A stretch of 63,903 bases of DNA, counting the filler, from Folioceros fuciformis (Eukaryota): the NCBI GenBank assembly GCA_049999805.1. It is 10 parts of 10 records of this genome, joined end to end, with 100 filler letters (N's around TTAATTAATTAA, not from the genome) between each part and the next. Parts side by side here need not be neighbours in the genome. Positions count along the whole stretch, not along the records: positions 37,672 to 43,237 come from JBNGIO010003957.1; 9 more parts are not named here. The stretch is one strand, 5' to 3'. Under the pieces are notes generated by a model. It was not told the origin of the DNA. It did not search any database and saw nothing but the letters and a program-made list of their open reading frames with translations. Within the stretch, counting starts at the first letter, position 1, and each line of letters starts with the position of its first letter. Shown here one piece after another: positions 1 to 63,903 of the stretch. Both the position numbers and the translations under genes were made by a program.

Positions 1-162
1 GGCGATGAGCGTGAGCGCAAAGGAAAGGAAAAACGGTTATATAAATTCAGCAAAAATGGTGCATATATGCAAGAGTTGAGTTGTCTATTATAACTGATCA
101 TAAAACTACTAAAATGTATTTAACCTAACTGTAAAGTAATATTAATTCCTTTACTCCCTCTT
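1..162 (-). repeat. Probable PPT (154-162) and start of the 3' LTR of Copia element A
   Basis: Minus strand reads AAGAGGGAG then AT-rich sequence to the window edge. The LTR would start TA rather than TG (possible deamination). Confidence 0.4.
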
Positions 163-498
163 AGTTGCAATGATCAGAAGGGGAAAACTTTTGAAGAACC
201 AAAAAAAACGTTGTCTTACTAATAAAGCCCTGAAACGTGCTCCTTGCTCCAAACGGAAATCATTGTGAACAGGGCATACAGATCACGCCTAATCCTCGTG
301 ATTGTGACAGCCATTCTTAACGTTGTAGATTCCACACTCCAAGCTTTACGTTGCAGCCCCTGTTACGCCCAAGTTCCCTAATGCAAAACCATGTCGCTCA
401 ACCTGAACCCGTTTGAACTTTGCAATTCGGCTGCCACGCTTCTCCTCGCTCGGCTCTTGCTCCTTCTTGCTCTTGGGTGCAAACATTGCTGTCTATCC

Positions 499-1217
499 AT
501 GGAATTCAGGAAGGGCCATGCCCCAAGGGGTATCGAGTGCACACACTGCGGTAGGGAATGGATACCAGCAGAAAGATACTCCCCTAGGCAGTGGCTATTG
601 CACATGAAAATTTGTGAATATTACCCGATGAACATAGATTCGCCCAATACAGAAGAGCAGAGAATGAAGATGGATGTGGCCAAGGCCATGTTCAAAGCCA
701 TGGTACCAGCTGGATTCTAAGTGAGACTTGAGGACACGCCTCCAGAGGTGTCCTTCGCAGAGCCAACAAAAGGGAAACATGGGAGGATCCCTCATCAAGA
801 ATATGAGAAGCTGATGAACTCTTCCCTGCCTAAAGAAGAAGGAGAGCTACATTACTACTATGCATACAGAATCAGTTCTGACAGTGTGGCTGAAAAATTG
901 AATGAGCAGGAACAGAATCTTCTGCTGCGAGCTTCCAAGATAGGTGGTGATCGTAGCAAGTCTCCCTCTGGAGCTGGAGTAGGATCAAAGGGGAGTTATG
1001 ACGACTCTGACGAAGAAGGGCAGGTGCTTACATGTGAGTGACTCCTTCATCCACCCTGCCACTCCATTTACCTATATATCTCACCATGCTTGACTAATGT
1101 CCTTACCTCCTTGTCATGTGGTATGCAGCAATGCTAGAAGAGCTGAAAAAGGCGGAAGAACTACTGCAGACCTTGAAGAGGAAGATCAAGGAGAAAGGCT
1201 ATCACCTGGACATATGA
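499..1217 (+). pseudogene. Spliced antisense accessory gene in Copia A, with C2-HC zinc-finger-like N-terminus and short coiled-coil-like C-terminus
   Basis: ORFs 391-720 and 721-1041 share a frame and are separated by one TAA. Motif CTHC-x17-HMKIC. Intron 1034-1128 (GTGAGT, TGACTAAT branch, TGCAG) joins in phase to SMLEELKKAEELLQTLKRKIKEKGYHLDI*. Confidence 0.6.
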
Positions 1218-2057
1218 AGCATGTTGTGAGAACAGCTAGTCTCGTGTGCTGTGCCTGGCTTATGTGAGGTAGAAGCCAGGCCAAGCCCTACTGCGGTAGT
1301 GTGTTTTGAATGCAAAACCTTGGGCAAGGCCTTTGTAAGCAAGTCTGCAATGTTATCACTAGTTGGAATGTATCTCACCTCAACCTCACCTGTATCAGCA
1401 ACTTGCCTAATGAAGTGGTGTGTAATCTCAATGTGTTTTGACTGTGCATAAAAAACGGAATTCTTAGAGAGGGCTATTGCCGACTGATTATCACACCATA
1501 ATCTGGTGGCTCCCGATGGCAACTGCTGCAAACCCCTGAGGAATGATCGGATCCAAATAATCTCTCTCGCTGCTTGGGATAAAGCCCCATACTCGGCTTC
1601 AGTTGAAGATAAGCAGATGGTCGTGAGCTTCTTGCTGGACCAAGAGACTACAGAACCCCCAAGCAGATTTTAATATGCAGCTATAGTCCTTCGACTATCG
1701 GGATCCTAGTCTACGTCACAATAAGATGTAAGCCGCAGGCCAGCAGATTGCTTAGTGTACTTCAAGCCGTGTCTTGGTGTCCCTTTCAAGTAGCAAAAAA
1801 TCCTCTTTTTAACTATCCAGTGTACTTCTCCCGGGTTCTCCAAAAACTGTGACACGTTGCTAACGGCTCTAGAAATGTCCAAACGCATCCAGGTAGCAAG
1901 GTAAATAAGGCTACCGATTGACTGCCTGTATGGGCGTGATGCCATGATATCCTTTTCTTCTTGTGTGGAGGGGAATTTCTCCTTCGAGAGTTTCTCACCT
2001 GTGGACATAGGTGTAGACACGGGACGAGCATCAGCCATGTTAAAACGCTGCAACGGC
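1202..2057 (-). mobile_element. Ty1/Copia element A: RT C-terminus and RNase H (degenerate)
   Basis: PYRQSIGSLIYL, YLKGT, CDNQSAIALSKN, KHIEITHHFIR, NIADLLTKAL. Confidence 0.95.
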
Positions 2058-4779
2058 TGATAGACAAAATGCTCCTGATGGATCTCTATAGTATGCCTAT
2101 CATGAGAGAACTGGAACTATACACCCAGAGAAATCTGACCTAACCCTAATTAGGTTTAACTCTAGTCCTAACCTAAACCTAATCAGACCTAAACATAGTT
2201 AGACCTAGTTCTAACCCCAACCTAACCCAAGCCGAACTCTAACCTACCCCTGCACCTAATTGCCCGTTACCCCTTTGGACACCGCTGGTTAGCCTCTATC
2301 CAAAATTATTAACCTCTCGCAACTAGCAAAAATCATCAGTGCCTCTCAACACTGTACTCTCCTCTCTCAGATCATCCCTTTCCCTTTCCCTCATTCATCC
2401 TGCAACCCTTTGAGAGCCTCCACCTACTTCCAGTCCCCCACCCCGCATCCTGTTGGTCAGGGGGCCCATGACCCGCAGAGCTACCCGTAGGAGGGGTGCG
2501 TTGCTCGGGCCCCAGTCTAGGTGTAGAAGTAGCAATGCATGGCTCATGNNNNNNNNNNNNNNNNNNNNNNNNNNNNNNNNNNNNNNNNNNNNNNNNNNNN
2601 NNNNNNNNNNNNNNNNNNNNNNNNNNNNNNNNNNNNNNNNNNNNNNNNCAACACTCTCCTCTCCTCTCTCAGATCATCCCTTTCCCTCAATCATCTGCAA
2701 CCCTTCAGAGCCTCCACCTACTTCCGGTCCTCCTACTTAGTCAGGGGGCCCATGACCCAGCAGAGCTGCCCGTCTAGTACCCCTGAGGAGTAACCTTGTA
2801 AACCTGGCACCTGAAAGTGACATCCCACCATGTCTTGCCCACATAATTATCACTAGGCTTCCCGCCTGCGAGCAGCATGTCTGTATTTAGACCTTCTGCC
2901 TATGAGCAGCCAAACGTGCTACTCGCGGATAGATAGCCAAATGCTAATCATATTATCTGGCTGCCCGTAGGAGGGGTGCGTTGCTCAGGCCCAGTCTAGT
3001 TGCAGAAGTAGCAATGCATGGCTCATGAACGCATTCGGTGCTGCCCAGGTTGATCGCTCAAAAGGCCCATAGCAGCATTAATCCAACACCCCCAGCAGCA
3101 TTGATCCCTCTTTCTCTGGAGCCACAAACCTTCTTCCAACTGCCCCGCTTCACCCAGCCCGTTGAGAAACGGTTGCCTGCTAGCCGCTCAGATCACGGCC
3201 GCACAGCCCATGCCTGGCCCTTGCTCATCCGACCAGTCCTCCTTCCTTGCTGCAACCCGGCCGCTGTTCCACTCTGATCTAGCCCATGATTCCACCAAAG
3301 TCGCAAGAGCAGCGTCTTGCTTCCTGATTGGTCTTCCAACCGTGATCCAGCCAACACCAAAATCTGCCTACCATCTGACTGCCTGCTAGCATGCTACTGA
3401 CCCGCCCGCTAGGCTGCCTTCGATCTGGCCAACGTTTGCCTGGACGGATCCGCCTGTAAGGTTGCCGTCAGCCGGCCTGCCATTCCGGCCGAATCCTTCC
3501 CCTGCAGCCACAACTTAGCTAACCCGCTGACTAGCCATGGTCCAGCCAGTCGGCCTGGCTGCCTAAATTCTCCATTCCCCGGTCTGCCTGGATCCCAGCC
3601 AGCTCCTGGAGCCCACCAATCGGGTCTCTACCCCGCCGACCTGGCCTGGGCCTGGCTTCCGCCCACCCTGCTAATCTAGCCAAGCGGCCACCTCTCAAGA
3701 CTCACCTAGCCAGTCGGCCTGCTGGATTCAGCCCGCAGCCTGCCTGGGTCCGCTCCAATCTCATTCGCAGCCGGCCAAGCGTTGGCGCGTACCTGTGGCC
3801 TGAATTAGCTGGCCATGCCGGCTAGCCAGGCAGTCGGGCCGCTACTAGCCCGGCCACCCACCCTGTTGCTTGTCCCGCTGCCGGCCCGGGCTGGCTTGCT
3901 AGCTAGGCCCTTCAGCAGCCCGCCAATCTGTCAGCAGCTCCCCAGCGGTTGTGGTCAGTGGCATGGGCAGCCAGCCTCCAGCGCCCAGCCAAGTCGACTG
4001 TGCCCTGCCTGGCCGGTCTATTGGCTGGCTAGATCTAGCCGGCAAGCCAGCTAGACCCGACAGCCAGCCTCCCCTGCCAACCTGCGACCTACCGGCTGCC
4101 TACCTACGCTGGTGCTGGGTCGCTTGCCCGGCTCCAAGATCTACTGGCCAAGTAGCTAGGCCGACTCTTGCTGCTGGCTGCCTGCCTACAACTCGATCGG
4201 CTGGGCTGGCCACTGCCGAGCCGGTCTGGGTTGCCTGCATGCTTATGGCCCGGCTGTCTGCACTCCGCATGGCCGGTGTGAATCCAACCCGGCTGCTGGC
4301 CTGCTGACAGGCCAGGCTGCCTGCTGCCCCTTGCGCCTACGGCCAGCCGGCCCGCCCGATCCAGCCCCGTCCTCAACTTGGATTCCATCCCGGCCTGCTA
4401 CGCCCGTGGATCCAGCGCCGCCCGCCTGGCCTGGATCCGACTGCTGTTGAGCCGCTTGCCGGCTCCCAGACTTGGCCCTGGCCTCAACCAACCTGGATCC
4501 ACCTGCAGCCGACCCGCCGCCAGCTCTCTTGGCAGCCTACTGCCAGGCCGCTTGCTAGAGGCCTCAAGCTGGCCTCCCTCCTTTCGGATTTGGCCAAGCA
4601 GCCAACCTGCTCGGCTTGGCTGCCTGCTAAACCGGTCCGCCCAGAGCTAAAGCCGCTGCCTGTCACCTGTTCCAGCCATGCCCATCCGGCCAGCCCGGTT
4701 GGGCGAGCAGCCAGACCGCTACTAGCCCAACCCCCTGCTTTTCCGACCAACCCGGCCGCCTGGCGCGCTAGATCCGCCA
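2058..4779. repeat. GC-rich repetitive insertion (probable large LTR-type sequence) interrupting Copia A
   Basis: Starts TG at the RT breakpoint. CCTAA-rich head, internal duplications at 2345-2548, 2649-2775 and 2960-3030, then CCAGCC/GGCTAG/GATCC-rich sequence similar to the reverse complement of 46500-48160. Confidence 0.55.
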
Positions 4780-5011
4780 ATAAACTTCCAGCATCTGTCT
4801 ACTTTGGTGAACAATAGTGTCTTTAGAGATCAGCTATCTTTTCCTTTTGACAACCAAGCCTTTTGTGATTCCTGTCAGCTTAGCAAAGTCATTTCACAAC
4901 CCTTTCGAGATCAGCACCTCTCTAGAGCCCCTTGTCTTCTGCATACAATTCATAGTGGCGTTTGTGGACCCATGTCCACAGCATCCTTTGGTGGTGCTTC
5001 TTATTTTCTCA
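4780..5011 (+). mobile_element. Inverted Copia integrase N-terminal fragment
   Basis: INFQHLSTL...CDSCQLSK...IHSGVCGPM...GGASYFLT. Confidence 0.9.
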
Positions 5012-5066
5012 CTGCCGCCAGTCACCTATTCCAGCCAAGAGGCCACCTGAGTCTGCTAGCCAACCC

Positions 5067-6554
5067 ATGTCCCAATCAACAGTGCCACAATTGAGTAGGT
5101 GATAAAGAAGGGGAATGACTTACATAAACTGTGGTTTGCTATGGAAGGGTTCTGATATTCAACAAATAGAGGTCATTAAATGGTGTACCTGAGAAGATCT
5201 CATCCCAACCAGGTATTCTAGAGATGGAACAACCAGTGTGATCAAAACAAATGCGACAGTAATGTTCTTCTACTAGCTTCAGGACCGATATTAAATTCTT
5301 AGTTATGGCTGGAACAAAAAGCACACCTGTAAGGGTAATGCAGTCTAAGCTAGGCAATTCTATAGTGACCAAACCAGAGCCCTTAATGGCAAGACCACTG
5401 TCATCACCTAACAAAACAAACTGATGATTATCAGTATAGGGAATGAAATCACTGAAAGAACGTCTATCATAACTGATATGGTTAGTTGCTCCTGAGTCCA
5501 AGAACCACATATCAGTCTGTATTTGTATGGAAGATAAGCAAACTGCCAAAATAGAAGGGGACTTCGTAGAAGAAGCCTTGGAAGTGGTCAAGTTAGATTC
5601 AGCAGATGCTTCCCTTTTAGGTTCCCCTGCTTGTTTCTTCCTGCAGTCCTTCTCATAGTGCCATGGGATTTTACACCAGTTGCACGTAAATGTCTTCCGT
5701 TGCAAATTTGGGTGTCTCGGGCCGGATAAGGCACCACGTCCTCGACCTCGAAAACTCCCTCTACCTCGTTCAGAAAAAAGGACTCTTGAGTTCTATTGTG
5801 ATCCTTGCTTATTCTTATGGAAACCCTTCGTGCGGTCCTCAGCTAGAAGTGCACCTAGCAGCTCCTCCAAATTTAGAGAAGGTGCTCTTGTAGGTACTGT
5901 AGAAGAGGACCTGGTACTTTGGGAGCTCACAAAATGACTGTAACTCTCAGGTAAGGAAGCAAGAAGACTGACAGCAACCTGTGCTTCTGTTAGGGTTGTT
6001 CCACAATAAGCTAAAGTTGCACGTGCTGTGTGAAACTTGTTGATGTATGATTCCACTGTCTCGTTCTTCTTCATCCTCATACTGTAAAAATCCCTGTGTG
6101 CATGGAGTTGAGATGCACTACTCCTGTCCTTGTAGATGAGACTGAAATTGTGCCAAATAGCAGTAGAGGTTTCAGCACCCAAAGTGTGAGGCATCATATT
6201 TCTGTCAAGGGAAGCTATGAGAATGGAATGAGCTCTTCTATCTCTCCTCTGCCATTGTAATATATCAGCAGCATTGATTGTTGTAACATGCGTTGCATTT
6301 GCAGGCTGTACAGCAGGTATGGGCTCGGTCCCATCAACAACCGACATCTGCTCATTCTCCTCAAAAATTTGGGTCAAACGCATTGACCATATGTTGTAGT
6401 TGTTTCCATTGAAATGATCCTTGTCCTTGAACTCGATCTTTAGGGTTGATTGAGTGAAAGCTGCCATGGTTGAAGAAGTGACCCCCGTTGATGTTGATGC
6501 TGCAGTGGTATTCAATGCAGAGATTGACGGTTGCTGAGCCGCCTGAGATGGCAC
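5067..6554 (-). mobile_element. Copia A gag, zinc knuckle, protease and GAG-pre-integrase
   Basis: FNGNNYNIWSMR, CNWCKIPWHYEKDCRKK, WFLDSGATNHI, KNLISV, LWHC*LGH. Confidence 0.95.
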
Positions 6555-6744
6555 TGGATTCTAGTTAAACTAAACTCTGCGAGGGAAGGAATCTGGATTC
6601 CCTCCTTGTAAACTCAGTAGAGGGTCTGGTACGTCCTCTAGCTCCACTATGCCGCCAGAATTGAAGTCGAATTCACCATCAGATCCGACGCTTCGAAATC
6701 TTCCTGGCAGCATGTCATCAAACTGGATAAAGAGTCAGTAATGG

Positions 6745-6844
6745 NNNNNNNNNNNNNNNNNNNNNNNNNNNNNNNNNNNNNNNNNNNNTTAATTAATTAA
6801 NNNNNNNNNNNNNNNNNNNNNNNNNNNNNNNNNNNNNNNNNNNN
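6745..6844. other. Artificial scaffold linker N-TTAATTAATTAA-N (also near 10141, 16916, 27163, 31092, 37572, 43238, 48161, 56238)
   Basis: The same ~100-nt spacer with a six-frame stop 12-mer occurs nine times. Confidence 0.97.
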
Positions 6845-7231
6845 TCTCAGGATCCTCAGCCCCCCGGCGCACTTGGGCTAGGCCATGGCAAGTCTAAGCA
6901 CGGCACCCACACGCCTATGCCCAACCCCTTTTGCATGCTCCCGAGGCCACAACTTGCCCTCACATGCCCGACTTAGGGCTCCACACATGCCGGCGTCCCT
7001 CTCCACGGGCACACCCTACCCCCTACTTCACATTTTCCACGGCCACGGGTTAGCTAAACGATTGTTGACTTTCTAAACTACACCACCACTATATCTCCTG
7101 ATCATCCTATTTAATCTAGCCTTATCTAACATAATTTCCTAATTACCTCTGCAAGGAATTCTATCAAAACTGCAAAAAAAACAAATACCACCCATTTTCT
7201 AAGAGGCCTATCTACCATGTGGTCTCCACAC
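6845..7231 (+). repeat. LTR-like 3' end related to the terminus at 46176-46350 (minus)
   Basis: Ends CATGTGGTCTCCACACA versus CATGTGGAGTCCACACTCAGCAACA, each preceded by ATCTAGC and an A-run. Confidence 0.4.
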
Positions 7232-7979
7232 ACGGAGCCAAAGAGCCCCATCAATATTCATGGCATCGCCCAAACAATATTAAAGGCATGGTGTCCCTTG
7301 ATGTGTGAATGCGTAGCTTGAGGTGTAGCATAGCAGGTCCACAAGAGGCCATAATGCAAACCATACCAAACACCTAAGCAAAGAAACCGTGACAACGGTT
7401 AGTTGTCACGACGTTAGAGTTACAATTTCTGTTACAATATCCTGGCTCGGTATCACCGAACCTAACTGTAACAATTGCCACAAATGTGTTACAAATAACC
7501 TCATTTTAGTTACACTANNNNNNNNNNNNNNNNNNNNNNNNNNNNNNNNNNNNNNNNNNNNNNNNNNNNNNNNNNNNNNNNNNNNNNNNNNNNNNNNNNN
7601 NNNNNNNNNNNNNNNNNACTATACCGTAATATGGATGCCGAGCATGTACTAGTGAACTCTAAACCCCCCCTCCTCCTCATATAAACGATTTTTATTTTGA
7701 AAACCCCAAGGTCCAAGAACCTTTTAGCCTAGCCTGACATTCACGGTTCAAGGTCCAAGGACTTGTTATTTGTAAAAGAAAACAAAATCCAAGGAGTGGT
7801 ACTCCCATAGGCAAGGACAAATTTTAGTATAAAAGGCCTTGCCTCAGGCAGTTCCTAAACACTTCATCACACAAAACGTAAGAAAAACAAAAAAAACTCA
7901 TTCAAACCATCAGTTCAAGGGCCCTCGTTATTGCACATGTGGTCTTCTACAATGCCTACAATTTTAACAATGAGATTAT

Positions 7980-8400
7980 TGTTGTTGCAGACACCCCTAG
8001 TTTGACAAGAGAAACGTCACCTGGTGATGGTTAGCTCGACCCAGAAAAGAAGTATTTTTCCTCACCATCTGAATCCTTAAATACTAATGGCATGGAATAT
8101 TAGGATTCGTCAGTCGAGAATCTTAGGAGTGCAAGGAAGAAGCATAAAGTGTTGACAGCAAAAAAAGGTGAAGAATTGTTTGCGGCTATGACTAGCAGCT
8201 TTATTAACCAATTGTGGGATAAAAAAGCTAACAAGGACAAGAGACAAGGCAAACATGGACTTCCATGAACGAGTCCACCATGACATAATGCAGCACAATC
8301 GTGCTCTTATACAATCTCAAACCAAATTGGTGAGGGTTTTGTCACTGTTTTCATTAAAATTGGCGATGCTTTGAGCAAGATAGGTTACAAAATGTTGTAG
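7980..8400 (+). pseudogene. Possible C-terminal part of the Harbinger second (Myb/SANT-type) ORF
   Basis: Converges on the transposase. Helical tail QHNRALIQSQTKLV...IGDALSKIGYKML*. The Myb domain itself was not seen. Confidence 0.4.
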
Positions 8401-9702
8401 ATGTTTAATTCAAGAACTCATGTCCCGTACTGGTTGATGAATAGACCATAAGACTCTAGCAATGTTTTGTCGAAGTCTATCACCATTTGTATCTATGGCT
8501 AAACACATCACAATTCAATATTTAGCATCATGAGATTAATCTTCATTGTCTGCAAATAAGTTACCATTATTGATGAGAATGTTGTGTAGGTAACAATAGC
8601 AGAGTAATTGCCCATAGGCTGTCAATGTTTGGTTTCCAAATAGTTCTACTCAACATCCTCTATGTGCCTTTCAACTTGCCAAAAGCTCATTCAACTACCA
8701 TGTGTGTTGATGAGTGTTGCAAATTGAAATAATCTTTCTCTACAGATATATGTCTTATAGGGAAGGGTGTAAGGAGCCAAGGGGGATATCCTGTATCACC
8801 CACATTGGGGATTTTGTGATAATCATTGTTACAGAATCCCCATTTAAGATGTCACCTCTTAATGTTTTCTTGTACAAGCCTGAATTGCTTAGTACTCTTG
8901 CATCGTTCACTAATCGAGGAAATCCAACAAAGACGTCTAGGAGACGTATCTCCATATCCACAAAACCTTCAATGCATACACTGTAGTGGTGGTTTTGATC
9001 GAAGTAGTCTATAGCCACTTATCTTGACATAAGCTCAATCTTCACGTGTGAAACATCGATAGAGCACAAGATTTTTTTGACCCTGGTGCTCCTCAAACAT
9101 AGCCTTAGTGGCAGCAAGTGCCTCTCCTTGTGGCCAAGATATAAGATGTCCAGCTATATTGTTCATTGCTTGAACAAATCGCCATACTATCTTTGGTGCA
9201 GTTGGTTCAGCTAATCCAAACGGCTTTCCAACAGACTTTAAAGTGTCTCCTGTAGCTAGGCGTCTCAATGCTAGGGCTTCTTGAATGTCTACTACCAACT
9301 ATCTATTTTGGATTTGCCTTAGAGGTGTCAAAGTCTTTCTTATGAGATCATTAGCCATCGAATTGTAAATGTAATTGAGAGTTGTGGGCATCATCCTAAA
9401 AATTGACGGAATCATGTAAGATTTTGATGCCAAGTAGCTTCCAAGAACAAAGTCCACTATGCCAAGGATTCGTCGTTAATGTAGAAATCCCCAATCTCAT
9501 GTTTCTTTCTAAACAGTATGGAAATTGTTGCTCTAGATAAGAGGAACATCATGGTTGAAATCTTTAGAGCAGCGCCTTCTCTTGAATTCAGCTAAGCTGA
9601 TCGTTGATGCAGCCCTTTAGGTTGCCTCTCCATAAAATTCAGAGCCGCTGGCAATGTCACGGCAGAAGTAAGAAATGAACAAATAGCAAGCTTCTTCTCC
9701 AT
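8400..9702 (-). mobile_element. PIF/Harbinger DDE transposase pseudogene
   Basis: FRMMPTTLNYI, ALALRRLATGDTLKSVGKPFGL, DYFDQNHHYSVCIEGFVD...DVFVGFPRLVNDARVLSNSGLY, *CYLHNIL. Confidence 0.9.
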
Positions 9703-9814
9703 ACTTGCAGGATCACCCTCACAATCGGGTTCCATGCCGTAGCAAGCTCACGATTCGGGTAGCAACAAATTCATGTCTTGATGTTTTGGATACCAGCAGA
9801 CTCACAATTACGTT

Positions 9815-10140
9815 TTGGGTCATAGCAAGCTCACTCACGATTTGGGTCGCAGCAAGCTCACTCACGATTTGGGTCGCAGCAAGCTCACTCACAATTTGGG
9901 TCGCAGCAAGCTCACTCATGATTTGGGTCGCAGCAAGCTCACTCACAATTTGGGTCGTAGCAAGCTCACTCACGATTTGGGTCGCAGCAAGCTCACTCAC
10001 GATTTGGGTTGCAGCAAGCTCACTCATGATTTGGGTTGCAGCAAAGCTCACATTTTGGGTTGCAGCAAGATAATCACTCACGGTTTCGATCATGGCAAGC
10101 TCACTTACGTTTTGGGTCACAGCAAAGATCACATTTTGGG
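9815..10140. repeat. 27-bp minisatellite, about 12 units
   Basis: Unit GCAGCAAGCTCACTCACGATTTGGGTC. Confidence 0.95.
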
Positions 10141-11112
10141 NNNNNNNNNNNNNNNNNNNNNNNNNNNNNNNNNNNNNNNNNNNNTTAATTAATTAANNNN
10201 NNNNNNNNNNNNNNNNNNNNNNNNNNNNNNNNNNNNNNNNCTTCTTCATAATGCAACTTCGGATAGCATGGGCGGCGAGTCGCCCTGCTCCTCATTTCCG
10301 TCTTCTTACATCCTAGAATAATGCTGACAGACGTCGCACGTTCTCAACTGACGCACTGAAGGTGCTCTTGGTTCCTTGCATCCGGATCCCAAGCTGGAGG
10401 GCATCGGGGCCTGTTCCACGGTGGACGTACGCAATGCAGCCCTGCCTCTTCTTGCTCGCGACCCGATAATGGAGGGAGCTCCCATTCGTTTGCTTTTGGC
10501 TTTCCCCTATATTATTTGTATTTTTTGAAAATATGTATTCTCCAGCCCATTATCTACTCGAACCAACTGCTCTCTGGCAATGCGATTTTGTTTAGATTGA
10601 CTATGGGATTCATGAATAGTGCAAGAGTTCTATATCTCATGTGGGAGCCCTAAAGCAAGGAGCGTACAAAGAAAACTAAAAGGAAAGGTTGCCAACTTGC
10701 CACATTGTCAATTCAGTACTATGTACGTATCCACATGATTTTATTAGGTCTGTCACCTGATGATGTGATGTGAAGCTGGCATAGTGATGATAACTTTGGA
10801 GGTGGCTATGTTGGCACTTCCAGAGTCTCCGAAGCTCTCGATTTAAAACAGCAATTGGGTCGCTTTGCAACGAGCCGTTACAAAGTGTGCCTTCAAGTTC
10901 ATTTTCATAGAGAAACAAAGTGGCGGAACATTGTGGCAAGGGCTGCTACAGAGTCCTGAAGTGTGAAACGCAGGCTACTGGCTACAAGCCTAGGAGCTAG
11001 GGGCGACAGGCTGCTGGCTGCTGGCTACAACTACAGGCCACAGGTGCACTAGTGCCAAGATGAATTGTGATGTCCCAAGCGAGCAACAAAGCTGTCTTGC
11101 AGTGGATAAGTA

Positions 11113-11428
11113 TGGCATACCAAAACGGACACTCTTATAGGTTCCTACGGGGTATTAGCCGAATATTCTCTTTTGATGCTTACATTTTTATGTCCCTTTT
11201 GGGAAACCAACCAACTGGATGCCGGGCGGCCTTAGGACAGAAAGCCCAAACACCCCTTGTAACCAGGGGTGGGGGCGCGCCCGTGCTTGGGCGCGACATG
11301 CTTGCAAAGTGCAAGCATGTCCGGTTTGGTTTTGGGTTTAGGGTTACGGTTACGCCCCAAAGGGGAGCATAACCGGTGCGTCTCTAAAAAATCCTAGAGA
11401 GAGGGGGCGTGTCCCCTTTGGTATGCCA
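11113..11428. mobile_element. MITE, about 316 bp, with ~20-bp TIRs and TA target duplication
   Basis: TA|TGGCATACCAAAACGGACAC ... GTGTCCCCTTTGGTATGCCA|TA (2 mismatches). Confidence 0.75.
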
Positions 11429-12268
11429 TAATTGGCTGCTGCCATGTTTGGACGAGATCCATCTGAAGAAGAATGCCATCCTGTCTGTGAAAACAGGGGG
11501 AGATAGCTGAGAGAGAGCCGAAGGTCTACTGGGCAGATGATCATGTCCATACGTCACAGTGAACCTACGCTTCACGGACGAGGATGGATTCAAGTATTGG
11601 CCAGTAAGGATTGCAGTTTATGAAAGGACGCCTTGCTGTTGCGCATACGCATGCTGATGCACGACGTCGTGTTGAATGCTATTTATCACGGCCACGCTAG
11701 AACTTTTCACGTGGGGATGATGGGTTCATCATCATTGAGGCCGGGAAGATGTCAGAGAGTTGCATGGTGTGCCATCAAGAATCTGATAAACATGCTGGTC
11801 TAGTACGCTGTGCGCTGACTGTAGCGGAAAGTGTGAAAGCCTGACATGTTCGGCACCGCAGCTGGTAAGGTTTATGGAAGAGGAGGAAGGCTGTCGAATA
11901 TAATGCTGTGGAGCCTACGTATAGGGACCGCGGTTTCATAACTTGAGCCTGCGCTGAAATGGGAGCGCGAAATGCAGGCATCTTCCTAGCCCGAGCCAAC
12001 CGCTTCAGACTGCCAAGGGGCAGCCAAAAAACCAAAATTTTGGGCCCCTTGCCACACATTTCACATTCCGAATGGCGTTGGAGCCCGAGCAAAGCCAGAC
12101 AGCAAAATCACAGGATGCCAGGGAACGCTCGGACAAGGGCTTCAGGGCACCAGTGCGAAATCTGGAAACACTTCACAATTCAGTAAGTACGTAACGGATT
12201 CTTCATGACCTGGAAGCAGCCAGTAAAGAGAACTTGGAGCTGAGGTCGTGGTTGGATGTGGTAGCAGC

Positions 12269-12746
12269 GTAGTTGTACAGCTAGCGTAACCGTCCAGACG
12301 TTGCAGCTGACGGTGGCGCCGATGGCATCTACGAACGAGCGGATGGTGTGCTGCGTAGCCACTCCCCCTGACGAACCTGAAGGCTCGTGCATCCCACAAT
12401 CGCCAGCTCCATGCACACAAAACTCGTGTAAAATTGAATCGGGTAGTTAGAAGCAAAGTGAGCGTCACTTTCAACAAGGTGAAGCAGAAGGTGATGAGGA
12501 GCAAGGCTGTGATGATGTACCCGGTGGCGGAGTCGGTTGAGGCCATTGGCCGAGCTGCCGTCGTCAGTGGTGGTGACCGGGTCGTCGAACACCAGCACCG
12601 ACCCGTACTCGTACTTGCTGCATTCGCCCGCTGTGAGATGCCTACCTCCACAAACCTCGGTCCCGTCGGCGGGCCCGACGTCCAGGTGACCGTACGCCCC
12701 GAGGGCGAAGAGGGAAATAATTGCGGGGGTACGGAGCTAGAGACAT
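12269..12746 (-). pseudogene. Dirigent (DIR) protein pseudogene with several frameshifts and deletions
   Basis: Motifs in canonical order across frames: signal-like AIISLFALGAYG, YGSVLVFDDPVT, ELAIVGCT, AFRFVRGSGYA, GATVSCNV, LYNY. GC-rich third positions. Confidence 0.8.
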
Positions 12747-13013
12747 TCCACCAAATGTCGATGTCGCGCTGGACTGTGGATAAGAGATTTCGAATTCTCA
12801 CCACCCACATCCACTCTGGTTCTCACTCTGGAGTATGCTCTAGAGGTGCCTCTTATTAAAAAAAGGCCAGCTAGTCCTCCCAATAATGCATGTCAGAAAG
12901 GTGCACCGGCTGGACAACGAATCACAGTGCCCTGCTCGGGATCACCAATTCCAGCTCACGGGAATATGTCCACATATCCTTTAGTTTACTCCCACAGTGC
13001 CGCTGTTTTCATG

Positions 13014-14771
13014 GGCTAGCCGAAAAAATCAGGTGGCCGGGTCTGGGCCCCACCGATCCACTCGTGGAGCACTGCCATGCTTGATGCATTCCATCCCGTG
13101 GCTTGTGCGTAAGGATACGGTGAGCATCTACGGGCACCGGCAACCGGTGAAATAGAGCGGCAAGGGCAAGCCGTGGGTTATCGCCGCGAAAAACGGGGCT
13201 GGCAATGTATTTCACTAGCGAACTACCGTCCTTGGTCTACAGCGCAAACTATTAGATTAATACGAATACACGTATATCTTCAATAAGATATTCACTTGCG
13301 CTGCCTGGAACCAAGTCCCGCTTCTTCGTCTTCCACGGGCAGAGACAGGTAGGTGTGTGTCTGCGTTCGTGAGCGGAGAAGATTTGTTGTGGATTTGAAA
13401 TTGCAGGAGCCTACGTTCGTGAGCGGGGAAGGTTTGTTGTGGATTTGAAATTGCAGGAGCCTGAGCCCCATGGATTTCAAAGCTGCAGGAATCTAAGGCT
13501 CATGGATTTGAAGACCGCTGGANNNNNNNNNNTTCAAAGCTGCAGGAATCTAAGGCTCATGGATTTGAAGACCGCTGGAGTTCAAAGCTGCAGGAATCTA
13601 AGGCTCATGGATTTGACGACCGCTGGAGTTCAAAGCTGCAGGAATCTAAGGCTCATGGATTTGAAGACCGCTGGAGCCTGAGCTCCATCGATATGAAGCC
13701 TGCTGATAAGAAGGTCCTGGAGGCAATAAAGCACTATAGTGAATGGAAACTAAATACACAAAGCAGCAAAAACATGGAAGCCAAGGTACTTGTCTACAGA
13801 GAAAAAACCAGGGAGTGCAACCTTGCCATTGTCCTGGAAAACAAGGCATGTAATTATCTACCGTTGTCCTCCATCCATTCTCTTTGCCACCTCACATTCC
13901 AAGTGACTTTCTTCGTTTTCCCCTTGGGAGGGAAAAAAGAAAGGCCTCAACCTAGCTGCATTGCTTGGTCCTTCAACTAGTATAAAAAGGTTGCAATGGC
14001 CTGCACTTAGGTTGTCCACCTATCTCTTGCATTTGGGCTATGAGCCACTTCATAGCCAACAAAGTATTCTGCATCCTCAACACAATACCATCGTGCATAT
14101 ACACACAATCCTAAATGTTCTTCCATCCTTGTTTCACACTCACTAATCCTTGCATGCTACATACTATTTTGTTTGCCTTACCATGAAAAATAGAATGGTG
14201 TGTAGCATGCAAGGATTAGTGAAGACTAGAGAAAGAAACAAACATCCAAAGTCAACATGTGAAGGAAACCTTGCATTGCAGCATCCTGATCAAATGTGCT
14301 CCAAAATGCACAAAAAATACATCATTCTAGTTACCTTGCTAAGACAAACATAATGGTATATAGCATGCAAGGATTAGTACCGACAAGAGAAAGAAATGAG
14401 CATCCAAAGTCAGGATGTGAGAAAAACCTTTCATTGGCAAGTGAAAATCCATGATAGGTGCTAGGCGATTATTTGGTGGTTAGCAATCCGCCACGCATCA
14501 TTTGGTGGTAAGCGAGGTCAGCTGGGATCACCTTGTCCATGTAAGGAGCGCCCATTTGGCACACCGCGGTGTAAGCAAATCAAGATTTGAAATGAGGTTT
14601 CAGTACCTAAATCCTAATTCCTACAACTAGGTGGTAGACACAAGCAGTAACCGGTCAAGCCTATATTGTATACAGAGCATGTATGAGGTCACATACATGC
14701 ACCGTATACACTCGGGCACAAGGATAGTGTCGGTGGGGCCCGGACCTGTCCCCCTATTTATAGGGCTAAGC
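13014..14771 (+). mobile_element. Non-autonomous Mutator-like element (MULE), copy A
   Basis: Perfect 9-bp TSD GTTTTCATG (13005-13013 and 14772-14780). Imperfect TIRs starting GG. No transposase. Confidence 0.85.
13476..13680. repeat. 48-bp tandem repeat inside MULE A (about 4 units, spans a short gap)
   Basis: Unit TTCAAAGCTGCAGGAATCTAAGGCTCATGGATTTGAAGACCGCTGGAG. Confidence 0.9.
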
Positions 14772-14934
14772 GTTTTCATGACACAACGTGAGCACGGAGC
14801 GGGTCCATCTACCCTACACCTTTGTGTTATGTCACCCATCAACCTGGATCTCGATAAAGGTACGCTTTCTAGATGACTCAATAACCAATCCGTAGCGATG
14901 GTCTCTGCCTTATTCGCTTCTAGAACCACGAATG

Positions 14935-16495
14935 GGCTTGCCATGAAAATTAGTTGGCCAGGTCTAGGCCCCACTGACACTCTTCTTACACGAGTCTGCT
15001 GCAAAGGTTACCACATAACATGTGACTATCATACATACACCATATACCGTATAGGCTTCACCAGTTACCGGTTGTTTCTGCCACCGGGTTGTAAGCACTA
15101 TGCTTTAGGTACTGAAACCCTCATTTCAAATCATGATTTGCTTACACAGAGGTGTGCAAAATTGGCATCAAATTCGTGCTCCTTAGATGGACAACAGTGA
15201 TCCTAGCTGACCTCGCTTACTACCAAATGATGCACCCCGTATTGCTTACTACCAACACAAACAGAATGATGTATTTTGTGTGCGTTTTAGAGCACATTTG
15301 AGCAGGATGATGTAAGAAAAGGTTTTCTTCGCATCTTGACTTTGGGTGTTTAGTTCTTTCCCCAGTCTTCACTAATTCTTGCATTTTGAATATCATTTTG
15401 TTTCCCTCAGCAATGCAAACAGAATGATGTATTGTTTGTGCGTTTTGAAGCACATTTGAGCAGGATGTTGCAAGAAAAGATTTTCTTCACATCCTGACTT
15501 TGGGTGTTCAGTCTTCGCTAATTGTTGCATGTTGTACACCATTCTGTTTGGCTCAGCAAGGCAAACAGAATGATGTGTTGTGTATGCGTTTTGGAGCACA
15601 TTTGATCAAGATGCTGCAATGCAAGGGTTTCTTCACATCGTGACTTTGGGTGTTCAGTTCTTTCTCCAGTCTTTACTAATTGATCCATGCTATATACCAT
15701 TCTGTTTGCCTTAGCAAGGCAAACAAAATTATGTGTTTTGTGTGCATTTTGGAGTACATGTGATCATGAAGCTGCAATTACATGCCTTGTCTTCCAGGAC
15801 AATGGCAGGGTTGCACGCCCTGGTTTTTCTCTCCACAGGAACACCTTGGCTTCCATGTTTTTGTTCATTTGTGGATTTAGTTTCCATTCACTATAGTGCC
15901 TTGTTGCCTCCATGACCTTCCTACTTGCAGCCTTTATATTCATGGAGCTCAGTCTCCTGCAGCCTTCCAATCCATGTGCCTTAGATTCCTGCAGCCTATA
16001 AATCCATAGGGCTCATACTCTGCAATTTCAAATCCATGGTATTCCGGAGTGCAATGGCAAATCCATGGCAAACCATCTATGCTCACAAAGGCAGACACAC
16101 ACTTGCCTATCTCTGCCCGTGGAAAAAGAGAAACGAGACTTGGTTCTGTCCGTGGAAAGACTTGGTTCTGTCCGTGGAAGAAGAAGAAGAGGGACTTCTT
16201 CCAGCGCAAGCCAATATTTTATTGAAGATATATATGTAATCGTATACGTATATTGTTTGTAGTGTAATATTGTGCGCTGTAGAACAACAAGGACAGTAGT
16301 TCGCTCGTGATCTGCATTGCCAGCCCGTTTTTCGCGGCGATAACCCACGGCTTGCCGGTGCCCCTGCAAAACCATACGTAGATGCTGACCGTATCCCTAT
16401 GCACAAGCCATGGGATGTCATACATGAAGCATGGCACGGCTGCACGAGTGGATCGGTGGGGCCCAGACCTGGCCAACTGATTTTTACGGCTAGCC
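14935..16495 (-). mobile_element. Non-autonomous MULE copy B, inverted relative to copy A
   Basis: Perfect 9-bp TSD CCACGAATG (14926-14934 and 16496-16504). TIRs GGCTTGCCATGAAAATTAGTTGGCCAGGTCT / AGACCTGGCCAACTGATTTTTACGGCTAGCC. Internal ~150-160-bp tandem units at 15255-15760. Confidence 0.88.
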
Positions 16496-17015
16496 CCACG
16501 AATGCCCTATGGTCCCAATATATGTACTGTACAGACACCGGGAATCCTGCCAAGTCCAATGTCCGGAGAGTCGAGCTGACGCTGGACCGGACGCTGGATC
16601 TCCTTCCGTGCTAGGGAAGGCAAGCGTGTTGCAGAGGCAGAGGTAAATGATGCCATCTTGCCTCAGAACTTCAACAGCCCCTGCGCCACGCTACACTTCA
16701 GTGTGCAACAATCGGCATTTACAAACATTCCGATCGGGTACTTGAGTGTGCTGCGAAAGCGGGCAGTCGAGCCGCTCTTTCTAGCGGAGATAATGCACAC
16801 CGCTGCGTGCGTGTATGTGAGCTGTCAAGTGAACGCAATGCGAATGTTTCCATATGAAGCGCGTCATGTGGCAAGCTCTCACAATTCCATAAAACAAGCT
16901 TGTTTCCGACAAGCGNNNNNNNNNNNNNNNNNNNNNNNNNNNNNNNNNNNNNNNNNNNNTTAATTAATTAANNNNNNNNNNNNNNNNNNNNNNNNNNNNN
17001 NNNNNNNNNNNNNNN

Positions 17016-18235
17016 AGCCGAGCCTCCTCAGCTCGCTAACGAGGACTCTGATCTCAGCATCTGATAGTGAGGGCGAGGGTGTCTCTGGCTGGAGTAGATG
17101 CAACCAAGTTCCGCACTTCCAGAGTTTTGGACTTGGTAGACTTCAGCATTTTCTCCAGCTCCACGCATGCTTTCTCGGTTCGAAGGAGGTGCTCGATTAG
17201 GGCTCTGTCCGCCTGCGATGGCCAACAGTTCCTCCTCAGCTTCTCCTCGTTGATGATGGTACTTCTTTCCACATACTCTTCTCTTGGTCTTCTCTGGCTA
17301 CTGTGCCATTGATCGACCGAGCCATGGTAGCTGCAGTGTAACTCCAATAACACTTGTGATGCTCATAGTGACCAGCTCGAGGGGGTTAGATATCCCCATG
17401 TTTCACACTCTTCTCGTGTCCTGCCTGAGAAGCTCAAGCGCTGAACATAGCCTCCGCGTGTGTGCTCAATAACTCCTCATGTCTTCAACCTGTTTGGTTA
17501 AAAGGGGATGTTAGGGTTTGGTTAACCCCTGGTTAGTTAACCCTTGGTTAGTTAACCTCATAGGTTAGGCTAGTTAGTTTAACCTAGGGTTTACTTAAGA
17601 CTATATAAGACTATTATTTATTGAACATTTTAACTTTTGATATACAACATTCTTTTTGTGTTCTATGTTAGAAGGTTTAGTATCACTCTGTGGCCCCGAC
17701 CTCCCAATTGCTAAAGTCGACTTCCTTTGGCTCCTCTGGCTTCCACTTTACTTCTTTGATTGGCTTCCACATATGCAGCAAAGCAATGCCTTCAATCTCA
17801 GGTAGGAGGTTAGCATGGCAATAAAGATGAATAAGGGGAAATATAGATGAATAAGGAATGGGGAAATCATCGACGATCAAGGAGAGGAGGAGGCCAGGTT
17901 CTGCCTCTCCTCGTTCAGCCTATCATACAAAATCTTTCCTAAATTGACCCGACTGCCCTTAATCACTTCACGTAAAAACAACAGCATCTGGTCAGAGAGG
18001 TAGTCATGTTTCCGGTTCTGCAAGAAGCACAGTAGCCACCTCACCAGAGCCATCAGTTGGGTAGTCGCCATCTCCCTCGCCAACCACCCGTTGGCCTCTT
18101 GCCCAATTCTTGCCTTGAACAACGCCTCCGCTGCTGCTGCAGTGCTGCGTTTCTTCACCGACTCAAGGACGAGTCCTCCTTCCTCCTCCTGGCTGCGGCC
18201 ATACACCTTCCGCACCAGGTCCACGCTCCAATCTT
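17016..18235 (-). mobile_element. Degenerate accessory ORF of probable Ty3/Gypsy origin
   Basis: Coding-like REVIKGSRVNLGKILYDRLNEE, then a coiled-coil-like segment. AT-rich intron-like interval at ~17490-17680. Confidence 0.45.
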
Positions 18236-18244
18236 GTGGATTGG

Positions 18245-18790
18245 TGTGGTGGCAAAACCCCGGGCACTATTTGCCAACGGGTTCAACCTTTAGCAGCCAC
18301 ACTTATCCCACTGTCATTGAGACATTGGGTTTCCTTCCCACAAAGGAGTGATGGGATTCCTAGCTGCTCTGGATGGAGGGTCAGACTCANNNNNNNNNNT
18401 CATCTCGATGACGGCCACACTTATCCCACTGTCGTTGAGACATTGGTTTCCTTCCCACGAAGGAGCGATGGGGTTCCTAGCTGCTCTGGATGGAGGGTCG
18501 GACTCAATCGTCTCGATGACGGATTTGAGGGCTCCCCTCCAGCTTTGATCAAGCGTGGGACAGTCCTCACTGTCCAGCGGTCAACTGCACCTCTCTCGGT
18601 GCCCACAAGCTCACTCTTGTCACTACAATGACCCTAACCTCTCAGATCTGCAACTTCCCTCACTCACTTCACTCACTCACTCCCTCCAGCACCAACAACT
18701 AGCAACGACGCCACTACCTTCTACGCTTCCTTATTGACTCCCCTACCCGGTACTAGTCACTGGACTAACCCCAAAGAAGAACATGCCGCC
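18245..18790 (+). repeat. LTR terminus of a repeated family (other copies 27263-27899 minus, 55978-56237 plus)
   Basis: All three copies begin TGTGG(T/A)GGCAAAACCCCGGGCAC and align for >250 bp. Confidence 0.75.
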
Positions 18791-19598
18791 ATCCATGATC
18801 CTACCAGACACCATGCAAGCATGGTTGGCACTCACTCCAGCCCTGCGAGGAAACGAAAATGACAGATCATGGGTACACACCACGAAGAGCATGATCAAGA
18901 ATTAAAAGGGACCTCACCCTTAATCCTGGCCACCACTTCTCAAAGCTTTACCAGACGCTGCACACATGCACAACTGGCACACACTGCTTTATCCAAGTAG
19001 GGACAGCCTGAGAGAACTCGCAAAGTGACAACATGCCTCCTACAAGCTCACTTGATCTTATAGGAGCCTCTCTCTTTCTAACTTCACCTCTCTAGCTTGA
19101 CAATTATTATTTTAATAGGACCACTAGCCTAGTCGGCTATCACCAGCCACTTATTTAGACTTTCCTAGCACATCCTGCCGCCAATGAGCTGGCCCTACAA
19201 CCTACTGACCCTACCACCACAAGTATCCACCACCTCTTAAACTATCCTGAGACCTTGAAGGATGCCTGATCTTCAAAGATCTTGCAGACGTCGCCTCTTC
19301 CTTGCTGGATGGCTACCCGCAAAGCCTTCCCCTGCAACTGTTCCTCCTTGGTGGCTGAGCCTGCCTCCACAGGAGGAGTATGAGCAATGGGAGAAGATAG
19401 GGAAGAGGTGGGTAAAAGTAGGGTGAGCAGCCGAAACCGGGCTTGAAATTGGCAGCTTATTCAGCAAAATTGGCTTCCAGCCAAACGGTTCCTCAGCCAT
19501 GGAAAACTAATCCTACTGTCTCGGGACAGTTCAACCTATCGACCAAGTGAGGTAGGTAAGGTTTATACTTCATACAATTATCTCACAAAAAATAGCAA

Positions 19599-19630
<32 letters not shown>

Positions 19631-19821
19631 AGGAAATGGGAAAAAGGAGAGGGAGGCGGGATAGGTAGCTTTCCGGGCAACAGGGCAGCGGTCGGGTAGC
19701 ACGGGCAGAGCGAGCAGGCGCGGGGGAAACCGAGCAGGCGCGGGCAGATTGGATAGGCGTGGGGCAGGCGCGGGCTAGATTAGGTAGGCGCAGGGTAGAT
19801 TGGGCAGGCGCGAGGCAGTGG

Positions 19822-22166
19822 TGAAGGATCGCTAGAGGAGCCACATGGTGAAGGAGGAGAGGAGAAAGAGAGGTCACACTCTTAGTCTCACATTGCAAGG
19901 GAGCTCAAGGGGGTTTATATATCCTCTAGAAGAGCTCGCTAGGAAGCTTCACAAGAAGCGTACAGGAAGCCACACAAGAAGCTTCCTACATATTAGCTTA
20001 AGCTAATCTAAACAAATGATCCTTAATTAGACACTAATCTTAGACTAAACACATTAATCTAAGCACATTGGGCTTTAATAACCCTACAACCTCCCACTTA
20101 AAGGCCAATTTACCTGCATAGGAGAGTGGTCTACCTCATGCCCATGAGTGTCCGAGCTTGTGCGAATTGCTCTGTAGAGAGCTCCTTGGTAAGAACATCT
20201 GCAGGGTTCTGATTGGTGTGAACTTTGACAAGCTGTACCCTCTTGTCTTCCAACACCTCTCGAATGAAGTGATACTTCACTTCCACATGTTTGGTCTTCG
20301 CATGAAACACCGGATTCTTCGCCAATTGGATAGCACTCTGGCTATCAGAATGCAACACTAGCAGCTCAACCTTGATCCCCAAATCTCCCACTAAACGAGC
20401 AAGCCACATGGCTTCCTTGCAAGCCTCAGTCGCTGCAACATACTCGACCTCTATGGTAGATAGCGTTATGCACGATTGCAAACGAGATCACCATAAGACT
20501 GCCCCTCTAGTGCACATGAAGACATGACCTGATGTGGACCTCCATTTGTCCATATCCCTTACATAATCAGCATCCATATATCCCACAACAGATGCATCTT
20601 CACTACCAAAACATAAGCACAAAGCTTTCATACCATTTAAGTACATCATAACTCCTTTCACTGCCTCCCAATGCTTCCTGCTAGGGTTTAACATAAACCT
20701 GCTGAGCACTCCCACTGCAAAGGCAATGTCAGGGCGTGTAGCAATCATTGCATACATCAAACTCCCTACAGCTGATGAGTATGGAACTTGCTCCATTTCA
20801 GCTTTGTCCTCTACAGAGCTTGGGAAATCCTTGCTCGACAGTTTCACATATGGAGAGTACTCAATACCTTCCCCTTCTTCATATTGAAACGTTGAAGCAC
20901 CATGTTAATGTATTCAGTCTGAGACAAGTAAAGCAAATGCTTATGTTTGTCTCGACGAATGTGCATGCCAAGAATATGGCTTGCCTCTCCTAAGTCTGTC
21001 ATGTCAAAATGACCATTCAACTTTGACTTCAACGCTGAAATCTCATCACTATTAGTCCCAGCAATTAGCATATCATCCACATAGAGGACCAGAATCAGCA
21101 AGCTTCCATCCTTAGCTTGCTTCGTATAGAGGCAATGATCCTCATCGCTACGTTTGTAGCCTTGAGAAAGCATAAATGAAAGCCAAACACATCCTTTCCT
21201 AGTAGCATCATATGTGCTAAACCACTCCCTATACGGAGTACCGTGGAAAGATGCCCCAGAGTCAATTATCCAATTAGAGAATAAGTGACTCTTTATGGCT
21301 GTCTGTTGTGCAAAATCAAAGGAAGAAGAGGTAAGAACATCTCCATTGTCAACATAATTCACCTCATCAGGCTTGCTACTCAAGCTTGCCTTGTTGTCGC
21401 TCTACTTCTTCTCCTTTCCTTTATCCTTCTTGAACTTCTCGTAGTCCTTCCTGATGTGACCCTTCTTGTGGCAATGGTAACACTCAACATTGTTACGACT
21501 ACAAGATTTGCTACGGGAAGAACTTTGCTCCTTGTACTTCCCCTTTGAAGTGGACCTTCCTCTCATCATGAGGGCATTGGAACCTTTTGAAGGTTCCATA
21601 TTCTTCTAGTTCACCTCCTCTGTTAACAGGCTACCTTCCACATTTACAACGATAAGACCACTGGTAGGAGCAGAATTACTCAAAGCTGTACAAAAGGTGT
21701 CCTAGCTCTCTGGTAATGTGACCAACAGAAACATAGCTCTCACAGAATCTGGGAACGAGATACCTTAAGATGAGAGCTGGCTGAAAATGGTATTGAACTC
21801 GTTCAGACGATCAAACATCCTCGTCCCTTCCTTCATCTTCAAGTCCACCAGCTATTTTAACTAGTACACCTGAGAAGGCGCACTTTGCTTCTCATTCAGG
21901 TCACACAACTTCTGTCATAGCTCGTATCTTGTGGTCTTGTCTTTCATATTGAAGTAGACTGACTTCAACAATGTTAGCATGATGGTAGACCTAGCAAGCT
22001 CATCTAGATCCTGCCACTCATCCTGAGTCATGCTAACAGGTTTCACTCCTAGCAGCTTGATCTGCTTCTTCTGTATTAGAACATTATACACTTGTTCTTT
22101 CCAAAACGGAAAGTTAGTACCATCTAACTTCTCGATATTGAACATGACGTTTTCTGAGGATGTCAT
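19822..22166 (-). mobile_element. Tnt1/Tork-like Copia, internally deleted (no integrase), 3' LTR 19822-20088
   Basis: IEKLDGTNFPFWK, CYHCHKKGHIRKD, WIIDSGASFH fused to RT LYVDDMLIAG, RNase H. PPT AAGTGGGAGGT then TGTAGGG. Confidence 0.93.
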
Positions 22167-22231
22167 GTTTCAAAATCGATGCAAATCAAGCAAAATGCTA
22201 GTTAGAAACTGTCGGAATGTAATGTAGATTT

Positions 22232-22723
22232 TGTTACCCTTACACCTCGTTCCGAATCGGCCGTCCACAATTCAGGCCTCGGTCACTCACGACTGCAGTA
22301 TCCCGTTGTTCGATCGAGATTTCGACACCTCATGGCTAGGATCTATTTAGCCCGCGCCTTTGCCCTCAGCGTCCGTGCTCCGACCCTTGTAATCCAGCGC
22401 CCGGCGTCCGCGACTTTCGCGTCCGGCAGCGCCCCGCGATTTAGCAGCCTAGCTATGTCCGCCGGCCAGGTCCTCATCGGCCGGGTCCGCGCCCATCGGC
22501 TGAGTTTTGCGCCCCGGCTGGGGTTTTGGCTCCCCGTGGGCTACGGCAGCCTGCGGCCTTGAGGGGGCAGAAGCTGATAGGCTAAGGCTATTCCCAGGGC
22601 TATTGAGGGGACAAGCCCAACAATGGTATAGTAGGACGCATAGTAGTACCACAACGTTGAGTTGAGGGAGCCTCAAGTCTGAATTTCTAACTAGGTTTAG
22701 AGGGTTAAGTCGTGGTCATCATA
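22232..22723. repeat. Possible LTR fragment between the Copia leader and Gypsy gag
   Basis: Starts TGTTAC, ends CATCATA, GC-rich non-coding. No TSD found. Confidence 0.3.
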
Positions 22724-25700
22724 CGGGTACCTTTGCTAGATTAAGGACTCTAAGGAGAGGTAGGAAAGAGGATCTATATTCTTACATAGAGAGGTTCTAT
22801 AGCTACCTAGATAGGGTCCCCAGAAGGTCTGGAGAGCCTGGATGGCAGAGTACACTGGGATATTCGGATGAGCAAGCCTTCGATTGGTTTGCTGGTGGCT
22901 TACTTGAGAAGATGGAGACCTACTGTCGAAGAGGTGTGACAACTTTGGAAGGAGCCATCAAAGCTGCTGAAGACTACGAGATGACGAAGATGAACAAGAG
23001 AAGGAGGAGGCAGTGGGAAGCTAAGAGGCATGGGGGAAGGAGACACTCTAGCCCCAATTCTTCATCCAGATGTACGTCTCCTTCTTTGTTAGATGTGGAA
23101 CTTGAGAGCTATGGGTCAGCTAGGTATTCTGACGAGGAGTCGAACTGTGGTTATGGAAGGAGGATCAAGAAGGATCTGGACAGAGTTCGTAGGAGATGTT
23201 AGGAAGAAGCTGAGAGGTCGGCTGAGAAGGACAGGAGAGGAAAGGGATCTTACAGGATTGAGAGAGTTGTCTTACCTACGGGCGGAAGTGTTGCGGAGGA
23301 CAAGATTGAGGCATTGACCAAGCATTTGGCAGAGATGGAGGTGAAGACTATTCGCAACCAAGCACCAAGGAGATCACCATCTCTTGGAAGGCACGGGGTA
23401 TATTGCTCAATTTGTCAACAAGCAGGACATACCAATGGGGAGTGTGCTAGATCACTGAGACATGCTGTCAATCAGGTGGAAGCTTACATGCCAAGTGACT
23501 ATTGGTATGTGGATGATTCTTACCGAGTGCAGGCTGTGACAGCCCCTGGCTTTCCGCAGTCATTGAGGCCATCTTTCCAACCGACAGCACCTCCTGCAAT
23601 GAGGTATGGGAGACCATCTTCACCCGGATCATGGAGGCCTGATCCATCACAGAGACCTGTAACTATTCCTCTAGGAGGATGTTACAATTGTGGGATGACA
23701 GGTCATTATATAATGGATTGTCAAGAACTGTGCCGATAGATTGGTTTTGTACCATTTTGTCAGATTTGTAAGGACCCAGGACATAGAGCAGGAGATCCTA
23801 GGTGTACGGGGATACCAAAGACAGTACCTTCTAGGACATCAGGAGTAAGGATCACCGAGGCAACCACGGAAGGTGCTACTGTCGGGACAGAACCATCTAT
23901 CCCGATGACAAGTGCACCAGTTCTATCTGTAGAGGCTGAGGAGGCGGTCGAGACTGAATTTGAGATGTACTCAGGGATTGTGGAGGAAGGCTACGCCAGT
24001 GAGTATAGTGATGGTGAGGAAATTTCAGTTGCAAGGGTTGTCACCAAGTCAAAAAGGAGAGAGAAGGAGCGGAAAAAGGGATCTAATTGAAGTAGGAAGG
24101 ACCAGAGGAGGAAGGAAAAGGACAGTCCTCCTTGGGTTGCTGAGACAAGGAGGGCAACATTGGCTGAAAAGGAGAAGAAGAAGGATTTTTTTGTCGGACA
24201 AAACGATCTGTCTGTGGGGCAGAAGGATCTGTATACTGGGAAGGAGTCGGTTCTTACAAACAAAAGTGGGCAAAAGTAGGATACTACAAATTGGAAGGAG
24301 GAAGATCCGACTGAAGAGGATTCGGTCATGACAGGAGAGTCATTGTTTCCTCCTGACATTAGTCAGGAAGTGGCTATGATGTTAGAGGAGGAATTGGACA
24401 GGTTGATGAGGAAGGCTAAGAAGGTTTCATTTTCAGAGCCTTTGGTGACAAGCGTGGTGGAGAGTACTCCTCCGATGGGAGAGCAAACGGAAATAGAAGA
24501 TTGCCAGCAAGAAGGAGGAGGGGAGGTAATCATTCCCCAAGAAGTGGAGACAACCCGAGAGGCTTTGGCCATGAAGGTGGCAGGGTTTGCGGAGGCCCTG
24601 TTAGATCAAGAGTTTGTGGCAACTTCTGTCAGTTAGCCCCAAAACTAGGAAGGTGTTGAAGGAGGCCATTCGAGGGATGCCAGAGTCACTACATGGGAAA
24701 GATGTGAGGTATGTAGTGAATGCAGATGTGGAACTTGTGGATTGTGGCGATCCTGAAATTGAGATAGAGATAGTTGGTTGCTTGGTGCCAGATGTGCCAC
24801 TTGACACAGGGTTGGGAGTAAACCTCATGACGGAAGACACATCTTATAAGTTAGGGTTTACAGAGTTCAGTACTATAAGGGTCTACTTGAGAATGGCAGA
24901 TCAGACCAAAAAGAAGCCGTTGCGAGTGTTGAGAAATGTGCCGACGATAATAGGAGGAATTGCTTTCAGTTTAACCTACATTGTCATGAAACCTATTTCA
25001 AACTTGGGATACAAGGTGTTGTTGGGAAGGCCTTGGTTGTATGGGGGAGGTTGCGTGTTTGATTTTGAGAGGAAGGGTGTAACTTTTAAGTCAGGACAGG
25101 GAGGATCTGCCGGAAAGGTGTTTGTGACCTGGAGTAGGATGCCACATGGAGGGGAGACTGATCCCTATTCTCCAGGGTACACGTCTGGAAGCGGGACTTC
25201 ATCAACAAGTGGTGCTGAAGTTTACAGCAAGTTGGGGACATCTGTCCAGATGGTGCTGACAGATGAGGAGGTCTCTTGTTACCATACTCAACAAGAGTCG
25301 GATGAGAGTTTTGAAGAGGATGAGGTACATAGGGAAGGCTCTGCCTTTTGGAAGGGCAAGGCCTATGATTATGACTTTCCTGACGAGGGGTCAGGAGTAA
25401 GTGTAGCGAGTAGTCTAGGAGGGGGGTATGTGGATCCTAACGTGGTGGAGGATCTAGTGTTGGCAGAAGGGAAACATGTTAAGATATCCAAACACTTGTC
25501 AACAAAGGAGAAGGAGGAACTGAAGGCATTGCTCATAGAGTATATAGATGTTTTTGCCTTCAAGGTGACAGGAATCCCTAAGGAGTTGGGAGTTCACCGG
25601 ATAGATCTGAAGGAGGGTAGCACACCTATCCGGGTAAAGCAATATAGGCTCAACCCCAAATACTCCATGCTAGTGAAAGAGCAGCTAGACCTAGAGGCTG

Positions 25701-26945
25701 GGGTGATCTATCCAGTTCTGACAAGTGAGTGGGTGGCACCTATTGTGGTAGTACCTAAGAAACAACCAGGGAAGGTGAGGGTTTGTCAAGATTTTAGGAA
25801 GCTTAATGAAGCCACCAAGAAGGACCATCAACCACTTCCATTCATGGATAGTGTGTGGGATACGGTCCTTGGCCATGAGATGTATAGCTTCTTAGATGGA
25901 TACTCATGGTACAACCAGATTTCACTAAGGCTAGAGGATAGAGACAAGACTACTTTCACGACAGATTGGGGTACCTTTGCTTATGCCAAGTTGCCATTTG
26001 GGCTACGTAATGCCCCATCAACTTTCCAAAGGATAGTGAATACCATTTTCAAGGACTACCTTAGAAAATTTATGGAGGTCTTTTTGGATGACATTTTGTG
26101 TTTTTGGGAGAAGGGCCCTACATGGGGGACATTTGAGGAGCTGTTTGCAGCGGTTTAGGGACACAAGTTTCAAGCTACAACCAGACAAATGTTTCTTTGG
26201 GATGCTAGAGGGTATACTTTTAGCTCATAGGGTTTTAGCTAGGGGATTGCAAGTGGACATGGAGAAGGTCAGGATAATCTCTCAGTTGGAGGCACCTTGA
26301 ACAGTTCGACAAGTGAGAGCTTTTGTGGGGCTGGTTGGCTACTATAGGAGATTCATTAAGAATTTTGCTAAGAAGGCTGCAATCCTAACGCAGCTAACCA
26401 AGAAGGATGAGGAGTTTGTGTGGATAGATGAGAGGGAGGCAGCATTTCAGGAGTTGAAGGGAAACTTGGTGGAAGTCCCTACCTTAAGGCCACCAGATTG
26501 GGAGAAGCCCTTTCATGTCTATGTGGATGTATCAGCATATGCTATTGGAGCTATCTTGAGTCAACTAGATGACAAGAAGAGGGACCTGCCCATCTTCTAC
26601 GCTAGGAGGCAATTGTCAGATGCTAAGAAGAACTACTCCACCACAGAGAGGGAGGCTCTTAGAATTATCTATTCTTGTAAGAAGTTCAGACATTATCTTT
26701 TGGCTTGCAAGGTGGTGTTCCATGTGGACCATTTCGCCCTCAAGTATTTGGTCAATAAGCCAAATCTGTCAAGAAGGATTGCACGTTGGATGCTACTTTT
26801 ACAGGAGTTTGACTTTGAGGTAGAGACAAGGGCTGGGAAGAAACATGTGAATGCAGACGTCATCTCTCACTTGAAAACGGTGGGATCCATCAGGAAGATG
26901 GATGATAAGTTTCCCGACGAAGGGTTAGTAGCAGCTGTCCAGGAG
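22724..26945 (+). mobile_element. Athila-like Ty3/Gypsy gag-protease-RT-RNase H, truncated before integrase
   Basis: CCHC knuckles, VPLDTGLGVNLM, VCQDFRKLNEATKKDHQPLPF, FLDGYSWYNQI, PFGLRNAPSTFQR, FLDD, NYSTTEREAL, RWMLLLQEFD. Confidence 0.93.
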
Positions 26946-27262
26946 TTAGATGCGAGTGAGAGACAGAGGAACGAGATCTATCAGCTCGACCGGACGAGGC
27001 AGGACAAGAGGGCTTACAGACAGAGAGGTCTAATGGTTTTGGAGAGGGACCACCAGATTTTTGTAAATAAAGCGGAAGCTCTCGTGTACACGAAACAAGT
27101 GCACAAGCAGGAATGAATTTAATTAAGACAAAGTATGCTTAAATACAAAAATGTCCGTGTAANNNNNNNNNNNNNNNNNNNNNNNNNNNNNNNNNNNNNN
27201 NNNNNNTTAATTAATTAANNNNNNNNNNNNNNNNNNNNNNNNNNNNNNNNNNNNNNNNNNNN

Positions 27263-27899
27263 CGGTTGTATAATGTCTGGTAGGATCACAAGGTGTAATG
27301 ACCAGGGTGAAGGGGCTTGCCCCTAGCTCTTGATTGTAAAGGATGTGTCTTTCTCTCGACCTGTCCACTCTTGTTCCTTGCTTGGACAAGTGCTGTAGGC
27401 CGGCCATGTCTCATGGCATCTGGCAAGGTTGTGGGGAGGAGATATCCAAGAGGGGAGTGTGTTCCCTTCTTTCTTTTCTTTGGGGTTAGTCTAGTGCCTC
27501 TTGCCGGGTAGGAGGAGTCAGTAGGGAAGTGTAGAAGGTAATGGTGTCGTTGCTAGTTGCTGGTGTTGGTGCTGGAGTAAGAGAGTGAGTGAAGTGAGTG
27601 AGGGAAGTCGCAGATCTGAGAGGTTAGGGTCGTTGTAGTGACAGGAGTGAGTTTGTGGGCACCGAGAGAGGTGCAGCTAGGCGCCGGACAGCGAGGCCTG
27701 TCCTACGCCTGATAGGAGCTGGAGAGGAGCCCTCGAATCCATCATCGAGTTGATCAAGTCCGACCCTCCATCCACAGCAGCAAGGAACCCCATCGCTCCT
27801 TCGTGGGAACGAAACCCAATGTCTCAACGACAGTGGGATAAGTGTGGCCACTAAAGGTGGAACCCTTTGGCAATCAGTGCCCGGGGTTTTGCCTCCACA
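27263..27899 (-). repeat. LTR terminus, same family as 18245
   Basis: Reverse-complement match ending GGGGTTTTGCCTCCACA. Confidence 0.75.
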
Positions 27900-27941
27900 C
27901 TAGGGTTAAGCAGCTTAGGGTGGAGCATATGGAGGGCATTA

Positions 27942-30900
27942 TGTAAGATCTCTACAGGGGCTACATGGTGAAGGAGAGGAGAAGAGGAGGCAAGAAGAGA
28001 GGAGAAAAGAAAGGTCACACTCTCACAATAGAGTCTCTCAATATACAAGGGAGCTCAAGGGGGTATTTATACCCTCTAGAAGAGCTCCCTAGGAAGCTTC
28101 ACAAGAAGCCCACAAGAAGCTGCGCAAGAAGCTTCCTACAGACTAGCTTAAGCTAATCTAAACTAATGATACTTAACTAGACAATAATCTTAGACTAAAC
28201 ACATTAGTCTAAGCACATTGGGCTTTAATAACCCTACAACTTCCCACTTAAAGGCCAATTTACCTTCATAGGAGAGTAGTCTACCTCATGCCCATGAGTG
28301 TCCAAGCTTGTGCGAATTGCTCCGTAGAGAGCCCCTTGGTAAGAACATCTACAGGGCTCCGATTAGTGTGAACTTTGACAAGCTGTACCCTCTTGTCTTC
28401 CAACACCTCTCAAATGAAGTGATACATCACTTCCACATGTTTGGTCTTCGCATGAAACACTGGATTCTTCGCCAATTGGATAGCACTATGGCTATCACAA
28501 TGCAACACTAGCAGCTCAACCTTGATCCCCAAATCTCCCACTAAACGAGCAAGCCACATGGCTTCCTTGCACGCCTAAATCGCTGCAACATACTTGGCCT
28601 CTGTGGTAGATAGCATTATGCACGATTGCAAACGAGATCGCCATGAGACTGTCCCTCCAATGCACATGAAGACATAACCTGATGTGGACCTCCTTTTGTC
28701 CATATCCCCTGCATAATCAGCATCCGTATATCCCACGACAAATGTATCTTCACTATCAAAACATAAGCACAAAGCTTTCGTACCATTCAAGTACCTCATA
28801 ACTCCTCTCACTGCCTCCCAATGCTTCCTGCCAGGGTTTGACATAAACCTACTAACCACTCCCACTGCAAAGGCAATGTCAGGACGTGTAACAATAATTG
28901 CATACATCAAACTCCCTACAGCTAATGAGTATGGAACCTTCTCCATTTCAACTTTGTCCTCCGTAGAACTTGGGCAATCCTTGCTCGACAATTTCACATA
29001 TGGAGACAACGGAGTACTCAATACCTTCCCCTACTCCATATTGAAACGTTGAAGCACCTTGTTAATGTACTCAGTCTGAGACAAGTAAAGCAAACACTTC
29101 TATCTGTCTCGACGAATACGCATGCTAAGAATATGGCTTGCCTCTCCCAAGTCTATCATGTCAAAGCAAGTATTCAACTTTGACTTCAACGCTGAAATCT
29201 CATCACTGTTAGTCCCCGCAATTAGCATATCATCCACATAGAGGACCAGAATGAGCAAGCTTCCATCCTTAGCTTGCTTCGTATAAAGGCAATGATCCTC
29301 ATCGCTACGTTTGTAGCCTTGAGAAAACATAAATGAGTGGAATTTGAAATACCACTCCCTGATTGCCTGCTTCAAACCATAAAGGCTCTTCTTTAACCTA
29401 CACACCAGACTCTCTTTGCCCTTCTCAATGAAACCCTCTGGTTGCTGCATGTATACCCCTTCTCGGAGATCATCGTGTAGAAATGCTGACTTCACATCCA
29501 TCTGGACAAGTTCCATGTCGTGCTTTGCAANNNNNNNNNNNNNNNNNNNNNNNNNNNNNNNNNNNNNNNNNNNNNNNNNNNNNNNNNNNNNNNNNNNNNN
29601 NNNNNNNNNNNNNNNNNNNNNNNNNNNNNNCAACTAGACCAAGAACACATCGCAAGGTGGTCATTTTGACAACCGGTGAGAAAATCTCATCAAAGTCAAT
29701 ATCTTGCTGCTGCTTAAAACCCTTAGCAACCAATCGTGCCTTGTACTTGGGTTCGCCATAATGGGGTATGTCCTTTATCTTATACACCCGTTTGCATGGC
29801 AACGCCTTCTTGCCCCTAGGCAACCAAACCAACTCCCAAGTTTGGCTCTTGTGGAGTGAATCCATCGGCGACTGCATCGCCTTCTCCCACTTGTCCTTGT
29901 TAGTCACTGACATGGCCTCTTGTAACAAGAGGGCTCGCCACAATCCGTCAGCATGACCTAATCAAGAGATGCAACATACCTGTCAGGAGGACGTGAGATC
30001 CTTCCTGACCTACGAAGCACTGGCTCCTCGACCGGAGCTTGTTGCACTCTCTCCTCTCCTACAAGTGGAGGAACTTGTTCCTGCACATCACGACGTTCAA
30101 CCTGCTCGGGACGGTCAAATCCATCCTCTTGAAAGACCACTCGTCACACCTCCACAGTTGGAGTAGGCTTCTTGTGCATCTTGGCCTCATTGAAGAACAC
30201 GTCATTGCTACGAACCATTTTCTTGGCCTCTGGATCCCATAGACGTTATCCCATCTCACCAGACTCACCATGGCCAAGAAAAATACATTTCTTGGACTTG
30301 GGTGCCAACTTGTCCCGAAACTCCTTCGGAACATGGTAGTATGCCTCGTAGCCAAACACTCGTAGATGCTTGTATGACGGCTTCTTTCCAAACCACATCT
30401 CCTCTGGAACCTGCTCATTCACAGCCCTATTAGGAGATCTATTAATAAGATGCACTGCAGTAACCATTGCTTCTGCCCAAAATCCGTTAGGCAATCCAGA
30501 GTTTGACAACAAACTACGCATCCTCTCGTGGATGGTCCTGTTCATCCGTTCAGCCACACCATTCTAAGGAGGAGTATACGGCGCAATCAATTCTCTCTTT
30601 GATTCTCTTGGAATCACAGAATGATTGGAAACCCTTCGAAACATACTCTCCCCCATTGTCTATCCTTAAACACTTCAGTCGAAGGCTAGACTGATTCTCT
30701 ACAAGGATGACGAATTTCTAAAACACTGTTAGAACATCATCCTTTTTCCTCAAAGGATAAACCCACACCTTGTGTGAGAAATCATCTATGAAAGTGACAA
30801 AATAAGATGCACCACCTAACGATATAGTGGGCATAGGTCCACAAACGTCACTATGAACCAACTCAAGAGGTTTACTTTTGTGTTTACCTCTTGCTCCGTT

Positions 30901-31091
30901 TGTTTTCCATACCAATAGTGCTCACACACGGAGAAATCGGAGAAGTCAAAAGCAGGGGCGTAACCAAAACAAGATAAGATCTTCATTCCTTTTTAAGACA
31001 TATATCCTAACGGACTATGCCACAAGGAAACACTTGGCTGTTCCGTGACACAAATCACATGATCCTTGACAGTGGTTACCTGAAGTGAGTA
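27942..31091 (-). mobile_element. Tnt1/Tork-like Copia: integrase, RT, RNase H, 3' LTR 27942-28238
   Basis: VHSDVCGPM, AERMNRTI, YKARLVAKGF, YVDDML. LTR matches 19822-20088. Confidence 0.95.
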
Positions 31092-31191
31092 NNNNNNNNN
31101 NNNNNNNNNNNNNNNNNNNNNNNNNNNNNNNNNNNTTAATTAATTAANNNNNNNNNNNNNNNNNNNNNNNNNNNNNNNNNNNNNNNNNNNN

Positions 31192-34100
31192 AACATAGTG
31201 ATGTTGAATCTCGATGTGCTTAGTACGGGCGTGAAACATAGGGTTGGAGACTAAGGCGATGGGTGACATATTATCACAGTTAATAATCGTAGGTCCTGCT
31301 TGTTGCATACCTAAGTCTTCGCATAACTTCCTTTCCCACTCTGCCTCCTTTGTAGCTTCTATGAGAGCTTTGTACTCCGATTCCGTGGAGGACAAAGATA
31401 TAGAAGCTTGTTTTCTACAAGACCAATTCACAACTGTGGAGCCGGCAAGGAAGCAATAGGCCGAAAGACTCTTTCGAGTATCTGCATCGGAAGCCCAATC
31501 TGCATTGACATAGCAAGTCAATTGTAGACTCCTTTTGCCAATGGGCTTGTAGCAGAGACCATAGTTAGGAGTACCCTTGAGGTACCGCATAATTCTTTAA
31601 GTGCTACCTAGTGATCCCTTCCTGGGTTCTCAGAGAATTGCGCAACTGCATTAACAGTATTAGATATGTCTGGTCTTGTCCAATTGCTTAGAAACATAAG
31701 GGTATCGACCGCCATACGATAAGGCACACTCTCCATTTCCTTTTTCTCTTTGTCAGACTGTGGACAAGAAGACGAGGAGAGCTTAACACCAACAGCACCT
31801 GGGGTGACAGCTGCTCATGAGTTCTCCAAGTTGAACCTCTTGAGCATCCCGGCTACATATCGACCTTGATGAAGGTAGATAGCTCTAGAGGACCTGTCTT
31901 TATGTACGTGCATCCCAAGAATGTATTTAACTTGACCCAAATCTTTCATTTCAAACTCCTTGCTGAGATCAGCCTTGATTTGGTTAACCAGCTCCACATT
32001 ATTACCGAGGATAACTAAGTCATCCATGTATAACGCTATTAAAACAAGTGAGCTGTCCTTTTGCAGCACATACAAGTTAGTATCTGCTTCGCTTTGCACG
32101 AAGCCAATCTTCTTAAGATAAGAGTCAATTCTCTTGTACCACAGTCGAGGACTTTGTTATAGCCCATAAATAGATCGAAGGAGTTTACACACCTTTTGCG
32201 AGAATCTCTTATCCTGATAATCCTCAGGTTGATCCATGTAGATCTCTTCTTCCAAGTGACCATAGAGGAAAGCTGTACAAACGTCCAGCTGATAGATGTC
32301 CAAGTTAAGTTCTGCACACAAAGCAAGGAGCATCCTTATCGAAGTTGCTTTAACGATAGGGGAGTAGACTTGATCGCCTTGATAGTTGACTCCTTCTTTC
32401 TGACTATAGCCCTTGGTGACTAGCCTCGCTTTATAACGTATGCGGGGCTCAACCTCTTGAAACTTTGTTTTGAGTACCCACTTGCACTTGACAGTTGTCC
32501 TTCCTGGGGGTAGATCCATTAACGTCCAAGTGTTATTCTTGACTAAAGAGTTATACTTATCGTCAACAGCCAATTTCCACTTGTTAGCCTCAGGTCTAGC
32601 ATAGGCTTCATGAAGCGTGAGAGGATCTCCCTCTTAAACAGCAGATTTCATAGCAAAAGAATAGGCAGCTGGATCAAGATCTGTATACCCAGCTTGATTA
32701 AACTCCAAGTCAAATGGCTTCTCATGCCAGAGGTGTCTTGGGAGTCGCTGACGCGTAGGGTATCTACGCTCAGGAACAACAACTTTAGGTCTTGGGGGTG
32801 ATGGGGTTGGTAGAGGAGTATCTGGGGCCGCACCAACATGTATGTCCCCAAAATCCAAAGGCATTTGTCCTTGTGCATCATCCATGGGCCGATCATCTTT
32901 CCCCTCTCGAGCAGGACCCGGAGGAACCGGAACTGCTTGAGGTAAAGGAGCCATGGTGGGAACAACACTATCAGGAAAAGACGAAGGGCTTAAATCAAAG
33001 TGAACAGAAAGGCCATCAATAGAGCGGGGAATGGTGGAGATAGAAGCAGGAGCATCATCCTCATCCAAGAGTGGATCGGAGGAGAGGATGCTAGCCTCAT
33101 CAAAAGTGACAGTCCGAGCATAAATAGGAGTCCGAGTAGCCATGTTAAGCAACTTGTATGCCTTGCAATCCTCCCCATAACCCACAAAAACCAACTTCCG
33201 CGCTCGGGGAGAAAGCTTATTGCCGAGTGGGGAGGGAACATAAGCATAAGCAGGAGATCCAAAGATGCGCAAATGGGCGATCAAAGGCTTGTACCCATGC
33301 CAACACTCAAAGGGAGTACGGCCCACCAAGGACTTAGTAAGTAACCTGTTCTTGATGTAGATGGCCGTAGAGACTGCCTCAGCCCAGAAAGACTTAGGCA
33401 AGCAAGACTAGGCTAGCATAGCCCACGCCATGGCCATAAGGTTGCCATTGGCCTTCTCAGCAACACCGTTCTGAGCAGAAGTGTAGGGAACCGTGAATTG
33501 TCGCAAGATCCCTCGCTCCTCACAGTAGGCTTTGAACTTATGGTTGTTGAGTTCTCCAGCATTGTCGGATCTAATGCACCGCAGCTTGCAACCAGTGTGC
33601 AACTCGGCCATAGAAACAAAAGGGGAGAACACAGCAAAGGAGTCACTCTTGAGACGAAGGGGGTACGCAAATGAGTAGCGGGAATAATCGTCCACTATCG
33701 TCATAAAATGGCGTGCTCCGCCTAGAAAAGTAACAGGGAGAGGTCCACACAAGTCTACGTGAATTACCTCCAAAGGTTGAGAAGCTCTATGAGCAGGAAG
33801 ACTAGAGTAGGGAGAGCTCCGCTGCTTGGCGAGCACACACGCTTCACAAAGAGGTGGTGTCTTAGCCAAGGAGGGCAACTTATCTCGATACAAGTCCTGC
33901 TGTGTCATGACAAGGAGCTTGGCATGATTGAGGTGCCCAAGGCGACAGTGCTAGAGGTGAGCATTCCCTGATGGAGGAAGCCCTGGTGGTGTGGCAACCT
34001 TAGAAGATTCTACTACGGTTGGAAGTGAAGGGGTTACAGGGGTGCCTGTGAAAATGTAGAGATCACTCCCGAGCTGCCCTCTGGCTACAGGTTGCCTTGG

Positions 34101-35473
34101 CTGAGAGGAACGATAGAGGAAGCAATCCTCACGACCAAACTCCAGCCGAAAATCTCCATTAACCAAAAGTTGGCGAACGGATATCAAATTCTTAGCCATC
34201 TGTGGGACATGGAGCACGCTGTTTAGCACAAGGGAGGAACCATCCTCCAGTGTGAACGTCACGGAACCAACTCCAGCAATAGCAAGGCCAGAGTCATCGC
34301 CCAACAGCACAAAACGTTGAGTGCCCGTTGTCGCCGTGTACGCTGTAAACATGTGCTTGGAGCTGCAGATATGGGCTGTGGCCGCGGAGTCCAGCAACTT
34401 AGAGGTCCTGAACTCGGAAGCAACCAAGCACACAATTAGGGCAATCGCAGACTTGGACGGGTTCTTGGCCTTGGAGACGACAGCTGTATTGGAAGTCTTG
34501 ATCTCTCGCTTGGCCTCACCGGCTTGCTTCTTCCTGCACTCCCGTTCCCAAGGACCGGGTGATAGACACCAGTTGCACGTCCCTTGACGTTTTGCAGGCT
34601 TAGAGGAAGAAGGGGCAGAAGAAGCAGCCTTTGATGTGCCGGAGTTGATGTTTCGCCAGGGGTTAGGTCCTCTCTTCATTTGTTGATTTTGTGACCGTCC
34701 TCGTGTCACAAACATCACTCGGTCACCACCATGTTTAGAGGTGCCGGAGTTGAAGCGAGATGCCTCCTCCTGAAGGAGTGCGCCAGCCAGCTCGGACACA
34801 GTGCGGGTGGATTGACCTCTAGCCACCACTGCTCGTTGTGAAGTCCGGACCGACTGGTTTTGTGAAGAGACGNNNNNNNNNNTGCTCGTTGTGAAGTCCG
34901 GACCGACTGGTTTTGTGAAGAGACGAACGATTGATAACTAGCCGCAAGGCTAGCAAGAAGCTGGACAGCAGCATCAAATTCAGACATGGTGGTCCCGAGT
35001 GCAGCCAATTGTGCCCAAAGGTACCTAAATCGGCTCACATGATGGGCAATACTATCACCTTGTTGCATCCGAAGGGTGTAAAACTCTTGTCGGACGGTGA
35101 CTAAGGTCATGACATTTGTTGACTGATAGATGTCATTGATCTGCTTCCAGGCCTCTGTTGAAGTAGTCGCACCATCGGTGTGATGCAAGGTGGTTTTGTC
35201 AAGGCCAGAAACCAGCATTTGCATGGCTTGACGATCCAGCTTAAGCTAGGCATCAACCGCCGATTGAGGTGCAGTGGGCTTAGGGGAAACACCCTCCACC
35301 AAAGGAAGAAGATCGCGCGTGTTGAGAGCTGTCTTCATCCTTCGAGACCAAATCTCATATTTGGTCCCGTTAAACCTGTCTATCTCTTTAAAATTAGTAG
35401 AGACGTTCATTACATTGATTACAGGAGCCGGGGTTGGCGGAGGTAGCGGTAGTGTGGGTGTTCCCCCTGACAT
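31192..35473 (-). mobile_element. Copia element B (CNWC lineage), near-complete degenerate gag-pol
   Basis: DRFNGTKYEIWSRR, CNWCLSPGPWERECRKK, LDSAATAHI, IHVDLCGP, RSDNAGE, YKARLVTKGY, YMDD, KHIEIQHHY. Confidence 0.95.
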
Positions 35474-35603
35474 GGTCAAATCCTTAGCTCCACAATTGTG
35501 TAAGCGAGCAGCGTGTTGTGACACAAGGCTCAGAAAACACAAACGTAGTGAGAGCAAAAATTTTTCCAGGAGAGTTCAACACTATCACACTCACACCAAC
35601 CAC

Positions 35604-37020
35604 CTACAACTCATCGATGGGTTCCTGTGCTCCAATGTTATTTTCCGGTACTCTCGCCCTATCAAAGCTTGACTCTATGCACCGAACAGTTTCAGCAACT
35701 TTCACTAAATTAGTGCTGATGTGAGTGATCGACTGCCAAAGATTTTGATAATGGAGAGAGCGTTGCTCAGTAGCAGAAGCTTGGGCCTGGGCTTCATTGT
35801 ACTTGAACTCCTTGTAGGCAGCCTTCAGAGTCTCGTAAGCTGGAGAGGACGATCTTGGTTCCTCCTTGACAGCTAAGAGAGCGGGTGTTGTCGATGTCCC
35901 TAGGTTGAAATCGTGTGTTGGAGGCACACTACACATAGCCAAAACCGTCAGAGTTTAGACAGATGGGCACCAAGATCGCCATTGTTATCTGCTGGAAAAG
36001 AGCCCAAAATAGAATTAGGTGGATTTTGTAAAATAGAGCCAGACACCCCGTTGGAGGTGACAAGAGTCCCGCCCATTCATGGAGGAACCACGCCGTTCCG
36101 ATGAACGGGCATCCCGCAAGCCAGTAGCGACGGTAGCCCGTCACAGGCCCCGTTTTGCGAACGGATGCCCGGTTAGTTAGAGTCGGTGGCTGCACTTCGA
36201 GAGGCACTGCCTCGCGAACGGGCGCCCAACTAATAAGCACCGATTTGCGAGCAGGCGCCCAACTAATGGGCACCGCTTCGCGAGCGGGTGCCCAATTAAT
36301 GGGCACCGATTTGCGAGGGGTCCCACCCCCGCGAGCGGTTGCCCCGATTAAGTTGGGCAGCGTTTCGCTGGGGGTCGCGACCCCTTGTTTGGGCGCGCCT
36401 CCTGTGGCGCGCGCGCCTGCTTCAATCTCACCGATGGAAACCACCTGGGGCTAGGAATTTGGGCCACCATGCGAATCTCTGCTTCTAACAGATGCGGCGC
36501 CTTGATTGGCTGATGAATTTGGGCGCCTCTCTGTTCCAGATTGCTGCCGAGATGGATGAAAATCAGTGACAATCAGATCGTTGTCGCTCTCCCCCCAGGC
36601 GGAATTTCCAGTAGAATTGAGGCCGTCGGATAGATCTTGCTGGAGGGAAGAACTGGATTCTCCATGGCGCCTTGAGGACGTCCTGCAAGGTGAGGAATTG
36701 TGCTGGGAATCAGTGGAAAAACTAGAACGTCTGAATCTTGCTTGCAATATCCTGTTTTGTCGATTGTGATGACTTGGGGATTGAGCGGGTCCAAATTCTC
36801 GACGATTGACGACCGCATCATGCTGAGGAGTCCACCCTTGGTTATCCAATGCTTGGATTAAGGCGTCCAATAAGTTGTCGCCCAAGGATTGAAAGTGGCG
36901 AGGTGCAAATTGCCATCCGAATCCTCGTGAATTCCTTCGTTGAAGCGATCGCCCTAGAGAACGCTCCACATCGTCACCATAGCGCCGAGAGTGAGCAGCG
37001 TTGCGACGATTTCTTACCAT
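35604..37020 (-). pseudogene. Extra ORF upstream of gag in Copia B (~470 codons, disrupted)
   Basis: 36451-37020 and 35929-36444 share a frame across one TAG. Contains 11-aa repeats and shifts into the helical 35604-35942 tail. Confidence 0.55.
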
Positions 37021-37384
37021 GTTCGGGTGTCGAAGAGAGTGTTGCTTGATTAGGAGAGGAGCTTAGAAAGCCAATGTGTAAGAAAGAGAAAGGCAGAATG
37101 CCTTCCCTAACACTCACACCCATGCTTTTAAGCCTATGAGGAGAACCCTATGAGATCTCCTTTTCCTCCTTTTTTTTAGAAGGTAAAAATGATAAAAATA
37201 GAAAAACACAGATTTCTATTTGTATTCATTTCTTAAAAAAAAAAAGATTATAGGACACTAAAACTAATACTATCAATTATAGTATGATTAGATTTAGTGT
37301 ATGGCTTAGGTAAGCCCAACTACACAGATACATGAAGAACGACGACAAATATATTGTCGTGTCTTACAGCGGTGGCCTTATCAT

Positions 37385-37466
37385 TCCAATTTGGTAACGA
37401 GAACGATGTATCTAGCGATTCTATCCAATTTGGTAACGAGAACGATGTATCTAGCGATTCTATCCA
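37385..37466. repeat. 39-bp tandem duplication
   Basis: CAATTTGGTAACGAGAACGATGTATCTAGCGATTCTATC x2. Confidence 0.9.
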
Positions 37467-37672
37467 TAAGCGAGCAGATAGAGCTTCATGCATCCATTGC
37501 TTACTTAGATAGTGATACATGCGTAGTCTAGCCATTGGATTTGGAGACCAACGTAAGAGCCCTATGGCTCTNNNNNNNNNNNNNNNNNNNNNNNNNNNNN
37601 NNNNNNNNNNNNNNNTTAATTAATTAANNNNNNNNNNNNNNNNNNNNNNNNNNNNNNNNNNNNNNNNNNNNG

Positions 37673-37873
37673 TGTTGGTTTAATAACCCCGACGGTTAAA
37701 TATCCCTACTTACTTTTAGGTTATGTTATTTAGGGTTAATAGGGTACTTTTTGTATATAACATTTTTCTGCTCATTATTGAATACACATCGTTTTGTTCT
37801 ATTGCTCTCGCATGCCTCTACATGCTGGCCTTTCTTGCTAGATGCATGAGGTATCTCCGCATGGTATCAGAGC
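37673..37873 (+). repeat. 5' LTR (37673-37861) and tRNA-iMet PBS (37862-37873) of Copia C
   Basis: TGTTGG...CCGCA followed directly by TGGTATCAGAGC. Confidence 0.85.
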
Positions 37874-37907
37874 GCCTTGATGGTGTTTGAATCCTTTGTA
37901 TCTTGCA

Positions 37908-38550
37908 ATGCCACGTGGTCGTGGAGAACGTGTTTCTTCGCGTGGTGAATTTCCTCCAAGGCACCAGCGTGAATCACATATTCCTCCACCCACTCCTAAA
38001 TTGCCATGGACCGATGAGACATTCAATAATTATCGAGTTTCACTACGACAATTTTGGAAGTGGCAATTGCAAGAACAAAGAAGGCTCCGCAACTTGACGC
38101 GGGAGCAAAGTAGGAATAGGCATCAAGAGATTGGGGCTCCCAGGAGCCACTCAAAACCAGTTCCTGAAAATCATAAATTTCGGTCTAATTTGGAGTTTCT
38201 TGATGATGCTATTTCAGAAGATTCTGATTTTGAATATCCTGATTATGAAGATGCTCATTCTGTGGTGGAATTTTATTATAATCGTATTGAGACACGTGTG
38301 GCTCAATTGCGCGCAAAACAGGATTTTTTTTTTAGAGGTTATGCATGAACAAGAGAAACGCCTTCAACATGCACTTTCTTCTTTGAAGGAAGAATACTCT
38401 GGTCATTTGCAACGTATCAGCAATCAATTGCTACTTCTACTTGGAGCTTCTAATTTACCTCCCCTTGAGAAATTGAAGGCGGAGTCACCATTCATTTCAG
38501 GAGAATCTAAATCTTCAGGGCATGATTGCCCACCTATCACGATCTTGTGA
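37908..38550 (+). pseudogene. Extra ORF between PBS and gag in Copia C (~214 codons, one frameshift at T10)
   Basis: ORFs 37887-38348 and 38131-38550 join at the T-run 38324-38333. Basic N-terminus, acidic middle, coiled-coil-like tail. Confidence 0.6.
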
Positions 38551-38902
38551 TTTGTTTCCGCTGCACAAGGAGAGGAGTTGCAATTATGGATTTGGTGCTG
38601 GATTGCAGTATCTGCTCAATTGCTCCAGCCACAGATTGCAGATATGAAGAGACGATTAGGGTTACCTGAGTATGTCACCTGTAGGCTTCCCTTCATGTTC
38701 TGCTGAATCCCAACTGCTTTCCTTCCTTTAGCCCTAGTTTATATTTTTTAGGGCACGTTTCGTATCTTGACAGTTACACACTAAGATTTGAATGGTTACT
38801 ATTCATTTTTTGCATTAGTTACGTCTTCCTTGTTAGTTGGTCTTTGCTTGCTGCCTCCATCTTTTCTATTGTACAGCTGTAGCTACCTGCACACATACAG
38901 TC

Positions 38903-41900
38903 ATGTCAGCCCCTACTTTTACCTCTGATCTTAAGAGTACAGACAGATTTAATGGCACGCGTTTTGATATTTGGAGTGTTAGGATGAAATCCACTTTACT
39001 TGCTCGTGGAGTCTGTGATGTAGTTGATGGGACAAACCTAGATCCCGGCACTCCTTCTAATCCTACAACAGTAGGAGCTATTGTTACTCAAAAACAGAAA
39101 GATGCATGGGATAACCTGAACAGAATTGCTGTAGCCCTCCTAGTCAATGGGCTTGAGTCTGATCTTGTCCCTGAAGTCGAGTTTCTCACCAATGCAAAAG
39201 CAATTTGGGATCAGCTTACAGGAACTTATAAAGTTGAAACAATGATGAGCTTATGCGCAGTAAGGCAGCAATTTTATCTTGCGCATGAAGGAAGGAGATT
39301 CTGTTGCAGCATTCACTAGTCGATTTAGGCACTTGCGTGCTCAAATGGCTGCTCTTGGCACAACTATGCAAGAGGTGGATGCGGTAGCTCAGCTTCTCAC
39401 CAGCGTGCCTCCCAGTTACCAGACATTTGTCACCACGCAAAATGGTCCCATTTGAGCTGCCGGCCAGAGTGTCAAGCTCACATATGTTATTGGGGCTCTA
39501 TATCAAGAGGAAATGAGCTGCCAAATGTCATCAAGGGGACAACACAGCCGTTCTAAAACTGACAAAGTTTTTTCTGCGACAAGAGGAGGTCGATTCAACA
39601 TGAGAGGTAGAGGGAGAGGTCAACCACCTGCTCAGCGCAATGCCACTCAACCTTCTGCATCAAGGAGACAAGGTAACTGCAATTGGTGTGGGACTCCTGG
39701 GCACTGGGCCAGAGAGTGCAGAAAGAAAAAGGCCGGGGAGCCTCAGCGGGCAACACCTCGACCTACAGCTGCACCTGCCACATCACAATCAAAAGAAAAG
39801 GTTTCCGAACCTCAGTCAAGCAAACCAGTTGTGAAAATATTAACACTCTGCCTGAGCACTCAAACGAGTGAGGTATACAGTTGGTACCTTGATAGCGGTG
39901 CCACTGCTCACATATGTCGTGATGAGCTCCAATTCACTAGCTTGACCCTTACCACTATTTCTGAACGAGTGTTCTTAGGTGATGAATCCAGTTCCAGCAG
40001 TCTGCACATACATGGTAAAGGCATCTGTAAGTTCCCACTTCATGATGATACTGTCTTAGTTTTACCAGATGTTCTTTATGTTCCTAAGATGGCTAAAAAT
40101 TTAATGTCACTTAGCAAGATAATGCAGATGAAGGACCTCATACTTACAGTCTCAGAAACCACATGTTGCTTTGCTCGTCGTAGCTCACCTTCTCGCTGTA
40201 TTTTCAAAGCTGTCCTAGATTCAGAATTGTATCGTCTGGGTATCTCTTGTATCCGCCGTGAACAAGTAAATTCAACAGCTGTTGGTCCCTTGACAACAGC
40301 TCAGCAGGCTATACTTTGGCATGCCCGCCTTGGGCATGCAAACCGTTCTAAACTTGTTGACTTATCAAGGCAGGACTGTTACAGGGAGCCTCTTCCTCGC
40401 TGTTTCAAAGATCTGCCCATATGCGAAGTTTGTGCTTTGGCAAAACAGCGGGAGACTCCTTTTCCTACAGTTCCTGCATTTCGATCCACGGCAGTTCTGG
40501 AGTTAGTACATGCTGACATTAGTGGGAGACTTCAAGAACAATCTCTTGGTGGAGCATTATATTATTTTACTCTCACTGATGACTATAGCAGATATACATG
40601 GACCTACCCTATGGAGCATAAGAGTGACACCTTTCAGATATTTCAAGACTGGCTGTTGGTTGTTCAAAGGCAATCTGGTCGCATGCTGAAGATGTTCCGC
40701 ACTGACAACGGAGGGGAATTTACAAGCTCTGCCTTTGAGCATTTCCTGGAAACACAAGGCATTATCCATTAGTTGATAGTTCCATACACGCAGCAGCAGA
40801 ACGGCGTGGCGGAAAGAAAGAACCAGACTCTGATGGGGATGACGCGCTCCATGCTTTTATGGTCTGGACTGCCCAATCCTTTCTGGGCTGAGGCTGTTGT
40901 CACAGCAACCTACATTTTGAACCGCCTTACCTCTCGTTCTNNNNNNNNNNNNNNNNNNNNNNNNNNNNNNNNNNNNNNNNNNNNNNNNNNNNNNNNNNNN
41001 NNNNNNNNNNNNNNNNNNNNNNNNNNNNNNNNNNNNNNNNATGTGCCTGCAGAGAAGAGACGTAAGCTTGACAATCGCTCGAGACAGCTTGTATTTGTAG
41101 GCTACAGTGAAGTGACTAAGGGCTACAAAATTCTTGATATGCACAATATGCAGCCGGTGGTAGCCCGTAGTGTTACCTTTATTGAGCATTTGGTTCCATC
41201 ATCAGCTGATTCTCCTTATTTACCAGGCACTTTGGGGGATTCTACCAGCCAATTGTATTCTGAAAATTCTGGTGAGTATCCAGATGATGTTGACGGTGAA
41301 GCTGATGCTGGTGTCATGTTCCCACCTGCTCCTCCAGCTGATACTCCACTAGATGCAGAGCCTGATGCAGAATCTGCACATGACAATGCTGAAAATTCAG
41401 ATCATGATCTTCCCCACAATCCAGTTAACCCCGTAGAATTAGAACCTGACAGTTCTTCCCAATCTTCTGATTCTTTTGGTGAAGAAGAGACATTACCAGC
41501 ATTGCCAGTTTCAGCTGATGTTACACATGAACCTGTACGTAGGTCTACACGTGCTCATTGCCCTCCCTCTGAATGGCTAGAGCCCCGTTACACATCTATC
41601 GACTTTCGTAAGTCAGTGGGAGTCTGTATCCCATCTGTCCACAATGCCTCTTTGCCCATTATCCCTCCTGAGCCTGTCACTCTCAAAGAAGCATTTTCAG
41701 GTCCCGATAGAGATAAATGGAGGCATGCTGTGGATGATGAATTCAACAGTCTTATGCAAAATGGTACCTGGAAACTTGTTCCTCGTCCTAAGGGGCGCAA
41801 ACCTATAACCTGCAAATGGGTATTCAAGCATAAGTTAGATGCTGATGGTAACATAGCACGTTATAAAGCAAGGCTCTGCGCACGTGGATTCACACAAATA

Positions 41901-43237
41901 CCTGGTCTGGATTTCCAAGAGACATTTTCTCCAGTGGTACGCTCTCAATCAATTCGCCTCATGCTTGCTTTAGCTGCTGAGCGTGACTTAGAAGAAGAAT
42001 TGTATATGGAACAGCCCGAAGGCTATGAAGACCCTGATCATCCAGACTATGTGTGTCAACTTATTAAGTGCATTTACGGCCTTAAACAAAGTGCAGAACG
42101 GTGGAATGCAAGACTGGATACCTGCCTAAAGGGCCTTGGATTTCGACAGAGCCCTGCAGATCCTTCTGTCTACATCTATGATGATGGCACCTCTTATGTT
42201 CTTCCGGCTGTTTACGTTGATGATGCCATATTTGCTGGAAATGATACCCACTTGTTAGCACGAGTTCAAGACATGTTACGAACAGAATTTGAAATGACAG
42301 ATGTAGGGGAGCTGAAATTTTGTCTTGGTATACAAGTATTGAGAGTACGTGCAGAGGGGTTGATCATTATCCATCAGCGTAAATATATTTCAGAAATTCT
42401 CCAACGTTTTAACATGGACAATGCACATCCTGCCAACACACCTTGTGCAAGTGGTGTCAAACTCACCAAGGATGACAGTCCCGTTTCAGCTGCTGACATT
42501 GCTGATATGAAAGATGTCCCATACCGGCACGCAGTCGGCAGCTTATTGTTTGTAAGTAATTGGACTCGGCTAGATATCACATATGCTGTGAACACAGCCT
42601 CTCAATTTCTGGACTGTCCTGGCCGTAATCACTGGACTGCCATCAAACGAGTATTTCGTTATTTGAAGGGGACACATAATTATGGACTATGCTACAAAAG
42701 AACAGGAGAAACACCTACCTTGTCAGCCTTTGCTGATGCTGACTGGGCATCTGATGGGGACACACGCAAGAGCTTGTCTACATATGTCTTCTTCTTATCT
42801 TCTGCAGCCGTTACATGGAGCTGTAAGAAACAAAGCAGCATTGCCCTCTCAAGCACTGAAGCAGAATATAAATGCCTCACCGATGCTGCGAAAGAAGCTG
42901 AATGGGCACGCTCTTTCCTCTCCTCAGTGCACTGTGAGCAGCTACTCCCTACTACACTGCACTGTGATAATCAATCTGCCCTAGCCCTTGTTGATCGTCC
43001 TAGGTTTCACGCTAGAACGAAACATATAGAAATTGCACATCACTACGTTAGGGATGTCAAGGCTAGGGGAATTGTCAGCCCTGTTTATATCCACACTGAC
43101 GGAAATACGGCTGATGTCCTCACTAAACCACTGCCCAAACACAAACATCAGACGCATGTAGAGGGTTTAGGTCTCGTAGATTTCAGCAAGTTTTACTGCC
43201 TGATTGAATGCTTACATGGTGGACAGCCCCACAGAGT
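38903..43237 (+). mobile_element. Copia element C (CNWC lineage) gag-pol, few disablements
   Basis: CNWCGTPGHWARECRKK, WYLDSGATAHI, LWHARLGH, RTDNGGEF, QQNGVAERKN, YVDD, DADWASD, KHIEIAHHYVR. Confidence 0.97.
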
Positions 43238-43337
43238 NNNNNNNNNNNNNNNNNNNNNNNNNNNNNNNNNNNNNNNNNNNNTTAATTAATTAANNNNNNN
43301 NNNNNNNNNNNNNNNNNNNNNNNNNNNNNNNNNNNNN

Positions 43338-45180
43338 CATGCTGACGGATTGTGGGGAGCCCTCTTGTTACCAAGAGGCCATGTCAGTGACTAACAAGGA
43401 CAAGTGGGAGAAGGCGATGCAGTCGCAGATGGATTCGCTCCACAAGAACCAAACTTGGGAGTTGGTTTAGTTGAAACCCATACCCCATTATGGCAAACCC
43501 AAGTACAAGGCACGATTGGTTGCTAAGGGTTTTAAGCAACAGCAAGGTATTGACTTTAATGAGATTTTCTCACCAGTTGTCAAAATGACCACCTTGCGAT
43601 GTGTTCTTGCTCTGGTTGCGAGGAACGACATGGAACTTGTCCAAATGGATGTCAAGTCAGCATTTCTGCATGGTGATCTCCAGGAAGAGGTATACATGGA
43701 GCAACCAGAGGGTTTCATTGAGAAGGACAAAGAGAATCTAGTGTGCAGGTTAAAGAAAGGCCTTTATGGTTTGAAGCAGGCACCCAGGGAGTGGTATTTC
43801 AAGTTCCACTCATTTATGCTTTCTCAAGGCTACAAACGTAGCGATGAGGATCATTGCCTCTATATGAAGCAAGCTAAGGATGGAAGCTTGCTCATTTTGG
43901 TCCTCTATGTGGATGATATGCTAATTGCTGGGACTTACAGTGATGAGATTTCAGCGTTGAAGTCAAAGTTGAATGCTCGCTTTGACATGATAGACTTGGG
44001 AGAGGCAACCATATTCTTGGCATGCGTATTTGTCGAGACAGATAGAAGCATCTGCTTTACTTGTCTCAAATTGAATACAATAACAAGGTGCTTCAACGTT
44101 TCAATATGGAGAAGGGGAAGGTATTGAGTACTCCGTTGCCTCCATATGTGAAATTGTCGAGCAAGGATTGCCCAAGTTCTGCGGAGGACAAAGCTGAAAT
44201 GGAGAAGGTTCCATACTCATCAGCTGTAGGGAGTTTGATGTATGCAGTGATTGCTACACAACCTGACATTGCCTTTGCAATGGGAGTGGTTAGCAAGTTT
44301 ATGTCAACCCTTGCAGGAAGCATTGGGAGGCAATGAAAGGAGTTATGAGGTACTTGAATGGTGCGAAAGCTTTGTGCTTATGTTTTGGTAGTGAAGATGC
44401 ATATGTTGTGGGATATACGGAAGCTGATTATGCAGGGGATATGGACAAAAGGAGGTCCACATCAAGTTATGTCTTCATGTGCACTGGAGGGGCAGTCTCA
44501 TGGCAATCTCGTTTGCAATCGTGCATAACGCTATCTACCACAGAGGCTGAGTATGTTGCAGCAACTGAGGCGTGCAAGGAAGCCATGTGGCTTGCTCGTT
44601 TAGTGGAAGATTTGGGGATCAAGGTTGAGCTGTTAGTGTTGCATTGTGATAGCCAGAGTGCTATCCACTTGGCGAAGAATCCTGTGTCTCATGCGAAGAC
44701 CAAACATGTGGAAGTAAAGTATCACTTCATTTGAGAGGTGTTGGAAGACAAGAGGGTACAGCTTGTCAAAGTTCACACCAGTCAAAACCTTGTAGATGTT
44801 CTTACCAAGGGGTTCTCTACGCAGCAATTCGCACAAGCTCGGACACTCATGGGCATGAGGTAGACCACTCTCCTATGAAGGTAAATTGGCCTTTAAGTAG
44901 GAGGTTGTAGAGTTAATAAAGCCCAATGTGCTTAGACTAATGTGTTTAGTCTAAGATTAGTATCTAGTTAAGTACCATCAGTTTAGATGAGCTTAAGCTA
45001 ATCTGTAGGAACCTTCTTGCGCAACTTCCTGTGCGCTTCTTGTGAAGCTTCCTAGGGAGCTCTTCTAGAGGGTATAAATACCCCCTTGAGCTCCCTGGCT
45101 ATAGAGACTCATTGTGAGAGTGTGACCTCTCTTTTCTCCTCTCCTCTCCTTCATCATGGAGCTCCTGTAGCGATCCTACA
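43338..45180 (+). mobile_element. Tnt1/Tork-like Copia RT-RNase H with 3' LTR 44906-45180
   Basis: QMDVKSAFLHG, YVDDML. LTR TGTAG...CTACA after a purine tract. Confidence 0.95.
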
Positions 45181-46170
45181 GACAACAATGTCTGTAAATT
45201 GACAAAAGGAACTAAATATGTGATCCTCGCTTTGTATGTGGATGATGTCATACTTGCCACAAACAATCAGCCACTGTTAGCAGAGGTAAAAAGAGATGCT
45301 AAGTATTAAGTTCGAGATGAATGATATTGACGAGCTAAAATTCTGCCTAAGAATCCAGTTGCTATGAGTAAGGGAAGAAAAACTAATCCTTATTCATCAA
45401 TATCAGTATGTTTAGGAACTTTTGAAAAGGTTTAAACTCGAATAGGCTACACCTTCTACTACTCCCTATGCCCTTGGGACAAAGCTCAGTAGTTTACAAT
45501 GTTCTCAAGCAGCAGATGAAATAAGGGAGATGGCACAAGTACCGTACAGGCATGCGATTGGAAGTTTGATATTTATACCTAACTGGACACGCCCAGACAT
45601 ATAGTATTCAGTTAGCACCTTGTCTCAAAAGAGGCTAAGTGGGAGCGTACCTTCCTGTTTGACCTAGGACAGAAGCAGACAGCTCCAACTCCCATCCTAT
45701 GTGATAACATGTCAGCACTGGAGCTTGTAGCTAATCCTAAATTTCACGCAAGAACAAAACATATCAAAATACAACACCATTATATCAGGGATGTTGTTGA
45801 GCGTGAAATCGTTAAGGTTAGCTATGTGGCAACAGATGAAAACACTGTTGACATCTTTACTAAGGGTCTGTCCAAGGAGAAGCATTACAAACACCTAGAA
45901 GCCCTTGGGTTGAGGGCATTTTCCATGCCCACCACCAATACGTGACCTACCTAGTTCAGTCCTCATGGAGACAGTTTGCAAGTCAGCTTGCCCAGTTTTC
46001 AATAATCCATCCTTGGTCCAGCTGTCCGCACAAAATACAGAGCTTGCTCTTACTCTCTCCTATTCATAGCAACCCAACGTTGTGGTGCCCTTAGTGGATG
46101 AAGCCTAAGTTTAGAATCCAGTCGTGAGTGCATCACATGCTAGAGTATTGTAAGGTGATAGGTTTACCTC
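45181..46170 (+). mobile_element. Degenerate Copia RT/RNase H (NWTRPDI type) and 3' region, interrupted by the preceding element
   Basis: ILALYVDDVILAT, NWTRPDI, CDNMSALELVANPKFHARTKHI. Internal deletion near 45630. Confidence 0.85.
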
Positions 46171-46175
46171 TCACT

Positions 46176-48160
46176 TGTTGCTGAGTGTGGACTCCACATG
46201 CTGAACAGACCCCTGGGAAATGATAGGTTTTCTTTTTTTTGGATTTGTGGGTGAGTGTTGTAGAGAAAAGGTTGAAAGGTTAGGTTAGAATAATAGCTAG
46301 ATTGATGGTGAGTCGATAGGGTAGGTAGGTTGTGTGGTGGATGGGACACGGGCTCTGGTTCCTCAGGGTAAGGTAACGGAGGAATAGGAAACCTGGGACG
46401 TCGTGGAAAGCGAGCTGGGGGGTCCTCTGGCTGTCGCTAGTGGAAGTTGGGGACAGAGATGGAGGTGTCGGAACGCGGCCCTGGTGCGTCGGGTGGATAG
46501 GGATCACCAGAGCACAGGTGGCCAAATTAGCAGACCGGCGGGATAGGGCGGTGGCCTAGATCTGGCCGGATTCAGAAGGCAGGAGCCAGGTTGCGGCCCC
46601 AGGTTGCGGCCCCAGGTTGCGGCCTCTGGGCAAGCGGCCGGCAGTAGGCTGGCANNNNNNNNNNNNNNNNNNNNNNNNNNNNNNNNNNNNNNNNNNNNNN
46701 NNNNNNNNNNNNNNNNNNNNNNNNNNNNNNNNNNNNNNNNNNNNNNNNNNNNNNAGGAGGCCAGATCGACAGACAGTCCTAGGTGGGTCAGCCAGGGGCG
46801 GAGCTGGATCCGGCCGTGATGGCTGGCCGATCCTAGAGCCAAGCGAGGGCCTGGCTAGCAGGGGAGGCCCCAGTTGGGGGCAGGCCGCTCCAGCGGGTTG
46901 TGGCAAGCCGGAGCGGATCAAGCAGGACGGCTGGCCATGTCGGGCTGCGAGCAGGTAGGCTGCCCGACTTGCAAGAGCTGACCGGGGTGGACCTGAGCCA
47001 GGCAGCAGAGGCTAAACCGACCATCAGCGGCCAGCCAAACGATCGGGCTGCAGGTGGGCAGTTCGACAGCCCTGCATGGCAGGCAGCCTGGCTTGTCGAT
47101 GAGCAGGCTGGTTGCTGGCGGATCCGGGAAGCTTGGATGATTGGCAAGCCGGGCTGCAGGTAGGCGTTGCTAGGAGCAGACCCAGGCAGGCTGCGGGCTA
47201 GATCCAGCAGGCCAGAACGGATCAGGTAGGGCGTGCGCCGCTGGAGACTGGCAAGCGAGGTGTAGGAGGTCTGGCTAGGTGGACAGCTAATCAACGGTAG
47301 GGTCTCAAGCGGGTTGCCTACGAAATCCAGGCAAGTAAGCGGAGCCAGGACATGGCTCCGCTTACTTGACATGAGCCAGGATCATGGGGTTGGTTGGCCG
47401 GATCTGGCCAGGCATCCAATAGGCGGGGCACAGGCGGCTTATGGTGCCCGTGCCTCTGCTCCGGGCCGATTTCTATTTGGCATCAACAGCAACAATAGAC
47501 GGGGCCTGGCAAGGGTCTCGTCTTGGCCAGGCCGGATGGGCAAGGTGGGCGGCGTTGTGCCCAAGGCGGGCTGGCTGGGTGCGGGGCCTAGGCAACAACC
47601 GGGCGGCGGACCCAGCAAGCTGGCTGCCTGGCTAGGTTCAGGAGGGCAGGCGGCCTGGCAGGCAAACCCAGCTCGCTGGCCGGGGTCAAATCCCGAAGCC
47701 GGGTAGGATCCCAAGTAGTGGCCCACTAACCTAGTTGCAGGATCCCAAGCAGTGGCCCGGCTGCTGAAGGTAGGCAAGCGTCCCAGCATCACGGACAATC
47801 GGCAGGCGGCCGAGGCGGATCAAAGCTGGTCGGGACCAGGGCTGGATCCGAAGGTTGGCAAGTGGTCCAGCAGCAACCGGATCCAGGCCAGGCGGGTGGC
47901 GACATTATCTGGGCAAGCATGCAGGCTCGCTGACCGATTGCCGGATTGCGCAGGACGTTGGGGAGGATCCAGCCAGGTGGTCGGCAGGGGGCAGGTTGGA
48001 TCGTGGTGGCTGGCTCCAGTGGAGGCCAAGTCTGGGGCAAGGCGTTGCGCTACAGGTAGGGCACCCAGGCGGTTTCACCTTTCCCCCTGAACAGTGGGTT
48101 GGTTGCCTGATGCTGTTCAATATGTTTGATCCGAGAGTGTGGCCAGTGGGGAAGCTGGTG
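46176..48160 (-). repeat. GC-rich LTR-like repeat related to 2058-4779
   Basis: Terminus TGTTGC at 46176. GGCTGG/GGATC-rich low-complexity body with no credible ORF. Confidence 0.55.
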
Positions 48161-48260
48161 NNNNNNNNNNNNNNNNNNNNNNNNNNNNNNNNNNNNNNNN
48201 NNNNTTAATTAATTAANNNNNNNNNNNNNNNNNNNNNNNNNNNNNNNNNNNNNNNNNNNN

Positions 48261-48514
48261 CTCAAACTTTCCCAACCCTATGGCCCGGTACCGGACCTAA
48301 ACTTTCCCAGATATGGAACCAGACCTGTACCCACTCTAATAACCAAACCAACTATTTCCTAGTCAATTAACCTAATTAGCACAAAAAAAAGGAAAAATGA
48401 CCAGAAAATAAAGAAAAATTAGGAAAAAGAAGTAGAAAAAGAAAACCAAACCAAACCATTTATTAACCCTTTTTCAACCAAAACAAACTACTACCCCAAA
48501 CTTTGGAGGTTCAT
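48261..48514 (+). repeat. LTR end (second copy 56338-56509)
   Basis: Near-identical A-rich segments ending ACTTTGGAGGTTCA(T/C)A. Confidence 0.8.
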
Positions 48515-49360
48515 ACCCTTCACCAACCGTCGCCGTACGTTCAAGAGTTTGGTCCAACTCCTCCTGGATCATCTCTGCTACCTCTTGCCGAACATTTGGA
48601 GGAAAACCCAGCACCCTCAATCTATCCAGTCGCGAGGTTCCTCTTGCCGCTTCCGCCTCCTGGGCCGGTTCATCCATGGACTGTCGTTCTTCCTCCGTGC
48701 ACGTCGCCGAATCAATGGTCACCCCTTCTCTTGTTTCCGCTTCCACTAGGTCTTTCGGCGCTTCCTCCTGCTCCTCTGGTGGTGGCGTCTCCTTCTCTCC
48801 GCTGCTCACAGAAGTCGACGTGTCCGCCGATGTGTCCCTCGAGTTGGAGGGGGCAAGTCGCCCTCTTCCTCCTCGCTTTTCCTACGTCGACTCATCGGTC
48901 CCCTTGGTGGTTTTAGCTCTGCCTCGGGTTTGGACAACCATGGCAAGTGCTTCCTCATAATACTTTTCGTCCAGGTTGCCCAAGCCCTCGAGTTCTCTCA
49001 ACATGTGAGCCTCCACGTCCTCCCACACGGCCATCAGTGCATCTGCCACTTGCGTAATCGGTGGAGCATTTGGTCCAGCGGGCTGAATTAAAGTCGCTGG
49101 AGTGGAAGCGATCCGCACATGTTTCTTCGGTGTTGTGCACAGGACACTCCCAACAACATGGCCCATCTGCTTGCAGTCAGTGCACAACCTCTCGTAGTCG
49201 TCGTTCCCCTATCGCGTTGCCGAAGGACAACTATTCGTGAAGTGACCTATGCCTCGACAGTTGTAACACTGGATTGCCGTCAACTGCCTTGGATTCCTAG
49301 CAGCTTGGCCCCTCATTCCAATAGGTGCGTTGTTGCGCAGGTGTGGGGGATAGGACGTCT
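48515..49360 (-). mobile_element. Gypsy gag C-terminal fragment homologous to 23650-24430
   Basis: CYNCRGIGHFTNSC, CTDCKQMGH. PPNVRQEVAEMIQEELD matches PPDISQEVAMMLEEELD. Confidence 0.8.
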
Positions 49361-49889
49361 TCGAGTATCCTAGCATAGGCGTTGCCTCCTGAATTTGATA
49401 GGCGTCTGTAGAGGAAAAAAGCTTTCGGGACTCCCATTTTGAAGAGCAGAATGAACAGGTAGTGTTTTTTTTTGTGAAGATGCGAGTGAATCGGCTTAGT
49501 ATGGAAATAATACATGGGTATTTATACCCAAAAGGCTCCTTAGTCCTTGGTGATTTGATAGGATTGAGTGACAAGACCAAGGAGAAGTGTGGGCGAGGGT
49601 GTCCTTGGCCCTTGGTGGTGTGGGGGCACTCAGGTGTCTATATATGNNNNNNNNNNNNNNNNNNNNNNNNNNNNNNNNNNNNNNNNNNNNNNNNNNNNNN
49701 NNNNNNNNNNNNNNNNNNNNNNNNNNNNNNNNNNNNNNNNNNNNNNCCCCTTGGAAAATAAGAAATAGGAAATGGGGTAGGGGCTTAGGTAGTTGTGGAC
49801 TTACGTGAAAAACCGGAGTGTGATGACTGGGCGACGGTAGCCGGTTGGGCGACCGTCGTGGAAGGGGGACCGGCGGTAGTGGAACGAGA

Positions 49890-52070
49890 ATGGCAGCATA
49901 AAACCCTAGAGTGAATCGGGGGAGGACCTGGGCAGTAATCGAGGCAGAAACGTTCGCGGGAGCGGAAGTATCCACGAAGCGTGACGACGGCTGGAGGTGG
50001 AGCGGGAGCTTAGGCAGTGCAGCAGAGCGGGCGGAGAGTGCCGGCGACCACAGGCGCAAGAGGGCAGCAGGGTTCGGAGTACGCAGAAGAATCAGGCAGG
50101 TTGAGGTCACGACCAGAGTTGCTACCAGGAGTAGCAGTACCTGAACAGGAGGGAGACTCCCCTGTACCGAAGATTTATATGCTCCTGTGGCCCAACATGG
50201 AGCATTGGAGGGTCAGAGCCCTCCGAAGGACTGGTCGGAGAACTAGGCCTCAGGTTCATGGCCCCGAGGTGGAACCATGCGGCGCCGCAGCTAGTTAGGG
50301 AGTGCACTCTGAAAATGAGAGCCCGTTCGAGAAGAGGGAATCCGTGGCAGACCCTCGGTGTGGAACTTGGAGCTGGTAAGGCGAGTGTATGGCTACGACG
50401 AGTAGGAAGAGGGGGGATTGGTGCTGGAGTCCCTGAAGAAACGAGGTGGCACGGCGTGGGTCAGCGTCACAGGAGGCAGCCCTAGAGCGAGCTGAGGAGG
50501 AGCAGGGAGCTGCCCAAGAGCCAGCAAACCAAGAGCCAGAGGAGTAGGAGCTCAACGAGGTGGAGCCAAAAGCACCTCAGGAGCAAGAGCCAGAGATGGA
50601 AGTGGCTCCTCTTGAGGGTATGGGTGAATTAGGGCACGTTCCAAAGTAGGAAGGCTTCCCAGAATGGGAAGAGGTTTTTAGAAAAATCCCGGAAGTGGAT
50701 AGGCTGCAGGCAGGGGGAGCTGGAGAAGTTGCGAGCACTGCTGGGAAGGCAGATAACCAAGAGGGGGGATGGCTCCTGGTAAGTCACAGGAGGTGGATCT
50801 GCCGGGACTAACCTCAGCCATGGTGCAGGCACAAGCAGACTTGCTGGACCAGGCAGCCAAGGCGCTGACCTGGCTGAGCATGCAGGTGGAAAGAGAGGCT
50901 GAGGCCCAAAGCAAGGAGGCCGAGGCAAGAGGGAAAGAGGCCGAGGTGAGAGGGAAAGAGGCCGAAGACTGGAGGCAGCTGGCAGAGTTTGAGACGGCAC
51001 AACGACTCCTAGAAGAGAAGCAGCGGGTCCTGAGTAAGGATAAGGCACAGATGGAGGAAGAGGCGTGCCAGGCTAAGGCGGAAATCCAAGCACTGAAGGA
51101 GCAACAGGGGTCACTCCTAGCTCAGGTGAGGGAAGCCCACGAGACTAACCTAGAAATGCAACAGGAGATGGCTAAGGCTCAGGAGCAGGAGATGGCTGCG
51201 ATGGAACAAGCCCAGAAGCTGGCGGACAGGTACAAACGGGAGCGAGATGAGGCCAGAGAGCAAGTAAAAGGGAAGGGCAAGGCTGGGCGCAGTGGTCGGA
51301 CGACGAAGCCGGTAGCCAAAAGGGCTACCGGTAGTCGAATGGCCACACCGGTAGCCGGAGGGGCTACCGGTAGTCTCACGACGCCCAAGGTAGTTGAAGG
51401 GGCTACCAGCGGGGAGGAACAACGCCGGTAGCTGAAGCCACGACCCCGGTAGCCGAAGAAGTAAGGGTAGAGGCGCCTGTGCCCAGGCGTTCCAGGAGGG
51501 CGACTCGCACCAGGCGGACTGAGTTGGGGGAAGCAGTAGCAGCTGGAGGGATAGAGGACTCTCAGGTACCCCAGGAGAGCAGGGGTCAGGCAGCCCAAGG
51601 TAGCCCAAGGGAGGAAGGAGTAAGCACCTCCTTTATGATAGAGGGGCAGGTTATGCTGCAGTATGAGGAGGAGGCCTCTTATGTGCCAGGCCTCTATGTG
51701 GAAGGAGCCCGAGTTCTGAAGCTGTTTTTGTATGTACGTATGGGCGCAGGAGGGACGCGGGGCTACAGACTATAGCTGAAGACCTGCAGGGGCATCTACT
51801 ACTACCGCTGGTGGGTATGGGGGCTGCCTCATTGCTATTTCTGAGGCAGTCTTGGAGGAACTGACAAAGGAGGAGGCGCAGCGGTGGGTTGAATCGGAGC
51901 CTATCCTCATCCTCATTAATCGGTGACGGAGGGAGGAGAGGGATTTCCTGCAATGGGACCCACCTATGCCGCCGCTAGTGAGGGCCAGCAGTAGCAGCAG
52001 TGAGGTGGAGGTCCTGTGGGAGGACCTGCCTGACCAGCGACAGGGTAGGAGGGCCAGGGACGGACTAGTA
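49890..52070 (+). pseudogene. Long degenerate coiled-coil accessory ORF, probably Gypsy-associated
   Basis: E/Q/A/K-rich heptad ORF 50769-51431 with flanking coding-like pieces broken by TAG stops. Opposite strand to the nearby gag. Confidence 0.5.
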
Positions 52071-53211
52071 GGGGGAGGAGCGCGACGGCCAGGATGAAGG
52101 CGCCAGCGGCAAAGAGGGATGCGATAGTAATTACAATCTAGACTAGTTTTTTTTAGATTGTTTTTTCTTGGACCTAAGCCGCTCAGAATTTAAGAGCGCT
52201 GAATGACTCCTGACAGACTTTATGGCGGAAAGACCGCCACTACCGTGTACAAGAGGCCAGTTTGAGGCCTCGGGAAAATCGGCAAGAAACCAGCTAGACA
52301 TTCCTACCTTGAGGAAGCCTAGCGATGGCCGTTGCTGGATAGGAGGTCCAGGCAAGCGAGCGCATGTAGTGTTCTGAGGGTGTGGGTGCAGGTGGTGGAT
52401 GCTTCATAATCAAAAACCGGGAACGAATCGGGAGGAGAGACCTCGCCGAGTGGGAGACGAACTCCCCAGCTATTCATGTGATGGTTGCGTGGAGTGGTAA
52501 AGGTGCCGAAGGCCGAATCCGCGAGTCCGGAGTGGAAGTGGATACCCCTTCCCTTAGCCTTCGGTGACCCACCATTCCTTCAATTTCAGAGGGAAGAGAG
52601 GCCATGGATGGGCGAGTTGGAGAAGAGTGCCGAGAGTCATGAGTAGATTGAAAAAAATGAGAGGGTGTGTAACAGAGTGATGAATGTATGATTGGTGAAG
52701 ACAGAATGCGGGTCGGAGTGACTGACGTTGCGAAAGCATTGAGCGGCCGTGGGTCGTGAGAGTGGTGATGTTGGAAGAAAGAGGTTGTGTGATTGAATAA
52801 GTGTGGCAACTGTGTGTGTGTAAGCCGGGAATGTGGCGAAGGTTGAGCTGAGGAGTCGATCAGCGGGTGTGTGGCGTTGCGGTGGGGTGGCTGTGGTTGA
52901 CAAGAGAGTGCACCGAGTAAGGGTGTGGTGAAAGTGAGATGTGCCTATGCGCTGAGACGGAATACCGTGAGGTACAGAGATGACTGTATATGTGTGAGAT
53001 TGAGGCGAGAGGACGCGCGAGTGGGTGTGTGAGGCTGGCTGAGGATGGGAGTAGAATATGGCAGTGGATGAGAGTGCGCTAACTGATTAGGAGCCGCATA
53101 TGAACGCATACGTGTATGTGAACTGAACGCCTTCGATTCCAGAGGGGCAGTGCGTAGACGAGAGTGAACGGAAGGGCGTGTGTTGTGAGGGGAGGATGCT
53201 CGCTAGCAAGG

Positions 53212-55977
53212 TGTTAGAAATCAAGCTCTAACTGAATTGTTATTAAGAGCATACAACACGTAGGATAGTGTAGATTATCCCATATTGAACTCGTGGTTAT
53301 CTACCACCTAAGTGTTATCAGGATATACCAGGATATTGCACCCTCAAGACTAAGGCTTACCTTATCGAGGGTTGCCCCGCCTGAAGGCTATATATGTAGC
53401 ATCCTATGCACCATATGGAATGTATTGTGGAGTCCATCTAAGCTAGTGGTGCTATTTCAACATGGTATCAGAGCCAGAGAGAGCGCCGGCGACCATGGTG
53501 GCTATGGCGGGGGTTTGAGGCTATGGCCGTGAGCGTGGAGGTGGCTGGCAATGCAAGCCATTGAAAGGGGCAGGAGGCGTAGCAACGTAGGCGGCGTAGG
53601 AAGCCGCATCAGGCGCCATAGGCGCAAGAGCGCGCAAGGGAGAGAGACTCAGCAGGAGCAGCAACTACTAGAGGCAAGCAGGCCGAGGAAGCCACAGCAG
53701 GCCTAGGATTGGCGAGGAGGAAGGCCTAAACTTGGAAAACGGTGTTCTGTTTTTTTTGTTTTTTGAAAGCTTGAGCAAAGGCTGTTTTTGCTTAGCGAAG
53801 AGCCAGCTGCACATTTAGGAATTGTTGAGATCTAATTGAGGCTTGTGGAGTGCTGGAGCTCTACAGCAGTGCAAGGAGTTGCACTCAAGATTGTCAAAAA
53901 CATTTGTTGGAAGACGCATGAAAGTCTTTTGACAATCTGTCCACAAGGGACTTGGTGGCACAGCAAGCAAGAAAAGGCAATTGAACTAAGGTGCAGGACA
54001 AGTGTTGATGCGTAAAGGAGCCTGAATCATGGCTAACGTGCAGGGATCAGACAATATCTCGCAGGTTGTGGGAGAGAAGTTGGATAACAAGAATTTTGCT
54101 TTGTGGAAGTTCAGCATGAAGAACTTCTTGGTAGGTAGAGGCTATTGGGACCTCTGCACAGGTGATGAGAGTGAACCAAAGATAAATCGTACTCCATCAC
54201 AGGAGCAAAAGATTGCTCACAAGAATTGGACTGAGAGAGCATGTAAAGTGTTACACTGGCGCTCCTTAAGTATTTCAGATGCTATGGTCATACACATCAC
54301 GGGATGTGAGTCTCTGAAGGATGCATGGGACATACTCATGAGGAACTATGGGAATGTCACACATGCTAGGAAAATCCAGTTGAAGCAGTAGTTCAACAAC
54401 TTGTCATGAGGTAGCAGATCCATACTCGTGTATACAACAGAGGTGAAGACCATAGCTGATCAGCTTGCTACAATAGGTGCAAGTGTGACGGAAGATGATA
54501 TGGTTGCAGTTACTCTGAAAGGACTTGGCAAGGAATACAAGTCTTTTGACACATCAATCTCTGTGAGAGCTGAGTCCCCAAGTATGGCTATAAGCCGGAT
54601 ATTAGGCACTTGAAAGTGTTGGGTGCATTGCATATGTGCATGTACCTGATGAGAAGCGTAGGAAGCTGGATCCTAAAGCAGTAAAGAGTGTTTTTCTGGG
54701 GTATGCACGAAATAGGAAGGCATATAAGTGTTATGTGCCATCCACACATGAGATCATGATAAGCAGGGATGTGGTATTTGATGAGTTAGCCTCCTGGTAT
54801 AGCAACTCAGTTGCACTACCCTATGACGCACCCACAGGGGAGAGTACTGTTAAGAGTACTCCAGCAAAGAGTGAGGATGTGACCAATGGTGGATCACCAA
54901 CAGTGAATCCATGGTCTGGAAGATTACGGAATGGTAAACCCAAGACCAATGACTCAGACATGTCAGTGAGGGGGAGAGTAGAAAGCAGCAAAACTAGAAA
55001 TGAGGGATATGAATCCTCAAGTAGTGAGAGCATTGACAGTGAGTTTGGCATTCCGTCTGTGGAAACACCAGGTGCTAAGGAGCAACGATATGCAAGGCAG
55101 GTTCAAACTGAACCAAGACCAAGGAGATCTTAGAGGGTTAGGAAACCCATTGATAGGTACTCGTATACAAGCTACAATACGCAACATTATGCGTATATGA
55201 CAAGGGTCACAGCTTGTAAGGAGCCAACCAAGTTTGCTGAGGCAGTGACAGATGATAAGTGGTGTCAAGCCATTGATGAAGAATACTCAGCATTAGTTGA
55301 GAACGGAACGTGGGATTTGGTTCAATTGCATGATAGCAAGGTTCCTCTTGGTTTTAAGTGGGTGTACAAGCTGAAGTTCAAGTCAGATGGAACGCTAGAG
55401 CGTTACAAGGCCAGGTTGGTTGCAAAGGGATATGCACAACAGTATGGTCTTGATTATGAGGAAACCTTTAGTCCAGTAGCCAAGATGACAACTGTAAGGA
55501 CAATCATAGCATTAGCAGCAACTAAAGGATGGAAGTCATTACAAATGGATGTCAAGAATGCTTTATTGAATGGTGAGTTGCAGGAGGAAGTGTACGTGGA
55601 ACAGCCTGAAGGCTATGTTCATCCTAAGTTTCCAACGTACGTATGCAAACTGAAGATGGCATTGTATGGACTCAAACAGGCACCTAGAGCATGGAATGCT
55701 CGTATCACAAGCTATTTGAAGGAGCAAGGATTTGTGATTGGAGACACAGATCACAGTTTGTTTGTAAAACAGACCAAGGTAGGACAAGTGTGTCTTGTCG
55801 TTTATGTTGATGACCTGATCATCACAAGAGATGATGCAGATGGTATTGCAGATGTTAAGACGAATCTGCAAAAAGAGTTCAAGGTGAAGGATCTTGGTGA
55901 ACTCAAATACTTCTTAGGAATTGAGGTTGTGTCTACACCTCAAGGAATCTGGCTATTGCAAAAACAATATGCTAAGG
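53212..55977 (+). mobile_element. Copia element with 5' LTR 53212-53462, PBS 53463-53476, gag, large internal deletion and RT
   Basis: TGTTAG...TCAACA then TGGTATCAGAGCCA. EKLDNKNFALWK, RRKLDPKA, YKARLVAKGY, YVDDL. Interrupted at 55978 by an LTR. Confidence 0.93.
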
Positions 55978-56237
55978 TGTGGAGGCAAAACCCCGGGCAC
56001 TGATTGCCGACGGGTTCCACCTTTAGTGGCCACACTTATCCCACTATTGTTGAGACATTGGGTTTCGTTCCCACGAAGGAGCGATGGGGTTCCTTGCTGC
56101 TGTGGATGGAGGGTCGGACTCAATTGACTCGATGATGGATTCGAGGGCTCCCCTCCAGCTCCGATCAGGCGTAGGACAAGCCTCGTTGTCTAGCAGTCAG
56201 CTGCACCTCTCTTGGTGCCCACAAACTCACTCCAGTC
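55978..56237 (+). repeat. LTR terminus inserted into Copia RT
   Basis: RT frame WLLQKQYAK breaks at TGTGGAGGCAAAACCCC. Confidence 0.8.
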
Positions 56238-56509
56238 NNNNNNNNNNNNNNNNNNNNNNNNNNNNNNNNNNNNNNNNNNNNTTAATTAATTAANNNNNNN
56301 NNNNNNNNNNNNNNNNNNNNNNNNNNNNNNNNNNNNNAACCAACTATTTCCTGGTCAATTAACTTAATTAGCACAAAGAAAAATAGGAAAAATGACCAGA
56401 AAATCAAGGAAAATTAGGGAAAATAAGTCGAAAAAGAAAACCAAACCATACCACTATTAACCCTTTTTCAACCAAAACAAACTACTACCCCAAACTTTGG
56501 AGGTTCACA

Positions 56510-57800
56510 ACCTACAATGGCAAAGAATTTAATATCAGTAAGTCAGCTTATGCGTTTATGCTGCTTCGACCTACTGTTCACTTCCAACGGTTGTACCCTT
56601 ACCATTAAGGGCTCACCTACCAGGGTAGTGGCAAAGGGGGTGCGCATTAATGACTTGTACAAACTCCATGTGGTTTGCTGCCGTCCACCTAGTTTGCACC
56701 TGGCACAAGTTGTTCAAGCACAGCTGTGGCACGCCAGGCTTGACCATGTTAATCAACAGAAGCTGGTAAAGATGTCTACTATGGACTGCTACCATGAACC
56801 CTTACCCAAATGCTTCAAAGAACTCCCCATGTGCGATGCATGTGTGGTTGCTAACCAAAAGGAGTTGCCCTTCCCGACTGCTCCTGCTTATCGCACTACG
56901 AATGTCCTAGACCTAGTGCATGCTGACATTTCGGGCAAGATACATGTTCCCTCTCTGGGAGGAGCATTTTATTATCTTACGCTTACCGATGACTATAGTT
57001 GCTATTCCTGGACTTACCCTATGAAGCAAAGTCTGATACTTTCCCCATATTCCAGGAATGGGTGACTATGATTCATCGGCAAACTAGTCGACTCTTGCGC
57101 TGCCTGCGATCTGACAATGGCACTGAGTTTGTTCATGCTCTTTTTGAACAGTTCCTTACAGCACAAGGGATAGTTAGACAGCTCATTGTTCCATGTACCC
57201 GGCAACAAAAAGGGGTAGCAGAACGACGTAATCAGACTCTCCTGGGCATGACTCGTAGCATGCTAGCTTGGTCAGGGTTAAGTAAATCTTACTAGGCGGA
57301 GGTCGTTGTCACTGCTACGTATATTCTTAATCGGCTGATTACTTCTGCAATTGCTGGCAAGACTCCGAATGAGCTCATCTGGGGAAGCAAGCTGAGTATT
57401 CAGCATCTTCGTGTCTTTACTTCCCCTGCTTACGCCTATGTCCCTTCCGAGCTGCGCAAGAAGCTGCATGATCAAGCTAAACCTTTCGTTTTTGTTGGTT
57501 ATGGCGAGGAAGCTAAAGCTTATAAACCTTTTGATCCTCCCTCTCATAAAAATCCATTCTTGCTCGTAGTGTCACGTTCAAGAAACTGAGGCAGCCAACT
57601 AAGCCTCATTTTTTGGATATTGCTCCTTCCTCTTCGACTGACCCTCATAGCTTCCATGCTCCTGTAGAGCCTCCATATGCCCTAGACTCGTATATTCTCT
57701 CAGTTTATCCTTAGGATTCACCAGTTGCAGCTTCAGGGGGTGACCTTGATGAATTTGCCCCTGTTGAAGTTGCCGAGGTTGATTCTGTAGAAGTTGATGC
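56510..57800 (+). mobile_element. Copia protease end and integrase fragment (similar to elements C and D)
   Basis: MAKNLISV, LWHARLDH, VHADISG, RSDNGTEF, VAERRNQTL. Confidence 0.92.
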
Positions 57801-57986
57801 TTTCTATATATGTGATTCCATATATAAGATAAAACAAATTTTAGAGAACTGCAAAGTAAGCATATATAGAATGATAATGAATCATTGCATAATGTTGTTT
57901 TTATAGTCTTAGTTTATTAACGCTATCAGATAAGAACCGAATTAGGTTAACTATAGGTTATTTAAATAACCTCTAACACCCCCTCT
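57801..57986 (-). repeat. PPT (57979-57986) and 3' LTR of Copia D
   Basis: Minus strand AGAGGGGG then TGTTAGAGG and ~180 bp of AT-rich sequence. Confidence 0.75.
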
Positions 57987-58216
57987 GAACCTAGCAAGGT
58001 TAAAAGGAGATTTTCTTAAACCCTAGTTCATCATAAACCCTTCATGATGAAACAAGGTGCAGGAGTTAATGTTGTGCAAGCGGGAAGACACTCAGGCGGC
58101 GTGTCTGTCGATCTAACTTCAGCCAAGAAACATATGATGTCCTGGAGCTCGTTCAAGTCGGAGTTGTGTGCTTTTTCTCTTGTCACCTCGTCACCTTCTC
58201 CTACACGACACCAACG

Positions 58217-58591
58217 ATGGCGCACAAGCGAGGCAGAGGTTTGAGGTGTCAGAACCATCCACAGGAAGAGTCTTCTCAGAAACACAGTAACTCCTTCGTG
58301 CCTAGTGATACACGAGCACAGAAGGAGCCTGCAGATTGGCCTACACAATCAGACAGGAACTTGGTGTGTTGTCTCCTCTAGACAGTAAAAAAACGTGAAG
58401 AGGCCGAGGAAGTGCTCAAGACTGCAAAATGTCGAGTCATGGATCTTCAGGACTGGATAGCCAAGTTTCCGCCAAGAGACCCAACAATGTTTCCACTATT
58501 AGAGTATGAGATAAAACACCTTCTGCAGGAACTGTCAAAGCTTGGATATACTGGCCAAGTTGAAGGTGCCTCTAAAGCTGCCAACACGTAA
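58217..58591 (+). pseudogene. Antisense accessory ORF in the 3' region of Copia D
   Basis: ATG after a pyrimidine-rich leader. ~124 codons with one TAG. Helical KKREEAEEVLKTAKCRV...LEYEIKHLLQELSKLGY. Ends at donor-like GTAAGG. Confidence 0.5.
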
Positions 58592-58751
58592 GGTTTTCGT
58601 CCTCTTGAGAAAGGTAGGTCTTCTTAACCATTGAGCTTACACTGTGGGCAACTCACGATTATATGTAAACAGGTTGCTTCATCCACTGAGTACCCTCGTT
58701 TATGCTTTTGGTAGGATTCTTGGCTCGAGGATCTGTCACACATGAGCCTTC

Positions 58752-61700
58752 CTACCAAGACCTACTATTAACTGTTCTGTGTAGGCAAGACAAAAGCTCT
58801 AAGGCCCATAGAAGTGAGATGCTTGTAATGCTTGATTTTAGCAAGACTTTTGTTAGCAAGTCTGCAATGTTATCATGTGTATTGACGTAGTCCACTTTAG
58901 CAACTCCTCTTTCAGCTACATCTCTAATATAGTGATGATAAAGCTCGATATGGTTAGTTCGAGCATGAAACCTAGGGTTGGCCACTAGGGCAATAGCTGA
59001 CATGTTGTCACATAATAGAGGGGTGGCTGTCTACTAGGTCATGAAGATAGATTCTAGGAACTGTCTTTCCCACTCAATCTCCTTACAAGCGTCTGTTAGA
59101 GCCTTGTACTCAACTTCAGTAGATGAGAGAGCAAGAGAAGATTGCTTTTTATAGGACCAGTTGACAGCGCTAGAAGAGAAGAGGCAGACATAAGCAGAAA
59201 GACTTCTTCGAGAATCAGAATCCGAGGCCCAGTCTGCCAAAACTGTAAGTGCACACTCCTTACCACTAGCCGTGTAGTGTAAGCCAAGGTTGATGGTGCC
59301 TTTAAGATAACGGTAGATCCGTTTTACTGCAGACTAGTGAGCCCTTCCAGGAGACTTCAAGAACTGAGCAACCACACTGACTAAATAACTGATGTCAGGT
59401 CTCGTCCAGTTCGCCAAAAAGATCAGGCACCCAACTGCCTCTGCATAAGGGACAGAAACCATGTCCTTTTCCTCCTCTGCAGACTGTGGGGACTGATCAA
59501 GAGTGAGTTTTTCTCCAACAACAAAGGTGTAGAGACGGGCCGAGCTTCATCAAGGTAAAAACGTTTTAAAATTTCCTTAAGGTACTTAGTCTGATGAAGC
59601 ACGATTGTACCACTCTCTCTGTTCCTGAGAATCTGAATGCCCAGGCAGAATTGAAGAGGGCCTTGATCCGTCATCTCAAATTCAGTTCGCAGAAGATCCT
59701 TGACAGCATTGAGGCGGGACACACTGTTGCTGAGGAGAATGGCATCATCAATGTACAAGGCCAGAATCACGAACGAGCCAGAACCAGCTAAGTAAAAAAC
59801 ATTTGTATCTGCTGAGGATTGGTGAAAGTGAGATTAAAGCAGAAACTTGGTGATACGTTTGTACCATGCTCTCGGACTCTGTTTAAGGCCATATATCGTC
59901 TTCAATAGTTTGCAAACTTTATGAGGCTACTTCTGACTAACAAACCCTTCTGGCTAAACCATATATAGGGCCTCCTCAAGCTCTCCATGAAGAAACGCCG
60001 TACATACGTCCATTTGATGAAGCTCAAGATCAAATTCAGCTGCTAGGGCAAGTAAGATTCGAATAGACGAGGGTTTGACTACTGGTGAGAACGTATCTCC
60101 AAAATCAACACCGGGGATCTGAGAGAATCCCCTGGCAACAATTCTGCTCTTGTATCTAGATATTGTTCCATCAGCTTTAAGTTTGGTTTTAAAAACCCAT
60201 TTGCAGGTAATTGGCTTGCGTCCAGGGGGAAGGTCAGATAGTTCCCATGTGCTATTCTTCATCAACGAGTTATATTCGTCATCGATAGAAACTCTCCAGT
60301 GTGCAACATCAGGTCCTGATAAAGCCTCTGAATAACTCTGTGGGTCTGGACGGACATCAGGTATATGAAGATCTATTACATGTGCTCCGTGCCTATATAG
60401 TCATGAGCCTGATATGGAGGTTCAAGCCAATTATCTCGAGTCCTATGTTCTCACACAAGATAGCAAGGGATCTCACGTTCAAGATTGTCTAAAGGTGCTT
60501 CTTCATGAGGCTCAGGTATGTGTTCCTCATTCACAACTTCTTGTAAAGCCTCCTCTACTACCAAATCATCTGAAGGAACTGATTCTTCAGACTGGACTGA
60601 CCTAATGTGATCTTGGTTAGCAGAGTCTTGGACTGTCTGGGCATCTTGAGTAGACAAGACATCTACATCACATGGTGCATCTGCAAGTTCTCCATCAAAG
60701 TCTGGAAAAGAAGTTTGATCCTGATCAACATCTAAATTAGCAGACATATCTTGCAGTGTGGAGAGTGGTGCTAACTCATACAGCCGTGTTACTGCTATGT
60801 CAGAACAAGAAGTAAGCTCAGAGAAGGTAGCACTACGTGACAAGGTAATTTTTGAATTTGATGGGTTAAAAAGCTTATAGGATTGTAGCTTTGGATTCTT
60901 CTGAATATCCAAGAAATATAAGGGGCTGAGCTCGATCATCCAACTTCTTCCTTTTTGCTTCAGGAATATAGGCAAAAGCTGGAGAGCCGAAGACCTTCAA
61001 GTGTAACAAACTAGGTTTTCGATTCCAAAAGGCCTCATACGGTGTTCGACCAGGCAACGTAGAGGTTACAACTCTGTTAAGAATGTAAGTTACACAAACA
61101 ATAGCTTCTGCCCAGTATCTGTTTGGAAGAGCAGCCCAGGACAACATACTCCAAACCATGCCCATAAGAGTTTGATTTTTCCTCTCTGCAACGCCGTTCT
61201 GTTGTTGTGTGTAGGGAACAAAGAGTTGCCTTGTAATACCATATTCCTCAAAGAGGTCATCAAATTGACGACCTGTAAACTCTCCTCCATTATCTGTTAT
61301 GAAACATTTTACTAATTTACTTGTCTGCCTTTGAACCATCTTGATCCAGGAAGAGATGGTTCCAAATACATCACTCTTAAGTCTGAGAGGAAAGGTCCAA
61401 GTGTATCGCGAGAAGTCATCTGTCAAAGTCAAGTAATACTCAGCTCCTCCGAGAGACTTGACATGTAGCTTTCCAGCAATGTCTGCATGCACTAGTTCCA
61501 ATACTTGCTTTGCTCTTGTAGCAAATTTATTTTTGAAAGGTAGTTCTTTATGCTTGGATAGGATACAAGAACTACAAGGCGCAAGTTGTTAAAAGCATAG
61601 TGGCAGACTCTCACTATAACAGGACGACTTGGACATCAGATCCAACTTAGACCTATTCACATGTCCTAGTCTAGCATGCCACATTCGGGCTTGGACATCC

Positions 61701-63062
61701 AAAGCAGTAAGTAGTGCCTTGTTCTTGGACTTTTGAATAGGTACTAATTGATACAAATCATTGACGAGAACAGCTTTACCAACATAACTTCCTGGATCTG
61801 ACAAAGAGTAAATATAGCATGTTTGTTTTTCAAACCTAAAGCCATACTTGTGACTTTCTGTAATAGCTCTAACGGACAGCAAATTCTTACCCATTTCAGG
61901 AACATAAAGGACATCCTGAAGATGCAATATGGAGCCATCAAGCAAAGGTATGTCTGCTTCTTCAATTCCTTTTACCTCTACACCATGAGAGTCTCCTACG
62001 AAAATTGATAGTGATGTTTTCTATTCTATAAAGGTGGAGAACATATGCTGATTATTGCAGACATGTGCAGTAGCTCTTAAGTCGATATACCAACTTCGAG
62101 TAGTCTCAACGGTAGACGTCAAGCAAACTGTAAGAACTGTACTGCTACTTCGAGCAGATTGATGTCGACTAGGTAACATTCGTTGTTCCTTAGTAGAAAC
62201 ATGAGTCTCGGATCTTGCATCCTTCTTAGACTCACTAGCCTTCTTTTTCCTGCAGTCTCGTTCCCAATGCCCAGGGATTTGGCACCAATTACAGCTACCT
62301 TGTCGCTTAGGAGTGGGTGAAGAGGAAGAGGAAGGAGCAGAATGGACAGATAAGTTTTGTCCCTTTTTGTACTTATTATCCTTCCCTTTCCAAAGTCCTT
62401 TTCCCTTTGCAGCAAATAGGACTTTCTCACCACGAAGTCTTGATCCTGGATGAGCTCGCTNNNNNNNNNNNNNNNNNNNNNNNNNNNNNNNNNNNNNNNN
62501 NNNNNNNNNNNNNNNNNNNNNNNNNNNNNNNNNNNNNNNNNNNNNNNNNNNNNNNNNNNNCGTTATCTTGGTCCCCAGCGCAGCAAGTTGTGCTCGCAGG
62601 TGCCTCAACTTAGTGATATGTGCTCCAACTGGTTCTCCCTCCTTCAACCTGAGACTATGGAAGTCATTCATGACATGAATCCAGGTACAGATATTCTGAA
62701 CCTGATATGTCTTAGTAAGTTGATTCCAGACTACTTCAGCTGAGTCTAGAAAATCAACTTCAGTAATGGTCGTTTCGTCCAGGCCAGACAGCGAAATGGC
62801 AAAGGCAATTTTATCGCCATTCTTCCATTTTGCTTTTTCATCTGCTGACGGTTGCACTGTTGTTGTGACAGGGACCAAGAATGGATTGGGAATGGATCCA
62901 TCCACATATTCCCAAACGTCTCTTGCGTCTAAAGTTTGCCTTCATTCGGGCTTTCCAACTCTCAAAACGAAGAGGCTTTCCATCAAATCGATCCTTTTCC
63001 TTGAATTCTCCAGAGTAGAGTGATCCTAGTGACGTTGACTGTGAGGCCACTCCTAAAGACAT
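58752..63062 (-). mobile_element. Copia element D (CNWC lineage) degenerate gag-pol
   Basis: CNWCQIPGHWERDCRKK, MWHARLGH, TDNGGEF, QMDVCTAFLHG, YIDD, NWTRPDI, RNase H. Confidence 0.95.
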
Positions 63063-63440
63063 AGTAACAGTATTGTGTGTCGTTAATTGTGCAGGAAGTG
63101 ATGGAAGAAGAATAAAGCCACGAAAAGGGAGAGCTCTCTGAGTCACTATCTAAATCGAACCAAGACATGCAAAGGAGCTCATCAAAAAACGAAATGACAC
63201 TAAACCAGACACGAACGGGTAAGTGTTGTTTTAAATAAATACTAAGTAAAGTCTCGTGAACCTAAAACGAGAAACCCCTAACTGAAAACTGACACCGGTT
63301 CATATCCATGTCCCAGGATGTCCAGTCTATTCAGTTGGAAAAATCTAGATTCCTGAGAATGAAACTGACACACTGGTGAAGACCAACAATGTGCCACCTA
63401 TCCAAAACACAGGAATGCCTAGCGGCTCTCACACACCCTT

Positions 63441-63903
63441 TCAGATCTGAAAACGGTTGGAGTGTGGCTCCACTGTGCTGTCACCTTCTCGCGCAGGCAC
63501 AAGTGATTTAAGATACAAAGCAGCAAATGGTCGAGATGTAGAAATCGAGGTAGATGGTGGAGGAGACTTGCGCTGAGCAACTTGATTTGCCAACGAGGTA
63601 ACTTCAATTTGTAATATCTCAACAGCAGCGAAAATTTGGCCTAATCTTGCTTGAAACTATGAGAAGAGCTGAATCACCAGAGTCTCAAGGCTATTAAATC
63701 ATTGAGAAACGTTGGCAAAAGAGAAGCATCCAGATAAGTCGGAATTCTCAAATCTATCATTTTCTTCACGCTCATCTGCCCACTGATTTCGTATTCTCTT
63801 TGGTTGTAAAGAAAAACGAGTATTCCGATTGTTCAACTCCAGGTGTCGTGCTGCAACGCGACTGGAGAAGGAATGAGGCGAGGCTGCAGTCTTTCTCTTG
63901 CTT
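63441..63903 (-). pseudogene. Extra ORF upstream of gag in Copia D (runs off the window; two in-frame stops)
   Basis: Manual translation: SKRKTAASPHSF...WADEREENDRFE...VSQ*FNSLETLVIQLFS*FQARLGQIFAAVEILQIEVTSLANQVAQRK...FQI*. Confidence 0.55.

Follow-up and report, generated by a model that had tools for sequence, protein, structure and literature searches.

A candidate antisense accessory ORF with an intron-like end, next to pol in a Ty1/copia retrotransposon family of Folioceros fuciformis

A long open reading frame (ORF) lies just downstream of pol, on the strand opposite gag-pol, in a Ty1/copia retrotransposon copy from Folioceros fuciformis; the stretch that carries it recurs in other copies of the family, and the two stop codons that break the frame here are private to this copy. 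We put the chances at about even that it represents an antisense accessory ORF of this Copia family, of the type found between pol and the 3' long terminal repeat (LTR) and known as aORF-3R. Below, we describe the host element and the frame, weigh the frame against chance and against capture from elsewhere, and consider its intron-like end and its predicted product.

The window, i.e., the whole stretch of DNA that was analysed (63,903 nt, filler included), is made up of small scaffolds chained by N44, a 12-nt linker with stops in all frames, and another N44, and the scaffolds themselves hold gaps of 100 N or 10 N. Such N runs and linkers are found at 2549-2648, at 6745-6844, and at 13 further pairs or runs, and features are not linkable across these points. 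The element called Copia A in the initial annotation itself crosses a 100-N gap. The antisense frame sits in the first scaffold (1-6744), and its host element is a Ty1/copia LTR retrotransposon by its domains, namely a Copia-type gag, a Pol beta-barrel, and an RVT_2-type reverse transcriptase (RT)/RNase H (Table 1). For the RNase H part, 225 relatives were retrieved at E<=1e-10 from 1013 candidates; among the 120 listed of these 225, most have RVT_2 (PF07727), rve (PF00665), or Pol_BBD in their Pfam record, and a few have no Pfam entry at all. The closest pol relative is just 54% identical, and this lineage is thus thinly covered in protein collections.

The copy in the window is dead, as can be told from the two private stops in its antisense frame, the in-frame stops in its pol, and the lack of an integrase and RT core, neither of which was found in the ~3 kb between 5142 and 2116. 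A 5' LTR is likewise absent from the scaffold, which ends at 6744. At ~2120-2185 the truncated RT adjoins a very high-copy repeat (2185-2500, with a summed contig depth of up to 1374). Then come ~2.5 kb rich in GC (2650-5100), where either strand has open frames and neither integrase nor RT is present; the region 2185-5100 could stem from a nested insertion or belong to a rearranged element.

Searches of the window by blastn and tblastn returned no second copy of the stretch, and of the other Copia elements in it (two whose 3' ends are close to 58752 and 31192, and a third spanning 39456-43289), each lacks a comparable stretch or is truncated where its scaffold ends. The element at 39456-43289 (plus strand) is the best-preserved one of the window, with a zinc knuckle, Pol_BBD, gag_pre-integrs, rve, SH3, and RVT_2 spread over two long frames, and is itself cut by the scaffold end. 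Two other repeats were seen along the way. Direct repeats at 19886-21154 and 28036-29311 (91-92% alike, ~8.15 kb apart) flank a Ty3/gypsy-type RT/RNase H at 24605-27116 and probably represent the two LTRs of one full-length element, and a tandem array with a 27-nt unit and ~12 copies occupies 9778-10101.

Table 1. Positions of the antisense frame, its predicted parts, and the surrounding features of the host Copia element (window coordinates)
Feature	Position	Strand	Basis or remark
3' LTR of the minus-strand Copia, putative start	1-176	minus	contig breaks
Purine-rich run, proposed polypurine tract (PPT)	146-162	minus	direct reading; no TG after it
Second purine run followed by TG	451-437	minus	candidate LTR start at 436
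Purine-rich run followed by TGTAA	1060-1046	minus	candidate LTR start at 1032
Long antisense frame, 272 codons	226-1041	plus	broken in this copy by TAA at 379-381 and 718-720
First in-frame ATG	391-393	plus	would give a hydrophobic, signal-like N-terminus
Proposed exon 1, starting at the second in-frame ATG	499-1033	plus	
Premature TAA, codon 74, private to this copy	718-720	plus	contigs of other copies
Predicted 95-nt intron	1034-1128	plus	splice-like signals
Proposed exon 2, 28 codons and TGA	1129-1217	plus	Lys/Glu-rich, with a KRKIKEK run
Copia pol 3' part: RT end and RNase H, interrupted by in-frame stops	2116-1202	minus	protein relatives
Copia Pol beta-barrel/protease part	5792-5142	minus	Pol_BBD (PF22936), E 3.3e-20
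Copia gag	6560-5796	minus	Retrotran_gag_2 (PF14223), E 2e-28

The initial annotation had described a plus-strand frame interrupted by a single TAA, and this is what we find: from ATG 499, the frame runs for 180 codons to a TGA at 1039-1041. Its claims on orientation and neighbourhood hold as well: gag, Pol_BBD, and RNase H all lie on the minus strand, antisense to the frame, which directly adjoins the Ty1/copia pol at its downstream side. The frame also reaches further upstream. In this copy it is open from 382, and counted from 226 there are 55 open codons before the first ATG; ATG 499 is preceded by a pyrimidine at -3.

Long frames are not rare in this DNA, and it is conceivable that we are looking at a chance ORF in a long non-coding spacer between pol and LTR, with no gene, intron, or zinc finger to it, which we consider unlikely. 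Over both strands of the 64-kb window, 119 open frames of at least 100 codons were counted. Between 226 and 1041 the antisense frame holds 3 stops vs 7-17 in the five other frames, and some frame with at most 3 stops over this interval turned up in 53 of 5000 dinucleotide shuffles; within a 64-kb window, a 3-stop frame alone is unremarkable. What speaks against chance is the frame without its two private stops: a frame with the terminal stop only, of the length that the family would have, was reached in just 1 of the 5000 composition-matched dinucleotide shuffles, and a stop-free frame of at least 219 codons in none of 2000 local shuffles. The sense strand of 160-1200 holds ORFs of 46-75 codons only.

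That these stops are private follows from the contigs of other copies, taken from public DNA runs under the same species label and aligned at 80% likeness. Two of these runs (X1 and X2) consist of short contigs and a third (X3) looks bisulfite-converted; all three stem from one sample. Together, the (short) contigs of other copies leave no bin of 169-1260 uncovered. The stop at 379-381 is a sense codon in all covering contigs of other copies (four in X1, two in X2, and two in X3), and the stop at 718-720 is a sense codon in every contig that covers it (2/2, 2/2, and 1/1, respectively). The TAA at 718-720 had been thought to derive from CAA; other copies do have a sense codon there, only a different one from the one guessed. 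Since both stops are sense codons in other copies, the family's usual sequence is probably open over the full 226-1041, i.e., for 272 codons, among the differences listed; these figures cover the listed differences and indels, and further stops or frameshifts in this frame may occur in other copies. Of the 14 listed differences with X1 or X2 support in 226-1041, 2 fall on the six stop letters where 0.10 would be expected (binomial P ~0.005), and this enrichment, too, argues against a chance frame.

The stretch recurs in other copies in unbroken connection with the end of pol, as contigs over 1137-1321 and 1137-1348 show. At least two distinct copies bridge the end of pol and the end of the ORF over 1137-1321 (with 9 and 3 differences, respectively, and no gaps), from which it follows that both ends belong to one repeated unit. 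Further inside the frame, the listed contigs over 496-706 and 845-1042 are gap-free. The overlap with pol that had been claimed for the last exon exists in this copy, where pol stops at 1202-1204 and extends 13 codons past the family norm. It does not exist in the others, in which pol already stops at 1241-1243 (all X1 and X2 contigs and most X3 contigs), and the ORF and pol therefore converge without overlap in all but this copy.

A further run (X4), whose kind we guess to be RNA, contains a 5,221-nt contig that agrees with 1557-2500 at every position and has one end at 1557; the other would lie close to where the scaffold ends (6744). This contig could represent the same DNA, or else a transcript that was used for scaffolding. 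X4 has no contig on 1-1512 and is uninformative on expression. No run registered as RNA is listed with 160-1300, and a 1033^1129 joint occurs in none of the contigs; X4 aside, these runs are DNA, in which such a joint would not be expected.

The recurrence of the stretch has a bearing on another alternative, namely that a fragment of a host gene or of another element was captured (by transduction or recombination) and is passively carried by a young family, its "intron" being coincidental. Excised from a longer coding sequence, the fragment would have an open frame on that account and would do nothing for the element. LTR retrotransposons are known to transduce genes, as sections of PMC7264820 describe. 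According to the same sections, transduced ORFs are typical of one or a few copies, whereas here other copies cover the whole stretch; moreover, no donor gene or element came up in any search, though the lineage is thinly represented in them. We hold capture to be an unlikely origin on these grounds, and yet some features of the locus suit it. One contig appears to join 173 to 1021 (with a side of 26 nt), and the open frame nearly fills the 174-1020 interval that this contig skips, closing ~50 nt from its left border and ~20 nt from its right one. The frame being open for 55 codons ahead of the first ATG also favours a captured fragment. Against this it should be noted that the 173-to-1021 joint comes down to one 26-nt side in one contig, and at that strength the stretch may be missing from some copies. 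A related family, 78% alike in RNase H, shows an apparent joint of 177 to 1329, thus from the PPT region to the end of pol (side of 30 nt). If both joints are real, the ORF stretch would be a gain of this family, filled almost end to end by the frame. Such a gain would be as compatible with an acquired gene as with a coding fragment that is passively carried along.

At the left side of the frame, the border of the element was sought in the same contigs. Six alignments with contigs of other loci are interrupted at 165-179, with sides of 21-32 nt that are themselves weak, and these breaks would fit, weakly, a PPT/LTR junction nearby. A variant X2 contig is without 128-180 (a 53-nt indel, joining 127 to ~181-201) and has thereby dropped the proposed PPT. 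The earlier reading of 1-162 as PPT and LTR gives a tentative boundary, with three candidate purine tracts (Table 1) and no 5' LTR in the scaffold to compare with.

We now turn to the right end of the antisense frame, where the initial annotation had placed an intron. All signals that it listed are in place: a GTGAGT donor (1034-1039), a CTAAT branch point-like motif (1094-1098), a pyrimidine-rich run, and a CAG ending at 1128. Joining 1033 to 1129 preserves the frame, as had been stated, and adds 28 codons up to a TGA at 1215-1217; if unspliced, the predicted protein ends at 1041. The interval is also richer in T than exon 1 (34% vs 21%). To gauge how common such an arrangement is, an intron-like layout was defined as GTRAGT at the end of an ORF plus a pyrimidine-rich YAG acceptor 60-250 nt further on that restores at least 25 codons. 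This layout occurs in 2 of the 119 open frames of at least 100 codons, the antisense frame included, and is hence uncommon in the window, not unique; its rarity counts against a chance ORF. With a relaxed donor, the same control gave 4/119 (GTRAG) and 28/119 (GTR). The other frame with the GTRAGT layout lies at 32994-33344 (plus strand), antisense within a Copia pol gene, and is probably due to chance.

The last exon had been described as helical. It does have that look, but this is what one would expect from a stretch of 73% purine in any open frame: purine richness accounts for both its openness and its Lys/Glu-rich, helical appearance, so exon 2 adds little weight. The RNA shows no special fold at the junction either (z +1.05; 173 of 200 shuffles fold equally well). 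Altogether, splicing of the antisense ORF as proposed is a prediction from sequence signals that we find possible, yet doubtful.

Codon usage gives a mixed picture. It was scored with a model trained on the Pfam-supported transposable element (TE) genes of the window, for which the leave-one-out range is -0.013 to +0.102 bits/codon. The part at 721-1032 scores +0.107 bits/codon, which places it in the top 2.5% of 239 open frames and at the top of the TE-gene range, and this resemblance to TE genes speaks against a chance frame. The three remaining parts are not coding-like (-0.059 bits/codon for 499-717, -0.506 for 382-498, and -0.271 for exon 2), in line with what a chance ORF would give. The atlas "recognition" score shows the reverse of this picture: the N-terminal 73 residues reach 2439, where 2300 or more is attained by 91 of 100 real families and by 9 of 100 shuffled proteins, and residues 75-178 (721-1032) reach 1519. 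The few visible substitutions give no sign of purifying selection, with 2 synonymous vs 3 non-synonymous ones in 499-717 and 2 vs 5 in 378-451 (the stop at 379 left out); they look neutral, as a captured fragment would have it. The table is too thin for a verdict, as pol itself comes out at 0 synonymous vs 6 non-synonymous.

As to the predicted protein, the Cys/His motif is present as described (C14-x2-C17-x17-H35-x3-C39, at 538-615 on the plus strand). It is a weak motif, which again leaves room for chance: across the window's 127,802 six-frame residues it matches 4 times without a stop, including once (at 768) on the other strand of the same stretch. The label "zinc-finger-like" rests on four residues, and no profile, structure, or sequence search backs it. 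A check against the zf-BED profile (PF02892) gave nothing even at E<=10, and the sole trace of zf-BED is an atlas cluster at a cosine of 0.80 (rank 21, under the lead threshold). For zf-C2HC_2 (PF13913), the match amounts to 11.6 bits vs a cut-off of 27 (E 0.24) and spans residues 13-19 only, i.e., the CxxC knuckle. In structure prediction, the single-sequence AF2 models were weak (pLDDT 63.7 and 57.5). In the first of them (mean pLDDT 63.7), a helix at residues 29-41 holds H35 and C39, similar to the helix of a zinc finger; a Foldseek search with a weak model gave no fold match.

Searches for relatives were negative throughout, and a chance ORF would indeed have neither homologue nor domain. 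No Pfam family was accepted for the protein from ATG 499 (P0001) or for the 271-residue read-through (P0124), and Pfam revealed no bZIP or Smc domain in the predicted antisense protein. TRP28/Transposase_28 (PF04195) was matched neither by P0124 (E<=10) nor by P0001 (E<=1). Among PDB sequences nothing was significant (3 chains at E 0.47-1.4 in one search, none at E<=1 in a second). In 5.8 billion protein clusters no relatives were found, with 18 candidates at near lengths and 1 at shorter length, none of which scored. A single match among 1.84 billion representatives was discarded as a tandem-repeat artefact. Pattern scans of DNA collections gave 124 matches in metagenomes, 84 in prokaryote genomes, and 7 in viral contigs, none of which was confirmed.

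Taking an antisense accessory ORF as the best reading, one may sketch how it would work. A protein-coding additional ORF opposite gag-pol would lie in the ~1 kb that separates the pol stop from the PPT/3' LTR, and an antisense promoter, located within the 3' LTR or close to it, would drive its transcription from the integrated DNA. The 95-nt intron would outlive retrotransposition, since the genomic RNA corresponds to the other strand and does not bear its splice signals. The predicted protein would start with a part that has the Cys/His residues, continue with a middle that is acidic and rich in Ser, and end in a basic tail; it could act on nucleic acid within the nucleus, or else on how the element itself is expressed. 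In its fullest form, the proposal is that of a Ty1/copia (Pseudoviridae) lineage with its own spliced antisense accessory gene, HBZ-like, whose nucleic-acid-binding product would tune the expression or silencing of the element; this we put forward as a tentative possibility.

The functional product could instead be a non-coding antisense RNA, acting via double-stranded RNA or interference with reverse transcription and with the ORF as a mere bystander, for which there are precedents in the retroelement-regulating antisense RNAs of Ty1 (RTL), micropia, and TART (described in parts of PMC12786077 and PMC7264820), but this would leave a 272-codon open frame unexplained, the junction does not fold better than its shuffles, and no Rfam family matched in the window, making it a very improbable explanation.

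Should the frame turn out to be a captured fragment or a product of chance, the locus is a case of ordinary TE decay. If the antisense gene is real and spliced, it would be the first such gene described for a Copia-type element within the literature searched. No spliced antisense ORF of Copia-type elements was described in that literature, which included few subscription journals and no supplements, and six terms for antisense or extra ORFs are all absent from the Neumann 2019 classification paper. The antisense extra genes known belong for the most part to a few Ty3/gypsy lineages; one in a Copia family would extend them to the other superfamily. In addition, an intron removable from the antisense transcript only would be a built-in marker that separates expression of the integrated DNA from genomic RNA. 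The Conclusion of PMC7264820 in fact calls for looking for antisense spliced transcripts.

The frame described here resembles the known aORF-3R in its placement after pol and ahead of the 3' LTR (the LTR side being putative here) and its antisense orientation to gag-pol, in being borne by the family and not by one copy, in a protein without clear relatives, and in a suspected nuclear or nucleic-acid-binding role. Grande and RIRE2 belong to the Ty3/gypsy elements. Passages of PMC7264820 and PMC11963269 list as aORF-3R gene23 of Grande (maize) and the antisense ORFs of RIRE2 (rice) and Retand (Silene), to which PMC7264820 adds PvRetro13 (Phaseolus) and Boty (Botrytis); according to the latter source, these ORFs are found in most copies of their families, their function still being open. 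Retand, as part of PMC11963269 reports, is Ty3/gypsy as well, and has TRP28 in antisense in 97% of its clusters, within spacers of 2.9-6.6 kb. The present family differs from these elements in several respects. It is Ty1/copia, whereas Grande, RIRE2, and Retand are Ty3/gypsy; its spacer is ~1 kb as opposed to the 2.9-6.6 kb of Retand; it has no TRP28/PF04195 or Smc; and its ORF has a predicted intron.

Among Ty1/copia elements, those of the SIRE type have sense env-like ORFs between pol and the 3' LTR. They share with the family described here an extra ORF from pol to 3' LTR in a Ty1/copia element, yet the SIRE ORFs run in sense orientation and show transmembrane features, whereas the ORF here is antisense. 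Env-like aORFs are known in general, as mentioned in a section of PMC7264820. With regard to a spliced antisense gene, the proposal shares with HBZ a minus-strand gene near the 3' end of a retroelement, an antisense promoter on the integrated DNA, and a nuclear product. HBZ also has a spliced isoform. In HTLV-1, HBZ is an antisense gene with a promoter in the 3' LTR and a nuclear product (parts of PMC7264820 and PMC11963269). The difference is that HTLV-1 is a mammalian deltaretrovirus and HBZ a bZIP protein, whereas the gene here is a predicted one, in which neither a bZIP nor another domain was found, in a Ty1/copia retrotransposon.

Follow-up and report, generated by a model that had tools for sequence, protein, structure and literature searches.

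The locus raises the question of whether a group of diverged Ty1/copia retrotransposons carries an additional gene, in the sense orientation, between the primer binding site and gag. The window, that is the whole stretch of DNA analysed, comprises 63,903 nucleotides from Folioceros fuciformis and consists of 10 scaffolds chained by N44-TTAATTAATTAA-N44 linkers, so that the three elements concerned, designated B, C and D, lie on separate short scaffolds. The scaffold of each element stops inside the element, and no LTR pair was found in the window. The reading that we tentatively prefer is that these elements belong to a lineage with a typical, fast-evolving, putative extra ORF upstream of gag, which is broken in each of the window copies. 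With three copies to go on, all of them decayed and on short scaffolds, this is a lead, not a result.

Classification of elements B, C and D

Judged by the order of their domains, B, C and D are Ty1/copia elements. The Pfam families found in C run Retrotran_gag_2, zf-CCHC, Pol_BBD, gag_pre-integrs, rve, SH3_retrovirus and then RVT_2, with integrase preceding reverse transcriptase (RT), and B and D contain the same set. In an RT tree of 67 rows, all three group with two database proteins in a single clade (support 99/97), to which neither the remaining copia elements in the window nor those of angiosperms and animals belong. Domain order and this clade together bear out the original prediction of three diverged copies of one Ty1/Copia lineage. 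The pol region of C shares at most 51% identity with any protein in the protein collection searched. The gag N-termini of B and C are similar, and the CNWC knuckle predicted for the three copies is indeed common to them and occurs also in a fourth element, A. In the form CNWC..CRKK the knuckle is shared by all members of the RT clade.

The leader of element C

From the single LTR available, we infer that the 190 nt preceding the primer site of C are the end of its 5′ LTR. The primer site itself is a 12-mer that we take to pair with the initiator tRNA-Met, an assignment in agreement with the REXdb text, and its only other exact match in the window, at 53463, belongs to a control element, E. A site for the complete tRNA-Met distinguishes C from Osser and Bryco, which have half-tRNA sites and are among the copia lineages named in the REXdb text, together with Ale, Angela, Bianca, Lyco, Gymco, Ikeros, Ivana, SIRE, TAR and Tork (PMC6317226).

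An ORF of about 214 codons had been predicted in C, starting some 35 bp past the primer site and ending some 350 bp ahead of gag. Both boundaries agree with what was found, the ATG at 37908 lying 34 nt after the primer site and the frame ending at 38550, which is 352 nt short of the start codon of gag (38903). There is a sense frame of 643 nt between them, but it is not a single ORF. It is split into two frames at a run of ten T residues (T10), and the parts can be joined into 213 codons only by skipping one base in this run. A nested insertion around the frame was rejected; neither direct nor inverted repeats flank it, and the lack of terminal repeats leaves no sign of such an event.

Contigs from sequencing runs bear on whether the split is a defect of the window copy. 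A 569-nt contig from runs X1 and X2 shows 0 differences from window positions 37832-38400, the T10 run included. Two breaks interrupt the gag-pol of C in the window, one in the vicinity of 39278-39456 and the other a TAG (40770-40772), and there is also a 100-N gap at 40941-41040; the X1 and X2 contigs examined all depart from the window at the two breaks and lack them. Going by these contigs, an element with an open gag-pol appears to carry a split leader frame, and persistence of the leader break while gag-pol is open speaks against the full-length product being required. A contig from a diverged paralogue differs at 40 letters in 341 nt, and within the leader frame it has 19 gap letters and skips 73 nt. 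Only two pieces of about 20 nt each were obtained from X4, a possible RNA run.

The leaders of elements B and D

The predicted disruption of a sense frame upstream of gag in B holds for position and orientation, and its form can now be specified. One long frame runs from 37062 to 35929 (376 codons) with a single in-frame TAG at 36451-36453, and a second frame, spanning 35954-35604 in all, follows. The leader has about 2 breaks in 1456 nt, a density like that of the decayed gag-pol of the same element (about 6 pieces in 3.6 kb). No primer site was found for B. In D, the disrupted frame also has the predicted position and orientation; it contains two stops, and the longest open stretch is at most 73 codons. 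The primer site of D would fall past the end of the window. The leaders are approximately 0.8 to 1.6 kb long, measured up to gag from the primer site or else from the end of the scaffold or window.

Table 1. Positions of leader and gag features of the copia elements in the window.
Feature	Position	Strand	Basis or remark
C, putative 5′ LTR, last 190 nt	37672..37861	+	Ends ..CA right before primer site; remainder off scaffold, which starts at 37672
C, primer binding site, presumed complement of complete initiator tRNA-Met 3′ end	37862..37873	+	Exact 12-mer TGGTATCAGAGC
C, leader frame part 1, ATG ORF of 146 codons + TGA	37908..38348	+	Basic N-terminus, acidic patch, helix start
C, T10 run, break from frame 0 to frame +1	38324..38333	+	Sequence; run reproduced by reads
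C, leader frame part 2, +1 frame, 71 codons + TGA	~38335..38550	+	Heptad helix at start
C, spacer from leader frame to gag	38551..38902	+	Pyrimidine-rich tract at end
C, gag-pol (gag, CCHC knuckle, protease, integrase, RT)	38903..43235	+	Pfam, ORFs; cut by scaffold end
B, leader frame part 1, ATG ORF of 189 codons	36451..37020	-	ORF search; Arg/Ser-rich, pI 11.4
B, same frame beyond in-frame TAG, 173 codons	35929..36450	-	33-nt tandem repeats at 36156-36344
B, leader frame part 3, other frame, ATG ORF of 110 codons	35604..35936	-	One long predicted helix
B, gag start codon	35471..35473	-	gag N-terminus like that of C
D, leader frame with two in-frame stops	63441..63902	-	5′ side cut by window end; basic, acidic, helix order
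D, gag start codon	63060..63062	-	378 nt past the leader frame
A, fourth copia element with CNWC knuckle	5643..5684	-	Only ~280 nt of leader on its scaffold

Comparison of the leader frames with chance

The main alternative is that these are long non-coding leaders, made up of packaging, dimerisation and regulatory RNA together with expanded repeats, in which the frames would reflect base composition, repeats and chance and the shared architecture would be a post-hoc pattern. We regard this as doubtful though a serious contender, and the REXdb text does note that large elements have non-coding regions that are expanded and hold tandem repeats (PMC6317226). Shuffling of the leaders gave a divided answer. 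The longest open sense frame was matched in 4 of 1000 shuffles for C, where it is 155 codons long, in 38 of 1000 for B and in 676 of 1000 for D. If one break is allowed, the chain of open frames extends over 667 nt in C and 1131 nt in B and was matched in 1 of 300 and 0 of 300 shuffles, respectively, and in 219 of 300 for D, for which the counts in this analysis span 176 to 219 of 300. On these counts the frames of C and B exceed chance, which speaks against non-coding leaders, but the openness of the D frame cannot be told from chance, as expected if the leaders are non-coding. Part of the openness in B, over 35929..36450, may be caused by the G+C-rich 33-nt repeats, and this also favours the non-coding reading. 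On the other side, the antisense strands of the same leaders hold at most 105 open codons, and nothing comparable to the one-break chains was seen on those strands or in the leader of the control copia element E.

The codon usage of C resembles that of coding sequence, and so, less markedly, does that of D and of the last piece of B. Scores were computed with stop codons excluded and compared with chance frames. In C, the first part scores 0.226 and the second 0.132, beyond the 99th (0.153, from 768 frames) and 95th (0.095) percentiles of chance frames, respectively. The scores for D are 0.099 and 0.153 (95th percentile 0.072, 99th 0.130), and the 110-codon piece of B, at 0.101, lies at about the 99th percentile (0.105). 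The 189-codon ORF of B scores only 0.030, not above chance, a point for non-coding leaders that is set against the high score of C.

A run from an Arg/Ser-rich start to an amphipathic helix had been predicted for all three frames, and on crude tests, shuffles and heptad scores, this is borne out. The heptad score is 0.95 for the last piece of B (reached by 0 of 500 shuffles), 0.85 for D (4 of 500) and 0.70 for the second part of C (19 of 500), compared with a maximum of 0.78 among 46 antisense chance frames. The signal falls at the same relative place, near the C-terminal end, in each of the three elements, which is not expected of non-coding leaders. Structure prediction, which had been proposed as a check, gave an uneven result. 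For the last piece of B, AF2 run on the single sequence predicts one confident helix at residues 32-94 (63 residues, pLDDT 86-97), and such a helix would also count against the non-coding reading; for the first part of the C frame it gives three helices at 36-74, 94-107 and 116-145 with pLDDT of 60-75 (mean for this part 58).

The order basic, acidic, helix occurs in all three frames and was matched by DNA shuffles in 3 of 400 cases for C, 17 of 400 for B and 1 of 400 for D. Among the 81 open frames of at least 110 codons in the window, 5 satisfy the same rule, the frame of C being one of them. The rule was fixed after the data had been seen, and to that extent the non-coding reading gains from it, as it does from the numerous gap letters in the C paralogue and from the frame of C being split in reads despite an open gag-pol.

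Similarity searches and the origin of the frames

No similarity between the leaders of B, C and D was detectable at either the DNA or the protein level (best pair, E 0.41), as foreseen in the original prediction of frames lacking obvious sequence identity. Searches for homologues were likewise negative. The read-through product of C gave 186 candidates, none at E≤0.01, its 146-aa product had 0 matches among 1,835,955,588 representatives, and none of the 57 candidates for the 189-aa product of B passed. No Pfam family was assigned to the leader frames at E≤0.01, all matches at E≤10 being sub-threshold. In the ESM Atlas there was no usable match for the 146-aa product of C, and the best scores for the 110-aa product of B, 0.79 and 0.77, are leads at most. 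A metagenome scan based on the aligned knuckle-protease segments of the four elements returned 206 pattern matches and no relative. The sole Rfam match in 35400-39000 was U6atac, which at 16 bits falls below its gathering score of 33. Derivation of the leader frames from a diverged gag or from another transposable element protein was also considered and rejected, tblastn of all leader frames against the window returning only self-matches. The absence of homologues and of leader-leader similarity is what non-coding leaders would show, and without detectable similarity between the leaders the common descent of the frames is unproven.

The same results can be accommodated if the frames are, or once were, coding and were gained independently in each family, by capture of unrelated DNA or by de novo birth, with no shared ancestral accessory gene. 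We think this unlikely. In its favour, the frames are dissimilar while gag-pol is still 32-60% identical among the elements. Precedents point the same way. The REXdb text sorts the extra-ORF proteins of copia into 45 groups with no similarity to one another and suggests independent acquisition (PMC6317226), and ORF0 of Retrosat2 is argued to have arisen late, within the grasses, in the text of Gao et al. 2012 (PMC3485330). However, the gag N-terminus itself is just 32-36% identical between the elements, and a protein under weaker constraint should no longer align at all. Independent gain would also have to reproduce the same position, orientation and basic-acidic-helix order in all three members of a supported clade, as well as spacers ahead of gag that are alike in length, 352 nt in C and 378 nt in D.

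The proposed extra ORF ahead of gag

In the preferred reading, that of a lineage-typical extra ORF, B, C and D would represent one deep Ty1/copia clade whose long leaders carry, or carried at insertion, a sense ‘ORF0’ before gag. The plan of its product would be kept and its sequence would not, with a disordered start that is basic and rich in Arg/Ser, then an acidic patch and, towards the C-terminus, an amphipathic heptad helix. By analogy with the 5′ extra ORFs of Ogre/Tat elements and, more loosely, with L1 ORF1p, the product might be a nucleic-acid-binding, self-associating helper or regulator of the element RNA, and gag would be reached via splicing, shunting or reinitiation. All window copies are broken, C at the T10 run, B by a stop and a frame change, and D by two stops. 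It also counts against this reading that the likely transcript of C has several ATGs upstream of 37908.

A stronger form of the proposal is that ORF0 is a true third gene of a deep copia clade, with selection maintaining the plan and not the sequence, and that family C makes both a 146-residue product and one of about 213 residues, the latter when the polymerase or the ribosome slips on the T10 run. We consider this improbable. If it were true, the split frame of an element that is open elsewhere would be a regular property of the gene and no sign of damage, and the gene would be a copia counterpart of the first ORFs of LINE and Ogre elements.

Least probable is a reading that ties the leader frame to gag, as an upstream exon or N-terminal extension with the 130 to 380-nt spacer spliced, or as a regulatory upstream ORF controlling gag translation. 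Donor-like GT motifs occur shortly past the frame stop in B and D and 119 nt past it in C, pyrimidine-rich tracts lie just upstream of the gag ATG, and plain scanning to gag is unlikely in C since the leader holds 17 ATGs; but such motifs are common by chance, the C frame stops well ahead of any candidate donor, and frames of 146 to 189 codons far exceed typical regulatory upstream ORFs, which are far shorter.

Relation to known extra ORFs

Extra ORFs are common in plant LTR retrotransposons, and most of those described either belong to Ty3/gypsy elements (Ogre, Tat, Athila, Retrosat2) or, as in SIRE, are found 3′ of pol. There is a likeness with the 5′ extra ORF of Ogre/Tat lineage IV elements, which in the text of Ustyantsev et al. 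2015 (PMC4408406) is also in the sense orientation in the interval between the 5′ LTR and gag, has a C-terminal coiled coil and is poorly conserved in sequence relative to pol. A candidate counterpart of that coiled coil here would be the predicted helix, with heptad scores above most shuffles and long helices predicted by AF2. Ogre/Tat elements differ in being Ty3/gypsy, with RT before integrase where here integrase comes before RT. Their ORF is several hundred codons long and carries a plant mobile domain (PMD), whereas the C frames have 146 to 213 codons and no Pfam domain.

ORF0 of the rice families Retrosat2, RIRE3 and RIRE8 offers a second comparison. As described in the text of Gao et al. 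2012 (PMC3485330), it is likewise additional to gag-pol, is found in no other organism, and is conserved in presence across related families while very divergent in sequence, with identities ranging from 7.6 to 90%. Retrosat2 is, however, a Ty3/gypsy family with LTRs of more than 3 kb, for which that text (PMC3485330) shows intact copies and analyses Ka/Ks. Here there are broken copies alone.

Within Ty1/copia, the original prediction held that an extra ORF 5′ of gag would be atypical. The position is indeed unusual, but the class is not new, as REXdb already tabulates for Ty1/copia a forward extra ORF in the 5′ part, ‘eORF-5′F’, so that a 5′ sense extra ORF in copia is not unprecedented; the proteins of such eORFs are described as heterogeneous and as having no common domain (Neumann et al. 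2019, PMC6317226). By the definition in that text, eORFs have at least 250 codons outside tandem repeats (PMC6317226). The frames described here fall outside it, with 146 or 213 codons in C, 189 and 110 in B (376 if a stop and repeats are included) and at most 73 in D. Beyond this REXdb class, searches of the literature brought up no description of a sense ORF placed after the primer site and ahead of gag in a copia element. The REXdb main text singles out for copia only the 3′ forward ORF of SIRE (PMC6317226). This env-like ORF of SIRE (Maximus) is also an extra sense ORF of a copia element and also heterogeneous, but is located 3′ of pol (PMC6317226). The 3′ parts of C, B and D are cut by scaffold ends or undetermined.

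For function, a working analogy is provided by LINE-1 ORF1p, the product of a first ORF that precedes the enzymatic ORF and that combines a coiled coil with nucleic-acid binding and RRM and CTD domains. LINE-1 is a different element class, and any likeness would be functional only. Neither an RRM nor another domain was found in the leader frames using Pfam, and the helix is the sole resemblance.

If the preferred reading of a lineage-typical extra ORF is correct, a copia clade with a 5′ ORF conserved in position and plan would indicate more than one origin of a first ORF before gag. Made up of a basic tail, an acidic patch and a single helix, its product would in addition be a small, uncomplicated case in which to study the function of such proteins.

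Leader frames of elements B, C and D

The leader of element C, one of three Ty1/copia copies in the window (B, C and D) with sense frames upstream of gag, follows an exact primer site preceded by an LTR end, and the 643 nt that begin at an ATG 34 nt past this site hold two frames rather than one ORF. Frame 0 (part 1) ends at a TGA after 146 codons, part 2 is open in the +1 frame only, and the two overlap at a run of ten T residues (T10). The original prediction of an ORF of ∼214 codons was accurate in its coordinates but silently skipped a base to obtain a single ORF; reading through with X at the break gives 213 residues (P0001). In B, one frame is interrupted by a single in-frame TAG; the part before the TAG holds an ATG ORF of 189 codons, the part after it (173 codons) crosses G+C-rich 33-nt tandem repeats, and a 110-codon ATG ORF follows in a different frame. 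A primer site or LTR end was looked for upstream of B and not found, so this DNA is assigned as the B leader by adjacency only. The D frame contains two in-frame stops and is cut on its 5′ side by the window end.

Positions of features along the window
Feature	Position	Strand	Remark
Linkers, N44-TTAATTAATTAA-N44	6745-6844, 10141-10240, 16916-17015, 27163-27262, 31092-31191, 37572-37671, 43238-43337, 48161-48260, 56238-56337		nine; stop codons in all six frames
A, knuckle	5643-5684	-	CNWC..CRKK
A, acidic frame	6573-6734	-	53 codons
Tandem repeat array	9778-10101		27-nt units, at least nine
Ty3/gypsy element	22666-27116	+	own scaffold; gag knuckle, RVT_1, RT-RNase H
B, scaffold	31192-37571	-	
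B, duplicate in gag	34830-34925		two identical 43-nt copies either side of a 10-N gap
B, gag ATG	35473	-	
B, spacer	35474-35603	-	130 nt
B, 110-codon ORF	35936-35604	-	
B, long frame	37062-35929	-	TAG at 36451-36453
Tandem duplication	37385-37462		perfect, 39 nt; upstream of first B ORF
C, scaffold	37672-43237	+	
C, primer site TGGTATCAGAGC	37862-37873	+	LTR end in ..CA
C, leader frames	37908-38550	+	ATG at 37908
C, part 1	37908-38348	+	TGA at 38346-38348
C, T10 run	38324-38333	+	
C, part 2	∼38335-38550	+	
C, spacer	38551-38902	+	352 nt
C, gag ATG	38903	+	
C, gag-pol frame change	near 39278	+	within 39278-39456
C, gag-pol in-frame TAG	40770-40772	+	
E, primer site	53463		control copia
D, scaffold	56338-63903	-	
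Second copia fragment, D scaffold	56427-57065	+	inverted; 51-53% identity to C protease-integrase part
D, gag ATG	63062	-	
D, spacer	63063-63440	-	378 nt
D, leader frame	63902-63441	-	

The 63.9 kb window is no single chromosome stretch but a chain of ten short unplaced scaffolds of 3.3-10.1 kb each, and elements adjacent in it therefore need not be genomic neighbours. Copia or gypsy fragments occur on nearly every scaffold (Pfam, 57 frames). The scaffolds of B, C and D each end within their element, which places the LTR pair, target-site duplication and full element beyond reach here. The 43-nt duplicate at the gap in B gag is probably an assembly artefact.

Openness and codon usage

Against dinucleotide-preserving shuffles of each leader, sense frames exceed chance in C and B, whereas D does not. 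The longest open sense frames of C (155 codons) and B (203 codons) were matched in 4 and 38 of 1000 shuffles, that of D (73 codons) in 676, and that of E, another copia of the window used as a control, in 879. When breaks were tolerated by chaining abutting or overlapping open frames, C reached 667 nt with one break (1/300 shuffles) and 823 nt with two (0/300), and B 1131 and 1456 nt (0/300 each); the D chain of 459 nt with two breaks was matched in 176/300 and the E chain was unremarkable. Open frames on the antisense strands of the same leaders do not exceed 105 codons. The B figure is helped by its tandem repeats, and the REXdb protocol leaves out frames lying in such repeats (PMC6317226).

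The Pfam-supported retroelement frames of the window (5992 codons, stop codons excluded) served to train a frame-specific codon model, and by this measure codon usage in C is coding-like. Gag pieces, which were in the training set, scored 0.113 (C), 0.023 (B) and 0.118 (D), and 46 open frames antisense to coding averaged -0.029, the highest of them reaching 0.147. As the leader frames were chosen for length, these scores are indications and no proof. That the leaders are simply non-coding, for which the D shuffles and the B repeat part speak, is the main rival to a coding lineage-typical ORF and only somewhat less likely than it, the openness of C and B counting against it.

Codon scores of leader frames
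Frame	Score per codon	Chance level
C part 1	0.226	99th percentile 0.153, maximum 0.238 (768 frames from shuffled C leaders)
C part 2	0.132	95th percentile 0.095
D, two pieces	0.099 and 0.153	95th percentile 0.072, 99th 0.130
B 110-codon ORF	0.101	99th percentile 0.105
B 189-codon ORF	0.030	within chance
B repeat part	0.015	within chance

A shared plan without shared sequence

No similarity among the B, C and D leaders was detectable (best protein match in any frame, E 0.41; DNA matches of 10-14 nt), as had been predicted, and the leader frames had no match in the rest of the window. An Arg/Ser-rich start leading to a coiled-coil-like end had also been claimed for all three, and the order, from a basic start through an acidic patch to a helix, is common to them. 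The start has a pI of 9.0 (C part 1), 11.4 (the Arg-rich B 189-codon ORF) and 10.2 (first D piece), and the net charge of the patch is -9 in C (30-residue window), -4 in B and -5 in D (20-residue windows). The last part lacks proline and has hydrophobic residues at heptad spacing in each. A crude heptad score (best 28-residue window, compared with whole-sequence shuffles) was 0.95 in the last B piece (0/500 shuffles as high), 0.85 in that of D (4/500), and in C 0.70 in part 2 (19/500) and 0.72 just ahead of the break (28/500); N-terminal parts of the leader frames gave no significance against shuffles, and the 46 antisense chance frames scored at most 0.78. Single-sequence AlphaFold2 models the B 110-residue ORF as one helix (32-94, block pLDDT 86-97), and the 146 residues of C with the first 35 disordered and helices at 36-74, 94-107 and 116-145 (mean pLDDT 58).

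A rule of basic, then acidic, then heptad score ≥0.70 was matched by 3, 17 and 1 of 400 DNA shuffles of C, B and D, by 12, 35 and 8 of 400 residue shuffles, and by 5 of the 81 open frames of at least 110 codons in the window, the C frame itself among the five. Because this rule was written after seeing the data, support for the described architecture is only moderate. Independent gain of the extra ORFs, which the lack of sequence similarity favours and the common order disfavours, is unlikely.

Lineage

B, C and D belong to one clade on RT. Their gag-pol sequences are deeply diverged, with identities to C of 32-36% in the gag N-terminus, 37-41% over the knuckle-protease-integrase part and 36-60% over RT-RH. 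The CNWC knuckle predicted for the three is present in each as C-N-W-C..CRKK (B with Pro instead of His) and also in a fourth element, A. Upstream of A gag, from near the scaffold end, a 53-codon acidic frame lies in the same frame as gag with two stops between, and may be what is left of a leader frame truncated by the scaffold end. The RT tree comprised 67 rows (five elements from the window, 17 database proteins with names and, of 102 without, the first 45, the other 57 being omitted); A and a further window element, G, were left out as their matches were <230 residues. B, C and D grouped with two unnamed database proteins, P0002 and P0003 (ultrafast bootstrap 99, SH-aLRT 97), separately from window copia elements E and F, an angiosperm group and animal sequences. 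The closest match to C pol, among 755 hits, was 51% identical. The clade differs from Osser and Bryco in its complete tRNA-Met primer site, half-tRNA sites being described for those lineages (PMC6317226).

Comparison with known extra ORFs

No relatives of the frames were found. For the C read-through, a search confined to lengths of 117-373 residues gave 186 candidates and no hit at E≤0.01, phmmer with the 146 C residues gave no hits among 1,835,955,588 representatives, and none of 57 candidates passed for the 189 B residues. Pfam gave nothing at E≤0.01 and only sub-threshold helical families at E≤10, and an Atlas search with the 146 residues of C and the 110 residues of B gave nothing usable. 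Capture of a conserved host gene is excluded by this absence, which also fits the REXdb picture, where just 21.4% of extra ORFs have a known domain (PMC6317226).

Most of the extra ORFs described in plant LTR retrotransposons are situated downstream of pol and ahead of the 3′ LTR (Vicient and Casacuberta 2020, PMC7264820). At the 5′ end, sense ORFs are reported for Tat lineage IV (Ogre), with a plant mobile domain and C-terminal coiled coil (PMC4408406), and for a Medicago Ogre family (PMC2533021); ORF0 of rice Retrosat2, RIRE3 and RIRE8 is conserved in presence and very divergent in sequence (PMC3485330). REXdb defines a class eORF-5′F and, for copia, counts extra ORFs of at least 250 codons in 582 elements, falling into 45 dissimilar groups, its main text singling out the SIRE 3′ forward ORF (PMC6317226). 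In the literature searched, no account beyond the REXdb class was found of a copia clade characterized by a sense ORF lying between primer site and gag.

Put forward tentatively, the most likely reading is an ORF0 that typifies the lineage and evolves fast, none of the three window copies being unbroken. On this reading the B, C and D frames would derive from one ancestral ORF, yielding a protein that may bind nucleic acid via its basic tail and self-associate via its helix. The observation behind the original prediction is confirmed in part and its interpretation supported in part, and the leader frames are a reasonable lead for full-genome and RNA follow-up.

The C leader places 17 ATGs within ∼1 kb ahead of gag. 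All three spacers have donor-like GT motifs near their start, and those of C and D close with a pyrimidine-rich tract ahead of the gag ATG, a combination that would allow a leader intron between frame and gag. That the frame is an exon of gag or an upstream ORF with a regulatory role, for which these motifs and ATGs would speak, is very improbable.

Evidence from sequencing runs

Read evidence consisted of contigs from one study. Runs X1 and X2 contain 76-78% of the words of the stretch, and a 569-nt contig equals the window exactly over 37832-38400, so the T10 run and split frame are real in those reads; the best-matching DNA run may be the assembly's own sample and gives no independent support. 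At both C gag-pol breaks all X1/X2 contigs compared differ from the window, and the breaks therefore look like faults of the assembly, or like variation among copies or individuals; gag-pol of family C is probably open at these sites. Unless some bypass of the split exists, a split leader frame beside a probably open gag-pol suggests that the full-length leader product is not needed. The boldest reading, which draws only on this persistence of the split, is that T10 would serve slippage giving two products.

A lower-depth contig over 38184-38524, with 40 other letters, 19 gap letters and a 73-nt skip ahead of it, shows that there is a diverged leader paralogue, without frame conservation in that stretch. 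Another contig has 1-nt and 2-nt insertions four places apart near 37953-37957 that jointly keep the frame. Within the C frame, four single-letter differences have support (2 synonymous, 2 non-synonymous), too few to be informative. In a third run, X3, C>T (254 places) and G>A (216) far outnumber all other changes over 37672-40940, which is the pattern a bisulfite-type library gives, and this run could provide the methylation state of element C.
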